Source: an uncultured Leptolinea sp.
GTDB taxonomy: Bacteria; Chloroflexota; Anaerolineae; Anaerolineales; Anaerolineaceae
Assembly: GCA_964476915.1 (NCBI GenBank)
Contig: CAYZCO010000001.1
Location: 4,253 to 68,252 of the forward strand
Direction: 5' to 3'
DNA length: 64,000 nt
Shown here: positions 1 through 64,000 of the stretch, piece by piece
Layout of the letters: every line of letters begins with the position of its first letter
Position numbering within the stretch: position 1 is the stretch's first letter
The notes under the pieces: model-generated
The model's input: only the letters and a program-made list of their open reading frames with translations
Told to the model about the DNA's origin: nothing
The model's database searches: none
Translations under genes and position numbers: made by a program

Positions 1-290
1 ACAACCTGCGAAATATAGTGCCGGGTTTGTTCTGCGATACTGCGGTTGGCCGGATCTGCCAGCATACCTGATGATTCCTCCCCTACCAGGCTTTCACCGG
101 GCAGTTGCTGCGCTAGCAGCATACCGACCAGAGCCTGGGAGCTGAAATCTGCTACTGTGACGGGCGAGCGGTCAGCTTTTTCGGCTGCCTGCGGTGCCAG
201 TTCAGCCTGGATCTGCCTGATCAGCAGGGATGCCTGGCTGACTGCATCAATCGCAAACTGGATGTGGGGGTCGTTGAATTGGATGGTCAT
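1..290 (-). CDS. Inositol monophosphatase / CysQ (3'(2'),5'-bisphosphate nucleotidase) family protein; N-terminal part only, gene runs off the window start
   Basis: Manual minus-strand translation from ATG at 290-288 gives MTIQFNDPHIQFAIDAVSQASLLIRQIQAELAPQAAEKADRSPVTVADFSSQALVGMLLAQQLPGES... with no stop before position 1. 'DRSPVTVAD' resembles the IMPase-family DxSPVTxAD metal-binding motif. GAGG sits 6 nt upstream of the ATG. The listed 46..321 plus-strand ORF is antisense to this gene. Confidence 0.5.
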   Translation of the reverse strand, partial: MTIQFNDPHIQFAIDAVSQASLLIRQIQAELAPQAAEKADRSPVTVADFSSQALVGMLLAQQLPGESLVGEESSGMLADPANRSIAEQTRHYISQV

Positions 291-347
291 AGTGCCTCGT
301 TTCGCTCAGCTGGCATTATAACATTTGCCTTGCAGCGTACTCTCTGG

Positions 348-380
348 TAAAAAACAGACTCCCGGATTTTCCGGGAGTCT
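348..380 (-). terminator. Rho-independent terminator downstream of lpdA (minus strand)
   Basis: Perfect inverted repeat AGACTCCCGG-ATTTT-CCGGGAGTCT at 356-380. On the minus strand it is followed by a U-run (plus-strand A-run 348-353). Confidence 0.75.
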
Positions 381-399
381 GATAATGATTTAATCCGGC

Positions 400-1797
400 T
401 TACATGTGGATGCAGTGCCCTTCAACGTCGTGGGCAGCTTCCAACACCACTTCACTCAGGGTGGGGTGGGAGTGGACATTGCGGGAAATCTCAGCAGCGG
501 TCAGCTCCATGCGCTGTGCCAGGGTGAGCTCCGGCAGCAGTTCTGATGCTTCGGGCCCGATCAGGTGGGCTCCCAAAATTTCTCCATACTTAGCATCTGA
601 GATAATTTTTGCAAAACCGACACCTTCGCCCACGCCAAGTGCTTTACCGTTTGCCATGAAATTGAACCGTCCCACTTTGACTTCGTACCCGGCTTCCTTT
701 GCCTGTGCTTCGGTATAGCCAAAAGAGGCAACCTGCGGGCTGCAGAAGGTGGTGCGCGGCATCATGCGGTAGTCAAGGGTAACCGTTTCAGCGCCGGCAA
801 TGTTCTCTGCGCAGACAATGCCCATATTTTCCGCCACATGCGCCAGGAGGAGCTTGCCGGTCACATCGCCGATTGCCCAAATGCCGGGCACACTGGTTGC
901 CATGCGGTCGTCAATGTCAATATGGCCTCGTTCGGTCAGTTTGACTCCAGCTGCTTCCAGTCCAAGGTCGGCGGTGTTGGGTTTGAACCCGATCGCCACC
1001 AGCGCCTGTTCGGATTCGATCACTTTTTCGCCGTCCGGTGCGCTTACCTTTACCACCACACCTTTTTCATTGGCTTCGACGGATTGCACCCGGGTTCCGG
1101 TCATAATGGTAATACCGCGGCGTTTGTATTGCTTTGCAAGCTCGTTGCTGACCTCTTCATCTTCCAGGGGCAGGATGCGCGGCAACATTTCGACCAGGGT
1201 TACCTTGGTGCCGTAGGATGACCATATAGTGGAAAATTCAACACCGATCGCGCCTGCGCCGATGATCACGGCTGATTCAGGCAGGTTAGTCTGCAAAATG
1301 GCTTCGTGGTATGAGATAACACGCTTGCCGTCAAGGGTGATCCCGGGAACGGAGATGGCATGCGAACCGGTGGCAATCACGATATTCTCTGCAGTGAATT
1401 CGCTGGTCTTGCCCTCGGCATCAGTAACCTGGACACGGTCTTTCGCCAGCAATTTGGCAGCGCCCATATGCACATCGATCTTGTTCTTCTTCATCAGGAA
1501 ACCTACACCCTTGGTGAGCCGTTCAGATACCTGGCGGCTGCGGGTAACCGCCTTGGAATAGTCCAGGGTGAGGTTATCGAACGAAATACCGAATTCAGCT
1601 GCCCTTTCGCGCAGGGTGTGCGCCAGTTCGGCATTCTTCAACAGGGATTTGGAGGGAATGCAGCCCACATTCAGGCAGACCCCGCCCAGCCATTGTTTAT
1701 CAATAATGGCAGTTTTCAATCCCAGCTGAGAAGCGCGGATGGCGCTGACATATCCGCCGGGACCAGCCCCAATAACGATCACATCGTAATCACTCAT
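400..1797 (-). CDS. lpdA: Dihydrolipoyl (lipoamide) dehydrogenase, E3 component
   Basis: 465 aa. N-terminal FAD-binding GxGxxG (VIVIGAGPGGY), redox-active disulfide motif GGVCLNVGCIPSK, second NAD-binding fold (VIIGAGAIGVEF), C-terminal dimerisation region with HAHPTLSE. Confidence 0.92.
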   Translation of the reverse strand: MSDYDVIVIGAGPGGYVSAIRASQLGLKTAIIDKQWLGGVCLNVGCIPSKSLLKNAELAHTLRERAAEFGISFDNLTLDYSKAVTRSRQVSERLTKGVGFLMKKNKIDVHMGAAKLLAKDRVQVTDAEGKTSEFTAENIVIATGSHAISVPGITLDGKRVISYHEAILQTNLPESAVIIGAGAIGVEFSTIWSSYGTKVTLVEMLPRILPLEDEEVSNELAKQYKRRGITIMTGTRVQSVEANEKGVVVKVSAPDGEKVIESEQALVAIGFKPNTADLGLEAAGVKLTERGHIDIDDRMATSVPGIWAIGDVTGKLLLAHVAENMGIVCAENIAGAETVTLDYRMMPRTTFCSPQVASFGYTEAQAKEAGYEVKVGRFNFMANGKALGVGEGVGFAKIISDAKYGEILGAHLIGPEASELLPELTLAQRMELTAAEISRNVHSHPTLSEVVLEAAHDVEGHCIHM

Positions 1798-1929
1798 GGT
1801 AACCTCGATATTGTTAATATTTCGATCTTCTATAAGAAAAACTTTCCCGTATTATACCCATTTCAAGTGCTGTCTGCCACTTTTACCATCTTGTGCTATA
1901 TTAGGTTTATCACTCAAGAAGAGGATCCG

Positions 1930-3927
1930 ATGAAAACTATAACCGCACAAGATCTATACCGTTTTCAGCTTGCCAGTGGAGTGCGCATCTCCCCTGACGG
2001 AAGCAAAGTGGTCTACGTCCAGCACCGCGTGGACCAGAAGACCGAGAAGAAATACTCCAATTTGTGGCTGGCAGATACCGAAGGTGGAACACCGGTTCAG
2101 TTCACCTATGGCGACCATGTCGATACCGCACCTGAATGGTCACCGGATGGTAAGAGCATTGCCTTCCTGTCAAACCGGAAGAACGATGCCCGCCCGCCGC
2201 AGCTTTTCGTCATTTCGTTGATGGGCGGTGAAGCCCGCCCGCTGCAGGAAGTTGCCGGCAGTGTCGGATCGCTGGCCTGGTCTCCGGACGGGAAGCACCT
2301 GGCTTGCACCGTACAAAAAATGGACCCCGAAGCCCTGGAACGCGAAAAAGATGAAAGCAAGAAGAAACTGGGTGTGGTTTACCGCCAGTATGACCGGCTT
2401 TTCTACAAGCTGGACGGTGTGGGTTACCTGCCGCATGAACGCTGGCACCTGTGGAGATTTGACGTAAAGACCGGTAAAGGCACCCAGTTGACCGACCACA
2501 AAGTCTTTGACGAAGAGTACCACTTCTGGTCTCCGGATGGGAAAACGATCGGGTTTGTTTCCAACCGCACTCCGGAACCGGATGCTGATTTCTACGCGTT
2601 GGGACTGTACACCATTCCAGCCAGCGGCGGTGAAATAACGGAAATCCCCACGCCCAAGGGCAGCAAAGCGCACCCTTCGTTCTCACCAGACGGCAAATGG
2701 ATCGCATATTATGGCGTGGAGTGCGAGAAGGAAGAATACCTGAACGACAGCCTTTTTGTTGTGCCGGCAGACGGCAGCGCTGCCCCGCGCAACCTGACAG
2801 ACGCTTACGACCTGCATATTTCCAATTGGACGATCAACGACCTGGGAACCCCCGAAATGATGGCGCCGCTTTGGTCTCTGGACAGTAAAAGGATAACTTT
2901 CCCTGTAACCTACCACGGCAGCAGCATCCTGAAGAGCGTGGCAGTGGATGGCAGGGACTTGCAGACAGTGGTGGATGAGGGCGGCGTTGCCAGCGGCTGG
3001 ACAGTGGACAAGGCGCAGCAGAAGATGGCTTACATGTGGGGGCATATGTACGATCCCTCACAGGTGGCGGTCCAGGACCTGAAGACTGGCAAGCGCAAGG
3101 TACTGACAACACTCAATAAAGACATTTTTGCGAAAGCGGCTCTGAGTAAGGTTGAAGAGGTCTGGTATAAAGGCGGCGCAGGCAATGACCTGCAGGGGTG
3201 GATCATGACCCCGCCCGATTTTGATCCCGCCAAGAAGTACCCTTCGATCCTCTACATTCACGGCGGACCGCTGGTGCAGTATGGCAAGTTCTTTATGCAT
3301 GAATTCAACTACCTGGCTGCCCAGGGATATGTGGTGCATTTCACCAACCCGCGCGGCGGCAGGGGCTACGGGTTTGACCATGCCAAGGTCAACCATGGCA
3401 AGTGGGGCACGGCTGATTATGATGACTTGATGGCCTGGACAGATTACGTGGAGAAACTGCCTTACATCGATAAAGACCGTATGGGAGTTGCTGGCGGTAG
3501 CTACGGAGGATACATGACCCTGTGGATTGTCGGGCATACCCACCGCTTCAAGGCAGGTGTTTCCCAGCGCTGTGTGAGCAACTTCATCAGCGAATGGGGC
3601 TCGAGTGATGTCAATTACTCCTTCGAACAGGAACTGCAGGCAGGTGCCCCATTCCAGGACCTGGAGAAGTACTGGAATATGTCGCCCATGAAGTACATCG
3701 GCAATGCCCGCACGCCTACCCTTATCATCCACAATGAAAATGACATGCGCTGCCCGATCGAGCAAGGTGAACAGGCATACGTGGCGTTGAAGCGGATCGG
3801 GGTGGAGACTGAAATGGTGCGTTTCCCGGATGAGTTCCACGGGCTATCCCGCAACGGCCGCACCGACCGGAGAATTGCCCGGTTAAATCACATCCTGCGG
3901 TGGTTTAATAAGTACTTAAAGAAGTAA
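1930..3927 (+). CDS. S9 family serine peptidase (acylaminoacyl-peptidase / prolyl oligopeptidase-like): N-terminal beta-propeller, C-terminal alpha/beta hydrolase
   Basis: Internal ATG at 1930 (MKTITAQDLYRF...), in frame with the listed ORF 1360..3927 whose upstream part overlaps lpdA on the other strand. Repeated SPDG propeller motifs; catalytic Ser in GGSYGGYMT; Asp/His region (ENDMRCP, FPDEFHG). Confidence 0.8.
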   Translation: MKTITAQDLYRFQLASGVRISPDGSKVVYVQHRVDQKTEKKYSNLWLADTEGGTPVQFTYGDHVDTAPEWSPDGKSIAFLSNRKNDARPPQLFVISLMGGEARPLQEVAGSVGSLAWSPDGKHLACTVQKMDPEALEREKDESKKKLGVVYRQYDRLFYKLDGVGYLPHERWHLWRFDVKTGKGTQLTDHKVFDEEYHFWSPDGKTIGFVSNRTPEPDADFYALGLYTIPASGGEITEIPTPKGSKAHPSFSPDGKWIAYYGVECEKEEYLNDSLFVVPADGSAAPRNLTDAYDLHISNWTINDLGTPEMMAPLWSLDSKRITFPVTYHGSSILKSVAVDGRDLQTVVDEGGVASGWTVDKAQQKMAYMWGHMYDPSQVAVQDLKTGKRKVLTTLNKDIFAKAALSKVEEVWYKGGAGNDLQGWIMTPPDFDPAKKYPSILYIHGGPLVQYGKFFMHEFNYLAAQGYVVHFTNPRGGRGYGFDHAKVNHGKWGTADYDDLMAWTDYVEKLPYIDKDRMGVAGGSYGGYMTLWIVGHTHRFKAGVSQRCVSNFISEWGSSDVNYSFEQELQAGAPFQDLEKYWNMSPMKYIGNARTPTLIIHNENDMRCPIEQGEQAYVALKRIGVETEMVRFPDEFHGLSRNGRTDRRIARLNHILRWFNKYLKK

Positions 3928-3944
3928 GCGGCTAGGGATAATGC

Positions 3945-3982
3945 AAAAAAGAGGCTGCCCTGAAACAGGGCAGCCTCTTTTT
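3945..3982. terminator. Bidirectional intrinsic terminator between convergent S9 peptidase and trpS
   Basis: AAAAAA-GAGGCTGCCCTG-AAAC-AGGGCAGCCTC-TTTTT: perfect 12-bp stem flanked by an A-run and a T-run. Confidence 0.8.
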
Positions 3983-4152
3983 AAGTTCAGGGCGAGATCC
4001 TTCGGTCGCAAGCTCTCTCAGGATGACAGTGGGGTGGGTTTGTCACTCTGAGCAAAGCGAAGAGTCTCGCATTGAATGAGGAGAATAGGGAAGAATAGCA
4101 AAGAGCGCAAAGATGATCCTCGCGCTCTCAATATTCTCGAGCTTCCTGTCTC

Positions 4153-5154
4153 TTACTTCGTGGGAGGCAGACCAATGGCATCACGCACCAGAGCCATTGT
4201 CTCTTCTGCCAAAACACGAGCGTGCTTTGCACCGTCATGCAGCACATCCATGACAGCTTCCGGTTTCTGGTCCAGCTCGGTCCGGCGGGCGCGGAACGGT
4301 TCCAGGTGCTTGTTGATATTCTGTGCCAGCAGTTTCTTGCAATCCACGCAGCCGATCCCAGCCACACGGCACTCACGGTTGACCATTTCCACCTCTTCCG
4401 GGTTGGAAAAGATTTTATGGAAGGAAAACACATTGCAGACATCCGGGTTTCCGGGATCACTGCGGCGCTGGCGGGCAGGGTCAGTGACCATGGTCATCAC
4501 CCGTTTGGTGGTTTCTTCGGGGGTAGCAGCCAACTCTATGTGATTGTTCAGGCTCTTGCTCATCTTTTGCTGCCCGTCGGTGCCCAGTACCTTGGGTACT
4601 TTGGTTGCTTTCATGTGCGGTTCCACCAGCACATTGGTGTTGTAGCGGAAATTAAATGAGCGAACCAGTTCACGTGCAAATTCCAGGTGAGGAGCCTGGT
4701 CAATTCCCACCGGTACGTAGTTGGCCCGGTAAAGCAGGATGTCGGCTGCCATCAGGATTGGATAACCCAGCAGACCGTAGTTAACGTTGTCAGGATGCTG
4801 GCGTACTTTTTCTTTGAATGTAGGCAGGTCGGTCAATTTCCCCAGGGGAGTGACCATCGAAAGATAGGTGTGCAGCTCGGTTACTTCGGGGACATGGCTC
4901 TGGATAAAGATAACCGATTCCTGCGGATCCATCCCGGCTGCCAGCCAGTCCAATGCCATCTCGTATGCATTCTGGCGCAGTTCCAGCGTGGTCTCCATTG
5001 TTGTGAGGGCATGGATATCCACGATGCAGTAAATGCAATGGTAATCTTTCTGCAGGGCAACGTAATTTTGGATTGCTCCCAGGTAATTTCCCAGGTGCTG
5101 CCTGCCGGTCGGCCTGGCGCCTGAGAAAACGGTCCCTTTCTTTTTGCTCATCAT
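4153..5154 (-). CDS. trpS: Tryptophanyl-tRNA synthetase
   Basis: 333 aa class I aaRS. HIGH-type motif (TGRQHLGNY) and KMSKS (KMSKSLNN). The ATGATG start overlaps the stop of the upstream selenoprotein gene (A-TGA-TGA), indicating translational coupling. Confidence 0.9.
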   Translation of the reverse strand: MMSKKKGTVFSGARPTGRQHLGNYLGAIQNYVALQKDYHCIYCIVDIHALTTMETTLELRQNAYEMALDWLAAGMDPQESVIFIQSHVPEVTELHTYLSMVTPLGKLTDLPTFKEKVRQHPDNVNYGLLGYPILMAADILLYRANYVPVGIDQAPHLEFARELVRSFNFRYNTNVLVEPHMKATKVPKVLGTDGQQKMSKSLNNHIELAATPEETTKRVMTMVTDPARQRRSDPGNPDVCNVFSFHKIFSNPEEVEMVNRECRVAGIGCVDCKKLLAQNINKHLEPFRARRTELDQKPEAVMDVLHDGAKHARVLAEETMALVRDAIGLPPTK

Positions 5155-5402
5155 TTGCCTTCTTTCAGGTATTTCTCCACCAGTGCCCTTACCTCGCCGG
5201 GTTCTGCATGCAAACCGGTTTTTAGCTTGGAGTAGAGAAGAGTACCATTAACGGTAACCTCATACCGTCCACCGCTGGAAGGAATGAGGGTAATCTGTTC
5301 GATCTCGGGTTCGTGAAATTCCAATAATTCTGCTGCCAAACTGACAGCCCGGGGGGTGTAGTGTCAAACCGCACAGTATTCGATGGTGATTTTCAGCAAC
5401 AT
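5151..5402 (-). CDS. SelW/Rdx-family selenoprotein (CxxU) with in-frame UGA selenocysteine codon
   Basis: Manual translation from ATG at 5402: MLLKITIEYCAV-[TGA at 5366-5364]-HYTPRAVSLAAELLEFHEPEIEQITLIPSSGGRYEVTVNGTLLYSKLKTGLHAEPGEVRALVEKYLKEGK*. The frame stays open on both sides of the TGA. GGGAG RBS 5 nt upstream. Sequence matches the Rdx/SelW fold pattern (beta1-CxxU-helix, then the GGxFEV-like GGRYEVTV motif). The ORF track only shows the post-UGA half (5151..5339, TTG-initiated). Confidence 0.7.
5332..5348 (-). promoter_or_regulatory. Putative bacterial SECIS hairpin downstream of the UGA
   Basis: On the mRNA: UGA + 15 nt, then GCUGUC-AGUUU-GGCAGC (6-bp stem including one G-U pair, 5-nt loop). 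The position is roughly compatible with bacterial SECIS elements. Only the short stem was found by eye. Confidence 0.3.
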
Positions 5403-5435
5403 GGTGTCTCCCAATTGGTGATGGTTTCTGGCTGA

Positions 5436-5441
5436 ATTATA
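5436..5441 (-). promoter_or_regulatory. Candidate extended -10 (TGATATAAT) for the selW-like/trpS operon
   Basis: Minus-strand reading cTTGATATAATtc lies about 35 nt upstream of the selW-like ATG, in the divergent region shared with the sugar transferase gene. Confidence 0.25.
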
Positions 5442-5510
5442 TCAAGAGTCCATTCATGTTTATGATATGATACAAACCTGATGACGAAAGGTGCAGTGAC
5501 AGTGTAATTT

Positions 5511-6140
5511 ATGGCAAAACTACTACCGGCAGGCATCCCGGTGAGCAAGCGCATCTTCGACCTGGTCCTGACTACCCTTGGCCTGGCAATCCTATCCCCG
5601 TTCCTGCTGATTCTCATCCTGCTGGTCTGGATAAATCATGGTAAACCGGTTTTCTTCCGCCAGGTGCGCCCGGGATACATGGCACAGCCCTTCAGGATCT
5701 TTAAATTCCGAACCATGCGCGACCTGTACGACAGTGATGGGAACCTGCTTCCGGATGCAGAGCGATTAACCCGTTTTGGCCGGTTCATGCGCTCATTCAG
5801 CCTGGATGAAATCCCCGAATTATTCAATGTATTACTGGGCGATATGAGCCTGGTCGGACCCCGCCCGCTGCTTATGAGCTACCTGCCGCGCTATTCGGCC
5901 GAACAGATGCGCCGGCATAATGTAATCCCCGGGATGACCGGCTGGGCGCAGGTGAACGGGCGCAATGCCCTATCCTGGCCGAAGCGCCTGCGGATGGATG
6001 TCTGGTATGTGGACAACTGGTCGTTCTGGCTGGATATTAAGATCCTTGTGATGACCATGATAAAGGTCCTCAAAAGGGAGGGGATCAGCGAGCCGGGGCA
6101 GGCCACTGTATCCGAATTTATGGGGACAAAAGAGGAATAG
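5511..6140 (+). CDS. Polyprenyl-phosphate sugar phosphotransferase (bacterial sugar transferase, WbaP/PglC-like C-terminal domain family)
   Basis: 209 aa. N-terminal TM helix, then conserved RPGYMAQPFRIFKFRTM...DEIPELFNVLLGDMSLVGPRP motif block typical of exopolysaccharide priming sugar transferases. Confidence 0.8.
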   Translation: MAKLLPAGIPVSKRIFDLVLTTLGLAILSPFLLILILLVWINHGKPVFFRQVRPGYMAQPFRIFKFRTMRDLYDSDGNLLPDAERLTRFGRFMRSFSLDEIPELFNVLLGDMSLVGPRPLLMSYLPRYSAEQMRRHNVIPGMTGWAQVNGRNALSWPKRLRMDVWYVDNWSFWLDIKILVMTMIKVLKREGISEPGQATVSEFMGTKEE

Positions 6141-6146
6141 AAAACC

Positions 6147-7172
6147 TCAGGGGGTAAGCGGGGCGATCAAGCCGGCTTCCAGGCTTTTGCGTATTTTTTC
6201 CACATTTTGCAGCTTGCCAGGGGTCAGATGCTGGTCGTTGATATCCCGAATCTGCAAAGGGGCGGTGACAACCGATGATTCTGCGTTACCCAGGATATAC
6301 TCCTGCAATGACAGGAGCGCTGCCGGCAGGTCAAACCCGATCGTGGCGGCGTACATTGATTGGACGGTATCCGGAGGGGAATCACTGCCGAGCAGGATGA
6401 CCCCTTTGCCAGCAAGGTCAGCCTGCAAGACAGGGTCAGAAGCATATTCGTCCAGGTACATCACATACACCACGTTGAGCAGCAATTCATTTGCCAGTCC
6501 CTGCCAGGCAGTAGTATCGGCGCCGGCAGAAAGGTAACCAACCAGCGGGAATTGCACCAGGGGGGAATAATAAGGATAACAGGTTCCGCAAAAATAACCC
6601 CCGCCGTTTTGGAAGGCATACACCTGGGGCGGGCCGTACGGTTCATCCGCAAGGAACAGCCCGGCTGACCGGAAGTCTGGTGCGATGACAGTGCTGGCAT
6701 AACCAGCCAGGAATGCCCTGGCTGCAAGCGGAAGATAGACCACAGCCAGGTTGGCGCTGGAGGTTTGCTGAGAACGGGTGACCGCAACCAGGCGGGCTTC
6801 GGGGTTGCCTGCTGCCAGTTCAACCGGGTTGGATGTTTCAACCAGGTATATGACCACTTCAGCGTTTTCCGGTACGGTACCGGCTGCTTCGGCGCCCAGC
6901 TCAACCACATTCAGGTCTGCCTTTGCGGCGGTATCTTGTATAGCAGTGCGGATGGCTTGTTGCTGCCCGGCATCCCATGTTTCTAACCCAATAACGGCGA
7001 GATTAGCCTGCTGCGGCAAGGCTGGAGTATCCTCTGCCGGAGGGGCTGCAGTTTCAATCACAGGAGGTTCAGTTGGGGACGGGCTTGCGGAAGGTTGGGC
7101 ACAACTGCTAAGCAGCAGAACCAGCAGGAGAATGATTGCCAGGATGGATTGATATTTATGGGGCGGCAGCAT
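6147..7172 (-). CDS. Secreted lipoprotein, possibly BMP/PnrA-like substrate-binding fold
   Basis: Signal peptide with lipobox (LLLSSCAQP). Pro/Ala/Thr-rich linker. Periplasmic-binding-protein-like body with an AFLAGYAS motif reminiscent of the BMP family. Family assignment is tentative. Confidence 0.4.
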   Translation of the reverse strand: MLPPHKYQSILAIILLLVLLLSSCAQPSASPSPTEPPVIETAAPPAEDTPALPQQANLAVIGLETWDAGQQQAIRTAIQDTAAKADLNVVELGAEAAGTVPENAEVVIYLVETSNPVELAAGNPEARLVAVTRSQQTSSANLAVVYLPLAARAFLAGYASTVIAPDFRSAGLFLADEPYGPPQVYAFQNGGGYFCGTCYPYYSPLVQFPLVGYLSAGADTTAWQGLANELLLNVVYVMYLDEYASDPVLQADLAGKGVILLGSDSPPDTVQSMYAATIGFDLPAALLSLQEYILGNAESSVVTAPLQIRDINDQHLTPGKLQNVEKIRKSLEAGLIAPLTP

Positions 7173-7249
7173 GGCTCAATTTTACCTTACTTGTTAAGAA
7201 TCCTCTAACCGCAAAGGGAAATCAGACAAATCTTGTTATAATTGGCGCC

Positions 7250-8566
7250 ATGCCAAAATACCATATTTGGACTGAAGGCTGCCAGATGAATGTTGCTGAT
7301 TCACAGCGGGTGGCATCTGCGCTTGAGCACCTGGGTTACCATGAAACCCGCCAGGCGGCTGAAGCGGATGTGATCGTCCTGAACACCTGCGTTGTGCGCC
7401 AGAGCGCTGAAGATAAAGCCTATGGCAGGCTGCAGTCCTTAAGACCTTTGAAAGAAAGCAACCCATCCCTGGTGATCAACCTGATGGGCTGCATGGTGGG
7501 TACCCGTACGCCGGATATCCTGAAAAAGCGCCTGCCGATGGTTGATGTGTTTTCGCCGCCATCAGATCCGGAGCCATTGATCGCCCATTTAACCCAGCAG
7601 GAAAGCCAGCAGATGGAGTTGAGTGAGACTGCCCGCCGGTTTGCCTGGATGGATGGTGAACTGGAATTACCCGAGAAGGCACGCGGAAGGCAGGTGACTG
7701 CCTTCATCCCGGTGGTATACGGCTGCAGCCATGCCTGTGCCTATTGCATCATCCCTTACCGCAGGGGCAGGGAGCATTCCCGTCCGCCAGAAGATGTGCT
7801 GGCCGAAGCCCGCTCGCTGGCAGCCCAGGGTGTCAAAGAAATCACCCTGCTCGGGCAGATCGTTGACCGCTATGGCAAGGACGAGCCGGGGTATCCCCGC
7901 CTGCCTGGCTTGCTTGAAATGCTTCATGAAGTGGACGGCATAGAGCGCATCCGGTTCCTGACTTCCCACCCCAACTGGCTGAGCGATGAGCTGATCGATT
8001 GTGTGCAGCGGCTGCCCAAGGTTATGCCGCACATTGAAGTGCCAGCCCAGGCTGGTGATGATACCATCCTGGCTGCCATGCGGCGCGGCTACACTGATGC
8101 AGAGTACCGCAGCCTGGTTGAACGTATCCGCGGGCGGATTCAGGGCGTTTCGATCGCCACAGATATTATTGTCGGCTTCCCCGGGGAAACCGAAGCCCAA
8201 TTTGAGAATACCTACCGCCAGCTGCAGGACTTGAAGCTGGATGTTGCACACCTGGCCAGGTATTCACCCCGTTCGGGCACGCTTTCCGAGCGGACCATGC
8301 CGGATGATGTCCCGGAAAAAGAGAAATGGCGCCGTTTCCGTTTGCTGGAAGATCTGCAGGAGGGGATTGCTGCGGAAATTCATGCAAAATACCTGGGACA
8401 GAATGTAGAAGTCCTGTTTGAAGACAAGGTCAAGCAGCGCTGGCGTGGAAGGACCCCGACCAACAAGCTTGTCTTTGTGGAAACCGAGCAAAATCTGTTG
8501 GGGAAGATCTTGCCGGTTAAGATCAACTGGACAGGCCCCTGGTCGATGATTGGGGAGCTTGCTTGA
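7250..8566 (+). CDS. miaB: tRNA-i6A37 methylthiotransferase (radical SAM MTTase)
   Basis: Start chosen at MPKYHIWTEGCQMN (internal ATG of ORF 7136..8566). UPF0004 N-domain Cys residues; radical SAM CxxxCxxC (GCSHACAYC); TRAM-like C-terminus. Confidence 0.85.
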   Translation: MPKYHIWTEGCQMNVADSQRVASALEHLGYHETRQAAEADVIVLNTCVVRQSAEDKAYGRLQSLRPLKESNPSLVINLMGCMVGTRTPDILKKRLPMVDVFSPPSDPEPLIAHLTQQESQQMELSETARRFAWMDGELELPEKARGRQVTAFIPVVYGCSHACAYCIIPYRRGREHSRPPEDVLAEARSLAAQGVKEITLLGQIVDRYGKDEPGYPRLPGLLEMLHEVDGIERIRFLTSHPNWLSDELIDCVQRLPKVMPHIEVPAQAGDDTILAAMRRGYTDAEYRSLVERIRGRIQGVSIATDIIVGFPGETEAQFENTYRQLQDLKLDVAHLARYSPRSGTLSERTMPDDVPEKEKWRRFRLLEDLQEGIAAEIHAKYLGQNVEVLFEDKVKQRWRGRTPTNKLVFVETEQNLLGKILPVKINWTGPWSMIGELA

Positions 8567-8628
8567 TCCCGATGTAAGCGAAACCTTTCCCTTACCTCTG
8601 GTACAATACACAGCGGAGTAACCAGCCC

Positions 8629-9546
8629 TTGTTCGAACTAGTCTTTTTAGGTACATCTGCATCCGCTCCGGCGCCGCGCCGCAACCTGCCGGCTCTGGTG
8701 GTCAAACATGATGAATACCGTTTCCTGGTGGATTGTGGCGAAGGCACCCAGCGCCAGATCCTTCAGGCTGGAATTGGGTTCAAACGCTTGAACAATATCC
8801 TGATTACCCATGGACACCTGGACCATATCCTCGGTCTGGCCGGGCTGCTTTCCACATACATGCGCTGGGAAATGATCGATGAGATGAACATTTACGGGGG
8901 CAAAGCTGCCCTGGAACGGGTGCACGATTTACTGTATGGGGTCGTACTGCGCGGAGCCCAGCCGGATTTGAAGCTGCAGTTCCATAACTTGAACGAAGGA
9001 ATATTCTTTGATGGAGGTTCTTTCACGATTTCAGCTTTCCCGGTACAGCACCGCGGATTTGACAACATTGGCTACCTCTTCGAAGAACGCGGCCGGCGTC
9101 CGTTCCTGAATGAAAAGGCAGAAACGCTGGGCCTCCCGCCCGGTCCAATCCGTAAAAAACTGGTAGATGGAGAGAATGTCACCCTGCCGGATGGAAGAGT
9201 TGTTACACCGGACGATGTCCTGGGTGAATTCAAACCCGGCACCCGCCTGGTGGTGGTCGGTGATACCGGCAATACGGAACCACTGGCGGAAATTTGCCGG
9301 GGGGCGGACGGGCTGGTGATCGAATCAACCTATTTGCAGGAAGAAGCTGACATGGCGAAGCATTTCGGGCACCTGACTGCGAAGGATGCCGCAATCCTGG
9401 CGAATGAAGCCGGTGTCAAGCAGCTTTTCCTGACCCACCTTTCGAGGCGCTACCGTGAAAAAGATGTCCAGGCGGAAGCTGAGCAGATCTTTCCCGGCGT
9501 CCAGGTGGCCCGTGATTTTGATACCTTTACCGTGCGGGCAGAGTAG
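8629..9546 (+). CDS. rnz: Ribonuclease Z (tRNA 3' processing; MBL fold)
   Basis: 305 aa. MFELVFLGT...; metallo-beta-lactamase motif ITHGHLDH; exosite-like insert; C-terminal FLTHLSRRY and short-form RNase Z length. Confidence 0.7.
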   Translation: MFELVFLGTSASAPAPRRNLPALVVKHDEYRFLVDCGEGTQRQILQAGIGFKRLNNILITHGHLDHILGLAGLLSTYMRWEMIDEMNIYGGKAALERVHDLLYGVVLRGAQPDLKLQFHNLNEGIFFDGGSFTISAFPVQHRGFDNIGYLFEERGRRPFLNEKAETLGLPPGPIRKKLVDGENVTLPDGRVVTPDDVLGEFKPGTRLVVVGDTGNTEPLAEICRGADGLVIESTYLQEEADMAKHFGHLTAKDAAILANEAGVKQLFLTHLSRRYREKDVQAEAEQIFPGVQVARDFDTFTVRAE

Positions 9547-9565
9547 CCCGTAAACCAGGTTCCCC

Positions 9566-10240
9566 TTGCCAGAATTTAACGCTTGTGTGCTCATCCCTGC
9601 ATATAACGAAGCAGCCCACATCGGGCAGGTAGCCGCAGCTGCCAGGCAGTACTTGCCTGTCCTGGTGGTCGATGACGGCTCAAGCGATGATACTGCTGCC
9701 CGGGCTGAGATGGCAGGGGCTGAGATTATCCGCCAGGTTCCCAACCAGGGCAAAGGTGCAGCCCTCAGGGCAGGTTTCCAGCGCTGCATCCAGCAGGGCA
9801 TGGAAGCCGTCATCACCCTGGATGCTGACGGGCAGCATGACCCCACAGAGATACCGCTCTTTATACAGGCTTTTCATGAAAACCGGTCCGGGTTGATCAT
9901 CGGTCAGCGGAATTTTTCCAACATGCCGTTCACCCGCAGGCTGGCCAATACCCTGGGTGGGCGGATCATCTCGCTGGCTTTAGGCCAGCCCATCCCGGAC
10001 AACCAGAGCGGGTACCGGTTGATCAGCACCCGCCTAGCTGAGATGCTGCTTGCCTCACAGGAGAGCGGTTTCGAATTTGAGGTTGAAATGCTGGGGTTAT
10101 GCCTGAAGCATAACCTGGGCTTGGGTTGGGTGCCGATCCGCACCATTTACGCTGACGAAAAGAGCCATATCCGGCCGCTGCACCATGTGTTACATTATTT
10201 CCGGATCGTCAGACATGCCCGGCGTATCCTGATCTCGTAA
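9566..10240 (+). CDS. Family 2 glycosyltransferase (Dpm1-like)
   Basis: 224 aa. VLIPAYNEA..., DDGSSDDT, LDADGQHDP DxD-type motifs of GT-A fold GT2 enzymes. Confidence 0.75.
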   Translation: MPEFNACVLIPAYNEAAHIGQVAAAARQYLPVLVVDDGSSDDTAARAEMAGAEIIRQVPNQGKGAALRAGFQRCIQQGMEAVITLDADGQHDPTEIPLFIQAFHENRSGLIIGQRNFSNMPFTRRLANTLGGRIISLALGQPIPDNQSGYRLISTRLAEMLLASQESGFEFEVEMLGLCLKHNLGLGWVPIRTIYADEKSHIRPLHHVLHYFRIVRHARRILIS

Positions 10241-10305
10241 GATTGGGCTATGTGCAGATCCTGTTTTTCGGCTATGATTAAGTATCCAAACCTGAAGGTG
10301 CCGTC

Positions 10306-11121
10306 ATGTTCTTCGAAACTATTTCCACCATCAATCCTGTAATTCAAGCCCTGATTGCCACCCTTTTTACATGGGGTCTAACTGCAGCTGGGGCAGGGAT
10401 GGTTTTCTTCTTCAGCACCATCAAAGAATCTGTAATGAATGCTACCCTCGGTTTTGCTGCCGGGGTGATGATCGCCGCCAGCTTCTGGTCTCTGCTTGCT
10501 CCAGCCATCGAGATGTCTGAAAGCATGTTCTCTAACAGCTGGATGCCTGCGGTGATCGGATTTTTGGGTGGCGGGGCATTCCTGTTTATTGTCGATAAAA
10601 CCCTGCCTCACATGCACCCTGATATGAAAGAAGGTGAGTCTGAGGGGATTTCCACAACCTGGCGGCGGAGTGTGCTGCTGGTGTTAGCCATTACCCTTCA
10701 TAATTTTCCTGAAGGGCTGGCGGTAGGGGTGGCTTTCGGTGCTGCCGCAGTCGGCCTTCCACAGGCTGACCTGGCCGGGGCAGTTGCTCTGGCGGTAGGT
10801 ATTGGCATCCAAAATTTTCCTGAGGGTTTGGCTGTTTCAGCGCCGCTTCGGCGTGAGGGGATGAAAACTGGGAAAGCCTTCTGGTACGGGCAGATGTCCG
10901 GAGTAGTCGAGCCGATCGCCGGTGTACTTGGCGCATCCGCAGCACTTTTCATGCGCCCCATCTTGCCGTTTGTGCTGGCTTTCGCGGCTGGGGCAATGAT
11001 TTATGTAGTCATTGAGGAGCTCATACCTGAGGCGCAAAACGGGCGGCACAGCGACCTGGCAACTGTCGGCACCATGCTTGGTTTTGCCGTGATGATGCTT
11101 CTGGATGTTTCCCTGGGATAA
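10306..11121 (+). CDS. ZIP family divalent metal (zinc) transporter, ZupT-like
   Basis: 271 aa polytopic membrane protein with repeated HNFPEGLAVG / IQNFPEGLAVS metal-binding TM motifs. Confidence 0.8.
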   Translation: MFFETISTINPVIQALIATLFTWGLTAAGAGMVFFFSTIKESVMNATLGFAAGVMIAASFWSLLAPAIEMSESMFSNSWMPAVIGFLGGGAFLFIVDKTLPHMHPDMKEGESEGISTTWRRSVLLVLAITLHNFPEGLAVGVAFGAAAVGLPQADLAGAVALAVGIGIQNFPEGLAVSAPLRREGMKTGKAFWYGQMSGVVEPIAGVLGASAALFMRPILPFVLAFAAGAMIYVVIEELIPEAQNGRHSDLATVGTMLGFAVMMLLDVSLG

Positions 11122-11215
11122 CCGTCATTCAGGTGCAAGGTCAATCCATTACCTATCCGCTACCTTAAAGGTAGGCGTGTTTTTCTTAAAAATTCAGCCG
11201 GTTGAAACCTCCTCA

Positions 11216-11224
11216 TGCTATAAT
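11216..11224 (+). promoter_or_regulatory. Candidate extended -10 element (TGcTATAAT) upstream of dnaE
   Basis: atgctataat at 11215-11224. A GC-rich imperfect hairpin plus T-run (11280-11315) lies between it and the dnaE ATG. Confidence 0.25.
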
Positions 11225-11352
11225 CATTTTCATACAGCAAAGCACGTATATATGGCGCAAAACACAGGTTTGCTGCCACAGGTGCCTGTCTCTCCCCTTC
11301 GGAAGGGCAGGTTTTCAACTTCAGGGGTCTTTTATCTGGTATCCGTTCAGCT

Positions 11353-14300
11353 ATGTCCTTTGCTCACCTTCACGTTCACTCTGAATACTCCCTGCTGGAT
11401 GGTTTCAGCAACCTGAAAAAACTTACCCATAAAGCGGCCGAGATGGGCATGCCCGCTATTGCACTGACTGATCACGGCACCATGTTCGGCATTGTCGAGT
11501 TTTACAATGCTGCTATGAATGCCGGGATTAAGCCGATCTTAGGCCTTGAAACCTACATTGCACCACGCAGCATGGGTGACAGGGACAGCCGGTTGGATAA
11601 ATCTGCCTTTCACCTAGTGCTGCTTGCGGAGAATCAGGTTGGTTACCAGAACCTGTTGCAGATTGCATCGGCTTCACAGCTGGAGGGTTTTTACTACTCC
11701 CCTAGGATCGATCACCAGTACCTGGCTGATCATGCTGAAGGGCTGATCGCGGCCTCTGCCTGTATTTCCGGTGAAGTTCCCCGCACTTTCCTGGATGCAG
11801 GGGAAAACGAAGCCCTGAAAAAACTGGACTGGTACCTGGAGGTATTTGGCAGGGACAGGTTTTTCCTGGAGCTGCAGAGCCATAACATTGCCGAGCTGCC
11901 TGCAGTCAACCAGGGTTTGCTGTCCCTTTCACAAAAACGGAATGCCCGCCTGGTTGCCACGAACGATGTGCACTACATCAACCCTGAGGATGCGCGCCTG
12001 CAGGATGTCATGCTGGCGATCCAGACAGGTTCGGTCCTTTCCGAACAGCGCCGAATGCGCATGACCGATGAAACCTATTACCTGCGCTCTGCGGAAGAAA
12101 TGCGCAACCTTTTTGGGCGCTTTCCGGGTGCCATTGAAAACACGCTGGAAATTGCTGAACGCTGCAATGTGACCTTTGAGTTCAACAATTATCACCTGCC
12201 GGTGTTTGAGGTTCCGGAAGGGCACACCTCTGAGACTTACCTGCGTGAACTATGTGAAGAAGGCTGTAAGAAAAGGTATGGCAGCAGCTGGAATGATACC
12301 GCTGTTCAGGAACGCCTCAATTATGAGCTGGGCGTCATTCACAGCATGGGCTTCGATGCGTACTTCCTGATCGTTTGGGACCTATGCCGGTATGCCCGCG
12401 AAAATAATATCTGGTATGAAGCGCGCGGTTCAGGTGCTGGCTCGCTGGTTGGCTATGTGCTGCAAATCACCATTGTGGAACCGCTCCAGCATAAATTGCT
12501 GTTCGAACGGTTCCTGAATCCCAGCCGTATTTCCATGCCCGATATCGACCTGGATTTCCAGGATGACCGCCGTTCAGAGATGCTGGAGTACTGCTGCAAC
12601 CGGTACGGTACGGACAAGGTCGCCCAGATCATCACATTTGGCACTTTAGGGGCGCGGGCAGCCATCCGGGATGTCGGCCGGGTGATGGACATCGACCGGG
12701 GTGAGATCGACCGGATCGCCAAGCTGATCCCCAACACTCCAGGCAAGCCGGTTGCCATCCAGGAAGTGCTGGAAACCGTCCCTGAATTCAAGGCGGCGTA
12801 TGACGAACAGGAGTACCTGCGGGAGCTGATCGATACTGCCAGCAAGGTAGAAGGGGTAGTACGCAATGCCGGCACCCATGCTGCCGGGGTGGTGATCTCT
12901 GACAAGCCCCTGGTTGAGTATTTGCCGCTGCACCGACCTACCAGCGGCTCGGAAGACTCCCCCATCAAGACCATTACCCAGTTCGAAATGGCAGTGCTTG
13001 ACTCACTGGGAATGCTGAAAGTTGACTTTCTTGGCCTGGCATACCTGACCATCATGCAACGCGCCTGCGAGATGATCGAAAAACGGCATGGAAAAAAGTT
13101 CACCCTTGAAAACATTCCCCTGGATGATCCAAAGGTGTTTGAAATGCTGGGCAAAGGTCAGACAGCCGGAATCTTCCAGTTGGAAGGCACCGGCATGACC
13201 CGTTTCCTGGTGCAAATGAAGCCCCAGAACCTTTCCAATGTGATTGCCATGGTGGCGCTATTCCGCCCTGGCCCGATGGAGTTCATCCCGGATTATATTG
13301 ACCGGTTGCATGGTGCGCCTTTCAAGTACACGCATCCCCTGCTTGAGCCGATTTTCAAGGAGACTTTTGGAATCGGGGTTTACCAGGAACAGATCATGCA
13401 GGCAGCAGTGGATATCGCCGGGTATTCGCTGGCAGAGGCGGATGACCTGCGAAAAGCTATCTCTAAGAAGCAGAGCGATAAGATCGCAGCCCATAAACAA
13501 AAATTCATCAAGGGCGCTGTCGAAAAAGGGCTGGACAAACAAACAGGTGAACTGATCTTTTCCGACTGGGAAGAGTTTGCCCGCTACGGGTTTAATAAGA
13601 GCCACGCTGCAGATTACGGCATCATGGCTGTGGAGACCGCTTACCTTAAAACCTATTACCCGGTGGAATACCTGACCTCGCTGCTGACAGTTTCGATGAG
13701 CGACATCGCCAAGGTTTCGCTGTATGTGACTGAAGCCCGCAACCTGGGCATAGAGGTTTTACCTCCTGATATCCGCTACAGCGAGTGGAATTTCAGCCTG
13801 GAAGACCGCCCAGAAGGCGCACCCGCCATCCGATTTGGGTTGGGCGCAGTTAAAAATGTTGGCAATGCCCCCGTGGACATGATTATCCAGGCACGCGCTG
13901 AAGGCACCTTCAAGGACCTGAACGACCTGGCAAACCGGGTAGACCTGCGCGCAGTCGGGCGCAGGTCGCTGGAATGCCTGATCAAGGTCGGTGCGCTGGA
14001 CGCATTTGGCAGCCGCAATGCCTTGCTCGAAGGGCTGGACAACATCATCGCTATCAGCACGGCTAACCTGAAAGCCCGCAACAGCGGGCAGCTAAGCATC
14101 TTTGAAGACGGCGGTGCTTTTTCAATTTCGATCAGGCTACCCGATATGCCGGATGTTGACCGTAAAACGCAGCTGGGTTGGGAGCGGGAGTTGATTGGAA
14201 TGTACATCTCTGCTCACCCGCTGGCAGCCTACCAGGGTGAACTGGGTAAGAAAGTCACCCATTTCTCCGGGCAGCTCAGCGAAGTGGAAGACGGGGAAAA

Positions 14301-15255
14301 GATCACGGTTGCAGGCATGGTTACTCAATTCCGGCCTTACCAGACCAAAAAAAACCAGATGATGGCTTTTGTCACCATTGAAGATTTCCAGGGCACCATC
14401 GAGCTGGTAATATTTCCCCGTTCCTGGACCCAGTACAGTAAATTTATCCAGCCGGACCAGATCATCCTGGTTGAAGGCAAGCTGGGAAGAAGGAACAATG
14501 AACCGTCGATAGCGGTCGATAAAGTGGTACCCCTCAAGCTTGACAACATGCAGGAAGACCTTGACCAGGACGGTTCTGCAGGTTCATTTTCCAGCCAGGC
14601 CGCATTCCTGGATGAATACATCGGGTTAAGCGGTTTCGACCCTGATGAAGATGCAACATCCGAACCCCAACCGGATGAAACGCCTCCTCCGCCGGAATGG
14701 GATGACTGGGATACCGGTGTATCTCCTGCACCTGCAGCAGCAAAAGCCAGCCAGTCAGCAGCCCTACCAACAGGTGCAGCACAACCCGGGTTTGTCAAGC
14801 CCCTGGATGAGCAGGCAGACCAGGCGCAGGCAGCTGCCCCGGAAACCACATTGGAGAAGTCCGCCGACCCTGCCGTGGTGATAGAAGTAAATCATCCCCC
14901 CGAGACACCCCGTCAAAGCTGGGAAGCATTAACCCGTGTTCGGGAAACCTATACTTACCTGGTACCGCCAAATGGAAACCTCAACAGCCAGGATCCGCCC
15001 AGGATGGTGATTGTTTCACTATCTGCAACCGGCAACCGCATGCGCGACCAGCGGCGGATGGAACATATCTTTGGTGTACTGCGCTCTTCACCAGGCAAAG
15101 ACCGTTTTATCCTGCAAGTTAAAGAGGGCGCCAACGATTACCAAATCGATTTTCCTAACCAGACAATCGGGATCTGCGAAGATCTGCTGGGGAAATTGCG
15201 CAGCCTGGCTGGCCATGACAATGTCTGGATCACGCAGCTGAACACGGGAATGTGA
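11353..15255 (+). CDS. dnaE: DNA polymerase III alpha subunit
   Basis: 1300 aa. N-terminal PHP domain (MSFAHLHVHSEYSLLDG), polymerase core, OB-fold. About 150 aa of C-terminal D/E/P/A-rich low-complexity sequence follows, then a short conserved-looking tail. Confidence 0.92.
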   Translation: MSFAHLHVHSEYSLLDGFSNLKKLTHKAAEMGMPAIALTDHGTMFGIVEFYNAAMNAGIKPILGLETYIAPRSMGDRDSRLDKSAFHLVLLAENQVGYQNLLQIASASQLEGFYYSPRIDHQYLADHAEGLIAASACISGEVPRTFLDAGENEALKKLDWYLEVFGRDRFFLELQSHNIAELPAVNQGLLSLSQKRNARLVATNDVHYINPEDARLQDVMLAIQTGSVLSEQRRMRMTDETYYLRSAEEMRNLFGRFPGAIENTLEIAERCNVTFEFNNYHLPVFEVPEGHTSETYLRELCEEGCKKRYGSSWNDTAVQERLNYELGVIHSMGFDAYFLIVWDLCRYARENNIWYEARGSGAGSLVGYVLQITIVEPLQHKLLFERFLNPSRISMPDIDLDFQDDRRSEMLEYCCNRYGTDKVAQIITFGTLGARAAIRDVGRVMDIDRGEIDRIAKLIPNTPGKPVAIQEVLETVPEFKAAYDEQEYLRELIDTASKVEGVVRNAGTHAAGVVISDKPLVEYLPLHRPTSGSEDSPIKTITQFEMAVLDSLGMLKVDFLGLAYLTIMQRACEMIEKRHGKKFTLENIPLDDPKVFEMLGKGQTAGIFQLEGTGMTRFLVQMKPQNLSNVIAMVALFRPGPMEFIPDYIDRLHGAPFKYTHPLLEPIFKETFGIGVYQEQIMQAAVDIAGYSLAEADDLRKAISKKQSDKIAAHKQKFIKGAVEKGLDKQTGELIFSDWEEFARYGFNKSHAADYGIMAVETAYLKTYYPVEYLTSLLTVSMSDIAKVSLYVTEARNLGIEVLPPDIRYSEWNFSLEDRPEGAPAIRFGLGAVKNVGNAPVDMIIQARAEGTFKDLNDLANRVDLRAVGRRSLECLIKVGALDAFGSRNALLEGLDNIIAISTANLKARNSGQLSIFEDGGAFSISIRLPDMPDVDRKTQLGWERELIGMYISAHPLAAYQGELGKKVTHFSGQLSEVEDGEKITVAGMVTQFRPYQTKKNQMMAFVTIEDFQGTIELVIFPRSWTQYSKFIQPDQIILVEGKLGRRNNEPSIAVDKVVPLKLDNMQEDLDQDGSAGSFSSQAAFLDEYIGLSGFDPDEDATSEPQPDETPPPPEWDDWDTGVSPAPAAAKASQSAALPTGAAQPGFVKPLDEQADQAQAAAPETTLEKSADPAVVIEVNHPPETPRQSWEALTRVRETYTYLVPPNGNLNSQDPPRMVIVSLSATGNRMRDQRRMEHIFGVLRSSPGKDRFILQVKEGANDYQIDFPNQTIGICEDLLGKLRSLAGHDNVWITQLNTGM

Positions 15256-15344
15256 AATTGCTGCCTGTAGCTATCCTCACAACTTAAATTCTTACCTGGG
15301 GTTAAATTTCGTATGCGGTCATATCACGGTGGAATTGCCTGATC

Positions 15345-16325
15345 ATGAAAATTGTTGTCACCGGGTCTGCCGGTCTGGTTGGCTCCAATATTGTGCGCAC
15401 CCTGCTTGAAAACGGGGATAGTGTAACCGCCATGGTCCACCGCGACAGGCGGGCCCTCGAAGGGCTGGATGTCAGGCTCGCTATGGGGGATATCGAGGAT
15501 GAAAACAGTCTGGAGAAAGTCTTTACGGGAGCCGATGCGGTAGTGCATTCAGCCGGATATGTCTCCATCCGCAAGAATGAATGGGAAAAATTGAACCGGT
15601 TAAATGTCCTGGCAACACGCAACACAGCCCGGGCTTGCCAGGTTTGCGGTGTGAAAAAACTGGTGTACATTTCCTCGGTCCATGCCTTACAGCAGGATCC
15701 TCTCGACGTACCCGTCGATGAGAACAGGCAACTGGCGCTGGACGAGCGATTTACTTCCTATGACAGATCAAAAGCGGCGGCTGAACTTGAAATACAGCAG
15801 GCAGCCTGGCAGGGATTGCACACGGTCATTCTGCGCCCGACCGCGGTGATTGGTCCGCATGATCACCATCCCTCTGCGCTGGGGAAGGCGGTTTACTACC
15901 TTGCACGCGGCAAATGGCCAGCTGTGGTGCAAGGCGGTTTTGACTGGGTGGATGCCCGCGATGTGGGACAGGCTGTCCGCCAGGCGCTTCACCAAGCTCC
16001 TCCAGAATCGCATTACCTGGTGACGGGAACCTGGACAAGCGTATTGGAACTGGCAGCACGCATTTCGGCCATAACAGGTTGTTTCTGCCCGAAGGTCGCC
16101 TTTCCTTTGTGGATGGCAAAGCTGGTTGTCCCTGTGGGGGATTTTGTAGCCAGCCGCAGCCGGAAGGAACAGGTATTTACCAGCGCAACCCTCGGTGCGC
16201 TGGACAGCAATACCCGCATTTGCCGCAAGAAGGCCGAAGACGAGCTTGAGTATAAACCGCGCCCTCTGGATGAAACCCTCCGGGATACTATCGCCTGGTT
16301 CAAACAAAATCCACCGGGTGAATAA
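15345..16325 (+). CDS. NAD-dependent epimerase/dehydratase (extended SDR) family protein
   Basis: 326 aa. Rossmann motif VTGSAGLVGSN; 3-beta-HSD / dihydroflavonol-reductase-like layout. Confidence 0.75.
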   Translation: MKIVVTGSAGLVGSNIVRTLLENGDSVTAMVHRDRRALEGLDVRLAMGDIEDENSLEKVFTGADAVVHSAGYVSIRKNEWEKLNRLNVLATRNTARACQVCGVKKLVYISSVHALQQDPLDVPVDENRQLALDERFTSYDRSKAAAELEIQQAAWQGLHTVILRPTAVIGPHDHHPSALGKAVYYLARGKWPAVVQGGFDWVDARDVGQAVRQALHQAPPESHYLVTGTWTSVLELAARISAITGCFCPKVAFPLWMAKLVVPVGDFVASRSRKEQVFTSATLGALDSNTRICRKKAEDELEYKPRPLDETLRDTIAWFKQNPPGE

Positions 16326-16346
16326 ATCCATCTCCCATTCCTTCTT

Positions 16347-17075
16347 TTGCCGGCGTATAATCCACGAATGCGTAATTTCCTAAAAATTGTTCTCGGCATC
16401 GTGGCGATCATTCTCCTTGTAGCGGCATATTTCCTGGTACGTCACCCCGGCAGTATCAGCCGCAGTTCAAGAGTGGTGCAATGGCTGCGGAATCCGGATG
16501 CCTACCCTCAGTGGTCTGTTTCTGCCCGGGAGCGCTGCGGCAATGCCCCTTTCATGCTGCCAACCAGCGGCTTCATCGGATACCTGTGGGATGATTCTTT
16601 CAGGATTGGGCACCGCCACCAGGGGATTGATATTTTCGGTGGTGAACCAGCGGGTATTACACCGGTTTATGCTGCATACAGTGGATACCTGACCCGCCTG
16701 CCCGAATGGAAATCCAGCCTGATCATCCGCATCCCAGATGATCCCTTGCAACCCGGCCGCCAGATCTGGACCTATTACACCCACCTGGCCGATGCTGAAG
16801 GCAATTCATTCATTGCAGCCGGCTTTCCGGCAGGCACTGCTGAGGAGAGGGTTGAAGCTGGAACCCTGCTTGGATACCAGGGCAATTACTCCGGCGACCC
16901 GAATCAGCCAACCGGCATTCACCTGCATTTCTCTATTGTCCTGGACGACGGGCAGGGAAAATTCCGCAATGAACTTGAGATCAGCAATACCCTTGACCCT
17001 TCCCCCTACTTTGTGCTGAAATTAAACGCCAAAGAAAACCCGGATGAGGTTGTTGTCTGCCCTGCAGGCGACTGA
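16347..17075 (+). CDS. M23 family metallopeptidase (LytM domain) with N-terminal membrane anchor
   Basis: HxxxD-type HRHQGIDI and HLHF motifs of the M23/LytM fold. N-terminal TM helix. Exact start uncertain (possibly the internal MRNF). Confidence 0.7.
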   Translation: MPAYNPRMRNFLKIVLGIVAIILLVAAYFLVRHPGSISRSSRVVQWLRNPDAYPQWSVSARERCGNAPFMLPTSGFIGYLWDDSFRIGHRHQGIDIFGGEPAGITPVYAAYSGYLTRLPEWKSSLIIRIPDDPLQPGRQIWTYYTHLADAEGNSFIAAGFPAGTAEERVEAGTLLGYQGNYSGDPNQPTGIHLHFSIVLDDGQGKFRNELEISNTLDPSPYFVLKLNAKENPDEVVVCPAGD

Positions 17076-17145
17076 CCTGTTTGCGCCGGATGTCCGGAAT
17101 CAGTATAATTTTTAAGGGATCATGCCATCCTGCCTGTGAGTTCCA

Positions 17146-17955
17146 ATGGTAACCTACCGCGACCTGGTAATTGCATTTGCCCGCCTCGAAATTCCCCGGG
17201 AGACACCGGTCATCGTCCATTCCTCTTTATCTGCCCTGGGAAGTGTGAATGGGGGCGCCAGGACAGTTGTGGGGGCGATCCTGGCTGCCTGGCAGCAAGT
17301 CTTGATGCCAGCCTTCACTTTTCGCAGCATGTTGATACCCGAACAGGGGCCTGTGAACAACGGATTGCGGTACGGCAGCGGCAAAGAAACCAACCGTTTG
17401 AACACACCATTTCATCCCGGTCTGCCGGTTGACCGGTCGGTTGGTGCTATCCCTGAAACTCTGCGGTCATTACCGGGTGCACTTCGGTCCAGCCATCCCC
17501 TGCTATCGTTTACAGGGATGAATGTCCAGCCTTACCTGGATGCCCAGAATTTGCAGGAGCCGCTTGGTCCGCTGCGTTTGCTGCATGAGCAGGCAGGCTG
17601 GGTGATCTTGCTGGGCGTGGATCACACTGCCAACACCAGTATTCACCTGGCAGAAAGGCTGGCAGGGCGGAAAGAGTTCATCCGCTGGGCTGCGCTTTCC
17701 AGCAAGGTGGTGGAGTGCTACAACATCCCCGGTTGTTCAGACGGTTTTTTTAAGGCTGCATCGCTTCTTGAACCCGTCACCCGGGCAGTGCCTATTGGCA
17801 ATACCCGGCTGCAGGCGCTTCCATTGAAAGAAATGATCCCGCTCCTGGTGGTCAGGATCAAGCGTGACCCGTTTGCGCTTTTGTGCGACAGGACTGATTG
17901 TGAACGCTGTCAATCCGTCCGAATTGTCATCCGCCACCGGGTGGGCAGCCGCTAA
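17146..17955 (+). CDS. AAC(3)-family aminoglycoside N3-acetyltransferase-like protein
   Basis: 269 aa. VHSSLSALG...GGARTVVGAIL...MPAFT...GAIPE...VILLGVDHTANTSIHLAE pattern characteristic of the AAC(3) antibiotic N-acetyltransferase fold. Confidence 0.7.
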   Translation: MVTYRDLVIAFARLEIPRETPVIVHSSLSALGSVNGGARTVVGAILAAWQQVLMPAFTFRSMLIPEQGPVNNGLRYGSGKETNRLNTPFHPGLPVDRSVGAIPETLRSLPGALRSSHPLLSFTGMNVQPYLDAQNLQEPLGPLRLLHEQAGWVILLGVDHTANTSIHLAERLAGRKEFIRWAALSSKVVECYNIPGCSDGFFKAASLLEPVTRAVPIGNTRLQALPLKEMIPLLVVRIKRDPFALLCDRTDCERCQSVRIVIRHRVGSR

Positions 17956-18021
17956 GGGACGACCCTGTAAGAACCCATACCCTTCTTAAAATCCCACCAA
18001 TTACGATAGAATCGCCCTGCT

Positions 18022-19623
18022 ATGCACGAAATAAATGCGTTTCCTAAAACTTCGCTTGAACTGATGATCCGCATCAGCCGCGAGCTGGCTAACTCGCTTG
18101 ACCTGAACCGTACCCTGGAACAGGTGCTGTTTCTTTCCACCAGGGCTGTAGGGGCTGAGAGCGGCAGCCTGGTTGTCTTGGACAGCAGCATGCATCCTGT
18201 TGATTCTGCCATGGTTGTGAACAACCAGCTAATTACCGGAACAACCCTCCAGATGGCTCCCACCTTGATGAAAGGCCTGGCTGGATGGGTTCTTCAGCAT
18301 AACCAGGCAGTTCTGATCAAAGATACCAGGCAGGATGAACGCTGGCTGCAACAGGAAGATGACCTGCAGGTCAATGCTCACGGCAAGGCAGCAATTTGCG
18401 TGCCTCTATTTGCGGCTGACCAGATTGCCGGGATCCTGACAATTGTGCACAACGAGCCCGGTTACTTCGATTCCGGTCATCTGTCATTACTGCAGGCAAT
18501 TGCTGACCAAGCGGGAATTGCGCTGCACAATGCCCAGCTTTACCATCAGCTTGAGGCTGCTCATTCCCGTTACCAGGAATTATTCCAGGACAGCATCGAC
18601 CCAATCTTTATCAGCGCCAAAGACGGGAAAATCCAGGAAGCCAACCGCCAGGCAGTGAGGATTTCAGGATACAACCTCGCTGACCTGAAGGAACAAGTTT
18701 ACATCTTTCCTTCAGCCCAGGCGGGTGAAAAAAACCTGTTAACAACCACACCTCCTGATGACGATGGTACACCGGATCCTTCAAGGGTGATGACTTACGA
18801 AAGCAGCCTTATAAATGAGGCGGGCGAGGTGATCCCGGTACTGGTAAATACGCGCCCGCTGAAGTTCGATGGCGCTACCCAAATCCAATGGATCATCCGG
18901 GATATTGCGGAGATCAAAAAGCTAAGGCAATACCAGGAAGATTCGGTTGCAATGATCTACCACGATCTGCGCAGTCCAATCGCAAATATCATATCGGCAG
19001 TTGACATCTTACACTCAATGCACCTCGAGCAGAAGGATCCCGGGGTTACCTCGCTGATCCATATCCTGTCCCGCTCAACCGACCGAATGCAGCGCCTGAC
19101 TTCCAACCTGCTGGATATCAAGTTCCTCGAAGCAGGTCAGGCGGTTATTAAACGCAGGCAAACCCCCATTTCCGAAATCGTGACTGATGCTGTGCAGACC
19201 ATCCAGCTGGGGGCAGAGAGTAAAGCCCAAAATGTTCAAACAAGTGTTGCACCCGGACTGCCCGAATTATTCATCGACACGGACATGGTCAAGCGGGTGT
19301 TGATTAATTTGCTTGAAAATGCCAGTAAATACACCCCGAGGGAAGGGGTGATCCAGGTAACTGCAAAACAAGTGGATGGAAATATCCTCTTCTCTGTGCA
19401 GGACAGCGGACCGGGCATTTTGCCTGATACCATGCAAAAGATTTTTGAGAAGTTCGTCACCTTCTCCCCCGACAAGCAAAATCGCAGTATGGGGATTGGG
19501 CTGGCATTTTGCCGCCTCGCAGTCGAAGCACACGGGGGGAAGATCTGGGTAGAGAGTGATCCCGGAAATGGCAGTAACTTCCAGTTCATCCTGCCGGTAG
19601 TGTTGAACCAGCAGGAAGCCTGA
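18022..19623 (+). CDS. Sensor histidine kinase with GAF and PAS domains
   Basis: 533 aa. GAF-like N-region, PAS-like middle, HisKA H-box (HDLRSPIANI), HATPase_c (GIGLAFCRLAVEAHGGKIWVES, G-boxes). No TM segments seen, so probably cytoplasmic. Confidence 0.8.
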   Translation: MHEINAFPKTSLELMIRISRELANSLDLNRTLEQVLFLSTRAVGAESGSLVVLDSSMHPVDSAMVVNNQLITGTTLQMAPTLMKGLAGWVLQHNQAVLIKDTRQDERWLQQEDDLQVNAHGKAAICVPLFAADQIAGILTIVHNEPGYFDSGHLSLLQAIADQAGIALHNAQLYHQLEAAHSRYQELFQDSIDPIFISAKDGKIQEANRQAVRISGYNLADLKEQVYIFPSAQAGEKNLLTTTPPDDDGTPDPSRVMTYESSLINEAGEVIPVLVNTRPLKFDGATQIQWIIRDIAEIKKLRQYQEDSVAMIYHDLRSPIANIISAVDILHSMHLEQKDPGVTSLIHILSRSTDRMQRLTSNLLDIKFLEAGQAVIKRRQTPISEIVTDAVQTIQLGAESKAQNVQTSVAPGLPELFIDTDMVKRVLINLLENASKYTPREGVIQVTAKQVDGNILFSVQDSGPGILPDTMQKIFEKFVTFSPDKQNRSMGIGLAFCRLAVEAHGGKIWVESDPGNGSNFQFILPVVLNQQEA

Positions 19624-19643
19624 ATGAATAAAGGATGTAGATA

Positions 19644-20489
19644 ATGATTGAGCTTACGAAGAATGTCTTGATTGAAACAGAATATCCAGGGGTCACATTG
19701 GCGGCGATCAATTGGGATCATGGGGTTGTCCTGATTGACGCGCCCATGCGGATGGAGGATATCCGCTTATGGCGGTCAGCTATTTTCAACCTGGGCGGGA
19801 GCATGGAACGGCTGCTGATCAACCTCGACCCGCATTACGACCGGACGATCGGTTCGCGGTCAATGGATTGCACCATTATTGGTCATGAGAAAATGGCCGG
19901 GGTATTCCGCAACCGCCCGATGACCTTCAAGTCCCAATCCACTGAAATTGGGGCAGTCGCGGAACAGCTGGATACGATTGGCAGCATCCGCTGGGCACCG
20001 CCAGATATCACATTTACCAGTGAAATGCACCTGCACGGCAATGACCAGGAAATTGTGCTCGAATCGCACCCGGGGAACGCTACTGGCAGCATCTGGGTCC
20101 GCCTTCCAGCAGAAAATGTTGTCTTTATCGGTGATGCGGTGGTTGTTAACCAGCCTCCTTTCCTGGCTTTTTCGCACATCCCCACCTGGGTGGAGACCCT
20201 GGAACAGCTGCTGATGCCCGAGTACCGCGAGTACGTGATCGTCAGCGGGCGGGGCGGGGTCATCCGGACTGACCAGGTAAAGAAGCAGATCGAATGGCTT
20301 TCCAGGGTAGAGCAAAAAATGAGTGACCTGGCCGGTGGGGAAGGCACTGCGGAGGATACTGAAAAGATGATCCCCCTGCTGCTGCGCGAGTATAACCAGA
20401 ATATTCCCGAACTTCCTATGTACAAGCGAAGGTTGAAATACGGCCTGGTCCAGTACTTCAACAAGAATTTTGCCCAGGTGAACGGTTAA
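19644..20489 (+). CDS. MBL-fold hydrolase-like protein with degenerate metal motif
   Basis: 281 aa. Layout of the metallo-beta-lactamase fold (HPGNATGS, FIGDAV) but LDPHYD replaces HxHxDH. Confidence 0.4.
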   Translation: MIELTKNVLIETEYPGVTLAAINWDHGVVLIDAPMRMEDIRLWRSAIFNLGGSMERLLINLDPHYDRTIGSRSMDCTIIGHEKMAGVFRNRPMTFKSQSTEIGAVAEQLDTIGSIRWAPPDITFTSEMHLHGNDQEIVLESHPGNATGSIWVRLPAENVVFIGDAVVVNQPPFLAFSHIPTWVETLEQLLMPEYREYVIVSGRGGVIRTDQVKKQIEWLSRVEQKMSDLAGGEGTAEDTEKMIPLLLREYNQNIPELPMYKRRLKYGLVQYFNKNFAQVNG

Positions 20490-20513
20490 GCAAGAAACCA
20501 GGTCAGGAAAATA

Positions 20514-21629
20514 TTGATGCAGCATTTAGATAGTGTTCCATTAGTTGAGATCACGCGGGGAAAGGTTGTTGAATCTTTGCAGTATGGTGTCGTGGTAGTG
20601 GTCGGTGCAGACGGCAGGGTAATGGCCAGCAGCGGCAATCAGGATACGGTGGCATTACTGCGCTCCTCCGCAAAACCTTTCCAGGTACTGCCCTTCCTGG
20701 CAGCGGGCGGCATGCAGCATTTTGGTTTGAACCTTGAAGAGGTCGCCATAATGTGCGCTTCGCATACCGGCACTGACCGGCATGTGGAAGTCGTGAAAGG
20801 AATCCTGAAAAAGATTGGCCTGGGGGAAGAATACCTGCAATGCGGTATCCATCCTCCAGGAGATGGGGCTACCTATGTGCGCATGATGCGGAGCGGGGAA
20901 GCGCCTACGCCTGCACGGCACAATTGTTCTGGGAAACATTCCGGTTTCCTGGCATATTCTGTGATGAAAGGAGCGCCTGTAGACAGCTATCTCGATCCCG
21001 CCCACCCTGTTCAGCAGGCGATCCTGTCAAATTTTGCTGCATTTTGTGACCTTCTAGTAGATGAAGTAGAGCTGGGGGTGGATGGCTGCTCGGCTCCGGT
21101 ATTTGCCGTTCCCATGCGCAAGGCTGCCCTGGCAATGGCACGTTTGGTGGACCCAGCCTACTCTCCTCCGGGTATGCAGTCTGCCTGCCGGACGGTCATC
21201 GAAGCCATGCAGACTTTTCCTGAAATGATAGCCGGGCCAGGACGGTTTGACACCCGATTAACCCGATGCGGCCAAAAGCGCTGGATCTTGAAGGCCGGTG
21301 CGGAAGGTTACCAAATCCTTGGAATCCTGCCCGGTGTGCTATACCCTGGCAGCCCTGGTACTGGCGTTGCAATAAAGGTTTCTGATGGCGACCTGATGCG
21401 CCCGACCCCGGCTACCGATGCTGCCATTGAAGACCTGGAATCTCCCAGAGGTAACCCGGGTGGAAGGAGCATCCCGCTGGTTACCCTGGAAGTGCTGCGG
21501 CAGTTGCATGCTTTGCCGGCTGAATGCCAGGAGGAATTAAAAGGCTTTGACCGGCGCCCGGTCTACAACTGGCAGAAACTTCCGGTTGGCGAAATTCGGC
21601 CGTGTTTCACCCTCGATCAGCATGCCTAA
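20514..21629 (+). CDS. Asparaginase II (PF06089-like) family protein
   Basis: 371 aa. VEITRGKVVES..VVVVGADGRV...LRSSAKPFQVLP...MCASHTG...LQCGIHPP pattern of the asparaginase II family. Overlaps nth by 8 nt. Confidence 0.6.
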   Translation: MMQHLDSVPLVEITRGKVVESLQYGVVVVVGADGRVMASSGNQDTVALLRSSAKPFQVLPFLAAGGMQHFGLNLEEVAIMCASHTGTDRHVEVVKGILKKIGLGEEYLQCGIHPPGDGATYVRMMRSGEAPTPARHNCSGKHSGFLAYSVMKGAPVDSYLDPAHPVQQAILSNFAAFCDLLVDEVELGVDGCSAPVFAVPMRKAALAMARLVDPAYSPPGMQSACRTVIEAMQTFPEMIAGPGRFDTRLTRCGQKRWILKAGAEGYQILGILPGVLYPGSPGTGVAIKVSDGDLMRPTPATDAAIEDLESPRGNPGGRSIPLVTLEVLRQLHALPAECQEELKGFDRRPVYNWQKLPVGEIRPCFTLDQHA

Positions 21630-22305
21630 AATATCCAGTGACCTTATAAGCCTGGCATCCCAAGTTTATACCCTTCTTCTTGCGCAATTTGGTTTGCCGG
21701 AATGGCGCGAACCCCTTCCAGCCCTGGATGAGCTGGTCTCAACCATCCTTTCACAAAACACCAATGACCGCAACCGGGATGTGGCGTTCAACCGCCTGCG
21801 CAGCGCACTGCCAGCCTGGGAAGCAGTGCGTGATGCACCGCTGGAGCAGGTAATTGACGCCATCCGCCCGGCAGGCCTGGCCAACCAGAAAGGCGCCCGC
21901 ATCCAGCAGGTGCTGCGCCAGATCAGCGAGGAGCGAGGCAGCCTGGACCTGGATTTCTTACGGAAGATGTCCACTGAAGATGCGCATGCCTGGTTGATGA
22001 AATTTAAAGGGGTTGGGCCCAAAACAGCTGCCATTGTGCTGCAATTCTCACTGGGTAAACCTGCCTTTCCTGTAGATACCCATATTTACCGGGTTTCCGG
22101 CAGGATCGGCTTGCGTCCGGAGAAAATGACTGTCGAGGAGGCGCATCCACACCTGGCCGGTTTGTTTCTGCCTGAGCAGTACGGTCCTGCCCACCTGAAC
22201 CTGATCCGCCTGGGTAGGGAGATCTGCCATCCCGGAAAACCGGAATGCGTGCGATGCCCTCTCAATGCGATTTGCAGGTATTACCGGGAAAACAGCGGCC
22301 GGTAA
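21622..22305 (+). CDS. nth: Endonuclease III (HhH-GPD base-excision DNA glycosylase with [4Fe-4S] cluster)
   Basis: Start at MPKISS (internal to ORF 21547..22305). HhH-GPD motif (LMKFKGVGPKTAAIVL...VDTHIYRV); C-terminal CxxxxxxCxxCxxxxxC (CHPGKPECVRCPLNAIC). Confidence 0.82.
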   Translation: MPKISSDLISLASQVYTLLLAQFGLPEWREPLPALDELVSTILSQNTNDRNRDVAFNRLRSALPAWEAVRDAPLEQVIDAIRPAGLANQKGARIQQVLRQISEERGSLDLDFLRKMSTEDAHAWLMKFKGVGPKTAAIVLQFSLGKPAFPVDTHIYRVSGRIGLRPEKMTVEEAHPHLAGLFLPEQYGPAHLNLIRLGREICHPGKPECVRCPLNAICRYYRENSGR

Positions 22306-22324
22306 GTACAGCCAGGTCCAGGAA

Positions 22325-22365
22325 TAAAAAAAGTGGTGCGGTGATTAACCACCGCACCACTTTTC
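22325..22365. terminator. Bidirectional intrinsic terminator between convergent nth and metK
   Basis: AAAAAAA-GTGGTGCGGTG-ATTAAC-CACCGCACCAC-TTTT: 11-bp perfect stem. Confidence 0.8.
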
Positions 22366-22380
22366 GATCTCTGAAGAACC

Positions 22381-23589
22381 TTACAGTCCTGCTGCTTTGC
22401 GCAGGGTTTCTGCCTTATTGGTCCTCTCCCAGGTCAGGTCGAGGTCATCGCGGCCGAAATGGCCGTAGGCTGCCACCTTCTGGTAGATCGGGCGGCGCAG
22501 GTCCAGGTCGCGGATGATGGCACCGGGACGCAGGTCAAAGTGCTTAGTAACCAGGTCTGCGATGGCGTCATCTTCGATCTTGCCTGTGCCAAAGGTCTCA
22601 ACATTGACGCTCAAAGGACGGGCAACCCCGATGGCATACGAAACCTGGATTTCACAGCGGTCAGCCAGGCCGGCTGCAACCACATTCTTCGCCACCCAGC
22701 GGGCAGCATAGGCTGCTGAGCGGTCCACCTTGGTCGGGTCTTTGCCGCTGAAGGCGCCGCCGCCATGCCGGCCCATACCGCCGTAGGTATCCACGATGAT
22801 CTTGCGTCCGGTCAGGCCGGCATCGCCCATCGGGCCGCCAATCACAAACCGTCCGGTCGGGTTGACAAAGATCTTCATGTTTTCATCTACAAGGTCGGCA
22901 GGCAGGGTGGGCATGATCACGTTCTCGGTCAGCGCTTCTTCGATCTCATTATGGGAGACATCGGGATCGTGCTGAGTGCTGATCAGTACGGTATCAATAC
23001 GCACGGGTTTACCGTAATGGTATTCAACTGTGACCTGGGTCTTGCCGTCCGGGCGCAGCCAGGGCAGGGTGCCATTCTTGCGCACTTCGGTCAATTTGAG
23101 TGCCAGTTTATGCGCCATATAAATGGGCATGGGCATTAAGGCTGGGGTTTCATTACAGGCAAAACCGAACATCATACCCTGGTCGCCAGCGCCGATGGCT
23201 TCGATCTCGCTTTCGTCCATCTTGCCTTCTTTGGCTTCGAGGGCTTTATTCACGCCCATAGCAATGTCGCCGGACTGGCTGGCAATAGCGGACTGCACCG
23301 CGCAGGTCTCAGCGTCGAAACCCTTGCTGCTGCTGTCATAGCCGATTTCTCGTACAACCTTACGGACCAGGTCATCAAAGTTGACAAACGCCTTGGTGGT
23401 GATCTCCCCCATCACCATTACAAAGCCGGTTTTAGTTGCGGTCTCACAAGCGACGCGTGAATTCGGGTCGACCGCCAGGCAGGCATCCAGTACCGCGTCA
23501 CTGACCTGATCACAAAGTTTATCGGGGTGACCTTCTGTGACAGATTCTGAGGTGAAAAGGTACTTGGATGCTTTCATAAAAGTAGTTGT
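22381..23589 (-). CDS. metK: S-adenosylmethionine synthetase
   Basis: Start set at [25 protein letters not shown] (GGAGG RBS 7 nt upstream). The listed ORF extends to 23637 into the riboswitch terminator. Hallmark GHPDK motif plus [19 protein letters not shown]. Confidence 0.92.
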
Positions 23590-23604
23590 CATAAAGACCT
23601 CCAT

Positions 23605-23639
23605 CAAAAAGATTGCCCCATCTTTGAAGAGGGGCAATC
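23605..23639 (-). terminator. Intrinsic terminator forming the expression platform of the metK SAM riboswitch
   Basis: mRNA: GAUUGCCCC-UCUUCAAAGA-UGGGGCAAUC-UUUUUG, immediately upstream of the metK RBS. Its 5' arm follows the 3' half of aptamer helix P1. Confidence 0.8.
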
Positions 23640-23654
23640 AGTGAAGTTTGCTTA

Positions 23655-23772
23655 CCCTCCTATCTTCCAGATCTTTTTCTGCCGGAATTGGCACCTTGAA
23701 CCAACTTCAGGTTGTATCAGGTTGCCGAGGTTTCAACGGGCCGGTCCCTCCACCTCTCTGGATAGAAGCGCC
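23655..23772 (-). promoter_or_regulatory. SAM-I (S-box) riboswitch aptamer in the metK leader
   Basis: Minus-strand RNA: CUUCUAUCCAGAGAGGUGGAGGGACCGGCCCGUUGAAACCUCGGCAACC...GGUGCCAAUUCCGGCAG...AGAUCUGGAAGAUAGGAG. This matches the conserved SAM-I core (AGAGAGGyGGAGGGAcnGGCCCgaUGAAaCC, GGCAACC, GGUGCcAAUUCCngCAG, closing P1 ...GAUAGGAG pairing with CUUCUAUC). Confidence 0.85.
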
Positions 23773-24093
23773 TTGGGGCGTGTGTATTGCGAGATAATAT
23801 CACAAACAAAAAAGGTTGTCAATCAGCAGAATCTGGATTATTTGGACAAGCATTCTAAACTTATTGCGGGAGAAGTGAAATACAATCTTGATCTTGGAAG
23901 GAAAAAATAGTGGCATCGATGATGCTCTGTATCTATCAGGAAAGTTGATATGAGTGTCAGAGTTTTATCAGCGATTATCCAACTTCCTGATTGAATTCTG
24001 ACCCTGCGTTTGATATAGTTACGGTCGAATTAGGCAGCACATGCAGCACGCCCTGTCTTTTTGCAGGCGGTCTTTGAAAGAAAGGAAACAAAC

Positions 24094-24455
24094 ATGACGG
24101 AAACGGTCCTGGTGGCATATGCCAACCGCTATGGTTCCACCCTCGAGGTAGCAGAGAAAGTCGGGGAGGTCCTACATGACAGCGGGCTGAAGGTTGAAGT
24201 GCGCCCGGCACGGAACGTGAGCTCGCTTGAGCCGTACCGGGCTGTGGTGCTGGGGGCTCCGGTCTTCATCGGTAGCCTGCAAAAGAATATCAAGCGCTTC
24301 CTTTCGAAGCACCAAAAACCCTGGAGGGCATGCCGGTTGCTTTCTTTGCGCTTGGATCCCTCGATGCAACGGCTGAGATGGCGGGGGCGGAGGCCGTGAT
24401 TTATTTACTCAATTATGCTTTTGCAGGTTTTGCAGTAGGAATCCTATCAAACTGA
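24094..24455 (+). pseudogene. Flavodoxin-like gene, frameshifted and 3'-truncated at the island junction
   Basis: Frame 1 (MTETVLVAYANRYGSTLEVAEKVGEVL...) is a good flavodoxin-like N-terminus but decays into Arg-rich junk after KHQK (24316-24399). The shifted frame from the A5 run at 24314-24318 reads KTLEGMPVAFFALGSLDATAEMAGAEAVIYLLNYAFAGFAVGILSN* (credible protein sequence). Its last ~20 codons lie in AT-rich island DNA and the protein is about 30-40 aa shorter than typical flavodoxin-like domains. Confidence 0.5.
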
Positions 24456-24460
24456 GAGTA

Positions 24461-24784
24461 TCAACTGTAATTTCTATTTCTAAACATAGGTTTATCAATT
24501 CCCCTTTTTAATGCAGCCTTTGCTTTTTTGGGTTCTCTAATTATCCAGTCCATAGTTAAAAGAGCTGCAATAGGATCCATACCGTACTCATCAATAAGCT
24601 GCTTTACATGAACATCTTCAAAAGTGATATCTGGTAACGCTGAAACTTCTAAGAAACGAAAAAAAGCATCTTGAATTTCATGTTTTGCACAATGGATTTT
24701 ATCAGCAATAAGCTTGGCATCTTCCCTAGAATATTGGAATTTAGTTGCAAGAACTGTGATTATTTCTTCATTTTCCATTATCAA
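24461..24784 (-). CDS. Hypothetical 107-aa protein, last gene of the island, translationally coupled (ATGA overlap) to the HExxH protein gene
   Basis: MIMENEEIITVLATKFQYSREDAKLIADKIHCAKHEIQDAFFRFLEVSALPDITFEDVHVKQLIDEYGMD... Helical, no recognisable motif. 4-nt start/stop overlap with the upstream gene. Confidence 0.4.
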   Translation of the reverse strand: MIMENEEIITVLATKFQYSREDAKLIADKIHCAKHEIQDAFFRFLEVSALPDITFEDVHVKQLIDEYGMDPIAALLTMDWIIREPKKAKAALKRGIDKPMFRNRNYS

Positions 24785-25371
24785 TTCTCCATGTCCCCGT
24801 ACAATCCAATTTGGATTGCATTCGCATAAGACCAGGCATCAGCTTCTACTGGTTGATTCAAATACATCTCTAAACCGTAAGTTTCTGCATTCTTGTAGTC
24901 TTGCATGTTATCTTTCCATTCCTGGACGATATTTTGGTCAGAAATTATCTCTGGACGCTCAATTGCATAATCTTGATATGCGTGTCGCCCCTCATGGACA
25001 ATAGTATCTACGTTCTCCATTACCGTTTGATCTCCCATGAGGTGATCGTAGTTAACTCGGATAGATTGTCCATTCCATCCGCCAAACACATTATCTTCCA
25101 TTGAGACAGCTTCAACGGGAACCGAAGGTCTACCTTGAATACTTGCCATATTATCTTCCACGTTTTGCAAAGCAGCTAGTCGTTCATTTGCATCCTGAAT
25201 AGTCTCCCAATGTTCCGGTTGAATTTCACTTATTTGTCGCAACGAATCTACTCCATCAGCAATCTGACCCCTAGTCTCTAAGGAATAGCTATCTGTTAGA
25301 TCAGTCATTTGCGGAATATCCGATGGAGTCTCTAAGTTTTCATTTGTGTCTAATGATGTGTTTGAGTCCAT
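24781..25371 (-). CDS. HExxH zincin-like putative metallopeptidase (196 aa)
   Basis: IVHEGRHAYQDY contains HExxH followed by xxQ; a downstream ...LEMYLNQPVEADAWSY could supply a third ligand (Glu). Acidic N-terminal half. Family assignment uncertain (minimal zincin / DUF4157-like). Confidence 0.45.
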   Translation of the reverse strand: MDSNTSLDTNENLETPSDIPQMTDLTDSYSLETRGQIADGVDSLRQISEIQPEHWETIQDANERLAALQNVEDNMASIQGRPSVPVEAVSMEDNVFGGWNGQSIRVNYDHLMGDQTVMENVDTIVHEGRHAYQDYAIERPEIISDQNIVQEWKDNMQDYKNAETYGLEMYLNQPVEADAWSYANAIQIGLYGDMEN

Positions 25372-25384
25372 GTTGGTTGATCAA

Positions 25385-25855
25385 TCAGCCTAATATTTCA
25401 GGATTTGAATTTTCTTCCGTTTCATTTTCGAGGTTATTATAAATTATCCGTTCTGGCGATTCGGGACCTGCTTCAACCAAAACTGCATTACCAAGTTCAG
25501 TTGTGGCATACCGTTCCGATTGTATTGGGGGGGGATTTGAAATAGTATCCGAATCAAGAGGTGATTGGATTAAAGTATCTGAAGGTTGATTTTGGGTAAT
25601 TGATTCTTCGGAATCTCTGGTTGGAGATCCTGGTGGAGGTTGTGTATCACTGCCTGTTTCGGTTGTAAGATTAGAATTCATTTCCATTTCTTCTATACGT
25701 GTGTTTAACCTACTTTCTTGAGCTGCCAATTCTTCGTCTGCACGTCTACCCGCTTCAATAATATCTGGAGATAAGAGGCTATTATCAATAGGTATTAGAC
25801 CTTCATCATTCAATTCACTTCTGTTGTCTACTGGATTGCTATCAATATCATCCAT
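25385..25855 (-). CDS. Acidic Ser/Thr/Pro/Glu/Asp-rich intrinsically disordered protein (156 aa); start abuts the ATPase stop
   Basis: MDDIDSNPVDNRSELNDEGLIPIDN...TGSDTQPPPGSPTRDSEESITQNQPSD... has no hydrophobic core. ATG at 25855 lies adjacent to the stop of the ATPase gene. Confidence 0.4.
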   Translation of the reverse strand: MDDIDSNPVDNRSELNDEGLIPIDNSLLSPDIIEAGRRADEELAAQESRLNTRIEEMEMNSNLTTETGSDTQPPPGSPTRDSEESITQNQPSDTLIQSPLDSDTISNPPPIQSERYATTELGNAVLVEAGPESPERIIYNNLENETEENSNPEILG

Positions 25856-28834
25856 TTATTCCTCCAAAAGTTTGCTCTTGCCATACAGTTCCACAAGTTT
25901 TCGTGCTCGTGATTTTAAAGCATTGTCATTTGACTCTATTGCTAATATTTTATTCATTTCATGTGCAATAAAACAATAAGCCCAACCGATAACATTCTCT
26001 GATGATAATAATTCCTTGTACCTATTTTGAATTAATACTAATACTTCTTTTAAGTGAATTAAAGCGTCTTCTTGATCAACAGAGTTAATTGCTGCTGATA
26101 CTTTTTCGGAGCATTGTTTATAGAATAATGGTTTTTGGAGTATTTGATTGGTGACTGGAACTTTATATTCGCACACATTTCTAGCCTTACACTTACAATA
26201 AATGCACGTTTGCATAGGAGAATACAACGCCCATTTCTCAATCGTCTGATTTGTGTTTGAGGAATCTTTCTTTTGATCTCTATCAATAAAATGTGACCAG
26301 CCTTCTGGTTCAGTAATGTATAAATTAAATTTATGATTCTGCCTTGTCATAAAATGGTTAATTGATATATCATTGGTTACTTGTGCTTTTTTCCTGTCAA
26401 AGGAAGCTTGATCTCCAAATTCAGGAACCTTTAAATGAACGGGTTGTCCAAAAATACTCCTGACAATTGCGAAACCTGGTTTCAAAGTTCGAGCATACTC
26501 TTTTTGGGTCCTATTTAGGTTCGTTATGGTCGAAAATAATTCAAAGCTTGGTGCATCTTCTATCCAGTGCATGATTTTAATAAATGTATTTCCTATAGCA
26601 CCTTTTACTAATATTGTCGGAATCTGTTCGGCTATAACTATTCCTTCTCCATACGCACGTACTTCTGCAAGCATATTGCCGAAGTCCTCGCCGGAACTAT
26701 GCCGAGAATTTCCTTGCATATTGGAGTTTGCGGGGCTTTCTGACATCAAACGATGCGCTTCTTCTATAACTGTAATATGAGGGCTATCTAATGGTCTTGG
26801 ATTAATCTCAACAGTCTCGGTGAAGCAAACTAAAAGGAAACCCATAATTAAAGCGATATCATCTGTCGAACCAATTCTGCCCAATTCCATAATTGTTGGA
26901 TGATCGAGAATTTTTTCAAAAGGCATAGATTTCCGCACATTTACTGTGTACCCGACATTTTCCAAAAGATCTCCAATTCGGATTACTGAGGCTTGTTTTA
27001 CATTATCCCGAACTTCTCCACTATAGTTCAACCGATTAGTAATCTCTTGGATCGCTTCATAAAATTCCGACATTATTGGATAATGATGGGCGTCACTTCC
27101 TCTATCAACAGCAACATTCCACCCGGCATCTCGATAAACTTTTCGTAATGCTTCTCGATAGATCATTGGCAGCGGATCTTGTAAGGAAAAAGCAGATTCG
27201 AAAATTCGCATTAATCGCGAAATGTGGGTTTTTATCAAAATACCATCAGGGACAGCAAAAGGGTTGAACCTGAAAGGAGAAGTAGATTCATCGCCAACTG
27301 TATAGATTAAAAGGTCCTCTTCTAAATCAATAAATCCTTTTAACTCTCTGTAATCTGGTTTGTCAACAGGATATAAAACCATAAATGGGATTTTGTGTTT
27401 TAGCCATAATTGTGAAAGTAAATGTTTTATTGTTGTGCTCTTACCAGAACCAGTCGAACCCGCTATTAAAGCATGACGTGTCAAGTCGCGTACTGGTATT
27501 GTGAATTCCCCATTGGTGGAGCTTCCTCGATGAAAAATCTGGCCAAGACTTATTTTCTTTTCTTTTTGTGCTTCTTTCGATATGACTAATCCATCATTGA
27601 AATTCACTTTTGCTTGTTCGCGTAGCTCTAACTCATCAATTGGGGATATGAAAGGTTCGTTCTTTACCAGGATGCCAGGTAAATATCCAGATTCAGGTGG
27701 AATTGGTAATCTGAACGCCCCATATGCCTCTTGTGCAGTTGCTAAGTATCGCAACCGGATTAAGGGATCGGAGGCAATAGTAAAACCCCAAAAATCATGT
27801 TCAAGAAATCGTATGTTATTTAATTCTGTTCGTAATTGTTGGTCATCAGCTGGTTGAGCAGATACCCATGAGGTTGGGTATTTGTTGGCTGCATTACCCA
27901 TCATTTCAGAACCAAGCGCTTCTACCAAACCGCGTGGACAATCTAATTCACCAACTATATGGACACGTACCATCAGTAATTGTTCACGCTCCACCATTAA
28001 ATTGTCATAAACGAAAACTCCTACCTGTGATCGTTTTCTAATGTATTCTTCTGTAACATCTTCATCTTCTGATGCAGTCTTCTTAAATTGACCGATCATA
28101 AAGCTAACATTGTAGATTTCCTGGTCAAACATTTTGGTGGGTTTGAGACTGATATCAACGAAGCATTTTTGTGGTTGCGCAGATAACACTGCGAAAAATC
28201 GGCTCATCGGATTGGAGTTTTGACTTGGTACAAAAGGATGAGCAATATAATCACCTTTTCTTTCAACTCTAGCAGTTGGTGCAGAGCTTCGAATTGGCAT
28301 ATCTTCGTATTTACGAATTTCTAACACGCTCTCCTTTGATAAATTGTTAAATGGAATTGGCTCATAATATTGCCAGAATTCACGTTCTTGATTAACTGAT
28401 TCCAATGGATAGCCGAAAGGTTCTTCTGTGGGAAAAATGCCAGAAAATTTTTCCCACAGAACCTCTGCAAATTGCTGTGCACTAATTGCATTTTTTGAAA
28501 ATGATTTTCCAAAGAATATGATCTCAACTAAATTTGGTTGGCCAGCGATAGGGTTTGGAGTAGAAATGAACCTGAGAGAAAAAGTTGAATGGTTCTCCCG
28601 AATTCGGGCAAGGTCGTAAATAAACCTGAACTGGCGTTGTTGAATTATTGAAATTCGGTTATTGCCTGGTCTTGTCAAATCATCTGAAATCATTGAGGGT
28701 AAAAATGGTACCCGTGCTGCCCATATTGCATGAACTCCTTCTACTGAACGAAAAGAGAGTCCAATTTGGTTATCAAAACTGAAGGCTTGATTTATTGAAG
28801 TCTTTTCAGATACGTATATATAGGGATAACTCAT
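25856..28834 (-). CDS. HerA/FtsK-superfamily (DUF87/VirB4-like) P-loop ATPase with ~440-aa uncharacterised N-terminal region and C-terminal Cys-rich segment (992 aa)
   Basis: Walker A LIAGSTGSGKST. Walker B HITVIEEAHRLM (hhhhEEAH, the DEAH-like variant typical of HerA/VirB4/TraC-type ATPases). C-terminal CIYCKCKARNVCEYK Cys cluster. N-terminal 440 aa has no recognisable motif. Confidence 0.7.
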   Translation of the reverse strand: MSYPYIYVSEKTSINQAFSFDNQIGLSFRSVEGVHAIWAARVPFLPSMISDDLTRPGNNRISIIQQRQFRFIYDLARIRENHSTFSLRFISTPNPIAGQPNLVEIIFFGKSFSKNAISAQQFAEVLWEKFSGIFPTEEPFGYPLESVNQEREFWQYYEPIPFNNLSKESVLEIRKYEDMPIRSSAPTARVERKGDYIAHPFVPSQNSNPMSRFFAVLSAQPQKCFVDISLKPTKMFDQEIYNVSFMIGQFKKTASEDEDVTEEYIRKRSQVGVFVYDNLMVEREQLLMVRVHIVGELDCPRGLVEALGSEMMGNAANKYPTSWVSAQPADDQQLRTELNNIRFLEHDFWGFTIASDPLIRLRYLATAQEAYGAFRLPIPPESGYLPGILVKNEPFISPIDELELREQAKVNFNDGLVISKEAQKEKKISLGQIFHRGSSTNGEFTIPVRDLTRHALIAGSTGSGKSTTIKHLLSQLWLKHKIPFMVLYPVDKPDYRELKGFIDLEEDLLIYTVGDESTSPFRFNPFAVPDGILIKTHISRLMRIFESAFSLQDPLPMIYREALRKVYRDAGWNVAVDRGSDAHHYPIMSEFYEAIQEITNRLNYSGEVRDNVKQASVIRIGDLLENVGYTVNVRKSMPFEKILDHPTIMELGRIGSTDDIALIMGFLLVCFTETVEINPRPLDSPHITVIEEAHRLMSESPANSNMQGNSRHSSGEDFGNMLAEVRAYGEGIVIAEQIPTILVKGAIGNTFIKIMHWIEDAPSFELFSTITNLNRTQKEYARTLKPGFAIVRSIFGQPVHLKVPEFGDQASFDRKKAQVTNDISINHFMTRQNHKFNLYITEPEGWSHFIDRDQKKDSSNTNQTIEKWALYSPMQTCIYCKCKARNVCEYKVPVTNQILQKPLFYKQCSEKVSAAINSVDQEDALIHLKEVLVLIQNRYKELLSSENVIGWAYCFIAHEMNKILAIESNDNALKSRARKLVELYGKSKLLEE

Positions 28835-28915
28835 TATCTGGCCTTCCTGTGTTTAATAACCAGCAATCATACACGATTACTGAATGAATCAAAAAGTAGA
28901 AAGTCTATATAAATT

Positions 28916-29878
28916 TTAATCACCCCAGGGTTGATTATAATCATCTTGTATCATAGAACTCTCATCACCATATTTTACATTTTGAATTCTACTAATTTCT
29001 TCCTTGGTTGATGCAATTTGGGGGATTAATTGACCATTTATGTACTCACTTACTGACTTTTTCCGATTGGATATCACTTTTATACTAGATAGTAACGAAA
29101 AAACACCAATTAATATAATCAATACAATAAAGAATGCAGCCCAGCTTTCAGTGGAAAAACCAACAATAGCTGATAACATTAAAGCCCCTATTCTAAACAA
29201 ACCACCTATGCAACTTGATCCAGCGGTTTTGTTTAATTCAGGGTGGGCACGAATAATGCTTGTGTAATCCGTTTGACCATCTTGAAGTTCTGTTTGCAAG
29301 GCCAGGAGTCTTTTTTGTTGATCAGTTAATAGTTCACTTTGAAGTTTCTTGAAATTATCTTCTTTATTTACGCCACAATTTGAGCAGAACTTGTTTGAAA
29401 ATTCGACAAGAGAATTACAATTAGGGCATTTGACCCCAATTCTTTTCCCGCATTTAGCGCAGAATTGTGTGCCAGTTGGATTTGCTTTCTTGCACTTTGG
29501 GTCCGTACAGATCCAGGCGTCCGTTCTTTCAACCTCTTTTTGTTCGGAAGCAGGAAAATGAATGTTACTAGGTCGGGGCGGTGCCATTACTCTATTAACA
29601 GGATTTTGCGCAATGAGAACATCAGGATCTGCAAGACCAGCCATGGTGCCTTGAGCTTGAGCAAGAAATCTATCATACTCATTCCGTTTTTCCGAATTCA
29701 TCAACGTATTTCGGATCTCTTCAAGTTGGTTTAAAGCCTGGTTTGCCTGAGACACAATATTTACATCGTGATGTGTAACTAATGACCGCCATTTTGCGTA
29801 TTGATCGTCTAGTCTTTCTTCAATCTCAGCACTACTTGCATTTGAAGCTAATTTAAGTAATTCATAATAATTAATCAT
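28916..29878 (-). CDS. J-like domain protein (HHD variant of HPD) with zinc ribbons and C-terminal TM anchor (320 aa)
   Basis: N-terminus INYYELLKLASNASSAEIEERLDDQYAKWRSLVTHHD...SEKRNEYDRFL aligns with the DnaJ J-domain (YYEILGV..A...EI..AY..LA.K.HPD...AYEVL.D..KR..YD). Followed by CTDPKCK...CAKCGKR...CPNCNS...CSNCG zinc ribbons and a hydrophobic C-terminal segment (IGALMLSAIVGF...FFIVLIILIGVFSLLS). Confidence 0.55.
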   Translation of the reverse strand: MINYYELLKLASNASSAEIEERLDDQYAKWRSLVTHHDVNIVSQANQALNQLEEIRNTLMNSEKRNEYDRFLAQAQGTMAGLADPDVLIAQNPVNRVMAPPRPSNIHFPASEQKEVERTDAWICTDPKCKKANPTGTQFCAKCGKRIGVKCPNCNSLVEFSNKFCSNCGVNKEDNFKKLQSELLTDQQKRLLALQTELQDGQTDYTSIIRAHPELNKTAGSSCIGGLFRIGALMLSAIVGFSTESWAAFFIVLIILIGVFSLLSSIKVISNRKKSVSEYINGQLIPQIASTKEEISRIQNVKYGDESSMIQDDYNQPWGD

Positions 29879-29907
29879 TATTCTCCTCGGTTTAATACTG
29901 TTTTGGT

Positions 29908-30726
29908 CTATTCATCGTTCTCTGGATACCTGGCAAACCATTGATTCTTCACTTTCCTTGCTTCTAACGAGTTGTTTCGGTTTAATGCGTCTTCATGCCA
30001 TCGTTTATAAATGTCCTCCTGCAATGATCTTGCCTTCATAATGTTGGAGCAATTAACAATCACTTCATCTAACAGGTTTATAGATTTCTTCCATGCCGAA
30101 ATGTAAGCATACCTTTCTGCTAAAAGATAGTTTGCATCACATTTGATGTTCTTACACTCAACATTGTGTTGATCTAACGAAAGGCAAATACTTGATTGTT
30201 CAAGTGCAATATCAAGTTGGTCATGCTCAAAGGCATCCTTAGCGTAAAGTATGCTCAATTTTAAGTTTACAGGATTCAAGGTATTCTTATTTACCATAAA
30301 ACGTTTGGCCATTTTTAAATTGCTTTTTGCGCAGGCATAATCACCAGATTGGATGCAATTCTGCGCTACGTGCAATGATTCAACACCTTTTGTTTGCATT
30401 TTCCTTATAAAAACACCAATGATCACTATTCCAATGATTAAAATTATGCCAATAATTATGCTTATAATGATTGTTTGGCGTAATCTTAAAATAAACCAAG
30501 GTTTATCTTCAAGTTTCGGGAACGTTGCTGTGTTATCAGTCAAATTTTCTTGAAAAGCGATAAAATCATCTCTTAGTTTTTCTTTTGTTTCGTTCAGAAA
30601 TTCATCGCTTTTTTTGTAAGCGCGCATGTTTATTCCACATCCAGAGCAGATTTCTATGCCGATTGAATTGAAAAATCCACAACTTGGACAACAAATATGC
30701 AGAGGAGATGGATTATTTACCTTCAT
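29908..30726 (-). CDS. Zinc-ribbon / single-pass membrane / Cys-containing helical-repeat (TPR-like) protein (272 aa)
   Basis: N-terminal CPSCG...CSGCG zinc ribbon; TM helix IIISIIIGIILIIGIVIIGVF; C-terminal helical domain with several Cys. Its start overlaps the stop of the upstream gene at 30726. Confidence 0.45.
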   Translation of the reverse strand: MKVNNPSPLHICCPSCGFFNSIGIEICSGCGINMRAYKKSDEFLNETKEKLRDDFIAFQENLTDNTATFPKLEDKPWFILRLRQTIIISIIIGIILIIGIVIIGVFIRKMQTKGVESLHVAQNCIQSGDYACAKSNLKMAKRFMVNKNTLNPVNLKLSILYAKDAFEHDQLDIALEQSSICLSLDQHNVECKNIKCDANYLLAERYAYISAWKKSINLLDEVIVNCSNIMKARSLQEDIYKRWHEDALNRNNSLEARKVKNQWFARYPENDE

Positions 30727-31382
30727 TACACTTGTGTGAGTTTATTGAATATTATGTATGCTGTTATTAAAAAAATGAAAATCAGCAAAATTACTACAGC
30801 CCACAACAATAACCCTCTTACAATAAATCTTTGATTTGCTGTTTCTACAATTTTTGCATTGCGTTGAATCTCGTCCCTTTCGAGATCCGTACGTTGTTCA
30901 GCTGCTATGGCAGTTATGTATCGATTATTGTCAAACTCACTAATTATCGTTTTACATCTTTCACATACCCTGGTATTCAAGTTAATTATGTGGCCACATG
31001 AAGGACAAGATCGAGATGTTTGTTTACCACAATGTTCACATACGAGTGCTTCAATTAGCTTTAAATTCCCGCAATTTGGGCATTGCGATAAAAGAGGTTC
31101 ACCTTGAATATCTTGATTCCATATCGCATCTCTATGTGAAATCATACTGTGTTTGAACTGTTTTTCAGCTACAAGCAGATCTTTGTTATTGGTCCGACTT
31201 TTGATGATATCTAATAAAAATCTAAACGCTTCCTCTAGCCTTTCTCCTTCAGCATGGGCATCTTTAGAAAAATCGTTATGAAGGATAAGCTCGGTTCTTT
31301 TGTTGTTAAATTGTTCAGCAAGAGAACTTTCGGAATAATTTCCTACAATACCAAGGATTTGTTTTGCTGAAACCTCGTCCAT
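30726..31382 (-). CDS. Second J-like domain protein (HND variant) with double zinc ribbon and C-terminal TM anchor (218 aa)
   Basis: AKQILGIVGNYSESSLAEQFNNKRTELILHNDFSKDAHAEGERLEEAFRFLLD resembles a J-domain (weaker than the 320-aa paralog). CPNCG...CEHCG...CPSCG...CERC zinc ribbons. C-terminal TM (LLLWAVVILLIFIFLITAYIIF). Confidence 0.45.
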   Translation of the reverse strand: MDEVSAKQILGIVGNYSESSLAEQFNNKRTELILHNDFSKDAHAEGERLEEAFRFLLDIIKSRTNNKDLLVAEKQFKHSMISHRDAIWNQDIQGEPLLSQCPNCGNLKLIEALVCEHCGKQTSRSCPSCGHIINLNTRVCERCKTIISEFDNNRYITAIAAEQRTDLERDEIQRNAKIVETANQRFIVRGLLLWAVVILLIFIFLITAYIIFNKLTQV

Positions 31383-31387
31383 AGTAA

Positions 31388-32614
31388 TTACCCGACACTT
31401 GCGATTACTTCTCTTACAACCTCAAATAAATATTGTTTACGCCATCCTCTTACATTTGAAGATTCAAATGGCGTATCTTCACCGTCGACCTCAACTGCAT
31501 ATCTTGGTGGGGTATCGGGGAAGTTTGGACCACAACTAAAAACACACATTATTGTTCCCCCAGAATTTTTTGGCATATCAACTCGAATTATATATGACCC
31601 ATTAAAAAGGCCATTTGCATCCGTGCCTGATTTCACTTCCACGTGTGCGCCAGGCAGGGTTTTTAATAGATTAATTTCTTCATTCATCCTTGTTTGGGTA
31701 TTTTGCCCCGGGTTATCTTGCGTTGAGAGGTTAGTGCTATTTTGAAAGCCATATGTGCTATCAAGTCTTGCTTGCTGAGTTGATGGATTATTACTACCCG
31801 CTAAAAGATTATTAAACAACTGCGAAGGGCTTGCAGTACCATTGGAAGATGGTTGTACTAAGAAGCCGCCGGCAGGATCCATATAGCCTTTATCTATCAG
31901 GTCGCGAATAATTTTGATTCGCTCATCTGGTGATGCTTGCATTAACATTGTCCTAATATCCATTTGCGAATTCTGCAATATTGCACTATCTAGCTGCCAA
32001 TTGCGAAATGTTTGAAATTCATCCATGGATTGTTGACTTAATGCATCTTCACCTGAGTCGAGTGCTTTCAAATTTGTAATTATTACATTTAATACTTCTA
32101 TCCCGATTGTTTTCTGTAATTGCATCCCCTTTAATCCCTGAAGAACTCTTGCAGCGAATTCTTCTCTTCTTAGGTTTACTTCATCATAAGTAGCCACGCT
32201 TACAATGGGATTAATAACCATATTGACTCGATCAAATAACGCGTGTAAGGGTTGATCAATTTCTAAAGCAACCATTCGTGCATCTCGAACTTTGTATTCA
32301 ACAACTAGATCAAGATCCAATTGAACAGGAACGGGAAACTTTATTTGATATTTTCTACTGGTTGTGATTGTTAATTGTTTTACGCGCATGTCAACAACGA
32401 CCGCACGTATGTTCCGAAACATTTTATACCTGTAAAGGTAATAGAATCCTGGAGCTAAGGTTTCTTTGTAAACCCCGCCCTCCGTTATTACTGCACAGAA
32501 TCCTTCTTTCACCTCATATTTTCCGCTAAGCAGGGGTAGTGGTATCCCCTGATCCAGTAATTGTTCTGGTCTTACAAGATCCAAATCATTTATAGAATAT
32601 CGATTATCCGTCAT
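31388..32614 (-). CDS. SPFH/band-7 (stomatin/HflK-like) domain protein with Ser/Thr/Asn/Gln-rich linker and unknown C-terminal domain (408 aa)
   Basis: EGFCAVITEGGVYKETLAPGFYYLYRYKMFRNIRAVVVDMRVKQL...LDLVVEYKVRDARMVA...IEVLNVIITNLKALD follows the SPFH core pattern (G.V...G.Y..T..PG..h.P.h..V..V..R.Q........T.D...V.V...V.YRV.D). No N-terminal TM helix. Confidence 0.5.
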   Translation of the reverse strand: MTDNRYSINDLDLVRPEQLLDQGIPLPLLSGKYEVKEGFCAVITEGGVYKETLAPGFYYLYRYKMFRNIRAVVVDMRVKQLTITTSRKYQIKFPVPVQLDLDLVVEYKVRDARMVALEIDQPLHALFDRVNMVINPIVSVATYDEVNLRREEFAARVLQGLKGMQLQKTIGIEVLNVIITNLKALDSGEDALSQQSMDEFQTFRNWQLDSAILQNSQMDIRTMLMQASPDERIKIIRDLIDKGYMDPAGGFLVQPSSNGTASPSQLFNNLLAGSNNPSTQQARLDSTYGFQNSTNLSTQDNPGQNTQTRMNEEINLLKTLPGAHVEVKSGTDANGLFNGSYIIRVDMPKNSGGTIMCVFSCGPNFPDTPPRYAVEVDGEDTPFESSNVRGWRKQYLFEVVREVIASVG

Positions 32615-32823
32615 GATTGTGATAACCTCTCATAAAAATGTATACACTTCAATAAACCCAACCTTGTGTAACCTTGATTGGGCTCTCTTTGAGGACCAAT
32701 GGTTGTGTAGATATTTGTAAGAATATTGTTTTTGAATTCATAGGAAGCGAAATTTTATTAGAAATAGCTTGGTAAAAGTATATATTACTTTTACTATTTG
32801 TGTTAAATGATCCCAATCTTCCG

Positions 32824-34374
32824 TTATTCGATTATTTGGGTTTGCATCCAGAGCTTCTTTGCAGATACTTGGTTGTCTGATTGCCCAATTGCATAATCCA
32901 CTTTCGTTTGGGTCTCTATACCGGTTTCGATATCACGAGCGGAAATCTCTACAACTCCATTGTTGGTACAAGAAATAGTTACTCGTACTTTCTTTCCTGG
33001 AGGTCTGTTTGGAGGTAGTCCATTCAAGAAAAAATCACCAATTGGGTTGCATAAAGCTGGATTTTGAAATTCCCCTTGAAAAACAGTAATTTTTATCCCA
33101 GTTTGGCCGTGAATTTGTGTAACAAATTCTTTTGAAGTATCGAATGGAATTGGACTGTTCTTCTTAATGATAATAGAATTAATTTTTTGATCAGAACCAG
33201 GTACTGTCGCTTCAATTCCTATTGAGTGGCTAAGTACATCTGTGATTTGAAGAGATCCAATTTTATCTACAACCATTGGTTCTAAATTTTCATCTTTTAA
33301 CTTTGATAATTCTAAAGCTGAAACAATTGCAGCCCCAAGGCTAACAGCCTCATCGGGATTGATTGAAATGTCTGGTTCTTTCATAAAAATGTTTTGTACT
33401 GCCTGTCTAACAGCAGGAATTCTGGTTGATCCCCCAGTCAATAACACTCTATCTACTTCTTCCGCTTGGACTTTTGCTGATTTGAGAAGATTTCGAATAA
33501 GGGCTCCAGTTGTATCAAGCTTTGGCTTAATCGCTTCTTCAAATTGTTCTCTTGTTATTGAAACTTGACTCCTATGCCCTTTTGCCCTGACGAGGATCAT
33601 ACATTTATTCCGAACACTTAATTCTTTTTTTGCCTTTTCTGCGTCCATCCGCAATTGCTGATTCTCAGAGGCATCTTCACTTGGATCAAAACCGTGCTCT
33701 TGGATGAATGTATTAACACATAATCGAATAATCGCATCGTCAAAATCCTTACCGCCTAGTTGGTGATCTCCCTCAGAAGCTATTATCCGGATATCCTGAC
33801 CACTGTTTTCCACCCTCATTAAGGTAACATCAAATGTGCCACCACCCAAATCATAAACTAGCACTGATTCGTTGTTTAACTGTTTTTGTGCACCAAAAGC
33901 TATAGCAGCTGCTGTTGGCTCATTTATCAGTTTTAGGATCTTAAATCCGGCCATTTCACCTGCAAGGATAGTTGCTCGACGTCTAACATCATCAAAATAT
34001 GCAGGAACAGTTATCACTGCATACGGCAGGCTATAAGATAAAAGATCCTCGGCGTCCTTTTTCAGTTTCTTTAAAACAAAGGATGAGACATCTGGTGGTG
34101 TCAATCGTTTATCTTTATACTTATAATACCAATTCGGATTCCCCATTTCCCTTTTTGAAAAAAGGACAACTTTATCCGGGTTAGCAATTGCACTTTCTTT
34201 TGCTATTGTTCCGACCACAACAACATTTTCATCAAAGAAAATTGCAGATGGGGTTAGACGGTCTCCTTCAGCATTAGCAATTATTTCGGGTTCTCCATGA
34301 TCATTAATAATTGCTAGTGAAGAATATGTTGTTCCAAGATCTATTCCTGCAGCGCAGATTTTTTTTGTTGGCAT
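32824..34374 (-). CDS. Hsp70 family ATPase, short form (about 517 aa)
   Basis: Start set at MPTKKICAAGIDLGTTYS (the listed ORF begins 15 codons upstream at a TTG). Hsp70 signatures IDLGTTYS, DLGGGTFDV, LLTGGSTRIPAV. Substrate-binding beta domain present; the usual about-100-aa C-terminal lid extension of DnaK is absent. Confidence 0.8.
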   Translation of the reverse strand: MPTKKICAAGIDLGTTYSSLAIINDHGEPEIIANAEGDRLTPSAIFFDENVVVVGTIAKESAIANPDKVVLFSKREMGNPNWYYKYKDKRLTPPDVSSFVLKKLKKDAEDLLSYSLPYAVITVPAYFDDVRRRATILAGEMAGFKILKLINEPTAAAIAFGAQKQLNNESVLVYDLGGGTFDVTLMRVENSGQDIRIIASEGDHQLGGKDFDDAIIRLCVNTFIQEHGFDPSEDASENQQLRMDAEKAKKELSVRNKCMILVRAKGHRSQVSITREQFEEAIKPKLDTTGALIRNLLKSAKVQAEEVDRVLLTGGSTRIPAVRQAVQNIFMKEPDISINPDEAVSLGAAIVSALELSKLKDENLEPMVVDKIGSLQITDVLSHSIGIEATVPGSDQKINSIIIKKNSPIPFDTSKEFVTQIHGQTGIKITVFQGEFQNPALCNPIGDFFLNGLPPNRPPGKKVRVTISCTNNGVVEISARDIETGIETQTKVDYAIGQSDNQVSAKKLWMQTQIIE

Positions 34375-34536
34375 AGTGAAACCCTTATAATTTTTGCATA
34401 TAGAATTATTAAGAATCAACGATTTTCTGAGAAATTTATCTCATGAAGATGGTCCTTTTAACAATCACTTGTTCTTTTTGAATTAGAGTATTATCCCTAA
34501 AAAGAGATACTGGAAATACCATACCTTAAGTATGGG

Positions 34537-35964
34537 TCATTGTACCAAGTTAATCAATGGATCATCTTTGGGAATTTTTTCGAAGTAGGTCGTAAAATAC
34601 TCTTTTAACGGTTTCCATTCAGATGATGACAATAAAGTTTTCGCGTTGTGATTGGCATGCACAAGACCCGCAAAAACTAAAGCAGGAATCAAACCTTCCG
34701 TTAAAGCCATTGGAAATAATTCTTCCGTTAGGGGTGTGAAATGATTATATAGAATTGAAGCGGAAATTGCTTCTCTAATTATCTGATTCTTATGACGCAT
34801 TAGGTTACGCAAAAAGTTAAGGTACTGACTGTTGGCCAAATTGCTCTTCCCTCGAAGCAATGAATCCATCAGAAAAATTAGTGACAATTGGATATTGTTT
34901 GCGTCTGGATTTTTCGACATAAGCGAATCTAAGATTGCGTTTGTTTTGGGATGTACTGCCCCCATAAACAAATAACAACCTGATAAAAACACATCTACGG
35001 AATTTAGCTTTCGAGCATCATCTTTACTCCACATGTTGTCCAGTTTTCTAACCCCGTATGGACCACACAACTTAAGCACAGCGCCCAATCTATACATTTC
35101 TGTATGATAAGTTTGTAACAAATTAGTTGAATCCTCAATTACGTTATTTATTGAAACATATGGAGTAGTAATCAATCCAGTTAGAGAATTCTTTTTACTT
35201 TTATTTTGGTAATAATTAGTAAAACCTGCTATCCCTGCTGAAATAAGAGAAGAAGTGGTACTTTTTAAAGACTGCTTTTTGCCAAATAGCCTCTCTGAAA
35301 TGAGATTCCTGCCGGTTCCACTCGATTCGGATTCATCCGACTCAATATATTGAAAACTGCTTTGATTTATCAGGATTGAGATAATTTCGGGCAAATTTAT
35401 TTGTTCCAAGTTTTTAATTGCGAGAATATCGAAAGGAAATTGAATAAAATTAGCATATTCTGACAACCAGGGTAATTTTGCATTTGATCGAATCTTGCTT
35501 AACGCAATTAATGAATACTCCATATCTTGGAATATGTTATTGTCAACAATCAAGTGGACAACTTTTTCACCCCCAATATCTCCCAGAAGGGAATATAGAT
35601 CCCCTTTTTTCTCTTCCGGAAACATAAACTTGTCTTTCATCTTCCAGAGGCTATCAATAGCTTCGACTGGTTTCACCTCAAAAAGCATTTCTTTTGCTCT
35701 CTCATATGTCTCTCCATTTCCTTTTTCAAAATCATTCAATAAGTTTTGGAGTATATTCGGGGCCAGATATTTGTTCTTGGAGCTTGCATTTGAAGGCCTG
35801 AAGAAAGAATTTAATTCATAAAATAGAGGTGGAATTATCATATCTGAAGATGTTGACTGATTTGCAGATTGCGGCTCAAATTTAACTTTAGTACCGCATT
35901 TACCACAAAACTTTACAGCAGGATTGAGCGCATTTCCGCAATTGAGACATACGTAGTTCTCCAT
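34537..35964 (-). CDS. N-terminal zinc-ribbon protein with large helical domain of unknown function (475 aa); first gene of the island
   Basis: Start at MENYVCLNCGNALNPAVKFCGKCG (AGGAGG RBS 5 nt upstream; the listed ORF extends 10 codons further). CxxC...CxxC zinc ribbon, then helical body, Ser-rich linker around residues 220-260. Confidence 0.5.
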   Translation of the reverse strand: MENYVCLNCGNALNPAVKFCGKCGTKVKFEPQSANQSTSSDMIIPPLFYELNSFFRPSNASSKNKYLAPNILQNLLNDFEKGNGETYERAKEMLFEVKPVEAIDSLWKMKDKFMFPEEKKGDLYSLLGDIGGEKVVHLIVDNNIFQDMEYSLIALSKIRSNAKLPWLSEYANFIQFPFDILAIKNLEQINLPEIISILINQSSFQYIESDESESSGTGRNLISERLFGKKQSLKSTTSSLISAGIAGFTNYYQNKSKKNSLTGLITTPYVSINNVIEDSTNLLQTYHTEMYRLGAVLKLCGPYGVRKLDNMWSKDDARKLNSVDVFLSGCYLFMGAVHPKTNAILDSLMSKNPDANNIQLSLIFLMDSLLRGKSNLANSQYLNFLRNLMRHKNQIIREAISASILYNHFTPLTEELFPMALTEGLIPALVFAGLVHANHNAKTLLSSSEWKPLKEYFTTYFEKIPKDDPLINLVQ

Positions 35965-36226
35965 GATACCTCCTGTTTGGTTGTGAACTATCACTAAAGA
36001 TCTCTTTCAAAAAAATGTATTTACTTAAGAATTCATAAAATCGTTCTAAATAGGAAAATATTATCTAATAAATTTTAACCTAATTTATTCTTTAAGGAAA
36101 ATTAAAGTCCTGGCTCACGATTAAATAGATTATCCAACTTCGGAGTTTATAAGCGTGTCTTGCTAACTGCCCATTAAGAGACTATAATCAGCTTCTGCAG
36201 TAATTGGAAAGAAGGAAAGCAGTACT

Positions 36227-36547
36227 ATGCCAGTTTATACTTATCGGTGCGAGAACTGTGGAGTGCAGTTCGAAAAAACGCAGAAATTCAGCGACCAGCC
36301 CCTGACACGCTGCCCGGAATGCAACCACAAATCGTTACGCAAGGTCTACATGCCGGTAGGAATCGTATTTAAAGGCAAAGGGTTTTACGCAACCGACAAC
36401 CGGTCGCCATCCGGCCAAAAATGGTCGAGCAGCCATGAAGATAAAACTTCTGCGCATTCGACAGACACCCACACAGAAAAAGCTGCCGAAAGCGCTCCAA
36501 AACCGGAAAGCGCACCGGCAGCGCCAAAAAGTGATAAAGCCGACTGA
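36227..36547 (+). CDS. FmdB-family putative regulatory zinc-ribbon protein
   Basis: MPVYTYRCENCGVQFE...CPECNH: the canonical FmdB N-terminus, plus a low-complexity basic/acidic tail. GC content returns to backbone level here. Confidence 0.7.
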   Translation: MPVYTYRCENCGVQFEKTQKFSDQPLTRCPECNHKSLRKVYMPVGIVFKGKGFYATDNRSPSGQKWSSSHEDKTSAHSTDTHTEKAAESAPKPESAPAAPKSDKAD

Positions 36548-36566
36548 ACTAATCTCCTGAAAAACC

Positions 36567-36598
36567 ACTCCCCTTCTGATACCAGGAGGGGAGTTTTT
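36567..36598 (+). terminator. Intrinsic terminator after the FmdB-family gene
   Basis: ACTCCCCT-(12 nt loop)-AGGGGAGT-TTTTTG. Confidence 0.6.
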
Positions 36599-36663
36599 GA
36601 TAGGTTTTGACAGCTACAATGCCTGCAGATTGACAGGCGAACAAGGAAATGGAGTAACAAAAA

Positions 36664-36792
36664 ATGCCTAAATCTGACCAATCAAAAGGAGTTCGTAGCG
36701 AGCCGCGCAAGATAGACTGGAAACGAATTATCCTTGTTATTATGTCAATCATGATCATCATTTCCTGGATCCTGGCGCTGCTCGTCAAATAA
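36664..36792 (+). CDS. Small (42-aa) single-TM protein immediately upstream of the large membrane protein gene (not in ORF track, below the 60-aa cutoff)
   Basis: GGAG RBS. MPKSDQSKGVRSEPRKIDWKRIILVIMSIMIIISWILALLVK*. Stop lies 4 nt before the next ATG. Confidence 0.35.
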   Translation: MPKSDQSKGVRSEPRKIDWKRIILVIMSIMIIISWILALLVK

Positions 36793-36796
36793 AACT

Positions 36797-38377
36797 ATGA
36801 AAACCAACAAAAGATGGGTGTTGTTCCTGTTCGGAATCATCCTGGCCTGGCTGGTGGATTACCTGTTCTGGTCTAAGACTCCCGGTATCTCTTATCCGAT
36901 CTGGATCACCCTGGCAGCGGCTGCATTAATTGCATCTGCTTTGTATGCCCGGAACTCTGTCAGATGGACCAGCATTGTCCTGCTGTTCATCAGTGCGGGG
37001 CTATCGGTGGTGGTGTTCATCCGGCAGGAACCATTGACGCGATTTGCGGCTGGAGCTACCGCGCTGGCTGCGCTCACCCTGGCGGCGGCTGATTTGCCGG
37101 TTGGAATCTGGATGAAACGTGCCATCCTCGATCAACTGATTGCCTTCTTTAAGCTTGCCTGGAGCGCTGTAACCCGTCCCTTCCAGGCGCTGCATGCGTA
37201 CGCCAGCCCGCAAAATGGTGAAGGCGGTTTTTCAAGGAGCTTACGGAAAGCTGCCCCAATATTGATTGGTTTGGTGATCGCCTTGCCGATCCTGGGTGTA
37301 CTGACCATCCTGCTGGTGTCCGCTGACCTGGTGTTCTCAAACCAGGTGGAATTGTTCTTCAAGTTCCTTGACCTCGACAGGCTGCCTGAGTATATCTTCC
37401 GGACTGTATTTGTGCTTATCCTGGCGGTGCTGTTCTTTGGGGTATTGCTGCATGCCATCCATAAGCCAGAGAAGGCAGAAGAAGCCGGCAAGGAGCTTGT
37501 GCATCCCTTCCTGGGCTGGATCGAAGGCACCATTGTCCTGTCACTGGTCAATGTCTTATTCGGTTTGTTTGTATCAATCCAGGTGCGTTACCTGTTTGGC
37601 GGGCAGGCGAATATTTCAGAAACCGGGTTTACCTATTCGGAATATGCCAGGCGCGGATTTAATGAACTTGTGATGGTGACAGTTTTTACGCTGTTGATCT
37701 ACCTGGTCTTTTCTGCGGTATGCAAATGGAAACAGAAATGGCAGAAAGGGATATTCACCGGGTTGAGCCTGCTGATGTTTGCCCTGGTGATGGTGATCCT
37801 GGCTTCGGCATTCACAAGGCTGCAGTTGTATGAAAATGCCTACGGTTTCACCCGCCTGAGGACCTACACCCATTTCTTTATCTTCTGGCTGGCCGGCCTG
37901 CTGGCAGGCGGCACCCTGCTGGAAGTGCTGAAGAAACGCTCGAGGTTTGCCCTGCTGCTGATCATCTTCGCCGCCGGTTACAGCATGAACCTGGCCATCA
38001 TTAACCTGGACGGGTTCGTTGCGGGCAGGAACATCCAGCGGGCTGGAGCAGGCGAGGAGTTTGACGGCCAGTACCTGGCAACCCTTTCTGACGATGCTTT
38101 GCCGGTAATGCTTCGGGAATACCAGGAAAGCGGTACAGCACCGGAAATCAAAGATGCTCTGGGTGCGAGTGTTGCCTGCAAGGTTTATGATTACACTTTG
38201 CGGAAACACCAACCCTGGCAGTCATTTACCCTGCCAGACAGCTGGCTGAAAAACCTGCAGGCGTCTGAAACCGATTTTCTGTCCGCTTACCCGGTTGAGG
38301 TCAGGCAGGGCACGGCATTTGTCAAGGTCGATGGAGCCTGGCAGGAGTGTTACCCGGTCCAGGATGGTTTCGATTAA
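36797..38377 (+). CDS. Polytopic integral membrane protein of unknown function (526 aa)
   Basis: 10 or more predicted TM helices; no catalytic motif recognised. Confidence 0.5.
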   Translation: MKTNKRWVLFLFGIILAWLVDYLFWSKTPGISYPIWITLAAAALIASALYARNSVRWTSIVLLFISAGLSVVVFIRQEPLTRFAAGATALAALTLAAADLPVGIWMKRAILDQLIAFFKLAWSAVTRPFQALHAYASPQNGEGGFSRSLRKAAPILIGLVIALPILGVLTILLVSADLVFSNQVELFFKFLDLDRLPEYIFRTVFVLILAVLFFGVLLHAIHKPEKAEEAGKELVHPFLGWIEGTIVLSLVNVLFGLFVSIQVRYLFGGQANISETGFTYSEYARRGFNELVMVTVFTLLIYLVFSAVCKWKQKWQKGIFTGLSLLMFALVMVILASAFTRLQLYENAYGFTRLRTYTHFFIFWLAGLLAGGTLLEVLKKRSRFALLLIIFAAGYSMNLAIINLDGFVAGRNIQRAGAGEEFDGQYLATLSDDALPVMLREYQESGTAPEIKDALGASVACKVYDYTLRKHQPWQSFTLPDSWLKNLQASETDFLSAYPVEVRQGTAFVKVDGAWQECYPVQDGFD

Positions 38378-38410
38378 TACTGCTTGATATTGGGTAACCG
38401 CCTGAGTATA

Positions 38411-39490
38411 ATGACCCCTATGAAACGCTGGCAAACCTGGCTGGGGATCGTAATCAGCATTGTTTTTCTTTTCTTTGCGCTGCGGGGGCTACATCTGGGT
38501 GAAGCCTGGCTGGCGGTGAAGAATGCACGCTATATCTGGCTGCTACCCGGAATCGCTGTCTATTTCATGGGTGTATATGTCCGGGCGTGGCGGTGGCATT
38601 ACCTGCTGCGGCCGCTGAAAAAAATCCCGACCCGGTCCATGTTCCCCATTGTGGCAATCGGTTATATGGGCAACAACATCTTTGTTGCCCGCGCTGGAGA
38701 GGTCCTGCGGGCGGTGATATTAAAAGACCGGCATGAAGTGCCGGTCTCTGCATCCCTTGCAACTGTGATCGTGGAGCGCATTTTTGACGGGGTGGTGATG
38801 CTCGGGTTCGTCTTCCTCAACCTGGGAGCAATTTCACACTTGACTGGCAGCTCTGGATTTGTCGGCAGCATCCGTTCCCTGGCGGTTTGGGGTGCGGTGA
38901 TCTTTTTTGCAGTTCTGCTGGTCTTCTTGTTGGCGGCTATGTTCCCCAAACCTGCAGAGCGCCTGATAACAAGCATTATCAATAAGGTGGTTCCTACCCG
39001 CATCCGGGAGAAAACCCTCGGTATTGTTCTCAGGTTTATGAGCGGGCTGGAATCCCTGCGATCGCCGGCGGATGCGTTGATGGTGCTGCTTACAACGGTG
39101 ATCATCTGGCTGTTTGAAACCGGCAAGTACTGGTTCGTGATGCATGCATTTGACTTTGAGGTAAGTTTCTTTGCCCTGATGCTGATGAACGGGATCGTCA
39201 ACCTGGCGACTACCATTCCTTCTGCGCCAGGCTACATTGGTACTTTTGATGCTCCCGGGATAGCCGTGCTGGTTGCCTATGGGGTGCCGCGTGAAATGGC
39301 AACGGCTTATACCCTGGTGCTACATGCAGCATTATGGTTCCCCATTACTATCCTCGGGGCGTATTACTACCTGCGCCAGCCGCTGCGCTGGGGCAAACAG
39401 GTGACCACGGAATCCCGCCAGGAGCCTGGACAAGAAACGGGAACCTCGGGGAGAACTCAAGATTCCACACTGGATACAAACAACCAGTGA
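38411..39490 (+). CDS. UPF0104 / lysylphosphatidylglycerol-synthase-TM-region-like (flippase-like) membrane protein
   Basis: MKRWQTWLGIVISIVFLFFALRGL...RAWRWHYLLRPL...IGYMGNNIFVARAGEVLR pattern of the UPF0104 family. Start uncertain between 38384, 38411 and 38420. Confidence 0.6.
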   Translation: MTPMKRWQTWLGIVISIVFLFFALRGLHLGEAWLAVKNARYIWLLPGIAVYFMGVYVRAWRWHYLLRPLKKIPTRSMFPIVAIGYMGNNIFVARAGEVLRAVILKDRHEVPVSASLATVIVERIFDGVVMLGFVFLNLGAISHLTGSSGFVGSIRSLAVWGAVIFFAVLLVFLLAAMFPKPAERLITSIINKVVPTRIREKTLGIVLRFMSGLESLRSPADALMVLLTTVIIWLFETGKYWFVMHAFDFEVSFFALMLMNGIVNLATTIPSAPGYIGTFDAPGIAVLVAYGVPREMATAYTLVLHAALWFPITILGAYYYLRQPLRWGKQVTTESRQEPGQETGTSGRTQDSTLDTNNQ

Positions 39491-39520
39491 TACCTTTACC
39501 GGCAATAAACAGGAGCTGAA

Positions 39521-40822
39521 ATGAAAGTTGCAGTGATTGGAGCAGGGATCGGCGGAATGGCTGCTGCGTATGACCTCAGCTGGCAGGGGCATGAAGTGAC
39601 TGTATATGAAGGTTCTGACCATGTGGGAGGGCTGGCTTCAGGTTTCAGGGATGAAGGTTGGGAATGGAGCGTGGAGAAGTTCTACCACCACTGGTTTACC
39701 AGCGATGAACACATGTTCGGGTTGATCGACGAGCTGGGATTATCCGATCAGGTTGTCATTCCCAAACCGGTCACGGTAATGTATTTTAAAGGCAAATTCT
39801 ATCCATTTGACTCGATCCCGGCTGCGGTCATGTACCCCGGCCTGGGTTGGGGGATTAATAAGATCCGCTTCGGGCTGGTCGCACTCTTCCTGCGCTTCAC
39901 CAAAAACTGGCAGGCGCTGGAAAAATACACCATCGATGAATGGATGCGTAAATGGGCTGGCAACAAGGTTTACGAAGAGATGTGGGAGCCGATGGTGGTT
40001 GGGAAATTCGGCGAAGCCTATGCAAAGCAGGTGACTATGGCCTGGCTTTGGGCGCGCCTGCATGCCCGCACAACCCGGCTGGCTACTTTCAATGGCGGAT
40101 TCCAGTCTTTTTGTGACCAGTTTGCAGCCAGGCTGCGCGATATGGGAATTAAGGTCTTGCTTTCAACCCAGGTCAACCAAATCTTCAGCCGCGATGACGG
40201 CATGCTGGAGGTTACTTCAGGTGAGACCAGCCAGCTGTTCGATCAGGTCCTGGTAACGACCTCGCCCGCCTTGCTTTCCAGGCTGGCGCCAGAGCTACCT
40301 GAAGATTACCTGAAAGGGCTGCTTTCACTGAAAAGCCTGGGCGCAGTGGTGATGACCGTGGCGTTAAAACACCGCCTGTCTGAAAAAGGGTACTACTGGT
40401 TCAACCTGCCCAAGAATGCCGGATTTCCTTTCCTGGCACTGGTGGAGCACACGAATTACATGAAGCCGGAATACTTTAACGGCGACCATATTGTTTATAT
40501 GGGCGATTACCTGCAGCCTGACCATGAATATTTCTCTTTAGACAAAGAGGAATTGTTGGAACGGTTCCTGCCCGCGCTCCAGCGGATTAATCCGGAGGTT
40601 ACCCAGGATTGGGTGCGCAAGAGCTGGCTTTTCAAGGCAAATTATGCCCAACCTGTTCCCCTGGTCAACCATTCGCGTAATATTCCTGCGATCCAGACAC
40701 CGATTAAAGGACTGTTTTTTGCCAGCATGAGCCAGGTATATCCCTGGGACAGGGGCACCAATTTTGCTGTGGAAATCGCCAGGCGCGCTGTGCGATTAAT
40801 GCTGCAAGAAAGACCTGGATAG
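39521..40822 (+). CDS. FAD-dependent oxidoreductase (amine oxidase / phytoene desaturase-like fold)
   Basis: 433 aa. N-terminal dinucleotide-binding motif VAVIGAGIGGMAAAYDL...VTVYEGSDHVGG. Confidence 0.7.
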   Translation: MKVAVIGAGIGGMAAAYDLSWQGHEVTVYEGSDHVGGLASGFRDEGWEWSVEKFYHHWFTSDEHMFGLIDELGLSDQVVIPKPVTVMYFKGKFYPFDSIPAAVMYPGLGWGINKIRFGLVALFLRFTKNWQALEKYTIDEWMRKWAGNKVYEEMWEPMVVGKFGEAYAKQVTMAWLWARLHARTTRLATFNGGFQSFCDQFAARLRDMGIKVLLSTQVNQIFSRDDGMLEVTSGETSQLFDQVLVTTSPALLSRLAPELPEDYLKGLLSLKSLGAVVMTVALKHRLSEKGYYWFNLPKNAGFPFLALVEHTNYMKPEYFNGDHIVYMGDYLQPDHEYFSLDKEELLERFLPALQRINPEVTQDWVRKSWLFKANYAQPVPLVNHSRNIPAIQTPIKGLFFASMSQVYPWDRGTNFAVEIARRAVRLMLQERPG

Positions 40823-41085
40823 ATTCACAAATATGCATAAGAATCCTTCTCAGGTAAGTTTAACAATCGATGTATTGGTTTAAGAAATCGCCCCCCATAT
40901 ATGGGACAAATTTTCAAATATGCGGTTTACACCCCACATATAGGGGTGTACTGTACCCTGCACCCTACCAATATGCCTGTTTTTGATTGCGTATAACCCA
41001 TTGAACGTCCGTTCTGAGAATCGTTTTGTTAAGATAAGAATCCTTAAAATTCAGATTCTTTTTAGACAGGCGTAGGTGAATCAAC

Positions 41086-41114
41086 TTGTTGATTCAGCAT
41101 CTATCTGCTAGAAT
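41086..41114 (+). promoter_or_regulatory. Candidate sigma70-type promoter for dnaA (TTGTTG-17 bp-TAGAAT)
   Basis: -35 at 41086-41091, 17-bp spacer, -10 at 41109-41114, about 150 nt upstream of the dnaA ATG. Confidence 0.3.
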
Positions 41115-41265
41115 CTTGTTACCCGAATAACGAGCTGTAACAAAGCCCGTTGCCCTAATTCATTACTTCAACCCAGGGATTATGTAGGTGTCACTATCCT
41201 GAGAATGGTGAGATAGTGTAGTTTAGTGCACATATTTGGGGAGCGCTTTTTAGGAGGAGAGGCTC

Positions 41266-42588
41266 ATGAACCCACAGCAAGCCTGGCAGGCCGCACTAGG
41301 TCAACTGCAGATGGACATGTCTAAAGCAGCATACGACACCTGGGTGCGCAACACTGAAATGATCACGTATCAGGATCGTAACTTCAAAATCGGTGTGCAA
41401 AATGCCTATGCCAGGGATTGGCTTGCCAGCCGCCTATCCGATACGGTTATGCGCCTCTTAACCGGGTTAATGGGGGAGCCGCAAACGGTGACATTTGTAG
41501 TCAGTCATCATGAAGAGGAAAATGCTGTCCTAGAAGATGCCGGGCAGTCTGAAAACCAACCTGCCGCCTCCCGTACCAACCCTGTCATCAACCAGCGCTA
41601 CACTTTCCAATCTTTCGTGGTGGGCGCCAGCAATCGCCTTGCCCATGCCGCCTGTATGGCTGTGGCAGAGAATCCTGCCCGGGCATACAATCCCCTCTTC
41701 CTGTATGGCGGAGTCGGCCTGGGGAAAACACACCTCCTGCATGCCATAGGCAATGCCTGTGCGCAGCAGGACCTGGAAGTGGTGTACGCTTCCTCAGAAG
41801 AGTTCACAAACGACCTGATCAATTCGATCCGCTCCCACAACACTTCGGATTTCCGCGACCGATACCGCAATGTGGATGTGCTTCTGATCGATGATATCCA
41901 GTTCATTGCTGGCAAAGAGTCAACGCAGGAAGAATTCTTTCACACTTTCAATACCCTGCATGGGCAGGATAAACAGATCATCATTTCTTCAGACCGCCCC
42001 CCGAAGGCAATGGTCACCCTTGAGGAGAGATTGCGCTCTCGCTTTGAGTGGGGGCTGACAGTGGACCTGCAGCCACCAGATCTGGAGACCCGCATTGCCA
42101 TCCTGCGCTCCAAGGCTGAACGGGCCGGCAAGGATGTCCCACCCGGGATCCTGGAAATGATCGCCCGCCAGATTCAGTCCAATATTCGCGAACTTGAAGG
42201 TGCCCTTACGCGTGTGCTGGCTTATTCCGAATTGAGCGGCCAGGAGATCACCACTGCGCTGGTAAATTCAGCCCTGGCGGACCTGATCCCGCAGCACAGC
42301 CAGGTTGATTCTAACCAGGTGGTTGAAGCAGTAGCTTCGGCTTTTGGGCTTACCATCGATCAGCTCAGGGGCAGGGAACGCACCCGCGAGGTGGCATTGC
42401 CCCGCCAGGTTGCCATGTACCTGCTGCGTGAGGAAGTGAATGCTTCACTTCCGCAGATCGGCGCTACCCTGGGCGGCAGGGACCATACCACGGTGATGTA
42501 TGCCTGTGATAAAGTAGCTGACCTGATGGAGAGGGATGACAGGCTGCGGAAACAGATCTTGAGCATCCGTGAGAATATGTACGTATAG
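41266..42588 (+). CDS. dnaA: Chromosomal replication initiator protein DnaA
   Basis: 440 aa. AAA+ Walker [12 protein letters not shown]; Walker B / sensor (LLIDDIQF); C-terminal DNA-binding domain with the DnaA signature ([14 protein letters not shown]...GGRDHTTV). AGGAGG RBS. Confidence 0.92.
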
Positions 42589-42621
42589 CCAGGTGTCCTT
42601 TTACTCTACCATCCAGCTATT

Positions 42622-42652
42622 AAAAACAAAAAACCCGTAAGGGTTTTTTTGT
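42622..42652. terminator. Bidirectional terminator between dnaA and the convergent HD-GYP gene
   Basis: AAAAAACCC-GTAA-GGGTTTTTT (A/T-rich stem with GC clamp). Confidence 0.6.
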
Positions 42653-42677
42653 TTGATGATGCATATGATTGCAGCAG

Positions 42678-43403
42678 TTAGTTCACATTCTCTTCTTTTA
42701 GAATTTCCAGAAAGGCATCTGTAACATCACCGTCAAATTGCTTCCCGCTGCACCGGATCAGCTCATGGGAGGCTTCTTCCCGGGTCATTTCCTTCTGGTA
42801 AACCCGGCCATTGGTCATGGTGGTGAAGGCATCTACTACTGAGATAATGCGGGCGCCAAAAGGTATTTCTTCTCCGCTCAGTTTGTTAGGATAACCGCTT
42901 CCATCGTAATGTTCATGATGAGACAAAACGATCGGAAGGGTGGGGCTGAGTTTAACAACTGGCCGCAGAATCCGCACGCCCAAAGCCGGGTGCTGCTGCA
43001 TAATCCTCCACTCGGTTGCGGTGAGGATTCCGGGTTTGGTGAGGATTGTTTCGGGGATAAACGCTTTTCCAACATCATGCAGCAGCCCTGCCATTGACAG
43101 GGTTTCAATGTCCTCTGCGCTGCAGCCGAGTTTTTTACCGAGGGTTCTGGCATATGCTGCCGTTTGGGTAATGTGGTTGCCGTTGCTGGTGCCGAATGAA
43201 TCAGCATGCCGTGCCAGGGCGATCACTGTGCTGATATACCCGTCTTCGGCATATGCAGGTACCGTCGCCGGACTGTAAGAGTAGGCAACGATCTCTGAAA
43301 GGCTGAAAGTGATGTCAAGCCGCAAATCGTGGTCTTTTCCGGCAGCAGAGACACTTCCGGGAAGGCCGCGGTTATTCGGCATGAACAAAGGGAGAATATT
43401 CAA
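42678..43403 (-). CDS. HD-GYP domain cyclic-di-GMP phosphodiesterase-like protein
   Basis: 241 aa. HD motif (GLLHDVGK) and HHEHYDGSGYP (the GYP signature). Confidence 0.8.
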   Translation of the reverse strand: MNILPLFMPNNRGLPGSVSAAGKDHDLRLDITFSLSEIVAYSYSPATVPAYAEDGYISTVIALARHADSFGTSNGNHITQTAAYARTLGKKLGCSAEDIETLSMAGLLHDVGKAFIPETILTKPGILTATEWRIMQQHPALGVRILRPVVKLSPTLPIVLSHHEHYDGSGYPNKLSGEEIPFGARIISVVDAFTTMTNGRVYQKEMTREEASHELIRCSGKQFDGDVTDAFLEILKEENVN

Positions 43404-43435
43404 CTACATTCTCCTCCTTGGAAGAGAGAAGTAAA

Positions 43436-43684
43436 TTAAAAATGTGCCAGTTCTGCAGCAAATTCTGAAAGGGAGCTTGCGTGAATGGAGCTTAGCCGTT
43501 CGCGCTCGTCAGCCTTCAGATTGAAGGATTCACCGCCATAGCCTCGGGTGAGCGCCTGGACGGGGTTAGCTAAAAGCATACTGCAGAATCGCTTGTTCAC
43601 AACTGCTGCTGCAAGGATTCGGCTTAATTCATTGCTGGTTGTATTGGAATAAGAATTTGAGAAAACTGCGCTGAAGCTGCTCAT
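43436..43684 (-). CDS. 82-aa protein resembling NHLP/Nif11-type RiPP leader peptides
   Basis: ELSRILAAAVVNKRFCSMLLANPVQALTRGYGGESFNLKADERERL resembles the NHLP leader pattern (IIAKAWTDxAFKQRLLADPxAAL...GIELP). The C-terminal tail is short and has no obvious GG cleavage or core-peptide signature. Overlaps the upstream gene by 4 nt. Confidence 0.35.
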   Translation of the reverse strand: MSSFSAVFSNSYSNTTSNELSRILAAAVVNKRFCSMLLANPVQALTRGYGGESFNLKADERERLSSIHASSLSEFAAELAHF

Positions 43685-44265
43685 GGATTACCTCCAAAAA
43701 AATTAGCTAGTTTTTGGGTTGGTCCGCCAAGTGACCAGAAAAAGCGGACTACCCCGATGGACAAGACTACATCTCCAAGGCTGAAGGCAAACCGGGTGGG
43801 GAGGATATTGGGGGTGATAAAAATATCTGAGAAGAACCAGAACCGGGTTTGCCAGAGCGGCAGAACCACATCCTTGGTGAATCTGTATCTCTCTTCGATT
43901 TGCCAGGCTCCTGGACCGGGATCGCCAAGGATCTCCGGGCGGATGGGCATCAGTCCGCCATTGAGACTGATCACAAGCAGGTTAAGCATGAGACCAATAC
44001 TCATTATGACAAAGCCCGGCTGCCTGATATTGACCAGGCAAAAGAGGAACAGTGCCATCAAGCTGCTGACTAAAATAATTGACGCCCATGTGTCAGGTAC
44101 ATGGGCGCTGGTCGTAGGGATAAAAAAGACAAGAATCTGCGGCAGAATGGCTGCTATGATTAACCATTCAAGTTTCAGCCTGACCGGTTGAAAACTGCGC
44201 TTGCTTAATTTTGCCCTTACGAATCCAGCCAACAGCCCGATGATGACAGCAGCGAGCAGAATCAC
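43681..44265 (-). CDS. Integral membrane protein of unknown function (194 aa; GTG start)
   Basis: 5-6 predicted TM helices. Gene order sORF - this gene - NHLP-like gene, tightly packed. Confidence 0.4.
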   Translation of the reverse strand: MILLAAVIIGLLAGFVRAKLSKRSFQPVRLKLEWLIIAAILPQILVFFIPTTSAHVPDTWASIILVSSLMALFLFCLVNIRQPGFVIMSIGLMLNLLVISLNGGLMPIRPEILGDPGPGAWQIEERYRFTKDVVLPLWQTRFWFFSDIFITPNILPTRFAFSLGDVVLSIGVVRFFWSLGGPTQKLANFFGGNP

Positions 44266-44283
44266 CGGATGTAAAGGTTCTGA

Positions 44284-44442
44284 TTACCAGAGAGGAAGTA
44301 GGCTTACAGAGTTGGCCGAATTACCACCAATACCACCAATGGCGGCAGGGGCGCCGGCGCCGATGATAAACATGGCGACTACGACGATGAGGATGACGAG
44401 CCGGATCTGATCCAGGGTTGGTTTCACAAAGAATTTTTTCAT
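44284..44442 (-). CDS. 52-aa hydrophobic Gly-rich small protein (not in ORF track)
   Basis: GGAGG RBS 6 nt upstream of ATG at 44442. MKKFFVKPTLDQIRLVILIVVVAMFIIGAGAPAAIGGIGGNSANSVSLLPLW*. Confidence 0.35.
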   Translation of the reverse strand: MKKFFVKPTLDQIRLVILIVVVAMFIIGAGAPAAIGGIGGNSANSVSLLPLW

Positions 44443-44650
44443 GTTTGCCTCCGTTTGATAAAAGTCTTTTCTTATTATCTGAAACCTGGTATCAGAACAG
44501 GCATTAAAACGGTCTCAAAATAAACCAATTTCTAATCAAACGGTATCTTATTTATAATCACTTTTAGTAATAAATCAATACCTTAATTCCAGATATCCCT
44601 GCATTTCAAATGGGTATTAAGTATAACTCGATTCTGTGGATTTTAATCGG

Positions 44651-47600
44651 TCATTTAAGCAGTGACTGGTACAGATTCTGGGTTTGCGGTGAAGGCGCTA
44701 CCCCAATCTCATCAGCAAGGTACTGTACACAGCGCTCAAACTGGCGGGCAACCATGGCTGTGTTGCCCATAGCGGCATGCACCCGCATGGAAATACGGTA
44801 AGCCTCTTCAAGACTGGGGTCTTCGTTAAGAATGCGCATACATTCATCCAGGGCAAGCTGGTATTTCTTTTGTTGCATGTATATTTCGGCCAGCTGCAAT
44901 GTGGCATCCTGGTAAACCTGGCGGAGATGCTCCCTTTCAGGGATCACCCAGGTGTCTTCCAGTTCAGGCAGGTAGGGACCTCGGTAGATATTGACCGCAA
45001 GATTCAGGTAATTCACTTTAAATTCCGGGTCATCGGTCAATTCAACCTGTTCGATTGCTTTGTTGAAATTCTCAACATCATATTCATAATCCAGTTTGTC
45101 ATTGAAGCGGTAGTAATCATCCTGCAAAAGGATGGTGTCCTTGCCGGTCGCTTTGCGAACGCGGTAAACCGTATTTTTGAACCTGAAGCGCACATCCTCA
45201 GGCGACGCATCCGGCCAGAAGATCAGCCCGATGTACTCCTTGGTTAACCCTTCGGGGTGGATAAGGAGCAAGAAAAACAGGTCGCGTGCATTCTGGGTTT
45301 GCCAGAGGGCATTGGTGATCACCTTGCCGTTAACCTTTACCTGCATTCTACCCAGGGTGCGGATGGTCAGTTTAGCTGGTGCAAATGGCACTGTGCTGGC
45401 TTTCTCACGAATCCTGCGACGCAAGGTTGGCAGACGGTTCTGGAAGGCTTCCACCAGTACGCGCATCCGTTCCAGCGGGCTGAACAACTCATTCAGTTTA
45501 GGTACTACTTCAAACAATCCCGAAAGCTGGCTTGCTACCCATACCAGAGGAGTGAGGTTCTCTACAGCTCCTATCTGCTTGATCAAGGCCTTGGCTTCAG
45601 CCTTCCGGTTCAGAAAGCATTTGGACGCCATCAGCAAGTACCGGGCACGGTCAGCCTGGACAGCATATCCGTTCTTTTCAAAGGATTCCAGGCAATCTGC
45701 CAGGATCTCCACAGCTTCTGCGTATTGTTTCTGGTGGATCATGATAAACGCTTTTTCATACTGGCAGAGCGAGATCTCATAAGCTGCCTGCATATCGCGG
45801 GCTGCTTGTTCGGCTTCTGCCAGCTGCGCCAGCGCAAGGGTGAAATGGTGGTTGAGCGAGGTGATCACGGCCTGCGCAATATGAATGTAGACAATGAGAT
45901 ACTTTTCTTCGATCCGCTGCGCAATATCCAGTGCTTTGTTGTACACCTCACCCGCCTCATCAATTGCATCCAGGTCGCGGTAGATGTCACCAATGCCAGT
46001 TAGGGCAAAAGCTTCCAGGCGCTGGTAACCGCTCAGGCGGGCATGCTGCATGGCTTTTTCAAGCGTTGATGTTGCCACTTCGTAGTTGCCCATGAGGTGC
46101 TGAAGCACTCCCAGATTATTAAGCACGTTGGCCTGCCAGACGGAGTTATGGGTATCGCGCCAGAAAGCCAGTGCGCCTTCATACAGGTTTTCTGCCTGGC
46201 TGTAATTGCCCAGGGCTTCATGGATGACACCAGCTTCCAGGCTGACGACCGCTTCGTTCTTCTCATCCTTGATCGATTTATAGATCTCGACCGAATTTTG
46301 CAGCCAGGGCAGTGCTTCTGCGGCATTTCCCTGTTGATACAGGCTTACGCCGATCGAGCGCATAGCATCTGCTTCCAAACTGCGCAGGATCAGGTCGCCC
46401 TTTACAAGGGAAAGGGTCTGCTTCCCGTCATCCATAGCAGCAGTGTGATTCCCTACCATCCGGTAGGCGGCAGACCGGCGGCTTAATGTACGCGCCATTG
46501 CCTCACGGTCGTCGGGGAGCTTCATGGCAGAGAGTGCCTGGTTGAACAGGACGATCCCCTGCCTGGTATCGCCTTTCATGACGGCCACGTTACCCTGCAG
46601 CGATACCAGTTCAGGTCTTTTGGCAATGGTTTCGATCGGCATCTCATCCAGCCATTCAGCCAGGGTAGCAAGGCGGCCGCCAACGGTGAGGGACGGCCCC
46701 GCTTTCTCGATCAGGTTTGCAAGATCCTCGGTGTAATTTAATCGCCGGTAAATTGTATAAGCTTGCTCCCATTCCCCTTTTTTCTGGGCGATGAGGGCTA
46801 TCTGCAGCCAGATTTTTTCGCTTTCAAGCGGGCGTTCACGTGCCATGGTCGCCTGCAGGAAATCGCGGAACAAGTGATGGTAGCGCAGCCAGGTTCCGTC
46901 CTCACCGACCGGTAGGACGAACAGGTTATAGCGCAAGGCCAGCGCCATCAGGTTTTCCCATTCCACATCGTAAATGTCAAGTGGCAGACCGATGGCATCC
47001 TGGCACAGGCTAGCGTCAAACTCCTCCAACAGTGAACTGCGCAGCAGGAATTCCTGCACCGGCTTAGGGTTTTGCACCAGCAGCTGCTGGAAATACTCAT
47101 TTAATCCAATTCCGGCAGTCCGGCGGGATAATGAAGCGATATCTACTTCTGCGCTGGGGTTCTGGGCGGTTAACAACAGCCCTGTAATCCAGCCTTCAGT
47201 TTGGGCTGCCAGCTGCTCTGCTTTTATGTCGTCCAGCGATTGCTGGTAAACCAGTTTGTACAGGCCTTTGATCTCAGGCAGGCTGAAGGCAAGCTCTTCG
47301 AAGCTTAAACCGCCTGCCTGCGAGCGGGCAACCATCAACGGCAGGTCCGGCAGGGAAAGCAGGGTGCGGGAGGCGAAAATGACATGGCAGTTCTCATCCA
47401 CATCCTGGACAAAGCGGCTGATAAAATGGTTGACTTGATCGCTCTGGTCCACCAGGTGATAATCATCCAGGACGATCAGGAAATGTTCATTGATGTGGTC
47501 GTAGGCATCATTGACGATGGCTGAAACCAGGTAATCAAGGTCCGGCTTAACCTGGGCGCTGCTGCTCAGGGCTTCGAAAGATGCCTTCCCGAATGCCGGA

Positions 47601-47875
47601 AATTGCTGCTGGATGGTTGTGATCAGGTAGGTGATGAAGCGGAGCGGATCCTGGTCCAGCGGGTCAATCGCATACCAGCAAACCGGGATCTTTAAACGGC
47701 TGGCAAAATCCACCAGCAGTGATGTTTTCCCATACCCGGCCGGGGCAGAGACAAGGATGATCTTTTTCTCCAGCAGGGTGTCGAGTATATCCAGCAGGCG
47801 CGGCCGCGAAAGGAAGTCGTTCCTGACACGGGGAACGATGATGCGGGTGCGGGTAACGGGAATTTCCAGGTTCAT
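44651..47875 (-). CDS. MalT-like STAND NTPase / TPR transcriptional regulator with C-terminal SARP (OmpR-type wHTH + BTAD) domain
   Basis: 1074 aa. N-terminus PVTRTRIIVPRVR...RPRLLDIL...ILVSAPAGYGKTSLL (MalT/AfsR-type P-loop). Central TPR array. C-terminal TIRTLGRMQVKVNGKVI...ARDLFFLLL...YRGPYLPE... matches the SARP DNA-binding/BTAD layout. Confidence 0.7.
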   Translation of the reverse strand: MNLEIPVTRTRIIVPRVRNDFLSRPRLLDILDTLLEKKIILVSAPAGYGKTSLLVDFASRLKIPVCWYAIDPLDQDPLRFITYLITTIQQQFPAFGKASFEALSSSAQVKPDLDYLVSAIVNDAYDHINEHFLIVLDDYHLVDQSDQVNHFISRFVQDVDENCHVIFASRTLLSLPDLPLMVARSQAGGLSFEELAFSLPEIKGLYKLVYQQSLDDIKAEQLAAQTEGWITGLLLTAQNPSAEVDIASLSRRTAGIGLNEYFQQLLVQNPKPVQEFLLRSSLLEEFDASLCQDAIGLPLDIYDVEWENLMALALRYNLFVLPVGEDGTWLRYHHLFRDFLQATMARERPLESEKIWLQIALIAQKKGEWEQAYTIYRRLNYTEDLANLIEKAGPSLTVGGRLATLAEWLDEMPIETIAKRPELVSLQGNVAVMKGDTRQGIVLFNQALSAMKLPDDREAMARTLSRRSAAYRMVGNHTAAMDDGKQTLSLVKGDLILRSLEADAMRSIGVSLYQQGNAAEALPWLQNSVEIYKSIKDEKNEAVVSLEAGVIHEALGNYSQAENLYEGALAFWRDTHNSVWQANVLNNLGVLQHLMGNYEVATSTLEKAMQHARLSGYQRLEAFALTGIGDIYRDLDAIDEAGEVYNKALDIAQRIEEKYLIVYIHIAQAVITSLNHHFTLALAQLAEAEQAARDMQAAYEISLCQYEKAFIMIHQKQYAEAVEILADCLESFEKNGYAVQADRARYLLMASKCFLNRKAEAKALIKQIGAVENLTPLVWVASQLSGLFEVVPKLNELFSPLERMRVLVEAFQNRLPTLRRRIREKASTVPFAPAKLTIRTLGRMQVKVNGKVITNALWQTQNARDLFFLLLIHPEGLTKEYIGLIFWPDASPEDVRFRFKNTVYRVRKATGKDTILLQDDYYRFNDKLDYEYDVENFNKAIEQVELTDDPEFKVNYLNLAVNIYRGPYLPELEDTWVIPEREHLRQVYQDATLQLAEIYMQQKKYQLALDECMRILNEDPSLEEAYRISMRVHAAMGNTAMVARQFERCVQYLADEIGVAPSPQTQNLYQSLLK

Positions 47876-48153
47876 TCTGCCAGGTTTTCCAGGTAATTAC
47901 AGCAGGCAGGTTGTTTCCCTGCATAAAATGCTGTCTTTTCTTTTTCGTTCTGGCCAGGTATGCAAATACAGGGGTCAACCAGGTTTCTTACCCCTGACCA
48001 ACAACGTGCCAGCCTGTCCCCATCACAGCGTAATGGGTTTCTAGTACAATTATTATAGTACAGCCGCCTGCATTAGGGCATGGCTTTTCAGTTAACCAAT
48101 GTGATAGGACATTACCCAGCTACTGGCATCCTTCTTGCCTGAAACCCGAAACA

Positions 48154-50055
48154 ATGAATGACCTGACACGCAGTGCCGCAATTCATCTATACCAGAAGGG
48201 CAGGATCGATGAAGCCCGCCAGGTGCTCTTGGAGTGCATCCGCAAGGATCCGCAGGATGTGCCTTCCTGGATGTGGCTGGTGGCGACGATTGAAGATCCG
48301 GACGAGCGCATCGCGACCCTCCGGCTCTGCTTGAAAGCCAATCCAGATAATGCGGAAGTAAGGCAAGCCCTGGTATTGCTTGCAGCACAGAAGAACGCCC
48401 CTGAAGCAAATACCGATACCCCGCTTTCAAACCAGACGCAGTCTAACGAAATGCTGGATGGTCAATCCACCGAGCCGGATAATACCCTGCCGTATGGCTG
48501 GATCAGGGAGATGCAGAAAGAAGCTGTACAGGAAACTGGCGAAAGTGAAGTTGCAGGAACAGAGCCGGTTTCCATTCCGGAAACTCGCCAGGAGGGAGTG
48601 AAAAGCCAGCCTGTTGAACCCGGTCCGGAAATTTTGCCTGGAGAAACTCATCAGTCAGAAATCCCGTCTGCGCCGGCAGGCAGCCATCCTGTTGAACAGC
48701 TGCCAAAGCCTGGGAAAAAGAAGCCAATCTTTGGTTTTATCTTTAAAGTCATAGCCATCCTGGTTATGCTGGTCATCCTCTTTTCACTGGTATTTGTGGT
48801 CTGGTGGGTGGGCAGCGGGCACACCACCCGCGAGTTGGTGATTAGCCTGGCTCCTGCAGCGGTAGAACTCGATACACCTGTCGTGGAGATTGCATCCACG
48901 CCAGTCCCGACTGTTCAGCCCACATTCCCTGCAACCTACACTCCTGTGCCTACTTCAGCACCCACAGCAACGCCTGCGCCAACCTCTGACCCAGCCCTGG
49001 TAATGATGATACCGGATGGCATGCAGTCAGGTGGCCAGGAAAATTTGCCAGCCGCTGTTTCCTCAGGCAGCCTCCTGGCTTTTCAGACTGCCAGCCAGCA
49101 GCTCCGGGTCATCCGTCTGGATTCGGGTGAAGCGCTTTTCGAGGCTGGCATTTCTGCCAGGATGCTTGCGGTAACCTTCAGCAGCGATGGTAAACGCCTG
49201 GCAGTGGTTGATGAGGCAGGCATCGTAACCATCTGGGGGACGGAAAAATGGCAGGAGGAAGGTGAAGCCCAATTATTATCCGATACCGGTACGGTTACGT
49301 CCGTCCAGCTCGCTTTCACACCGGACGGGTATGGACTGCTGGCAGGGTATTGCCCGGAGCTGGATGGGGTTTGTACAGGAACTTCCGCAGTGGTCATGCT
49401 CAATGTGCCGGGCGGCAAACAGCGTTATTCCCTGGCCGGGGTCAACCGCTTTGCTTCCGGTTCGGGTGACCTGATGGCCGTCTGGCAGGCAGGAAAAGCA
49501 CAGAACCTTCTGAAGCTGGTGTCTCAATTCTCAGGGGGTACCATCCGCTACCTGCAGCTTCCTGCTGCAGCCCAGCAGGAAGGCTTCAGTACTGCAGGAA
49601 TATCTCCGGGTACTTCTGTGGCGGCCGGTGTGACAGAACAGGGCAGCATTGCAGTTTGGGATGGGCTGACGGGAAAACTGCTGGCGGCCTGGCAGGGCGG
49701 GGTCCGAAATGCAGACCAGGTGATCTTTGGACCTGACGGTTCCCAGATCCTGGTCAGTAACTCCCGTTCTGCTGCCCAGGTGTGGGAATACAAAACCCAG
49801 ATGCTGGTAAGCGATTTCAACCTCTACGCAGATTATGGCACCTTCTTCCTGGATTCTGACGGCGCATTCCGTTGTGTACGCGCAGTCACCCCGGTAATTG
49901 AGCTGTGGGATGTCACAGGATTGCAGCCACTCGAGAGTTTTTCGTGGGGCGAACGTAAAGTGATCAGGGCTGTTCCTTTGCTGCTGAACCACCAGATCCT
50001 CACATTCTCCAGTGCGGGGGAGATCTCCCTCTGGAACAGCGGGCAGATCCGCTGA
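48154..50055 (+). CDS. TPR-like / single TM / Pro-Thr-Ala linker / WD40-type beta-propeller protein (633 aa)
   Basis: N-terminal TPR-like helices. TM helix IFGFIFKVIAILVMLVILFSLVFVVWWV. Low-complexity TPVPT linker. C-terminal repeats with ...WD/WE... beta-propeller blades. Confidence 0.5.
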   Translation: MNDLTRSAAIHLYQKGRIDEARQVLLECIRKDPQDVPSWMWLVATIEDPDERIATLRLCLKANPDNAEVRQALVLLAAQKNAPEANTDTPLSNQTQSNEMLDGQSTEPDNTLPYGWIREMQKEAVQETGESEVAGTEPVSIPETRQEGVKSQPVEPGPEILPGETHQSEIPSAPAGSHPVEQLPKPGKKKPIFGFIFKVIAILVMLVILFSLVFVVWWVGSGHTTRELVISLAPAAVELDTPVVEIASTPVPTVQPTFPATYTPVPTSAPTATPAPTSDPALVMMIPDGMQSGGQENLPAAVSSGSLLAFQTASQQLRVIRLDSGEALFEAGISARMLAVTFSSDGKRLAVVDEAGIVTIWGTEKWQEEGEAQLLSDTGTVTSVQLAFTPDGYGLLAGYCPELDGVCTGTSAVVMLNVPGGKQRYSLAGVNRFASGSGDLMAVWQAGKAQNLLKLVSQFSGGTIRYLQLPAAAQQEGFSTAGISPGTSVAAGVTEQGSIAVWDGLTGKLLAAWQGGVRNADQVIFGPDGSQILVSNSRSAAQVWEYKTQMLVSDFNLYADYGTFFLDSDGAFRCVRAVTPVIELWDVTGLQPLESFSWGERKVIRAVPLLLNHQILTFSSAGEISLWNSGQIR

Positions 50056-50235
50056 GACCGGGCGGTTTTTTCATCTTGCATTAACCTAACAGGTATGATA
50101 TGATATTGGCAATCAAAGGGGTAGGAATACCCGTCATCTACCTAAATCGCTCCAATTGGAGTGGTTTTCTTTCTTTTAACACAGTACAAATAATACCTGC
50201 TGTAGAAAAATTATCTTGTCTCAAGGAATAATAAG

Positions 50236-50700
50236 ATGCCAGTTACATTCTTAACCAGTGAAGGACACCGCAAGCTGCAAGAGGAGCTCGAATACCTGCG
50301 CACAACCAAGCGGCAGGAAATCGCTGAGCGGCTGCATGAAGCCATGGAAGGCGGAGAGCTGATCGAGAATGCAGAGTATGAGGCAGCGAAAAATGAGCAG
50401 GCATTCGTCGAAGGCCGCATAAAAGAGCTCGAGATTATCTTGGCGACAGCACGGGTGATTGATGAGTCCCATGTAGCCCGCGATGTCATCCAGGTTGGTT
50501 CGAAAGTTACCATCCAGGAAGAGGGCATGGAGCCTGAATCTTATACGATCGTGGGCGCGGCTGAAGCAGATCCCCAGTCTGGTTTGATCTCCAATGAATC
50601 GCCAATCGGGCGTGCGCTTTTGAACCACAAAGTCGGGGATACCGTCCAGGTGGATGCCCCTGCTGGTTCGTTCGTGGTACAGGTGTTGAAGGTAGACTAA
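50236..50700 (+). CDS. greA: Transcription elongation factor GreA
   Basis: 154 aa. N-terminal coiled coil with the LTxEGxxKLxxELxxL signature; C-terminal FKBP-like domain. Confidence 0.9.
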   Translation: MPVTFLTSEGHRKLQEELEYLRTTKRQEIAERLHEAMEGGELIENAEYEAAKNEQAFVEGRIKELEIILATARVIDESHVARDVIQVGSKVTIQEEGMEPESYTIVGAAEADPQSGLISNESPIGRALLNHKVGDTVQVDAPAGSFVVQVLKVD

Positions 50701-50703
50701 TTT

Positions 50704-50756
50704 CGGGGCAAAAATCTCAGCCCCGCCCGATCCATTCTGGGCGGGGCAGTTTTTTA
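50704..50756 (+). terminator. greA intrinsic terminator with an overlapping alternative upstream hairpin
   Basis: CGGGGC(50704-09)...GCCCCG(50720-25) hairpin shares its 3' arm with the terminator GCCCCGCCC(50720-28)...GGGCGGGGC(50739-47) followed by TTTTTT. Confidence 0.6.
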
Positions 50757-50769
50757 AAAAAGGAAGCTT

Positions 50770-52287
50770 ATGGAACTAACCGATCTAGAAAAAATCCGGG
50801 TGGAAAAAGTAAACCGGCTGCGTGAAAGGGGAATCGAACCTTACCCGACCCGTGCAAACCCGACCCACACCATGCAGGAGGCGCTTGACCTGCTCGAAGC
50901 GGCAGAGAAGGCGGACGAAGCCCTGCCTGAAGGTATCACCCTGGCAGGCCGCATCCGGGCAATGCGCCCGATGGGCAAGCTGACCTTTGCCCAGGTGGAA
51001 GACGGGACCGGGCGGCTGCAGTTCTTCTTCCGCATCAATGAGGTTGGTGAAGAGAACCTTGCGCAGTTGAGCAGCGAGTATGACCTGGGTGATTTCATCG
51101 AAGGCACGGGCAACCTGATGCGCACGCGCACCGGCGAGCCGACCCTGCAGGTACTTTCCTTCCGCATGCTGGCGAAGGCCATTTCGCCACTGCCGGCAGC
51201 CAAAGATGAGGTGGTAGACGGAAAAATTATCCACCATGCCGGCCTGACTGACCCGGAGACCCGCTACCGCCAGCGGTATGCTGACCTGGTTGTTAACCCG
51301 GAGGTGCGCAAAGTATTCACCACCCGGGCGGCGGTGGTCAAAACGCTGCGCAATTTCCTGGATGACCACGGCTTCGTCGAGGTGGAAACACCCATCCTGC
51401 AGCCTATCTACGGCGGAGCGGCTGCACGGCCTTTCACCACTTTCCATAACCAGCTCAAACAGAACCTGTACCTGCGTATCTCGTTTGAGCTTTACCTCAA
51501 ACGCCTGCTGGTGGGTATGGTGGACCGGGTGTACGAGATCGGGCGCGATTTCCGCAACGAGGGCGTATCTTTCAAGCACAATCCCGAATTTACCCAGCTG
51601 GAATTCTACTGGGCGTATGCCGATTACTTTAAAGTAATGGAATTGACTGAACAAATGGTGGTAGAGGTATGCGATAAGGTGCTGGGCACCCGCAAGGTCA
51701 TGTACAACGGTGAGGAGCTTGACTTCAACCCGCCCTGGAGGCGGATCGAAATGCGCCAGGGGATTCTTGAAATCACAGGCGTGGATATTTACGAGCATCC
51801 GACAGCAGAAAGCCTTTCCGCAGCGCTCTTTAAGAAGGGGATCGAGCATAACCCCAACCTGACGCGCGGCAAGATGATTGAGGGGCTGACGAGCGATTAC
51901 CTCGAGCCGACCTTTATCCAGCCTACCTTCATGTACGATTACCCGCGCGATATCTCCCCGCTGGCAAAGAGCAAACCGGGCGACCCCAATACGGTGGAAC
52001 GGTTTGAGGGGTTTGTGGGCGGGATGGAACTGTGCAATGCCTTCACTGAATTGAACGACCCCTTCGACCAGGAAAGCCGATTCCTGGAAATGGGGCGGGC
52101 TTATGAGAAGGAAGATGAAGAGCGCCACCCGATGGATGAGGATTACCTGCGGGCAATGGCGTACGGCATGCCGCCAAACGGCGGTTTCGGGATGGGGGTG
52201 GACCGGCTGATGATGGTGCTGACCGATAACCGCACCATCCGCGAGGTCATCCTGTTCCCTCACCTGCGGGAACGTGAAGAAGAATAA
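50770..52287 (+). CDS. lysS: Lysyl-tRNA synthetase (class II)
   Basis: 505 aa. N-terminal OB anticodon-binding domain; class II motifs 1-3 (...FRNEG..., ...GGMELCNAFTELNDP..., ...GMGVDRLMMVL...). Confidence 0.92.
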   Translation: MELTDLEKIRVEKVNRLRERGIEPYPTRANPTHTMQEALDLLEAAEKADEALPEGITLAGRIRAMRPMGKLTFAQVEDGTGRLQFFFRINEVGEENLAQLSSEYDLGDFIEGTGNLMRTRTGEPTLQVLSFRMLAKAISPLPAAKDEVVDGKIIHHAGLTDPETRYRQRYADLVVNPEVRKVFTTRAAVVKTLRNFLDDHGFVEVETPILQPIYGGAAARPFTTFHNQLKQNLYLRISFELYLKRLLVGMVDRVYEIGRDFRNEGVSFKHNPEFTQLEFYWAYADYFKVMELTEQMVVEVCDKVLGTRKVMYNGEELDFNPPWRRIEMRQGILEITGVDIYEHPTAESLSAALFKKGIEHNPNLTRGKMIEGLTSDYLEPTFIQPTFMYDYPRDISPLAKSKPGDPNTVERFEGFVGGMELCNAFTELNDPFDQESRFLEMGRAYEKEDEERHPMDEDYLRAMAYGMPPNGGFGMGVDRLMMVLTDNRTIREVILFPHLREREEE

Positions 52288-52292
52288 TTAAA

Positions 52293-52320
52293 CAGGCACC
52301 CGCAAGGGTGCCTGTCCTTT
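52293..52320. terminator. Intrinsic terminator after lysS, abutting the 3' end of tRNA-Arg on the other strand
   Basis: CAGGCACCC-GCAA-GGGTGCCTG + TCCTTTTG. Confidence 0.7.
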
Positions 52321-52322
52321 TG

Positions 52323-52395
52323 TGCCCCAGGAGGGAATCGAACCCCCAACCTAAGCGTTAGGAGTGCTTCGCTCTGTCCATTGAGCTACTGGGGC
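52323..52395 (-). tRNA. tRNA-Arg (anticodon CCU)
   Basis: Manual fold of the reverse complement: GCCCCAG-TA-GCTC-AATGGACA-GAGC-G-AAGCA-CTCCTAA-CGCTT-AGGTT-GGGGG-TTCGATT-CCCTC-CTGGGGC-A. 7-bp acceptor, G18G19, T-loop TTCGATT, anticodon loop C-U-CCU-A-A. One A31-C39 mismatch in the anticodon stem. CCA not encoded. Confidence 0.75.
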
Positions 52396-52775
52396 ATGCC
52401 CTGATTATAACCAAGCATAGGGGTGGGGGCAAGAGGGTGAGAGAATTAAATAAAACATGAGCCGTCTCCCGTTTCGGAAAATGTGCCTTAAATCTAATCC
52501 TGCCAGAGTGCAGGCACCGCCTGGAATTGCGGTTACTCAAAGGCAAGAGGTTGTGTGAACCTCTATCCGTACGTGCCTTGTGCACGTCGTCCGATCTCAA
52601 ATCTTGTAACCAATTTTCGATCTGGAAAGGACGAGACAACGGCTCATGCTAAATCAATAGTAGCAAATTTGCGGGCTGATTACAATAGAACATTTCCTTA
52701 AATCGGGGGAGCGGGATGGGTTACGGGCATCGTGCTTGACACCGTTTTTAGTACAGAATATAATACTTTTCGCTT

Positions 52776-52847
52776 GCGGGAGTCGCCAAGTGGTAAGGCA
52801 TCAGCCTTCCAAGCTGACATTCGCGGGTCCGAATCCCGTCTCCCGCT
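52776..52847 (+). tRNA. tRNA-Gly (anticodon UCC)
   Basis: GCGGGAG-TC-GCC-AAGTGGTAA-GGC-A-TCAGC-CTTCCAA-GCTGA-CATTC-GCGGG-TCCGAAT-CCCGT-CTCCCGC-T. Perfect acceptor and anticodon stems, anticodon loop CU-UCC-AA, discriminator U typical of tRNA-Gly. CCA not encoded. Confidence 0.8.
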
Positions 52848-52986
52848 CTATTATCAAGAACCTCCAGTGGAAACCTGGAGGTTCTTTGTATAACCTTCTA
52901 CAAACCCTGTACCACTTGACAGCCTGTGCTATAATTTTATAAGATAAATATGATAAATAATATCTTGAAAATACAAGGAGGAAATA

Positions 52987-53412
52987 ATGACTGAACGGGT
53001 TTCAGAAGCAGTTTGGAAAGGTTCATTGAAAGACGGCAAGGGTTCTGTTAAGCTGGGCAGCGGGGCTTATGAAGGTCCGTATACCTTCGCGTCCCGGTTC
53101 GAGAGCGGAGCGGGCACCAACCCTGAGGAACTGATCGGGGCAGCTCATGCCGGGTGTTACTCGATGGCGATGAGCGCAAGCCTGGATAAAGAAGGGTTTA
53201 AGGCAGAGCACATTCACACAATCGCTAAAGTGAAGCTGGAAGTGATCGACGGCAAGGCTGCCATTACCCACATCCACCTGGATACTGAAGCCAGTATCCC
53301 TGGTATTTCGGCCGAGAAGTTTGCCCAGATCGCAGAGGATGTCAAGCTGAACTGCCCGGTATCGGTTGCGCTCTCTCGCGTGCCGATGTCCTTGACTGCC
53401 AGGCTGCTGTAA
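52987..53412 (+). CDS. osmC: OsmC/Ohr family peroxiredoxin-like protein
   Basis: 141 aa. Two conserved Cys (GCYSM..., ...LNCPVS) in the OsmC arrangement. Confidence 0.8.
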   Translation: MTERVSEAVWKGSLKDGKGSVKLGSGAYEGPYTFASRFESGAGTNPEELIGAAHAGCYSMAMSASLDKEGFKAEHIHTIAKVKLEVIDGKAAITHIHLDTEASIPGISAEKFAQIAEDVKLNCPVSVALSRVPMSLTARLL

Positions 53413-53587
53413 CTGTCCCGCACTAATTCCCACTTATTCTGCCATGCTGGTATACTCGGCATGGCAATTTTTAAGCTTATCCTTTTTCCTCGCACGGCTT
53501 GACGGAAACCCCTTTTAGCATTAATCTTGTGCTGTTCTCATGCAAGATTGAGAAATATTAAATGAATAGGGTGCAGCGGAGGCGGTA

Positions 53588-54787
53588 ATGGAGCAGGTTT
53601 CACTGGGAAAAGGCATCTACTGGGCTGGGGTTCACGATCATCAAACAGACTTGTTTGAAGGCTTATGGCCGGTCCGGGAAGAAGGGGTTTCCTATAATTC
53701 TTATCTTATCAGCAGCCAGAAGACCGCCCTGATCGACCTGGTAAAGCAGCCTTTCGCCGGCAGTTACCTGGATGCACTGAAAGGCAAGCTGGACTTCTCC
53801 CGCCTGGATTATGTGGTACTCAACCACATGGAACCCGACCATACTTCAGCCTTGCGCGACCTTATCCAGGCTGCACCGCAGGTAAAGATCCTGGTGAGCG
53901 AAAAAGCCAGGTCGATGGTTGAGTCGTACTATGGTTTGCAGGATTCGGTGCAGGTGGTCAAAGACGGCGAAGAGATCTCCCTGGGAGAACAAACCGTGCG
54001 CTTTGTTTACACGCCGTTTGTGCACTGGCCGGAAACGATGATGACCTATGTGCCCGAGAGTGAAATCTTGTTCTCGTGCGATGCCTTTGGCGGATTTGGC
54101 GCCCAGGATGGCATTATTTTTGATGACCAACCAGGGGATCTGGGCTGGTACCTTGATGAAGCGCTGCGCTACTTCGCCAATATTGTTTCGGGCGTGAGCA
54201 AGCCGGTCCTGAATGCGATCAACAAACTGGCTGGAGTACCGGTCGAGATTGTTGCGCCCTCCCACGGGCTGGTCTGGCGCAAGGACCCTGCCAGGATCAT
54301 AAACCTTTATGCAAAATGGGCGGGCTTTAGCAGCCAACCGGCAGAGAAGGGGATAACCATCCTGTGCGGTTCGATGTATGGCAGTACAGCGCAATTGGTT
54401 AAGGCTGTAGAAGATGGGATCGCTTCAACCAGCGTGGCTTTCAAGACCTTTGATGCCGCCCGTACCCATGCCAGCTACATTCTGCCCTGGCTGTGGAAGA
54501 ACCGCGGTGTTGTGGTAGCGTCACCTACTTATGAGGGATACCTGGTTCCACCCATCCGCAACCTGCTGGAGATCGCCTCGCACAAGCGGATGTTCAATAA
54601 ATCCGCGGTGTATACCGGCAGCTTCACCTGGGGTGGGGGCGCCCGCAGGGATATCGAGGCTTATGTGGAGCAATTAAAGTGGACCCTGGCTGCCAGCTAT
54701 GATTACCCGGGTTATCCTGGCGAAGCTGACATGGAGATCGGCCGCCGGTTGGGGACAGAACTGGCCAACCAGGTTCTTCAGGATTGA
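53588..54787 (+). CDS. Flavodiiron protein (FprA-type; MBL-like diiron domain + flavodoxin domain)
   Basis: 399 aa. N-terminal MBL-like domain with LNHMEPDHTSA diiron ligand motif; C-terminal flavodoxin-like domain (ITILCGSMYGST...). Confidence 0.8.
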   Translation: MEQVSLGKGIYWAGVHDHQTDLFEGLWPVREEGVSYNSYLISSQKTALIDLVKQPFAGSYLDALKGKLDFSRLDYVVLNHMEPDHTSALRDLIQAAPQVKILVSEKARSMVESYYGLQDSVQVVKDGEEISLGEQTVRFVYTPFVHWPETMMTYVPESEILFSCDAFGGFGAQDGIIFDDQPGDLGWYLDEALRYFANIVSGVSKPVLNAINKLAGVPVEIVAPSHGLVWRKDPARIINLYAKWAGFSSQPAEKGITILCGSMYGSTAQLVKAVEDGIASTSVAFKTFDAARTHASYILPWLWKNRGVVVASPTYEGYLVPPIRNLLEIASHKRMFNKSAVYTGSFTWGGGARRDIEAYVEQLKWTLAASYDYPGYPGEADMEIGRRLGTELANQVLQD

Positions 54788-55740
54788 GGTTGTTCTCTCC
54801 CGGCATCTGCCGGTGAGCTGTCTTTCATTTCAGCTTCAACCAGCTCCGCAGATCCTGGTTTTACCTCAACGGGGATTTCCGCATTCACCGGTTCGGCATC
54901 TATTCCAGCTTTTTCCTCTACCCTGGCAAATTGGATCGGTTTCCCGGTCCACATAGCCCTGGCTTGCAGCATGATTCCCACCTGGGCTGCAGCCATCCAC
55001 AAGAAAAAGGCAATTACCAGTATGGCTAAAATGGTGAGCCAGGTTTTGTAATGTTTTTGGGTATATTCCACTTTCTCAATCAGCTGGTCAACCGTCTTCC
55101 GGTATTCATCAGTTGCTGTTTGGGCATCATCAATAGAATCTGAGATCTTTTCGAGGCTGTCGGCAAGCCCGGATAGGCTGGTGCGGATGCCGCCCAGGTC
55201 TCCAGCTGTCCTGTCCAGGTCCTCCTGGATGTTTCCAAGGGCAGATTCCATCGGATCAAGGCTGGTGGAGATTCCTGTGATGGTGCTTTCCAGCGAGTTT
55301 TCGGGTGCATACCTGGTCCTGAAGAGAGGTACCGCGGTAATAATCGTCAGGGCATCATCAATCAGCCTGGCTGTCTTTGATGCTGCTTCGAGGGATTCCT
55401 GTGTCTCACCGATCACTTTAGACAAACTGCTGCCGACCAATCCGGCAATCGAGGTGGTTAATTCAGAAGTACCTTTAAGGCTTTCGGATGTACTGCGGGT
55501 GGATTCAACAAGAAGGCTGAAGCTGGAATCCACTTCTCCCAGGGTATCATCCACCACTTCCAGGATGTCTGAGGTTGTGGTCAGGGCGCTGTGGGTCAGG
55601 TCGAGGGTATCACCAATAGCCACCACAGCCTTAGCCCTGACCGGGAAAACCAGGACGATCATCGCCAGGCTGAGCAGCAAACCGATAACGGCTCCAAAAA
55701 AAAGAAACACGGCTGTAATCCGGGCAAAAAGTTTACTCAT
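54778..55740 (-). CDS. Membrane protein with two TM helices flanking a long Ser/Thr-rich coiled-coil/helical ectodomain
   Basis: Start set at MSKLFARITAVFLFF (AAAGGGG RBS). The listed ORF extends 8 codons upstream. Unknown function. Confidence 0.45.
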   Translation of the reverse strand: MSKLFARITAVFLFFGAVIGLLLSLAMIVLVFPVRAKAVVAIGDTLDLTHSALTTTSDILEVVDDTLGEVDSSFSLLVESTRSTSESLKGTSELTTSIAGLVGSSLSKVIGETQESLEAASKTARLIDDALTIITAVPLFRTRYAPENSLESTITGISTSLDPMESALGNIQEDLDRTAGDLGGIRTSLSGLADSLEKISDSIDDAQTATDEYRKTVDQLIEKVEYTQKHYKTWLTILAILVIAFFLWMAAAQVGIMLQARAMWTGKPIQFARVEEKAGIDAEPVNAEIPVEVKPGSAELVEAEMKDSSPADAGREQPQS

Positions 55741-55846
55741 GGTTACCCCTTTCGGTTGAGGCATTCATCCTTTATTATTATATGACAGGCGGGTTCAATT
55801 CAGGATAGGGTAAAATACCTCTAATTGTCACATCCAGGAGCTTTTA

Positions 55847-57826
55847 ATGAAAAAGATCATCATCAGTGCCTTGCTCATCAGCGCAGTCATAATGAGTTGC
55901 AGCCTTACCGGTAGTAAGGCAACCCCAACCAGTGAGCCGGTAATTCCGCAGAACACAGGCCCTGCCCGGATCTCGGGCGAGTTTTCCTATACCAACGATA
56001 TCATTGAAGTTTATTATGTGGAGCAGGCAGTAGCCCTTCTGGATATGACCGGATTCATCTTGCGGGATGAGGAGTGGGAACTGCCGGTTGATTCCCAGGT
56101 GCTGGGTTATTTAGACCTGGATACAGAAAACAACACCGGCACTTACTCCCTCTCCCTTCCGGTTTACCCGGCTGGAGAGTTGAATGATGTCGACCAGGAT
56201 GCAGTAGCAGAAAAAGGTGTCCAGGTGTTTGTGGTTGGCTACAACCCGAACCTGACAGGAGGACCATTTTCTGAAGGCGATGACCGATCACGCGGTTGGC
56301 CATCTTACCTGACATCCGTGGTGACCGATTCGGAAAATGATGATGAGGTTATCGGTGGCATGCTGGTGGTGTGGTCGCCGGATGAAACACAATCCTTCCC
56401 CTCCGGTTTCGGGAATGACGGGTTGTTGTTCACTGATGATGATCCGGTAATGGACCTGACTGCCGGGTATACCATCGTCAACCTGGATGAATCGCCTTTT
56501 GAGGTGATCCGGGATTCCGAAATTTCGATGACCCTGCATGAGCCGGATGATATTGCCGTCAAAGATTTCTCATCGCTGTCTTACACAAAGGCTTTTGACC
56601 AGATGTTTGAGATCGTGCGCAAGGAATATGCGTTCAATGGCGTGGAAGGCAAGCAACCGGATTGGGATGCATTGTATGCAAAAGTTGCTCCGCTGGTAAA
56701 GGATGCAGAAAAACAGCGGGATGACGTTGCCTTTTACATGGCACTGCAGGAATTTGTGAATGCTTTTAAGGACGGCCATGTAGGTTTAAGCGGTGATATC
56801 GGGCAGATGCTTTTCTACCAGCAGGCAATTGGAAGCATCGGGGCGGCTGTACGCGAACTCGATGACGGCCGTGTCCTGGTGGTTTATGTTTTGGAAGGCA
56901 GTCCGGCAGACCAGGCAGGGATCCAGGTGGGGGATGAGATCACTGAAGTGGATGGGAAACCGGTGACCAGGGCACTTGATGAGGTGAAACCATTATTCGG
57001 CCCTTACTCCACGGACTTCGGTTACCGCTATGACCAAGCTATCTTCCTGCTGCGCGGACCAAGCGGAACCAGCGTTACCGTAACATACAAAAGTGGCGGC
57101 AGTGCCGGTAAAACTGCCACTTTGACCCGGATCGAAGAATATGATTCCTTGTTCGCTACTTACATCTACAGCGGGCTGGAAACACCGGTACTTCCAGTCG
57201 AGTCAGAAGTGATCAACGGGACGGTTGGGTACATCAAGATCAATTCCAATTATGATGACCTGAGCCTGATCATCCGGCTGTTCGAGCGCGCCTTGCAGAA
57301 ATTCGAAGAGTACGAAGTGGCCGGCATTATCATCGACCTGCGCCAGAATTCGGGCGGAGCCCCGCTAGGCCTGGCGGGTTTCCTGTATGATGAGGAGATC
57401 CCGATGGGGCAGCTTGAGTATTACAGCGATTCCACCGGTCAGTTCGAACCGGACGGACCGCGGGAGAAGGTCATTCCAAATGAAGAGCAGTATTCCTTCA
57501 ACAAGATGGTGCTGCTGGTGGGCAATGCCTGTTTCAGCGCCTGCGAAATCGAGGCTTATGGTTTCAGCCAGGTACCCGGGATGACCGTGATGGGGCAGTT
57601 CCCTACCGGCGGTGTGGAAGCTGAAGTTGCCCGCGGACAGTTTGAGCTTCCAGGCGGTATTTCACTTCAGATCCCGACCGGCAGGTTCACCCTGGAGGAT
57701 GGCAGCATTTTCCTCGAAGGTGTTGGTGTGGTACCGGATATTCTTCTGCCTGTGGATGAAGCAAGTGTGTTGTCAGAAGAGGACACTGTGCTGCAGGATG
57801 CCATTGCAGTGATTGTTGGAGAGTAG
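55847..57826 (+). CDS. S41 family C-terminal processing peptidase (lipoprotein) with PDZ domain
   Basis: Lipobox (VIMSCS). PDZ (GIQVGDEITEVDGKPV). S41 catalytic region (GIIIDLRQNSGG; LVGNACFSACE). Confidence 0.75.
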   Translation: MKKIIISALLISAVIMSCSLTGSKATPTSEPVIPQNTGPARISGEFSYTNDIIEVYYVEQAVALLDMTGFILRDEEWELPVDSQVLGYLDLDTENNTGTYSLSLPVYPAGELNDVDQDAVAEKGVQVFVVGYNPNLTGGPFSEGDDRSRGWPSYLTSVVTDSENDDEVIGGMLVVWSPDETQSFPSGFGNDGLLFTDDDPVMDLTAGYTIVNLDESPFEVIRDSEISMTLHEPDDIAVKDFSSLSYTKAFDQMFEIVRKEYAFNGVEGKQPDWDALYAKVAPLVKDAEKQRDDVAFYMALQEFVNAFKDGHVGLSGDIGQMLFYQQAIGSIGAAVRELDDGRVLVVYVLEGSPADQAGIQVGDEITEVDGKPVTRALDEVKPLFGPYSTDFGYRYDQAIFLLRGPSGTSVTVTYKSGGSAGKTATLTRIEEYDSLFATYIYSGLETPVLPVESEVINGTVGYIKINSNYDDLSLIIRLFERALQKFEEYEVAGIIIDLRQNSGGAPLGLAGFLYDEEIPMGQLEYYSDSTGQFEPDGPREKVIPNEEQYSFNKMVLLVGNACFSACEIEAYGFSQVPGMTVMGQFPTGGVEAEVARGQFELPGGISLQIPTGRFTLEDGSIFLEGVGVVPDILLPVDEASVLSEEDTVLQDAIAVIVGE

Positions 57827-58039
57827 GACACGGACATCTGGAATTTCTTAACTTTGTGAAATTTAAGATCCGGGTATACGGGTACTATCCTGTAGTTAAG
57901 GCGTAAGGAATTTCAGCTTACTGGTGTTGCAAGGAATTGGAGTATAAGTACCGGCCTGATTTATTGGTCGGTACCTATCAAATTTATGGATTGACCCCGA
58001 CTTGTAATCACTCTGGGGGCGTGATACACTTTTTAAACG

Positions 58040-59554
58040 ATGCAAGTCTACCTGGCTGCCACTCCCGACCTCTCATTTGGCGATCTGCTGCGCCTGTCAC
58101 TGGAGCAGGAGAACACGGTCAGTGTGCGCCTGGCTAACACTATGACACAGATGATGGATGCAGTCGCCAACGATCCGTTGCAGCTGGTTATCCTGGATGC
58201 AGTTCTGTGCGGCACAGCTCCAGACGCGGTAATACGCGAGGTTCTGTCCCGCAGGCCAGGTGTGAAATTCATCGTAGTATTACCGGAGAATGCCCCGGAA
58301 TGGCAGCCTGATTTCTCCACCCCGGCCGAGGTTTTACACCAGCCCTGTTTCATCTCGGATGTGGTTGAAAAGGTCGAGCAATTAATGGGCATTCAGCAGG
58401 CTCCGCAGCCTGAAACGCCAGCAGGGGACGAGGCTGATTTTTCTCAGCATAATAACCGTGCACTGGCAGGGTTTATCCTGTCATCATTCTTGCGGGAATC
58501 CGCTGCCCATGCAGCCATGATCATTGTCAACGGAGAGTTACAGCTTTCACGGGGATACTTGGAACCGGCGGAAGTGCGGGAGATCGCCCGGATATTCAAA
58601 CAAGGCTGGCCTGTACAGGCTGGTTATGAGATAGTCCGCTATATCCAGCTGGAATCCAGCCGGTTGGATTACCTGGTTTATGGCAAAGAGTATCTCCAGG
58701 ATATATTCCTGGTCCTTGTGGGAGATGCACGGGACCCAATCAGCGAGATGCGCAGCCAGGCCGAAATTCTGTCCCAGATGTTGAAGGAAACGGTTGAGCG
58801 TTTCAGCGAGAACCTGCCTGATCTTCCATCCAGCTGGGAGGTGGAATTCCCGGGCTCAAATTCTGCGCTCGATGTTGAAGTTAGCGGGGATGAACTCAGC
58901 CGGGAGGAAGCCTTACAGCGTGAGAAACTGCTTGGAATTCTTACCGATATGCCTTCTCCTGAACCGAATGATATCCGCGAGCTTGATGCGGATGATCAGG
59001 ATGGCGAACCGGATATACTGACAACCATCCTGGCGGGTATATCTAGTGAACAGGAAAGTGGGGCAACCCCTAAAAGCGTGGACCCGGGATTTGGGAATTT
59101 AAACAACCAGGCAACGGGGGAGAAGGCTTCAACTAAACCCTCCGATCCTGAGGAAGGGCGTCTGGTTTACAGCCTGGTGCTGTTGCCGCGCAATCCAGCC
59201 CATACTCTCGATGAAACCTTGCAGAAAAAACTGGCTGATTGGCTGCCGAACCTCTGCCGGGAAAATGGTTGGGAGCTGTTGGGCTTGCAGGTTCTGCCGG
59301 ATCATCTGCTGGTTACTGCCAGGCTGGCACCGGGCATGCTGCCCGCAGATATGGTGGATATCCTGCGCCGGAACACATCCGCAAGGATTTTTGAATACAA
59401 AAAGGCTTACCTGGAAGACAATCCCTCCGGTGACTTTTGGGCGCCGGGTTACCTGGCCTTGAACGGGAAACAGGCTCCAAATCCGGGGTTGCTTGCCCGT
59501 TTTACCAACCAGACGAGACTGAAGCAAGGCGCAAAAAGCTTGCCCGCTGACTGA
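58040..59554 (+). CDS. Multidomain protein: REC-like + roadblock/LC7-like + acidic linker + C-terminal IS200-like (Y1/HuH) TnpA-like domain with degenerate HuH
   Basis: C-terminus YSLVLLPRNPAH...WELLGLQVLPDHLLVTARLAPGM...ILRRNTSARI...DFWAPGYLALNG parallels IS200/IS608 TnpA (YHIVWCPKYRR...DHIHIL...SRIL...LWTNSxF.STVG), but the HxH is DHL (single His). Domain calls for the N-terminal half are tentative. Confidence 0.5.
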   Translation: MQVYLAATPDLSFGDLLRLSLEQENTVSVRLANTMTQMMDAVANDPLQLVILDAVLCGTAPDAVIREVLSRRPGVKFIVVLPENAPEWQPDFSTPAEVLHQPCFISDVVEKVEQLMGIQQAPQPETPAGDEADFSQHNNRALAGFILSSFLRESAAHAAMIIVNGELQLSRGYLEPAEVREIARIFKQGWPVQAGYEIVRYIQLESSRLDYLVYGKEYLQDIFLVLVGDARDPISEMRSQAEILSQMLKETVERFSENLPDLPSSWEVEFPGSNSALDVEVSGDELSREEALQREKLLGILTDMPSPEPNDIRELDADDQDGEPDILTTILAGISSEQESGATPKSVDPGFGNLNNQATGEKASTKPSDPEEGRLVYSLVLLPRNPAHTLDETLQKKLADWLPNLCRENGWELLGLQVLPDHLLVTARLAPGMLPADMVDILRRNTSARIFEYKKAYLEDNPSGDFWAPGYLALNGKQAPNPGLLARFTNQTRLKQGAKSLPAD

Positions 59555-59569
59555 AAGAAGAATATTCTT

Positions 59570-62356
59570 ATGCCACCTGTAATCTACTTGATTGATGGAC
59601 ATGCCCTGGCCTACCGCACATATTTTGCGTTAACTTCCGGCGGGACCGGCCGGTTTCAAACACAATCCGGGGAACCCACAGCCGGAATCTTTGGGTTTGT
59701 TAGCGTAATCCTCAAGATTCTGGACACCGACAAGCCGGATTACCTGGCAGTAGCATTTGATACCGGAAAGACATTCCGCAATGACCTCTTTCCAGAATAC
59801 AAGGCAACCCGGGCGAAGATGCCGGATGACCTTAAGCCTCAGATCGAGCGTATCCGCCAATTGATTGACGCATTTCCTTTCCCCCGCCTTGAGGTGGAAG
59901 GGTATGAAGCGGATGATGTCCTGGGCAGTGTTGCCCAACATGCGGTGGAAAAAGGATTGGGGGTTAAGATCATTACCGGCGACCGCGACCTGCTGCAACT
60001 GGTGACCGATAGTATCGTTGTCAACCTGGCCGGCGCAAAACTTTCTGAAGCAAAGGATTATTTCCCGAAGGATGTGAAAGAGTACCTGGGGGTCTTGCCC
60101 GAACAGGTGGTGGATTACAAAGCCCTGGTAGGGGACCAATCGGACAACATCCCTGGAGTGCAAGGGGTTGGCGAAAAAACGGCAGTTTCCCTGTTGAGCC
60201 AGTACCCGACCCTTGAAGGCATCTACAACCACCTGGATGAGCTGCCCACCAGGGTGAAAACCCGCCTGGAAGCCGGCAGGGCTTCAGCGGAAATGAGCCG
60301 GACGCTGGCTGCTATCCGCACTGACCTGCCTGTGACTCTCGATCTGGAAAAAGCCCGGATCGACCAGTTTGACAAGGAAGCCGTTTTGAAAATATTTCGG
60401 GAGCTGGAATTCCGAACCCTGACCACCCGTTTCCTCACGATTTGCAACCAGGCTGTGACCGCTGAACCAGCCAGCCAGTTAAGCCTTTTCGGCGAACCGG
60501 TGACCTCGATCGGGCAGCCGGCCGCAGCAGATATTTCTACGGTTGTGGTTGATAATCCGGCTGCTCTTGAAAAGCTGGTTGAAAAACTGGAGCAGGCGGA
60601 GATGATCGCCCTGGATACCGAAACCACATCGACCGACCCCATGCGGGCAGAACTGGTTGGGATCTCGCTGGCTGTCGATCCGAGCGAAGGGTATTACATC
60701 CCGGTGGGTCATACGGGGGGTGAAGCACAATTACCCATAGTTACAGTAGCCGAAGCACTGAAACCTGTTCTGGAGAGCAATACCCGCAAGATCGCCGGGC
60801 ATAACCTCAAGTATGACTGGCTGGTGCTGGCGCAGCATGGCATTATTATTCCACAGGTCCACTTTGATACCATGATCGCAGAATGGCTTACCAACCCTGC
60901 CAGCCATAACCTCGGGCTGAAAGATATGGCAGAAGTGTACCTGCACAAACAGATGACTCATATCGAAGAATTGATCGGCAAAGGGAAAAACCAGGTCAGC
61001 ATGGCTGAAGTGCCTGTAGAAAAGGCAGCGCCCTACGCGGCAGCAGACGCTGCCATCACCTTTGCCCTTGTGCCTGCCCTGACAGAGAAACTGCAGCGGC
61101 AAAATGCCTCCGAATTATTCCATACCCTCGAAATGCCCCTGGTGACAGTGCTTGGCAGGATGGAACAGAATGGGATCGCCCTGGATATTCCATTCTTTGG
61201 AAAAATGGCAGATGAATTGAACACCCGGCTGGCTGAGATCGAAGACGAGATCACCCGGGCTATTGGCTACAAGCTGAATATTAATTCCACCCAGCAGCTT
61301 TCGAAAGCATTGTTTGAGACCCTCAAGCTGGAACCGCCCGACAGGCGGCAAAAGACAGCCAGCGGGATGTATTCCACCGCTGCTGAAGTCCTGGAACTGA
61401 TACGCAGCCAGCATCCTGTTGTCGGGTTGATCCTCGAATACCGCGAGCTGGCAAAACTTAAATCCACCTATGTCGATACCCTGCCACTGCAGGTGAATCC
61501 GAAAACAGGCAGGGTGCATACATCCTTTAATCAGACCGGCTCGGTAACCGGCCGCCTGGCATCTTCAGAACCGAATTTGCAGAACATCCCGGTGCGGACA
61601 GACCTCGGCCGCAAGGTACGGAATGGTTTTATCGCCGGGGAGGGGCAGGTTTTCCTCTCCGTGGACTACTCGCAGATCGAATTACGGATCGTAGCTCATA
61701 TGGCACAGGATGAAGCCATGCTGAATGCTTTCCGAAATGGGCAGGATATCCATGCCGCTACTGCTTCTGCCATTAATAATATCCCGCTGGAATCGGTTAC
61801 CAGGAGCCAGCGAAACAGGGCAAAAGCCATCAACTTTGGATTGATCTACGGGATGAGCTCTTTTGGCTTAAGCCGCTCAGCAGAGATCACCCTGGCAGAA
61901 GCTGAGGACTTCGTTAGGGCTTACTTCAACCAGTTCCCGGGGGTAAAACGCTACCTGGATTCGGTAAAGATGCAGGCTGCCCGCCAGGGGTATGTGGAAA
62001 CCTTGCTGGGACGCAGGCGTTATTTCCCAAACCTGCAAAACCAGTCAAATGTTAACATCCGCAACCGTGAAGAGAGGGAAGCGATCAATGCCCCGGTGCA
62101 GGGAACTGCTGCTGACATTATGAAGCTGGCTATGCTAAAATTACCTGGTGCGCTGCTGGAATCTGGACTGCATGCCAGGATTGTGCTGCAGGTGCATGAT
62201 GAGCTGCTGCTGGAATGCCCGGTTGAAGAGCTTAGAAAAACGGCACAGGTCGTGCAACAGGTAATGGAACATGCTTACACCCTTTCTATCCCGCTGGAAA
62301 CGGATGCGCGTTCCGGGAAAAATTGGGGAGAACTTGAAGCTTTGACCAATGCTTAA
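59570..62356 (+). CDS. polA: DNA polymerase I
   Basis: 928 aa. 5'-3' exonuclease domain (MPPVIYLIDGHALAYRTYFAL); 3'-5' exo domain; polymerase motifs A (DYSQIELR), B (RRxAKxxNFGxxYG), C (QVHDELL). Confidence 0.92.
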   Translation: MPPVIYLIDGHALAYRTYFALTSGGTGRFQTQSGEPTAGIFGFVSVILKILDTDKPDYLAVAFDTGKTFRNDLFPEYKATRAKMPDDLKPQIERIRQLIDAFPFPRLEVEGYEADDVLGSVAQHAVEKGLGVKIITGDRDLLQLVTDSIVVNLAGAKLSEAKDYFPKDVKEYLGVLPEQVVDYKALVGDQSDNIPGVQGVGEKTAVSLLSQYPTLEGIYNHLDELPTRVKTRLEAGRASAEMSRTLAAIRTDLPVTLDLEKARIDQFDKEAVLKIFRELEFRTLTTRFLTICNQAVTAEPASQLSLFGEPVTSIGQPAAADISTVVVDNPAALEKLVEKLEQAEMIALDTETTSTDPMRAELVGISLAVDPSEGYYIPVGHTGGEAQLPIVTVAEALKPVLESNTRKIAGHNLKYDWLVLAQHGIIIPQVHFDTMIAEWLTNPASHNLGLKDMAEVYLHKQMTHIEELIGKGKNQVSMAEVPVEKAAPYAAADAAITFALVPALTEKLQRQNASELFHTLEMPLVTVLGRMEQNGIALDIPFFGKMADELNTRLAEIEDEITRAIGYKLNINSTQQLSKALFETLKLEPPDRRQKTASGMYSTAAEVLELIRSQHPVVGLILEYRELAKLKSTYVDTLPLQVNPKTGRVHTSFNQTGSVTGRLASSEPNLQNIPVRTDLGRKVRNGFIAGEGQVFLSVDYSQIELRIVAHMAQDEAMLNAFRNGQDIHAATASAINNIPLESVTRSQRNRAKAINFGLIYGMSSFGLSRSAEITLAEAEDFVRAYFNQFPGVKRYLDSVKMQAARQGYVETLLGRRRYFPNLQNQSNVNIRNREEREAINAPVQGTAADIMKLAMLKLPGALLESGLHARIVLQVHDELLLECPVEELRKTAQVVQQVMEHAYTLSIPLETDARSGKNWGELEALTNA

Positions 62357-62377
62357 CAAAATGAAAATAACTACCAA

Positions 62378-64000
62378 ATGAACGCAGAGAATCCCGTTTT
62401 CAACACCGCCATGAAATCAGGCCACTCAGCAGCATGGGACCGGCAGTGGGAGCAGGCTGCCGAGTATTACCGAGCAGCGTTGAAAGAAATACCTGACCAT
62501 CCAGCTGCACTGGCGAACCTGGGATTGGTGTTGTACGAGACCCGGCAATTTGATGAAGCGTTGCAGTACTACCAGCGCCTGGCACAAATTTCTCCGCAGG
62601 ACGGCTTGGCGCAGGAAAGGATCGGTCGGATCAAAGAAAAGCAGGGTTTGAGGGTAGAAGCCCTCAGGGCTTACAGCCTGGCTGCTGATTTATACCTGCG
62701 ATTGCGTGATGTAGATAAAGCCATCGAAAACCTGCTGCGTTTTATTTCGCTTGAGCCTGAACATCTGCTTGCCCGGTCGAGGCTGGCAATGATCTATGAA
62801 AAGGTTGATAAGAAACCAGAGGCTGTCGGTGAATACCTGGCAGTGGCCAGTATTTATCAGCGCCTGGGGGATATTTCGCGTGCCATGAAATCCATAGAAC
62901 ACGCCCTGCAGATCCTGCCTGACCATCCTGCACCAAAACAGGCATTGCTGCAGCTCAGGAACAACCAGCTTCTGCCCAAGCCGCTTGCTCCACGCATTGG
63001 AAGCGGCCCGGTCAAACTCCAGGAATTCCGCAAGGGCGAAGACAGCGAGGATGCAGACAAAAAACAGGCAGACCCGATTACTGAAGCCATGGAAAAAGCC
63101 CTTTCGGAGCTTGCTTCGCTGATGCTGGACCAGGGTGAAGGGAACAGCAAGGAGGAGCGTAAGGGAATTTCTGCCTTCACCCGCGGTACAGGCGGCCTTT
63201 CACTGGCTGAAAATGAACGCCGGCTGGTACTCCTGCACCTGGGGCAGGCAATTGATTACCAAACCCAGGGCAATGAGGAAAGGGCGATCGAAGAATTGAA
63301 TAAAGCCCACACGATTGGGTTGCACAGCGCCGCTGCACATTACACCATCGGCAACCTGCTTGCACGGAGAGCAGATAAAAATTGCCTGCTGCACCTGCAG
63401 AAGGTGACCGGTTCGCAAGACTATTCACTGGCTTCCTACCTGCTGATGGGTCAATTCCATGAGAAACTGCACCAGTATCCCCTGGCAGCCCAAAACTTTC
63501 TGAGGGCGCTTCGTACTGCCGACCTGACCACAGTCAGCAGTGACATGGTTGAAATGCTCTACCAGGCATATGAACCGATGGTAGACAGCATTACCAGCAG
63601 CCAGGACAATGAAAGACTGGTGGGTCTTTGTACTGCCATTTCTGACCTGTTGATCCGGCCGGACTGGAAACGGCACATCCTTGCTGCGCGCCAGGGGCTG
63701 CCCACCATCGAAGAAAGCGGATTCCCGGTGCCCCTGGCGGAAATGATCCTGGACACGGGCACAAGCAGCATGCTGGATTCGATGGCGCGTATCAACGCCC
63801 TCGGAAACCAGGACCGGATGTATTCCGCCTTCGAAGAAGCTTACCAGTTGATCGTTCAGGCGCCTAGCTACCTTCCCCTGCATGCCCAGATCGCAGAATT
63901 GCTGTTGAAAGACGGAAAGACCCAGGAATCAGTTTATAAATTCCTGTTGACAGCCCGGCTTTATGTCCTGCGGGGGGAACCTGCCCAGGCAATCAGGATT
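62378..64000 (+). CDS. TPR-repeat protein, 3' end outside the window
   Basis: Manual translation from ATG at 62378 stays open to the window end (541 codons): MNAENPVFNTAMKSGHSAAWDRQWEQAAEYYRAALKEIPDHPAALANLGLVLYE... Multiple 34-aa TPR-like units. Not listed in the ORF track because it has no stop inside the window. Confidence 0.6.
   Translation, partial: MNAENPVFNTAMKSGHSAAWDRQWEQAAEYYRAALKEIPDHPAALANLGLVLYETRQFDEALQYYQRLAQISPQDGLAQERIGRIKEKQGLRVEALRAYSLAADLYLRLRDVDKAIENLLRFISLEPEHLLARSRLAMIYEKVDKKPEAVGEYLAVASIYQRLGDISRAMKSIEHALQILPDHPAPKQALLQLRNNQLLPKPLAPRIGSGPVKLQEFRKGEDSEDADKKQADPITEAMEKALSELASLMLDQGEGNSKEERKGISAFTRGTGGLSLAENERRLVLLHLGQAIDYQTQGNEERAIEELNKAHTIGLHSAAAHYTIGNLLARRADKNCLLHLQKVTGSQDYSLASYLLMGQFHEKLHQYPLAAQNFLRALRTADLTTVSSDMVEMLYQAYEPMVDSITSSQDNERLVGLCTAISDLLIRPDWKRHILAARQGLPTIEESGFPVPLAEMILDTGTSSMLDSMARINALGNQDRMYSAFEEAYQLIVQAPSYLPLHAQIAELLLKDGKTQESVYKFLLTARLYVLRGEPAQAIRI

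Follow-up and report, generated by a model that had tools for sequence, protein, structure and literature searches.

The stretch of DNA analysed here (the window, 64 kb in full) in all likelihood carries an intact SelW-like selenoprotein gene with an 83-residue product, in which UGA codon 13 is decoded as selenocysteine (Sec) through a SECIS hairpin, and which heads a unit shared with a [4Fe-4S]-motif trpS, the local form of a conserved selW-trpS-dtd cluster. The gene truly encodes a small selenoprotein, and the SelW/Rdx family to which it belongs is already known. Bacterial SelW-like selenoproteins have been described since 2004-5, and the Sec call by itself is routine for specialists. Its one unusual feature is the context with an Fe-S-type trpS (and dtd), conserved in the Anaerolineae, which appeared in no paper that we found.

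The SelW-like gene and its in-frame UGA

The following features were assigned in and around the gene.

5151..5402, minus strand: SelW-like/Rdx selenoprotein gene, 83 codons plus stop TGA (5153..5151), called from its translation, Pfam/TIGRFAM models and 80 orthologous loci
5408..5412, minus strand: Shine-Dalgarno-like GGGAG, 5 nt upstream of the ATG (5402..5400), read from the sequence and putative in function
5373..5375, minus strand: Cys10 codon TGT, first residue of CxxU, aligned with the first CxxC Cys of 2fa8, 3dex and 2p0g
5364..5366, minus strand: predicted Sec codon 13, an in-frame TGA followed by C, with TGA in 80/80 orthologues and aligned with the second CxxC Cys
5436..5444, minus strand: possible extended -10 element TGATATAAT in the 108-nt divergent intergenic region, a candidate by sequence

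Read from 5402 to 5151 on the minus strand, the frame translates as MLLKITIEYCAV, the TGA, and then HYTPRAVSLAAELLEF...KEGK and the stop, giving 83 sense codons with a single in-frame TGA at codon 13. A sequence-only reading of this DNA had proposed an 83-residue protein from a well-placed ATG with a GGGAG ribosome-binding site, of SelW/Rdx type, with its TGA at the U of CxxU. All of these points were borne out. GGGAG stands at 5412..5408, the TGA at 5366..5364 is codon 13 and the second redox position, and the read-through protein, searched with U written as C, exceeded the cut-offs of both family models, scoring 70.4 bits against Pfam Rdx PF10262 (cut-off 22.6, 1.5e-19, profile positions 1-73 of 74) and 53.5 bits against TIGR02174 CXXU_selWTH (cut-off 34.2). 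A consensus scan called no sigma-70-type promoter upstream of selW, because no -35 is present.

The CxxU motif is C10-A-V-U13. It aligns with CTQC or CRQC of the solved proteins 2fa8 (1e-11), 3dex and 2p0g, where YCTQC or YCRQC stands against YCAV[U], and these Cys-containing homologues have Cys at the TGA position, as the sequence-only reading would lead one to expect. The fold was tested on an orthologue, P0001, which is 73% identical to the window protein and has W in place of U. Its AlphaFold model (pLDDT 92.3) runs in the order b1, CxxU loop, a1, b2, b3, b4, helix, and the motif is placed in the loop that joins E2-9 to H15-32. The top 21 matches to this model in the PDB were SelW-related (TM 0.78-0.87), the best of them being bacterial SelW-related structures at TM 0.84-0.87 and rmsd 1.4 A; MIEN1 followed at rank 22 and mouse SelW at rank 23 (TM 0.76). 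On the evidence of the orthologue model, the selW product is predicted to have a thioredoxin-like Rdx fold. Its role is most likely thiol/selenol oxidoreduction.

TGA was found at the same codon in all 80 orthologous loci, taken from species-representative Chloroflexota genomes, and is followed by C in 71 of 81 sequences. Upstream of the TGA (9 codons), entropies at the three codon positions were 0.75/0.52/1.45; downstream of it (60 codons) they were 0.72/0.45/1.50. This near-equality indicates that both flanks are under the same coding constraint. The frame is open on both sides, as had been claimed, and the N-terminal codons are conserved and evolve in a coding manner in 80/80 loci and, taken with the invariant TGA, this excludes a downstream start. 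An in-frame stop codon is also what a decaying pseudogene with a nonsense mutation would display, and to this explanation we attach practically no probability. The comparative data already refute it, since the same TGA recurs at the same codon in 80 species-level genomes, coding constraint persists on both sides and the downstream hairpin is maintained.

Reassignment of UGA to Trp or Gly was considered and rejected, since TGA is an ordinary stop in the window and terminates 12 of its 36 long ORFs. Scanning the window for ORFs broken by one TGA returned the selW gene and otherwise only spurious cases. Elsewhere among the relatives, one locus (L165) has TTA in place of the TGA, on a contig with a fragmented trpS, and a MAG labelled A. 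thermophila (L006) carries the gene with its TGA.

If the TGA were a true stop, the product would be 62 residues long, starting from the TTG at 5339, and the upstream 12 codons would be an untranslated leader. The mechanical ORF list for the window points this way, as it contains only a TTG-started 62-aa ORF (5151..5339, minus strand), and so do the dozens of 57-64-aa database entries labelled Rdx or 'selenoprotein W-related'. Even the truncated form scores above the Pfam Rdx cut-off, at 41.2 bits. Such a protein would, however, cover profile positions 19-73 only, without positions 1-18, the part with strand 1 and the active-site CxxC/U. Its TTG sits within the conserved hairpin described below, the codons upstream show a coding-type third-position pattern in 80/80 loci, and the short database entries begin at differing residues, as expected from arbitrary start choice by gene callers. 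We regard this truncated product as very improbable.

The 5151..5339 ORF confirms the earlier expectation that standard ORF callers truncate the gene and that a six-frame track displays its TTG-started 3' half. Public annotation across the Anaerolineae miscalls the selW gene in the same manner, as a fragment of 57-64 residues. The 'full-length' homologues in databases have W at the Sec position, and some of them lie on short contigs; for P0001, one such homologue whose DNA was read, the codon is TGA translated under another genetic code. With corrected annotation, these organisms gain a selenoprotein.

The downstream hairpin and the decoding of codon 13

Two overlapping hairpin registers follow the UGA.

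5332..5348, minus strand: register A of the SECIS-like hairpin, GCUGUCA-GUU-UGGCAGC, 15 nt past the UGA, its loop opening with G, supported by covariation
5336..5352, minus strand: weaker alternative hairpin, register B, CCGGGC-UGUCA-GUUUGG, with 3 G-U pairs in the window and dominant in some relatives

The sequence-only reading had pointed to a small hairpin with an AGUUU loop 15 nt after the UGA. It is present, with arms at G5348-A5342 and U5338-C5332 that form 6 pairs around AGUUU, as first written, or 7 pairs around a GUU loop. The UGA-hairpin spacing falls in the range of bacterial SECIS elements. Registers A and B overlap and thus cannot form together. Taken alone, the window hairpin is not exceptional (z = 0.05 for a 71-nt fold, with 96 of 200 shuffles folding equally well or better); the case against chance is the comparative evidence.

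In register A, 83.0% of cells were paired, and with the partner columns slid only 20-57% were; the corresponding values for register B were 86.5% and 22-47%. These controls keep phylogenetic relatedness in, and the structure under test was derived from the same sequences. Compensatory pairs in register A were CG 29 / UA 26 and GC 58 / AU 9, and one register was fully paired in 70 of 81 sequences. The mean MFE was -10.95 kcal/mol, compared with -7.62 +/- 0.29 in synonymous-codon resamples, and the pairing fraction was 0.977 compared with 0.760, a value reached by none of 200 resamples. Judged from these alignments, the predicted hairpin has a stability far beyond what the encoded protein demands and is maintained by compensatory changes. 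The SECIS assignment made in the sequence-only reading thus gains support from a SECIS-like hairpin conserved with covariation across relatives.

[quoted passage not shown] This agrees with the loop-G rule of the bacterial SECIS consensus (PMC1088965, PMC13582414). An Rfam search of the whole window at gathering thresholds gave a SAM riboswitch and two tRNAs only, with no SECIS match, and permissive thresholds applied to 5140-5520 gave chance matches only.

We propose that UGA13 is read as selenocysteine, which would create the active site Cys10-Ala-Val-Sec13. By analogy with the E. coli fdhF paradigm, the hairpin GCUGUCA-GUU-UGGCAGC would act as a bacterial SECIS and bring SelB-GTP with Sec-tRNA(Sec) to the ribosome, and the weak UGA-C stop context would slow release during SelB recruitment. 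ARAGORN found no tRNA-Sec in the 64-kb window or the 80 loci, and a search of the same DNA for selA, selB and selD was negative, a weak test that used short peptide motifs. For the lineage, SelB has been reported from Anaerolinea thermophila UNI-1 as well as from single-cell genomes of Anaerolineales, and in A. thermophila it reportedly occurs without any annotated Sec-containing dehydrogenase (PMC4959059). The Sec-decoding trait has also been reported in Chloroflexi (PMC1794560, PMC5322559).

The hairpin evidence is compatible with any SelB-dependent event, which leaves room for recoding of UGA13 to a residue other than Sec: to Cys by a SelB-dependent tRNA-Cys(UCA), or to Trp by near-cognate tRNA-Trp, with a CxxC or CxxW Rdx protein as the outcome. 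Vargas-Rodriguez et al. 2018 (as cited in PMC13582414) described UGA-to-Cys decoding that depends on SelB together with a non-canonical tRNA-Cys. Trp would be without precedent at the redox position among solved homologues, all of which have Cys there. For Cys, TGC or TGT would suffice, yet the TGA, and with it an RNA structure that is costly, has been retained in 80/80 lineages. SelW-like proteins are, moreover, an established bacterial Sec family (PMC1088965, PMC1794560). We therefore consider recoding to Cys or Trp unlikely and retain selenocysteine as the residue at position 13.

Linkage with trpS and dtd

The selW gene runs directly into trpS, with the following features.

4153..5154, minus strand: trpS, tryptophan--tRNA ligase, 333 aa, TIGR00233 302.5 bits (cut-off 176.75), best solved relative 2G36 (2.2e-80)
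4339..4437, minus strand: [4Fe-4S]-type motif C240-x21-C262-x6-C269-x2-C272 in the TrpS anticodon-binding domain, aligned with the 2G36 ligands
5149..5154, minus strand: ATGATG, where the start codon(s) of trpS overlap the stop of selW as ATGA or TGATG, with overlaps in 23/72 loci
5158..5163, minus strand: Shine-Dalgarno-like AGAAGG for trpS, inside the last selW codons and unpaired in the predicted fold
4101..4129, minus strand: terminator-like hairpin, 13-pair stem with T-rich tail, 24 nt past the trpS stop, a consensus match only

The first trpS ATG (5154..5152) gives a 4-nt ATGA overlap and the second (5151..5149) a 1-nt TGATG overlap; trpS orthologues align to the second Met. The overlap of the selW stop with ATGATG, noted in the sequence-only reading, is real and recurrent. 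Across the 80 loci, trpS is the next gene on the same strand in 72, with 23 overlaps and a median spacer of 8 nt. Overlaps or spacers of at most 20 nt account for 39 of these 72, and a motif similar to AGAAGG is found in 38 of the 39, whereas the other 33 have spacers of 21 to >150 nt. A dtd gene (TIGR00256, 172 bits) follows trpS in 60/80 loci and is missing there in the window. Each of the other window neighbours occurs in at most 12/80 loci.

On this arrangement, selW would be the first cistron of a two-gene unit with trpS that would end at the terminator-like hairpin (4129..4101). We take the pair to be the local form of a selW-trpS-dtd cluster that is conserved among the Anaerolineae and related Chloroflexota, with dtd gone from its place in the window lineage. 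Given an overlapping start and its own Shine-Dalgarno-like motif in an unstructured selW 3' end, trpS is expected to be co-transcribed and partly coupled, and we infer that its translation is not strictly dependent on Sec insertion.

A stricter form of coupling would make the selW frame mainly a selenium-dependent translational gate, with the trpS start reached only when UGA13 is decoded. The overlap of selW stop and trpS start would suit such a gate, as would the 39 of 72 loci with overlaps or short spacers, but in the remaining 33 the spacer makes coupling impossible. In addition, trpS comes with a Shine-Dalgarno-like motif of its own, and sequestration of its start in RNA structure, which the gate needs, was rejected because the start region is unpaired and not unusually structured (z = +0.99). 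The selW protein is under purifying selection over its entire length. The trpS product passes a housekeeping-enzyme equivalog model, and placing an essential enzyme under selenium control would probably be hazardous. We think it improbable that selW serves chiefly as a gate and favor a functional selenoprotein with partial coupling to trpS.

The linkage is not a general property of the family. No trpS was found within 3 kb in any of 80 metagenomic proteobacterial-type CxxC Rdx loci, many of them on short contigs, and adjacency of Rdx genes to trpS as a general rule was rejected on this basis. In the literature searched, no relevant paper was found on a SelW/Rdx-trpS link, and none on Dtd together with D-Trp and TrpRS.

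The four-cysteine [4Fe-4S] motif is present in all 69 complete selW-linked trpS genes. As a hypothesis, the module that aminoacylates tRNA(Trp) may be a target of SelW. The [4Fe-4S] cluster of TrpRS adjoins anticodon base 34, the base that separates tRNA-Trp (CCA) from tRNA-Sec (UCA). The Anaerolineae SelW-like selenoprotein could conceivably be a dedicated redox partner of the co-encoded Fe-S TrpRS and, in most relatives, of D-aminoacyl-tRNA deacylase, a suggestion that we offer tentatively and hold to be rather doubtful. Its tasks might include holding the cluster-ligand cysteines in the reduced state, or repairing or sensing the [4Fe-4S] cluster. The role of this cluster in TrpRS is itself unexplained (PMC2954223). 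The Sargasso Sea study called the function of the SelW-like protein unclear (PMC1088965), and the literature searched yielded no paper describing a function for a bacterial Rdx protein. A redox partnership, if true, would provide the first defined client for such a protein. The gene cluster with Fe-S-type TrpRS and Dtd has been retained where all other neighbours vary, and it offers a concrete lead on Rdx function that can be tested.

Comparison with known systems

The putative SECIS resembles that of E. coli fdhF in being a coding-sequence hairpin just 3' of the UGA whose small apical loop contains G (and U), and in its UGA-C context. It differs in that relatives use two overlapping registers, 4 nt apart, and in matching no Rfam model; SelB binding here is predicted.

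The published [4Fe-4S] TrpRS motif is C-x(21-24)-C-x6-C-x2-C (PMC2954223). All four cluster-ligand Cys of the Thermotoga maritima enzyme (2G36) align with the window TrpS, whose x21 spacing lies inside the published x(21-24) (PMC2954223). By alignment, the window TrpS belongs to this T. maritima-type four-cysteine subclass, and a cluster is predicted. The trpS loci of Thermotogota differ in context, with no Rdx gene upstream and scpA-scpB downstream (three contexts), and a general pairing of Fe-S TrpRS with Rdx genes was rejected on these three.

Among NCBIfam models, the window protein scored highest against the Campylobacter SelT/SelW/SelH model NF041051, with 75.8 bits, which is below the cut-off of 88 and so rules out equivalog status. 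The Cys-type Rdx proteins of Proteobacteria and Actinobacteria (2fa8 Atu0228, 3dex SAV_2001, 2p0g, 2obk, 2oka and 2ojl) are alike in fold (TM 0.8-0.87), and their CxxC aligns with CxxU, but they have Cys where the window protein has its predicted Sec.

The closest likeness is to the bacterial SelW-like selenoproteins (PF10262/TIGR02174), which have been described as the most abundant selenoprotein family in the Sargasso Sea data set and occur in several bacterial phyla (PMC1088965, PMC1794560). The window protein shares with them its family by HMM, its predicted fold, the N-terminal CxxU, the predicted UGA-encoded Sec and the hairpin directly 3' of it. It differs in belonging to an Anaerolineae subfamily that has its own conserved C-terminal half, YSKL.TG.HAEPGE, and that is fixed in front of trpS (and dtd).

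Reading frame and family membership of selW

Read from 5402 to 5151 on the minus strand, selW translates as MLLKITIEYCAV*HYTPRAVSLAAELLEFHEPEIEQITLIPSSGGRYEVTVNGTLLYSKLKTGLHAEPGEVRALVEKYLKEGK*, with 83 sense codons and a single in-frame TGA (the first asterisk). The features concerned are the following.

5402..5151 (-), selW, a SelW-like/Rdx gene, with GGGAG 5 nt ahead of its ATG (read from the sequence)
5366..5364 (-), in-frame TGA, codon 13 of selW, predicted to encode selenocysteine (Sec, U)
G5348-A5342 with U5338-C5332 (-), seven-pair hairpin with a GUU loop, starting 15 nt past the UGA
5153..5151 (-), stop TGA of selW, overlapping the ATGATG of trpS
4153..5154 (-), trpS, tryptophanyl-tRNA synthetase (TrpRS) gene
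4339-4437 (-), C240-x21-C262-x6-C269-x2-C272 in TrpS, aligned to the four [4Fe-4S] ligands of 2G36

The mechanical ORF list holds only a TTG-started 62-residue ORF at this locus (5151..5339), which is the truncation that the sequence-only reading had expected of an ORF caller; all coordinates given in that reading were correct.

Family-model searches, run with U written as C, placed the read-through protein in the Rdx family. Against Pfam Rdx it scored 1.5e-19 and covered all but the last of the 74 profile positions (1-73), while the 62-residue form covers positions 19-73 only. For TIGR02174 (CXXU_selWTH) the score of 53.5 bits exceeds the cut-off of 34.2, and for the Campylobacter equivalog NF041051 75.8 bits falls short of the 88 required. 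Six solved bacterial Cys-type homologues were matched by sequence (2fa8 at 1e-11), and in three printed alignments YCTQC or YCRQC lies over YCAV[U]; the Cys thus falls on codon 13, as expected if the TGA is the U of CxxU. A structure model was made on the orthologue P0001, a database protein 73% identical to the window protein. It has a pLDDT of 92.3 and the order strand 1, CxxU loop, helix 1, strands 2-4 and helices. Its best PDB matches are SelW-related structures (TM 0.84-0.87, rmsd 1.4 A); MIEN1 and mouse SelW rank next, ahead of thioredoxins.

A scan with one genome per species gave 495 relatives, of which the best 80 loci were analysed. Nearly all are labelled Anaerolineae or other Chloroflexota, with one Limnocylindria MAG and two other labels; the closest of the 80, Leptolinea sp. 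UBA4782, shares 96% protein identity and about 91% of DNA positions over 5.7 kb. All 80 of these best loci have TGA at the same codon, and all have a conserved Y-C-x-x ahead of it and a start about nine codons further 5', so that the N-terminal codons proposed for selW are indeed retained. Mean entropy by codon position was 0.75/0.52/1.45 over the nine codons that precede the TGA and 0.72/0.45/1.50 over the sixty that follow it, a like pattern on both sides which argues that the leader evolves as in-frame coding sequence.

Homologues that appear full-length in public protein collections (P0001, P0002, P0006, P0009, P0010 and others) carry W at the Sec position. In the DNA of P0001, a 528-bp contig (L164, 280-528), the codon is TGA, and its W is therefore a translation with another genetic code. 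Such Trp-at-Sec entries are a trap when Cys/Sec pairs are sought. Reassignment of UGA in the window itself was rejected, since TGA is a normal stop there and ends 12 of 36 long ORFs, selW included. One further relative's contig (L165, 408-650) has TTA (Leu) in place of the TGA, with a fragmented trpS downstream; the cause is either an error in sequencing or assembly or decay of this copy.

A covarying hairpin 3' of the UGA

The small hairpin that had been noticed 15 nt past the UGA is present and recurs among relatives. Taken by itself, the window sequence has an unremarkable fold (z = 0.05), and Rfam has no matching model. In a gapless alignment of 81 sequences, which set 5319-5366 (minus strand) of the window beside the best 80 loci, two overlapping pairings were found, 4 nt apart in different relatives, and some sequences are able to form both. 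Register A (columns 19-25 with 29-35), which the window forms in full, is paired in 83.0% of cells, compared with 20-57% once the partner columns are slid, and register B (columns 15-20 with 26-31), 4 nt upstream of A, in 86.5% compared with 22-47%, in controls that leave phylogenetic relatedness in and with a structure derived from the same sequences. Compensatory pairs are CG 29 / UA 26 and GC 58 / AU 9 in register A, and CG 38 / UA 13 and GC 31 / AU 10 in register B. One register is fully paired in 70 of the 81 sequences; a group of AVSLAN... sequences has lost register A and uses the upstream register alone.

Resampling of synonymous codons with each protein sequence kept (200 resamples) served as the null. 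Mean MFE was -10.95 observed against -7.62 +/- 0.29 kcal/mol, and the pairing fraction 0.977 against 0.760 +/- 0.013; no resample (0/200) reached either observed value. Some protein changes track the RNA, as where Val to Ile (GUC to AUC) in one arm accompanies Ala to Met (GCA to AUG) in the other. The loops of fully paired register-A hairpins are GUC or GUU and those of register B mostly CGUGA-like, which puts a G at loop position 1 or 2, like the bacterial SECIS consensus (PMC1088965, PMC13582414). The base after the UGA is C in 71 of the 81 sequences.

By analogy with the E. coli fdhF paradigm, SelB with GTP and Sec-tRNA(Sec) would bind the hairpin loop and deliver Sec at UGA13, with RF2 as the competitor at the weak UGA-C context. 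Transcription would start in the 108-nt divergent intergenic region, where TGATATAAT (5444..5436) is a candidate extended -10.

The two tRNA genes of the window are not tRNA-Sec, no tRNA-Sec was found in the best 80 loci, and a search of the window and these loci with short peptide motifs found no SelA, SelB or SelD. No further candidate selenoprotein genes were seen in the window. Support from the literature is at the level of the lineage: the Sec-decoding trait is present in Chloroflexi (PMC1794560, PMC5322559), and Anaerolineales single-cell genomes encode SelB as well as formate dehydrogenases that contain Sec (PMC4959059). In Anaerolinea thermophila UNI-1 there is a SelB, yet no dehydrogenase annotated with Sec (PMC4959059). 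Since two MAGs labelled A. thermophila (loci L006 and L031) carry selW with TGA, selW may be a client of that SelB.

The selW-trpS-dtd cluster

The product of trpS passes the TrpRS equivalog model (302.5 bits against 176.75). In 72 of the best 80 loci trpS comes 3' of selW in the same orientation, while other window neighbours recur in at most 12; the pair has therefore been kept while the surrounding order changed. Orthologues align to the second Met of the ATGATG, so the overlap in the window is ATGA or TGATG. Stop and start overlap in 23 of the 72 loci (ATGA in 18, TAATG in 5), they are separated by 0-20 nt in 16 and by more in 33, with an overall median of 8 nt, and 38 of the 39 close-spaced loci have a Shine-Dalgarno-like motif within the selW 3' end. 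The overlap had been read as translational coupling; coupling from selW to trpS would probably be partial. A stronger version, in which Sec insertion at UGA13 gates trpS translation, we do not think applies, because the trpS start lies in unstructured RNA (z = +0.99) and selW-trpS spacers are long in many relatives.

A gene for D-aminoacyl-tRNA deacylase, dtd (TIGR00256, 172 bits against 101.5), lies 3' of trpS in 60 of the best 80 loci (for example 7241-7672 in locus L002) and directly 3' of selW in five that lack trpS. It is not at this place in the window, where a terminator-like hairpin lies 3' of trpS, or in Leptolinea sp. UBA4782. This distribution points to an ancestral cluster selW-trpS-dtd, from which these two would have lost dtd here.

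Two controls bear on the link. Proteobacterial CxxC-type Rdx genes had trpS in 0 of 80 metagenomic loci within the flanks read, and three Thermotogota Fe-S-type trpS loci lack an Rdx gene and have scpA-scpB next after trpS. As neither shows the link, the pairing appears specific to this Chloroflexota clade, which is compatible with a functional link peculiar to the lineage or with co-expression that has been strongly retained.

The window holds several other features. MiaB (7136-8566, plus strand), another Fe-S enzyme, whose substrates are tRNAs for codons beginning with U, is encoded on the opposite strand 1.7 kb upstream of selW; it is near selW in only 2 of the best 80 loci, so the adjacency is probably a coincidence. 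A 465-residue ORF (400-1797, minus strand), dihydrolipoamide dehydrogenase-like by eye (GGVCLNVGCIPSK), is hidden from a simple longest-ORF pass because an S9-type peptidase ORF (plus strand, listed as 1360-3927) carries a spurious N-terminal extension; homology of the peptidase ORF begins near residue 193, at position ~1936. A SAM riboswitch (RF00162, 86.6 bits, 23657-23768, minus strand) is directly followed by an ORF with a MetK-like signature (22381-23768 (-) for the two). Ten co-directional ORFs (24461-35994, minus strand) include an Hsp70 paralogue, a J-domain and double-zinc-ribbon protein, two more double-zinc-ribbon proteins, an SPFH/Band 7 protein and a 992-residue HerA/FtsK-like P-loop ATPase; four of the ten have no Pfam matches.

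Comparison with known systems

TrpRS can attach D-Trp to tRNA in error, and Dtd disposes of D-aminoacyl-tRNAs; this would account for trpS being paired with dtd, but not for selW. One hypothesis has the selenoprotein acting on the module of Fe-S TrpRS and Dtd. The closest solved relative of TrpS is T. maritima TrpRS (2G36, 2.2e-80), and the x21-x6-x2 Cys spacing of TrpS falls within the published motif C-x(21-24)-C-x6-C-x2-C, whose cluster adjoins anticodon base C34 (PMC2954223). Every complete selW-linked trpS gene (69 of 69) carries the four-Cys motif.

We found no paper linking SelW-like/Rdx genes to trpS and no described function for bacterial Rdx proteins. Bacterial selenoproteins of the SelW-like CxxU type are already well known (PMC1088965, PMC1794560), so the Sec call adds a further family member and corrects an annotation. 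What is new, in a modest way, is the conserved cluster that joins selW to an Fe-S-type TrpRS and Dtd, and it gives a lead toward the function of bacterial Rdx proteins.

Follow-up and report, generated by a model that had tools for sequence, protein, structure and literature searches.

In E. coli, HscC is a non-DnaK member of the Hsp70 family whose lid is reduced, and its gene lies beside those of the membrane-anchored J-proteins DjlB and DjlC; this set is sporadic, is thought to have been horizontally acquired, and is presumed to act at the cytoplasmic membrane (PMC8215388). Hsp70 proteins are also found in two groups of predicted conflict systems. Type III-A CoCoNuT superoperons contain Hsp70-like proteins and a cassette formed by an EccE3-like/VirB4-like ATPase and a small helical protein, for which a role as an independent defence unit has been suggested (Bell et al. 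2024, PMC11090510), and the GTPase-centric GAP1-N2 systems, enriched in filamentous/multicellular prokaryotes, include Hsp70, GrpE, and DnaJ-fused proteins (Kaur et al. 2020, PMC7159879).

The locus described here is an 11.6-kb island (positions 24389-36015) in a 64,000-nt stretch, hereafter the window, of an Anaerolineae (Chloroflexota) genome. The ten genes of the island form an operon-like module that is conserved and horizontally mobile. PADLOC 2.0, Pfam, NCBIfam, PHROGs, and literature searches gave no described system of such composition; the conserved system is as yet undescribed. Its features, in transcription order, are:

36016..36226, no strand assigned: AT-rich and non-coding, preceding G1; presumably the promoter region
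34537..35964, minus strand: G1, 475 aa, N-terminal zinc ribbon and helical C-terminal region (Pfam Zn_Ribbon_1, 5e-5)
32824..34374, minus strand: G2, dedicated lidless Hsp70, 516 aa, NBD and beta-basket (Pfam HSP70, 1e-125)
31388..32614, minus strand: G3, 408 aa, soluble SPFH/Band-7 protein with a low-complexity linker and a C-terminal RWD/UBC-like domain (Band_7, 8e-10)
30726..31382, minus strand: G4, 218 aa, degenerate J-like N-domain, double zinc ribbon, and tail-anchor TM segment (DZR, 1e-7)
29908..30726, minus strand: G5, 272 aa, N-terminal zinc ribbon, one TM segment, and TPR-like C-domain of about 165 aa
28916..29878, minus strand: G6, 320 aa, J-domain, double zinc ribbon, coiled coil, and TM hairpin (DnaJ, 6e-6; DZR, 1e-9)
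25856..28834, minus strand: G7, 992 aa, VirB4-like ATPase with a DUF87/FtsK P-loop
25385..25855, minus strand: G8, 156 aa, acidic and probably disordered (pI 4.05, 22% D+E)
24781..25371, minus strand: G9, 196 aa, zincin-like, HEGRH at residue 126
24461..24784, minus strand: G10, about 105 aa, helical, 4-nt overlap with G9
24094..24389, plus strand: left-border scar, remnant of a flavodoxin-like gene recognised by tblastn with the intact 171-aa orthologue of locus L007

As the initial annotation had proposed, the island is AT-rich and sharply delimited, with a mean GC of 0.372 versus 0.532 in the remainder of the window, and with values per 500-nt window of 0.33-0.41 from about 24500 to 36500 and 0.51-0.59 on either side. 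This AT-richness reflects recent transfer and is not intrinsic to the system. The limits first given, 24400-36200, were placed at 24389 and 36015 by blastn against another copy of the island, which is 88% identical at the DNA level and lies in a different genomic context in a Leptolinea MAG. The right-hand junction appears again in at least four independent metagenome assemblies, and therefore the island is not an assembly chimera. At the left border, the flavodoxin-like remnant carries a frameshift near codon 76 and breaks off at codon 99, at the very position where the island starts. The ten co-oriented genes reported earlier, with the domains listed for them, correspond to ten minus-strand ORFs that occupy the interval, separated by 0-209 nt. 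A single minus-strand sigma-70-like match was found upstream, at 36210-36181, such matches in the region being not above chance. The flanks of the window are housekeeping in nature (metK with a SAM riboswitch, a gene for an FmdB-type zinc-ribbon protein, and dnaA).

Two of the related loci, L001 and L087, have IS elements inserted within the system. An exact direct repeat of 14 nt encloses the island together with the flavodoxin remnant in the window. The L007 copy is situated close to genes for a phage capsid and portal, at 0.5-4 kb, and the L004 relatives lie near an integrase and transposases. Together with the VirB4-like nature of the ATPase, the repeat and these neighbours would fit an island carried as cargo, decayed or dependent, by a larger mobile element (a prophage, an ICE, or a satellite), serving the transfer of the element or superinfection exclusion and not the host. 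Such an origin is nevertheless very improbable. Integrase, recombinase, relaxase, coupling-protein, and phage structural families gave no match among the ten proteins (Pfam, NCBIfam, PHROGs), in agreement with what had been noted from the sequence, and transposase and replication genes are likewise absent from the window island. The 14-mer is present in no other locus, no relative was recovered from IMG/VR viral contigs, and the matches in the phage collection (only two) and in plasmids are distant and limited to the ATPase domain. Moreover, the phage genes of L007 have a GC content of 0.60-0.67 versus 0.38 in its island, and other loci have other neighbours, so the set is not the cargo of one recognisable prophage or ICE.

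The gene set is strongly kept elsewhere. At least 14 Anaerolineae genomes or contigs maintain the order Hsp70, SPFH protein, J-like/zinc-ribbon/TM proteins, ATPase of about 1000 aa, HExxH protein, and protein of about 100 aa, and the co-occurrence that the initial annotation had proposed to look for thus exists. The detailed order, consisting of Hsp70, SPFH, G4-type, G5-type, a variable number of G6-type genes, ATPase, in some cases the acidic protein, G9, and G10, is observed in L001, L005, L007, L008, L010/L084, L011, L012, L013/L093, L017, L087, and L094. The ATPases of the loci sharing the full gene order are 53-91% identical, and the Hsp70 gene is less than 10 kb away in about 12 of the 14 evaluable loci.

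The Hsp70, G2, contains the motifs DLGTT, DLGGGTFD, and NEPTAAA, and looks catalytically intact. DnaK and HscA are its top-ranked NCBIfam models, although its score falls under both cut-offs (404 bits for DnaK, versus an equivalog cut-off of 648). The DnaK match extends over positions 5-505 of 625, and, since it stops at position 505, G2 is devoid of the helical lid, a further difference from the Hsp70 of the canonical DnaK/DnaJ/GrpE system. The J-domains also depart from the canonical HPD signature. G6 has an H-H-D variant, with THHDP in most of the about 45 aligned G6-type paralogues and HPD in a few of them; stimulation of the Hsp70 by this H-H-D domain is assumed. In G4, HND stands in place of HPD and the H-x-D motif is lost in the alignment; its earlier description as a J-like/zinc-ribbon/TM protein holds for the domains, and the L087 and L094 orthologues match Pfam DnaJ, but the motif itself is gone. 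G5, with CxxC at residues 13 and 27 and a TM segment at 77, has orthologues with faint TPR matches, and its place in the gene order is kept in all full loci. The J-DZR-TM paralogues form tandem arrays with one to nine copies per locus; G6 is the sole copy in the window island, while elsewhere the array reaches 8-9. Within arrays, the J/zinc-ribbon heads are 50-100% identical and the membrane tails 14-30%.

The comparison with HscC/DjlB/DjlC made in the initial annotation is apt at the level of architecture: the J-proteins are tail-anchored (G4 by a C-terminal TM segment at residue 183, G6 by a C-terminal TM hairpin) and are encoded beside the Hsp70, as are those of the short-lid HscC (PMC8215388). 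However, the lid of G2 is absent and not just shortened, the J-domains have HHD, are fused to double zinc ribbons, and occur in diversifying arrays, and the island adds the SPFH-RWD protein, the VirB4-like ATPase, and the zincin-like protein. In the GAP1-N2 systems, too, an NTPase is coupled to an Hsp70 module of its own that includes J-domain fusion proteins (PMC7159879), although the NTPase there is a GTPase, the J-partners are FNIII/TPR proteins, and SPFH, VirB4-like, and zincin-like components are lacking.

G3 was first described only as SPFH/band-7-like, an assignment sustained by the Band_7 match, while its C-terminal RWD/UBC-like domain had passed unnoticed. The family profile matches HflK (8e-7) and stomatin, with a relation also to QmcA, and the C-terminal 90 residues of the family match a ubiquitin-conjugating enzyme (3we5, 5e-3). 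This domain has a YPxxPP-type flap (FPDTPPRY in G3); no conserved Cys follows the flap and the window has no E1, unlike in ubiquitin-like conjugation systems (Bil, CBASS Cap2-type). With the SPFH-protease pairs HflK/C-FtsH and stomatin-NfeD, the island shares the SPFH domain and the presence of a protease-like gene in the operon. Taking these features together with the short-lid Hsp70 and tail-anchored J-proteins of HscC-type design (PMC8215388), the GrpE of some relatives, and the purely housekeeping neighbours at several loci, the island might be viewed as an accessory membrane-proteostasis or envelope-stress module, in which an HscC/DjlB/DjlC-like set and an SPFH-protease microdomain like that of HflKC-FtsH would extract, refold, or degrade damaged membrane proteins. 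This explanation is unlikely. G3 has no predicted TM segment, FtsH and NfeD partners are absent from the island, and its protease candidate is a small soluble zincin-like protein. Likewise, the sporadic, horizontally mobile distribution, with IS insertions and variable copy number, the hypervariable tails of the paralogues, the exchange of the chaperone module for an E1/RWD-like module in a sister clade, and a VirB4-like ATPase, a type without known precedent in proteostasis, argue against it.

G7 has a VirB4-like two-domain architecture. Residues 1-400 are VirB4-NTD/EccE-like, residues 420-800 form the P-loop domain (Walker A GSTGSGKST, Walker B VIEEAH), and residues 800-992 form a helical domain with conserved cysteines. 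Its earlier assignment to the HerA/FtsK superfamily is right as regards the P-loop ATPase, but G7 was rejected as HerA sensu stricto, both domains being VirB4-like and the N-domain having no HAS-barrel. In addition, the Sir2, DUF4297, and NurA partners of HerA-effector defence systems (Sir2-HerA/Nezha, HerA-DUF4297) are missing (Pfam, NCBIfam, PADLOC). In structure, the ATPase core comes nearest to DptH, from the Dnd defence system, and the likeness to DndFGH/Dpt is limited to this core, there being no DptF/G or Dnd matches. Compared by published description, the CoCoNuT cassette likewise joins a VirB4-like ATPase to an EccE-like domain, with a small helical protein in the same operon (PMC11090510), whereas the island has no McrB/McrC (CnuB/CnuC; Pfam, NCBIfam), VWA/TerY, or HEPN, and its Hsp70 has J-domain partners.

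The two-domain ATPase is common to VirB4/TrwK of type IV secretion, from which G7 differs in its extra 190-aa Cys-containing C-domain and in its chaperone, SPFH, and zincin-like partners; with type VII secretion, only the EccE-like fold of the N-domain is shared. Mitochondrial and ER import motors are also built from a membrane-anchored J-protein and an Hsp70. It could therefore be considered that the island serves a filamentous monoderm bacterium as a specialised apparatus for translocation, whether secretion or DNA/protein uptake, in which the VirB4-like ATPase would power a channel of TM proteins, Hsp70 and J-proteins would unfold and deliver the substrates, G8/G9, with their acidic, disordered N-termini, would be the cargo, and G10 would be a chaperone or immunity protein. 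Besides the nearness of both ATPase domains to VirB4, this reading has in its favour a weak NCBIfam match of G7 to the DNA-translocating ATPase CedD, the FHA-TM and SecDF-P1-like membrane proteins adjoining the cyanobacterial relatives, the LysM and SH3_3 cell-wall-binding proteins of L095, and a small helical partner gene placed after an enzyme gene, as in toxin/immunity or WXG-like pairs. It is still rather doubtful: VirB3/6/8, VirD4, relaxase, pilin, WXG100, EccB/C/D, EccC/EssC, and peptidoglycan hydrolase families were not detected (Pfam, NCBIfam; PHROGs also for the type IV components), weak TrwB and TraG P-loop matches land on G7 itself, no polytopic channel protein is conserved across loci, signal peptides are not evident, and tandem diversification of J-protein tails is unusual in secretion systems.

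The zincin-like protein bears on the same question. In the G9 alignment, HEGRHAxQ ... QPxExD is invariant, and a catalytic domain that is invariant next to a variable N-terminus is the reverse of what polymorphic toxins present. Its Pfam matches are weak, to the DUF6782 metallopeptidases (6 of 11 members, 5e-5) and to SprT-like proteins, and the DUF3920 proteins of Bacteroidaceae are relatives. G8 matched no family in Pfam or NCBIfam; in some genomes G9 carries an equivalent acidic stretch as an N-terminal fusion, and the L008 and L010 orthologues of G9, of 483-547 aa, have long acidic extensions. G10, translationally coupled to G9 through their overlap, conserves the motif PIAALLTLDWLxREPExA, has no relative in Pfam or PDB, and is always located after G9, including in L096 of Bacteroidaceae (HMM 3.5e-21). 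The ATPase, the zincin-like protein, and the small protein form a strict trio, which extends to this family. G1 evolves fast, with homologues 24-28% identical, and, outside a zinc ribbon with CxxC at residues 6 and 20, matched no PDB or Pfam family. Its 475-aa call is repeated by an identical protein in metagenomes, and its homologues are downstream of G10 in L008, L009, L010, and L084, whereas in the island it is upstream of Hsp70.

The ATPase is associated with chaperones in other phyla as well. Binatia and Acidobacteriaceae loci combine a related ATPase with GrpE, a J/TM protein, and a pair of Hsp70s that lack the lid, and L095 encodes a DA1-like peptidase along with GrpE and an Hsp70 into which a DZR is inserted. 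In the sister clade, a ThiF-type E1, located beside SPFH-RWD, and several RWD-like proteins replace Hsp70 and the J-proteins around the same SPFH-RWD/ATPase core.

Scoring against PADLOC-DB 2.0, as had been suggested, assigns no system: two or more components never match one specifically, seven proteins have no match, and the only matches are generic ones on G7, to HerA, mad8, and DndH (1e-4) on its P-loop region and to SspH, and a weak PDC-M61B match (7.8e-5) on Hsp70. Among the classical effectors of abortive infection, whether nuclease, pore-forming toxin, NADase, or other, none can be recognised in the island. Recognised or candidate defence genes are present in only 3 of about 13 neighbourhoods, namely PglZ, BrxL, a PDDEXK protein, and McrBC (BREX/McrBC) in L087, a BsobI endonuclease and a DUF927 protein in L017, and a ubiquitin-like E1/E2/JAB/YukD/Prok-RING cluster in L001. 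We infer that the most likely role of the island, with a probability of roughly 0.45, is that of a membrane-associated conflict system that defends the cell, at its envelope, against phages or other invading elements. In favour of this role are the conservation of the set, the association of the ATPase with chaperones in other phyla, the diversifying J-protein arrays, the module exchange in the sister clade, the trio of G7, G9, and G10, the mobility of the island with the IS insertions of L001 and L087, the defence genes of the three neighbourhoods, the DptH-like ATPase core, and the related modules for which a conflict role has been predicted (PMC7159879, PMC11090510). The lack of a recognisable effector, the small share of neighbourhoods with defence genes, the housekeeping flanks of the window, the absence of a PADLOC-DB 2.0 system, and the H-H-D form of the J-domain speak against it.

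For such a defence system, a mechanism can be proposed, in which we infer protein contacts and membrane topology from hydropathy and domain precedent. The machine would assemble at the cytoplasmic face of the membrane, with G4, G5, and G6 seated in it and their J and zinc-ribbon heads in the cytoplasm, while the SPFH-RWD protein would oligomerise at the membrane as a scaffold. The variable tails of the J-proteins may constitute a diversified array of receptors or adaptors, and their J-domains would load the dedicated Hsp70 onto whatever these proteins capture. A hexameric VirB4-like ATPase could then dock through its VirB4-NTD/EccE-like domain, a fold that in type IV and type VII secretion systems makes contact with partners in the membrane, and thread a polymer, either DNA or polypeptide, with the zincin-like G9, held or guided by G10, as a putative proteolytic effector or switch.

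Beyond this locus, it is tentatively suggested, as a possibility we would not yet favour, that an unrecognised class of envelope-associated immune/translocation machines exists, whose chassis would be the SPFH-RWD scaffold, the VirB4-like ATPase, the zincin-like protein, and its small partner, equipped with interchangeable ATP-driven adaptors, either Hsp70 and a tail-anchored J-array or E1 and an RWD/E2-like array. If this is true, a chaperone cycle would be the sensing or thresholding device of a prokaryotic immune system, and the J-protein paralogues would be its variable receptors.

Ten minus-strand ORFs, G1 to G10 in order of transcription, occupy the island, with intergenic spacings of 0-209 nt and overlaps in two pairs. 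This co-orientation had been noticed in the initial annotation, whose descriptors for the ten proteins all agree with the family scans. The features of the island and its borders are the following:

24389-36015, minus strand: island, genes G1 to G10
G1, minus strand: zinc-ribbon protein, 475 aa (family scan)
G2, minus strand: Hsp70 ending after the beta-basket (DnaK model positions 5-505 of 625)
G3, minus strand: Band_7/SPFH protein (family scan)
G4, G5 and G6, minus strand: three zinc-ribbon/TM proteins, with a J-domain in G6 (family scans)
G7, minus strand: P-loop ATPase of the FtsK/HerA superfamily, 992 aa (family scan)
G8, minus strand: acidic protein, pI 4.05
G9, minus strand: HEGRH protein, 196 aa
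G10, minus strand: protein of ~105 aa
24094-24389, plus strand: flavodoxin-like pseudogene with a frameshift near codon 76; its truncation, at codon 99, coincides exactly with the border of the island
23973-23986 and 36128-36141: 14-nt exact direct repeat GATTATCCAACTTC
23657-23768, minus strand: SAM riboswitch (Rfam RF00162, 86.6 bits), leader of metK (22381-23637)

The sharp compositional delimitation described earlier is confirmed, the GC content being 0.33-0.41 in all 500-nt windows from ~24500 to ~36500 versus 0.51-0.59 on both sides (means of 0.372 for the island and 0.532 for the remainder of the window). A low-GC patch immediately outside the island is due to the SAM riboswitch of the metK leader, and the flanking genes are housekeeping ones (dnaE, metK, an FmdB-type zinc-ribbon gene and dnaA). 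An Rfam scan found no RNA inside the island, and promoter and terminator scans gave matches no more frequent than in shuffled sequence. Elsewhere in the window, a 1074-aa ORF (44651-47875, minus strand), unrelated to the island, appears from its translation to contain an N-terminal P-loop region, TPR-like repeats and a C-terminal BTAD/SARP-like region.

The gene set is conserved in other genomes. More than 100 full-length relatives of the G7 ATPase (40-91% identity) were found, nearly all of them in Anaerolineae MAGs, and the order Hsp70, (J-DZR-TM), SPFH, G4-type, G5-type, G6-type x n, ATPase, (acidic protein), G9, G10 is kept, J-DZR-TM being a protein with a J-domain, a double zinc ribbon and TM. 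This holds for every close-clade homologous locus with enough flank (L001, L005, L007, L008, L010/L084, L011, L012, L013/L093, L017, L087 and L094), and the co-occurrence that the initial annotation had proposed to check is therefore conserved. G1-type proteins are placed after G10, and not ahead of Hsp70, in several genomes; a word-indexed search with G1 matched only itself and one 80% relative, and its profile search of PDB and Pfam found no relatives.

The names of homologues and the nearest genomes assign the window to Anaerolineae, in the vicinity of Leptolinea, and the organism is present in digesters (for example SRR17386481 and SRR17386482). The entire island is also present in L007, a contig of Leptolinea sp. 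UBA4782, with 87.8% nucleotide identity across 11.6 kb, surrounded by DNA unrelated to that in the window. On the G10 side of the island in L007 (18705-22065), a region with a GC content of 0.60-0.67 carries phage capsid (Phage_capsid_4, 2e-28) and lambda-type portal genes, and is probably a prophage. The sole further piece common to both contigs is the 5' part of the flavodoxin-like gene, an intact orthologue of which (171 aa) lies at L007 270-785, ~2 kb from the end of the island opposite to that in the window. The direct repeat encloses the island and the flavodoxin remnant, and these two copies are the only ones in the 64-kb window (0.01 expected); since it is missing from all other fetched loci, it is treated only as a possible insertion scar, and may be due to chance. 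Att sites or terminal repeats were ruled out as marked ends, this being the one direct repeat and confined to the window, and no terminal inverted repeats of the island were found. The right-hand junction has been found again in several independent metagenome assemblies. Taking into account that the GC content of the system differs by 0-7 points from its flanks in most other genomes, the AT-richness observed here is not intrinsic to the system, but indicates that it was acquired recently, from a donor of low GC content.

Mobile-element genes lie next to or within the system in L001, L004, L007, L084 and L087, including rve-family transposases (IS elements) inside the J-protein array of L001 (6024-7034) and L087 (4746-6167). 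As had been reported, the ten proteins of the island include no member of an integrase, relaxase, coupling-protein or phage structural family. It is unlikely that they are the cargo of a larger element. A phage origin was rejected, PHROGs matches being generic Hsp70 and P-loop only; a search of IMG/VR with two conserved peptide patterns gave no relatives, and a phage collection gave two distant matches, to the ATPase domain. Origin from E. coli, or kinship to its hscC locus, was likewise rejected (no megablast match of the island in 5,426 genomes). ATPases 58-66% identical to that of the window are assigned to a Firmicute MAG (L009, labelled Thermoclostridium sp.) and to an archaeal MAG (P0050, labelled Methanofastidiosa archaeon); either the bins are contaminated or the system has been transferred between phyla.

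G7 has the architecture of a two-domain VirB4 with an additional 190-residue helical domain containing conserved cysteines, and its invariant motifs are Walker A (G459-K465) and Walker B (E691-E692). The island is not a HerA system, since the N-domain of G7 is other than that of HerA and an effector partner is absent. The G7 N-domain is seldom encountered: in a set of 1.84 billion representatives, 156 clusters match it at E<=1e-3. It appears fused to the ATPase, stand-alone, or within ~1450-aa proteins. The nearest published precedent is that of Bell et al. 2024 (PMC11090510), who described a VirB4-like ATPase with a fused EccE3-like domain, together with a small helical protein, as an accessory cassette in Type III-A CoCoNuT superoperons. 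A plasmid-borne conjugation gene was rejected as the identity of G7: the relatives carried by 44 plasmids, mostly non-mobilisable, are distant (27-35% identity among the 15 matches listed) and comprise the ATPase domain only. An apparatus for secretion or uptake is a less likely reading of the island than the conflict role considered below. The island is neither a T4SS nor a T7SS, as it lacks channel, coupling, relaxase and WXG components. In filamentous cyanobacteria (L054, L044 and L066), remoter ATPase relatives (26-30% identity including the N-domain) belong to a conserved cluster that also encodes an FHA-TM protein, a TPR protein and a TM protein containing a SecDF-P1-like domain; YhaV toxin and TnpB genes lie within or next to this cluster in L054.

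G9 bears the invariant signature HEGRHAxQ...QPxExD, is related to DUF3920 proteins and shows weak similarity to DUF6782 metallopeptidases and SprT-like proteins; its profile search of PDB gave no relative, nor did those of G10 in PDB and Pfam. The ATPase, G9 and G10 recur as a trio, with neither Hsp70 nor SPFH, in the homologous loci L004 and L040 and in Bacteroidaceae, and therefore constitute the oldest conserved unit. A Bacteroidaceae metagenome contig (L096, 5275-9034) encodes a DUF87 ATPase of 907 aa, a DUF3920/G9-like protein of 250 aa and a G10-like protein of 92 aa, adjoining a large Sel1-repeat protein, and thus the trio spans phyla.

The G2 Hsp70 retains its nucleotide-binding motifs and lacks the lid. 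In G6-type J-domains, T-H-H-D-P is conserved at the position of the HPD of DnaJ, HPD itself being found in few paralogues; G4-type proteins have a J-like fold with no H-x-D-type motif, and Pfam DnaJ matches were obtained for their L087 and L094 orthologues. The number of G6-type genes per locus ranges from one (window) to eight or nine (L014, L015 and L094). Within arrays, the J/zinc-ribbon head is 50-100% identical and the membrane-proximal and TM tail 14-30%, the first 120 residues being identical in three copies of L001; such a constant head and variable tail is the signature of a diversifying adaptor/receptor family. The association of the ATPase family with Hsp70 spans phyla. Operons from Binatia and Acidobacteriaceae (L042, 1694-12028; L046, 1667-12031) encode GrpE, two tandem lidless Hsp70s, a J/TM protein, a related ATPase of 1007-1031 aa and a 610-aa protein with three TM; Chlorohelix combines Hsp70, SPFH and ATPase with a polytopic J-protein of 1002 aa, and L095, a further locus, GrpE with an Hsp70 into which a double zinc ribbon is inserted. 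An HscC-type module for membrane proteostasis (cf. PMC8215388) is a less likely explanation of the island than either secretion or a conflict role. The island belongs to none of Dnd, canonical KJE or SPFH-FtsH/NfeD pairs.

The G3 family profile matches HflK (8e-7) and stomatins, and its last 90 residues match the ubiquitin-conjugating enzyme 3we5 (5e-3). The family alignment shows a conserved YPxxPP flap followed by no conserved cysteine, and the C-domain is therefore RWD/UEV-like. A sister clade, whose ATPases are 41-46% identical, comprises Oscillochloris trichoides DG6, Chloroploca, a cyanobacterial MAG and other Anaerolineae. Its loci contain neither Hsp70 nor J-proteins; a ThiF-family E1 (5e-37) lies directly upstream of SPFH-RWD and the ATPase, preceded by 2-4 more proteins with RWD-like domains (L020, 7320-12811; also L018, L021, L022 and L040). 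An E1/E2-like module thus seems to take the place of the chaperone module, so that one chassis would bear either array. In L001, ThiF, Prok-RING, UQ_con-YukD, YukD and JAB genes come after an Hsp70-type system, in the same orientation. The reading of this cluster as an unrelated neighbouring defence system is no longer clear, since the E1 of the sister clade directly adjoins SPFH-RWD.

Residence in defence islands is occasional. Three loci adjoin recognised or candidate defence genes, namely L087 (PglZ, BrxL, PDDEXK and McrBC), L017 (a BsobI endonuclease and a DUF927 protein) and L001 (the ubiquitin-like cluster), and the loci outside both these three and those with mobile-element genes, the window among them, have ordinary neighbours. 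A known defence system was rejected as the identity of the island, whose PADLOC 2.0 matches are generic P-loop only, and the literature searches yielded no description of this gene combination, in agreement with the initial annotation. We tentatively consider that the island is a conflict (anti-phage or anti-MGE) system, with a probability of about 0.45. This role is favoured by its mobility, diversifying arrays, module swapping, occasional defence-island residence and DptH-like core, and by the published prediction of related modules as conflict systems (PMC7159879, PMC11090510).

Starting from the gene content, conservation, mobility, domain architectures and array diversification observed in the data, we infer a possible mechanism. 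G4, G5 and G6 would be embedded in the membrane with their heads in the cytoplasm, and SPFH-RWD would form an oligomeric platform. The variable tails of the J-proteins could capture targets, onto which the J-domains would load the lidless Hsp70. G7 might then dock through its VirB4-NTD/EccE-like domain and thread DNA or polypeptide, and G9, under the control of G10, may act as a proteolytic effector or switch.

The apparent exchange of Hsp70/J and E1/E2-like modules on one chassis is of evolutionary interest, since protein quality control and signalling in eukaryotes later came to depend centrally on both. Recent reviews (PMC8215388; PMC13580251) assign no clear function to reduced-lid Hsp70s with private J-proteins, such as HscC and the many 'DnaK derivates' of multicellular bacteria. 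Conserved synteny ties one such Hsp70 to a VirB4-like ATPase, an SPFH scaffold and a protease-like protein, and the island offers a concrete, clonable 11.6-kb unit for probing the function of a dedicated Hsp70/J array. If the system is defensive, it would represent a chaperone-based sensing principle new to prokaryotic immunity, and would tie VirB4-type motors to immunity beyond Dnd.

Follow-up and report, generated by a model that had tools for sequence, protein, structure and literature searches.

The window, the 64,000-nucleotide stretch of DNA analysed here, encodes on its minus strand a 992-residue ATPase (25856..28834) whose gene is followed at once by that of an acidic, disordered protein. 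This layout raises the question of which kind of machine the motor belongs to and what it might act on. We examined ~120 related loci, tabulated recurrent neighbour families for the first 76 and counted partner genes in 38 non-redundant loci whose flanks were long enough.

A divergent VirB4-like ATPase

The reading frame of the ATPase gene was confirmed, and the existence of more than 240 full-length homologues indicates that it is not a chance ORF. The initial annotation had placed the protein in the HerA/VirB4/FtsK clade on the basis of a Walker A motif GSTGSGKST (residues 459-467) and a Walker B motif VIEEAHRL (residues 689-696), an assignment that holds: G459, T461, G462, G464 and K465, as well as E691-E692-A-H-R695, are invariant in 40 homologues, and the Pfam models DUF87 and FtsK_SpoIIIE exceed their cut-offs. 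As in the FtsK-HerA superfamily, the Walker A motif conforms to GxxGxGK[ST], the Walker B motif is acidic and the RecA-like core fold is superposable. Iyer et al. reportedly described in 2004 an arginine finger and a conserved glutamine ending the sensor-1 strand of this superfamily. The search for an arginine finger had been proposed at the outset. R726 and E736-Q737, the latter at the end of a predicted strand (731-736), are all invariant in the 40 homologues; their positions fit the superfamily and make them candidates for the arginine finger and the sensor glutamine.

The 992-residue protein is a divergent VirB4-like ATPase that comprises, along the minus strand, a VirB4-NTD/EccE-like N-terminal domain (residues 1-400, 27635..28834), a RecA-like P-loop motor of the FtsK/HerA/VirB4 clade (residues 429-805, 26420..27550) and a family-specific, helical and rapidly evolving C-terminal domain in which four cysteines are conserved (residues 806-992, 25856..26419). 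The N-terminal ~440 residues, left unassigned in the initial annotation, are assignable by fold, not by sequence, and a VirB4-type domain stands ahead of the ATPase domain. The best Foldseek matches are full-length TrwK/VirB4 proteins (E 6e-14, ~950 alignment columns); both structured halves match VirB4, and the two best matches are secretion-machine proteins. The closest folds to the motor domain include DptH as well as Sir2-HerA and DUF4297-HerA. The N-domain belongs to a family of more than 400 clusters for which Pfam offers no model and which now has a fold and a context.

Sequence-level membership in the VirB4/TrwK/TraC group is lacking: the bit scores are 12.8 with TIGR00929 (cut-off 643), 21.6 with VirB4_plasma (cut-off 590) and 11.9 with CD1110 (cut-off 325), the VirB4 model matches cover the P-loop alone and no VirB4-family Pfam model is among the matches of the ATPase. 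It also differs from VirB4/TrwK/TraC in adding the C-terminal domain, in having no VirB3/6/8/10/11, coupling protein or relaxase nearby, and in its partners, which are SPFH-RWD proteins, zinc-ribbon membrane proteins and either Hsp70 or an E1/E2/JAB module.

The C-terminal domain is hypervariable (pairwise identity averages 0.22 here, 0.62 in the ATPase core and 0.50 in the N-domain) and has no match by sequence in the PDB. The cysteine cluster noticed there earlier, a CIYCKCKARNVCEY motif at residues 877-890, is in part conserved: C877, C880 and C888 form, with the distant C954, a set retained in 37-40 of 40 sequences, whereas C882 shows no conservation. By analogy with the EssC C-terminus, we propose that this domain may serve as a substrate- or leader-recognition module.

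Acidic leaders are coupled to the ATPase gene

The direct junction between the ATPase gene and a 156-residue acidic ORF (25385..25855, minus strand), also seen before, was confirmed: the TAA stop codon immediately precedes the ATG, a GGAGG Shine-Dalgarno sequence lies inside the final codons of the ATPase gene, and the two genes are translationally coupled. The disordered product, with 35 D+E against 8 K+R, has no family matches. Its homologues hold the same position in related loci and have a common C-terminal G-x-P-E-x-x-G tail, and the equivalent acidic region is fused, in some relatives such as L001 and L014, to the counterpart of the HExxH protein encoded next in this window. The 156-residue protein is a detached leader, made up of the leader only, and not an isolated partner.

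Coupling of the ATPase to the downstream ORF, first suggested by this single layout, turned out to be conserved across related loci, with a median gap of ~13 nt and many overlaps among 52 non-redundant loci. The N-termini of the ORFs downstream of the ATPase exceed background in acidity (Mann-Whitney p = 1e-9). These leaders share a composition and have a weak common motif: the pattern [STDE]D[IMVL][PG] is enriched yet present in just 11 of 48 leaders, so a universal short linear motif was rejected, and 'TDMG' repeats are confined to certain loci.

Toxin-like and immunity-type genes follow the leader

The next gene encodes a 196-residue zincin-like putative effector (24781..25371, minus strand), which consists of an acidic leader of ~40 residues and a HExxH domain (HEGRHAYQ) and has homologues in L009_195 (1e-47) and in the C-terminal part of L001_540 (2e-42). 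Its family, with ~99 clusters found mainly in Chloroflexota and rarely labelled SprT-like or DUF3920, provides the commonest downstream gene (19 of the 38 well-flanked loci). An immunity-type partner of 105-107 residues (24461..24784, minus strand; the gene callers' start is the ATG at 24778) is encoded next and has no family matches. Homologues of this protein, here termed Imm107, are encoded directly 3' of the HExxH gene in L001, L009, L041 and others (1e-17 to 1e-23), and Imm107 adjoins HExxH downstream in at least 12 loci.

The toxin domains behind acidic leaders are swappable, being HExxH in this window and Endonuclease_NS_2, WHH/colicin-DNase or a papain-like C39/C70 peptidase elsewhere. 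WHH/colicin-DNase (3e-18) is followed by SUKH-1 (1e-25) in relatives, and Endonuclease_NS_2 by a YezG-like gene, the Pfam family of which we take to include the T7SS protein EsaG; tandem cassettes occur in L009, L041 and L135. Immunity genes of the SUKH-1 and YezG/EsaG types, like toxin-immunity cassettes in tandem, are characteristic of interbacterial toxins that are exported. Judged by their sequences, the downstream genes follow a polymorphic-toxin grammar, in which an acidic leader precedes a swappable toxin domain and an immunity-type gene comes next. Polymorphic toxin-immunity systems (Zhang et al. 2012, PMC3482391) likewise join a common N-terminal trafficking region to variable C-terminal toxin domains, have the cognate immunity gene right behind the toxin gene and can form tandem cassettes. 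TM segments are absent from the effectors, whose acidic N-termini look, on our own reading, unlike Sec signals.

The same association recurs in Bacteroides, in which an LHH toxin and a HExxH/Imm107 pair are encoded behind a related ATPase (E 2e-38), and dynamin-like GTPases stand in for SPFH. The Bacteroides HExxH homologue is a distant one, and the Imm107 homologue of the Bacteroides locus L135 (93 residues, '...AALLTLDWLIREP...') is encoded directly behind the HExxH gene.

A low-GC island encodes membrane-associated partners

The entire 10-gene minus-strand cluster lies in an 11.7-kb island (roughly 24450..36200) with a GC content of ~37%, compared with 53%. The island harbours no tRNA genes and no integrase-like gene was noticed in it, so mobility signatures at its borders were dismissed; a Pfam search revealed no T4SS genes in the island, and a phage origin was rejected since the PHROGs matches were at the P-loop level alone.

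The first gene of the island encodes a 485-residue zinc-ribbon protein (34537..35994, minus strand, as are all the following), with a Pfam Zn_Ribbon_1 match (5e-5) at its N-terminus and the other ~440 residues unassigned; six loci have homologues, encoded either ahead of Hsp70 or behind the immunity gene. The Hsp70 paralogue (531 residues, 32824..34419; Pfam HSP70 1e-125, model positions up to 508/599) has a shorter C-terminus than DnaK and scores 404 bits with the NCBIfam DnaK model, against a cut-off of 648 bits. Downstream lies the gene for a 408-residue SPFH/Band-7 protein (31388..32614; Pfam Band_7 8e-10), which matches the PDB profiles of HflK (8e-9), stomatin and QmcA and ends in an RWD/UBC-like domain: all matches to this C-terminal region are UBC, UEV, RWD or FANCL domains (E 0.008-2), and P366, P370 and W391 are invariant. 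SPFH proteins with such an RWD/E2-like C-terminus are the most constant partners of the ATPase (33 of 38 loci) and mostly have no TM segment.

Three small zinc-ribbon membrane proteins complete the cluster. A 218-residue double-zinc-ribbon protein (30726..31382; Pfam DZR 1.2e-7) with a C-terminal TM anchor (184-218) is conserved in related loci, as is the position of a 272-residue protein (29908..30726) with 11 cysteines and a single TM segment at 77-112. The third, of 320 residues (28916..29878), combines a double zinc ribbon (Pfam DZR 1.3e-9) with a J-like domain (DnaJ 6e-6), in which HHD replaces HPD, and a TM region at ~223-271; its paralogues number 1 to 8 per related locus, and 25 of 40 paralogues carry HHD. 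Small zinc-ribbon membrane proteins are encoded in 28 of 38 loci, and membrane proteins occur in every architecture type.

Hsp70 is present in 21 of the 38 loci and an E1 gene, usually accompanied by E2 and JAB, in 5, the two modules being mutually exclusive; the relatives' modules are of the E2-CBASS, ThiF E1 and JAB types. Accessories of a secretion type also occur in relatives, namely YbjN/T3SS-chaperone-like proteins, YukD-like proteins and FHA-TM proteins that match YscD_cpl. Filamentous Chloroflexota account for most occurrences of the system, and relatives exist in cyanobacteria, where the partners are FHA/kinase proteins, and in Bacteroides, where they are dynamin-like.

A model for toxin export

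We propose, with a probability of about 0.5, that the ATPase is a toxin-export motor analogous to that of the T7SS, within an undescribed, non-conjugative multi-gene system handling toxins with acidic, disordered leaders. With somewhat less assurance, we suggest that this could be a new type of protein secretion, which would share only the VirB4-like ATPase with T4SSs and combine it with an SPFH-RWD cage, zinc-ribbon proteins, an Hsp70 or Ubl module and acidic-leader toxins. No description of this gene combination was found in full-text literature searches, nor in PMC7159879 and PMC3482391.

According to our model, the SPFH-RWD protein would form a membrane cage or scaffold, and the small zinc-ribbon membrane proteins would anchor a ring of the ATPase via its N-domain, while their J-like domains might recruit the dedicated Hsp70 to keep substrates unfolded. 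The variable C-terminal domain would recognise the acidic, disordered leaders encoded just downstream, and the ATPase, presumably a hexamer, would thread the leader through its pore, thereby stripping the immunity protein and expelling the toxin. The substrate here would be the 196-residue HExxH zincin, a probable toxin, with its 107-residue immunity-type partner, and the 156-residue protein could act as an adaptor or co-substrate. The biological role is likely bacterial antagonism or kin discrimination.

Several observations argue for export. The hypervariability of the ATPase C-terminal domain directly before variable substrate genes mirrors EssC, the variable C-terminus of which tracks variable downstream substrates and which is likewise an FtsK/HerA superfamily motor (PMC5994694). 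The acidity of the effector N-termini, their lack of TM segments and the recurrence in Bacteroides also count in its favour, as do the match of both structured halves of the ATPase to VirB4, the polymorphic-toxin grammar, the membrane proteins of every architecture type, the SPFH protein and the secretion-type accessories. Further likenesses to the T7SSb are Endonuclease_NS_2 toxins paired with YezG/EsaG-like immunity (EsaD with EsaG in the T7SSb), small partner proteins encoded beside the toxins (PMC10653861), a ubiquitin-like YukD-type protein (in one locus here; YukD/EsaB in the T7SSb), the EccE-like ATPase N-domain and an SPFH scaffold (FloA in the T7SSb), which helps T7SS assembly in S. 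aureus (PMC5718613). The two systems are nonetheless distinct: EssC/EccC have three or four FtsK-like domains whereas our ATPase has one P-loop domain, and it has neither the TM segment nor the FHA domain of EssC. Acidic, disordered leaders take the place of helical hairpins, other membrane components are involved, and neither WXG100 nor LXG matches are found among the 25 commonest of the 40 families listed for downstream ORFs.

Other findings weigh against export. The common motif among the acidic leaders is weak, and a few loci have basic leaders instead. No polytopic channel protein is obvious in the window, which offers only the three zinc-ribbon membrane proteins, each predicted to span the membrane once or twice. 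No toxin targeting the cell envelope, a class that would need export, was detected when 84 downstream ORFs were scanned, and such effectors were dropped as a decisive sign. The HExxH domain was not found on known secretion carriers (LXG, RHS) and its family is essentially restricted to these systems, which runs counter to a widely shuffled toxin tip and, in our view, to export. Finally, the module that can replace Hsp70, E1/E2(CBASS-type)/JAB, is known above all from anti-phage systems.

Chloroflexota abound in sludge, sediments and mats, yet to our knowledge little is known about their protein secretion and mutual competition. If toxin export is correct, the cluster would represent a new secretion route for this phylum and a new form of substrate addressing, in which the C-terminal domain of a VirB4-like motor evolves fast and reads an acidic, disordered leader. 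Toxin delivery would also be tied to SPFH cages, to an Hsp70 recruited by J-like membrane proteins and to ubiquitin-like conjugation.

Alternative functions

The strongest competitor, possible but in our estimation less likely, is an intracellular anti-phage or abortive-infection system, close to the likeness to HerA-based defence with different partners that the initial annotation had drawn. In it, the SPFH protein, the ATPase and the Hsp70 or E1/E2/JAB module would sense infection and a nuclease or protease effector would be released, so that the infected cell dies and the filament is protected. The ATPase might then unfold or remove an immunity-type inhibitor or activate the effector. Such a function would agree with the low GC content of the island, which looks horizontally acquired, with the DptH-like and HerA-like motor folds, with the E2-CBASS, ThiF E1 and JAB modules, with effectors that are all cytoplasm-acting nucleases or peptidases and with an enrichment in filamentous multicellular bacteria resembling that of conflict systems (PMC7159879). 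In PADLOC-DB v2, the ATPase matches the DndH and SspH models and, as a further point for defence, those of HerA and mad8, but it does so alone: the SPFH, acidic, HExxH and 107-residue proteins have no matches at E<=0.1, there is no system-level match, and a catalogued defence system was rejected.

The HerA/DptH complexes (Sir2-HerA, DUF4297-HerA, HerA-NurA, DndFGH) differ from the present system. The HerA N-terminus is a HAS-barrel, and the N-domain of our ATPase matches VirB4, not HerA; the usual partners NurA, Sir2 and DUF4297 are absent, their place is taken by membrane-associated proteins, and immunity genes accompany the effectors. The immunity families and tandem cassettes typical of exported toxins argue against intracellular defence, and the VirB4-NTD/EccE-like domain and the T3SS-chaperone-like, YukD-like and FHA-TM accessories suggest a secretion machine. 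We interpret the toxin/immunity grammar and the secretion-like partners as pointing more to toxin delivery than to HerA-based defence. Were the function intracellular defence instead, the architecture would still be new, with a VirB4-like rather than HerA-like motor, an SPFH-RWD protein and interchangeable chaperone or Ubl modules.

We consider it improbable that the cluster encodes a membrane protein quality-control machine akin to HflK/C-FtsH, with an SPFH cage, a ring ATPase feeding the HExxH metalloprotease, help from the Hsp70 and J-like proteins, and acidic adaptors or regulators. The SPFH domain is homologous to that of HflK and of the cage proteins stomatin and QmcA and is likewise paired with a presumed ring ATPase and a HExxH metalloprotease, SPFH cages are known to enclose FtsH, a HExxH zincin is the commonest downstream gene, and a dedicated Hsp70 and J-like membrane proteins are encoded. 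Here, however, the motor is of the VirB4/HerA type and not AAA+, the SPFH protein has an RWD/E2-like domain at its C-terminus and in most cases no TM segment, and the protease, encoded separately and accompanied by an immunity-type protein, gives way elsewhere to nucleases or a papain-like peptidase with immunity genes, unlike a housekeeping protease. The low-GC island and the hypervariable ATPase C-terminus also fit a conflict system better than homeostasis.

A degraded conjugative element, in which the ATPase would be a decaying VirB4/TraC whose partner genes were lost, was named in the initial annotation as the outcome to expect if the N-terminal region matched a VirB4/TraC N-domain and conjugation genes lay nearby, outside the window; a resemblance to VirB4/TrwK exists in both the N-domain and the ATPase domain, and weak P-loop matches to TrwB, TraG and VirB4 models and the low GC content of the island accord with it, but we reject this explanation, which has hardly any probability left, because no conjugation genes occur in the window or among the recurrent neighbour families of the first 76 loci (VirB3/6/8/9/10/11, coupling protein and relaxase are absent from these clusters), the VirB4 family scores fall far under their cut-offs, full-length homologues are numerous, the catalytic residues are invariant in 40 divergent homologues and the same non-T4SS neighbourhood is retained in ~120 related loci.

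An ATPase gene coupled to an acidic ORF in a low-GC island

The 992-aa ATPase (25856..28834, minus strand) is encoded by a real gene and not a chance reading frame: full-length homologues number more than 240, at about 950–1030 aa. As the initial annotation proposed, it contains Walker A (GSTGSGKST, residues 459–467) and Walker B (VIEEAHRL, residues 689–696) motifs, as well as CIYCKCKARNVCEY at residues 877–890, and its TAA stop codon directly abuts the ATG of a 156-aa acidic ORF (25385..25855, minus strand; 35 D+E versus 8 K+R), whose GGAGG Shine-Dalgarno sequence lies within the final ATPase codons.

Both genes belong to a sharp-edged 11.7 kb island (about 24450–36200; GC content about 37% in a genome of about 53%), in which we found no tRNA genes and noted no integrase-like gene. 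All 10 of its genes lie on the minus strand and, from 5' to 3', encode a 485-aa protein, an Hsp70, an SPFH protein, membrane proteins of 218, 272 and 320 aa, the ATPase, and proteins of 156, 196 and 105–107 aa. A Leptolinea MAG (L013) carries an equivalent insertion with the same gene order and 91% identity. At the low-coordinate edge, a 112-aa ORF (24061–24399, plus strand) that by eye looks flavodoxin-like has an R/L-rich tail, seemingly out of frame, and may reflect a truncation or frameshift at the insertion site.

The ATPase shares a two-domain fold with VirB4

We modeled the ATPase with AF2 using 40 homologues as input (mean pLDDT 85). Its core (residues about 429–805) adopts a RecA-like fold and belongs to the FtsK/HerA/VirB4 clade; Walker A, the Walker B EEAHR, R726 and E736-Q737 are invariant in 40/40 sequences. 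R726 is the candidate for the arginine finger raised by the initial annotation, and E736-Q737, located at a strand end in the model, probably correspond to the sensor glutamine of the superfamily. The NCBIfam 'serine-rich protein' model NF033849 also aligns to the core (7e-16).

The N-terminal 400 residues, initially described as unassigned, remain so by sequence, with no Pfam, NCBIfam or PDB match, but not by fold. Modeled separately, they reach a pTM of 0.83, and the best Foldseek matches are full-length TrwK chains (E 6e-14 to 2.6e-10, alignments of about 890–970 columns). The T4SS ATPase VirB4 is the sole two-domain structural relative of the motor, and the N-domain also resembles a T7SS component. 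An exhaustive profile search identified 429 representative clusters with this N-domain. Those members that were examined have it either ahead of a comparable P-loop domain or as the whole of a protein of about 380 aa; such standalone proteins (P0144 and P0150, about 380–400 aa) lack a Pfam match. Larger relatives add TPR repeats, in long arrays, or a receiver domain ahead of it, as in P0172, P0184 and P0244 (about 1100–1500 aa) and P0230 (1161 aa).

The helical C-terminal domain (residues 806–992) has no PDB sequence match. Three cysteines of the previously noted cluster (C877, C880 and C888) are conserved, together with C954, but C882 is not. Mean pairwise identity in this hypervariable domain is 0.22, compared with 0.62 in the core and 0.50 in the N-domain; in one homologue, identity is 83% in both the N-domain and the core and 33% in the C-terminal domain. 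The ATPase is soluble.

Membrane-associated and chaperone partners

The 485-aa protein that opens the island has an N-terminal zinc ribbon. The 531-aa Hsp70 paralogue (32824–34419, minus strand; Pfam HSP70 1e-125) scores 404 bits against NCBIfam DnaK, below the 648-bit cut-off. Its Pfam match ends at model position 508/599, and the C-terminal portion of canonical DnaK, taken as the lid, therefore seems to be missing.

The 408-aa SPFH protein (31388–32614, minus strand) is homologous to HflK (8e-9), stomatin and QmcA. PDB profile matches to its C-terminal domain (residues about 300–408) are exclusively UBC, UEV, RWD or FANCL, and the signature Y-P-x-x-P-P...W is conserved; a cysteine immediately before the YP motif is common, not universal. 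The three zinc-ribbon membrane proteins (minus strand) include the 320-aa protein (28916–29878), whose J-like domain has HHD replacing the catalytic HPD. Among 40 paralogues of such domains, 25 have HHD ('THHD') and one has HPD.

Our comparison covered about 120 related loci, drawn from genomes and metagenomes, and we counted co-occurrence in the 38 non-redundant loci with sufficient flanking sequence. The full-length ATPase family occurs in Anaerolineae, Ardenticatenia, Chloroflexia (Oscillochloris, Chloroploca) and filamentous cyanobacteria. SPFH proteins are present in 33/38 loci, zinc-ribbon or J-like membrane proteins in 28, Hsp70 in 21, the HExxH protein in 19, and E1, usually accompanied by E2-CBASS and JAB, in five; Hsp70 and E1 never share a locus (0/38). 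Membrane proteins occur in every architecture type, with one to eight J-like zinc-ribbon paralogues per related locus (e.g. L001, L017, L020). The RWD/UBC-like domain of the SPFH protein is also kept in loci with Hsp70 instead of the E1/E2/JAB module.

Variable leaders precede toxin domains and immunity-type genes

Across 52 non-redundant loci, the ORF following the ATPase is on the same strand with a median gap of about 13 nt and frequent overlaps, and acidity over its first 60 residues greatly exceeds background (p = 1e-9). No TM segment is present in the downstream proteins, whose acidic N-termini do not resemble Sec signals by eye. The initial annotation treated the 156-aa protein as a disordered partner of the ATPase; the coupling and acidity recur, but in related locus L001 the acidic region is fused to the HExxH domain. 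There, the gene directly coupled to the ATPase encodes a 540-aa protein whose first ~350 residues are acidic and disordered and whose C-terminus matches the 196-aa acidic-leader HExxH protein (HEGRH motif) of the island. From this arrangement, the 156-aa protein corresponds to a detached leader. The 107-aa protein matches, in each case, the gene after the HExxH gene.

At other loci, the domain joined to the acidic leader is a WHH/colicin-DNase nuclease (3e-18), with a SUKH-1 immunity protein (1e-25) encoded next; a papain-like C39/C70 peptidase; or Endonuclease_NS_2 (up to 1e-34), with a YezG-like protein encoded next. Several toxin-immunity cassettes occur in tandem. Within L009, and likewise within L041, the different leaders of the locus have 'TDMG' repeats in common; a general leader motif is only weakly enriched. 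Leader-only acidic ORFs (25385–25855, L009:10826–11194, L041:12432–12773) share an extreme C-terminal tail, G-x-P-E-x-x-G(W), that may serve in recognition, processing or conjugation; a Pup-like tagging role is conceivable.

In a few Chloroflexia loci the leaders are instead basic, and YbjN/T3SS-chaperone-like proteins come next. Where Chloroflexia-type loci carry E1/E2/JAB, the ATPase gene is followed by ORFs for strongly basic, disordered, K/R/S/T/P/Q-rich proteins (L024:12776–13671, L026:12808–14812, L028:13386–14844). At the end of the L041 toxin array, a 492-aa protein (14925–16403) has a TM segment and a PD40 (TolB-like) beta-propeller together with a weak match to a YukD-like ubiquitin fold; the downstream ORFs also include a better YukD match (3e-10).

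A tentative toxin-delivery model

Taken together, these features follow the logic expected of an apparatus dedicated to toxin delivery: a motor with VirB4 as its two-domain relative and an N-domain resembling a T7SS component, a scaffold at the membrane with small membrane proteins, downstream proteins that lack TM segments and evident Sec signals and pair exchangeable toxin domains with cognate immunity-type genes, and a hypervariable motor domain adjoining hypervariable leaders. We read the cluster as an ATPase-driven toxin or conflict system, with a probability of roughly 40% that it represents a distinct type of secretion system. PADLOC matched no defence system to the cluster, and the gene combination was found neither in full-text literature searches nor in two comparative-genomics papers (PMC7159879, PMC3482391).

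The nearest characterised counterpart is the T7SSb. The variable C-terminus of its ATPase EssC tracks downstream substrates (PMC5994694), much as the hypervariable C-terminal domain here lies beside variable leaders; its nuclease EsaD requires small partner proteins for export (PMC10653861), recalling the small proteins encoded with the toxins; and the SPFH protein FloA scaffolds its assembly (PMC5718613), a likeness to the island SPFH protein. In such an apparatus, the J-like membrane proteins would bring in Hsp70 to keep substrates unfolded, and the ATPase would thread the disordered leader, strip off the immunity protein during threading and drive toxin export. A motor descended from DNA pumps would have a pore well suited to a polyanionic leader, but the variants with basic leaders speak against charge being the only signal.

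An intracellular abortive-infection or defence system is a less probable though serious alternative, to which the E1/E2(CBASS-type)/JAB modules, the HerA/DptH-like motor folds, the island context and the exclusively cytoplasmic action of the effectors point. An HflKC-FtsH-like quality-control machine would account for the combination of SPFH protein, ring ATPase, HExxH protein and Hsp70, but is improbable given that the effectors are replaceable and immunity genes are present. The degraded conjugative element considered in the initial annotation is effectively excluded, as no T4SS component occurs among the recurrent neighbour clusters of the first 76 related loci.

Relatives with other partners

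Cyanobacterial relatives carry FHA-TM (YscD_cpl-like), TPR, kinase-like and pilin-like proteins. At three loci of filamentous cyanobacteria (L045, L052, L069), a different conserved partner set lies upstream of the ATPase: an FHA protein with two TM segments that matches YscD_cpl, TM and TPR proteins of 90 and 142 aa, respectively, and a kinase-like TM protein that contains a Pilin_GH domain.

In Bacteroides (L135), a distant pair of HExxH protein and Imm107 (its immunity-type partner) follows an ATPase belonging to this subfamily (26% identity over 402 residues, E 2e-38) and adjoins an LHH toxin, and two dynamin-like GTPases stand where the SPFH protein would. In L135:1–12351 and L136 (Bacteroides sp.), the GTPases are accompanied by a 172-aa protein and a 1139-aa ATPase, followed by the LHH toxin, the HExxH/Imm107 pair and more small gene pairs, with an adjoining integrase. 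This looks like a parallel system with dynamin-like proteins in place of the SPFH protein.
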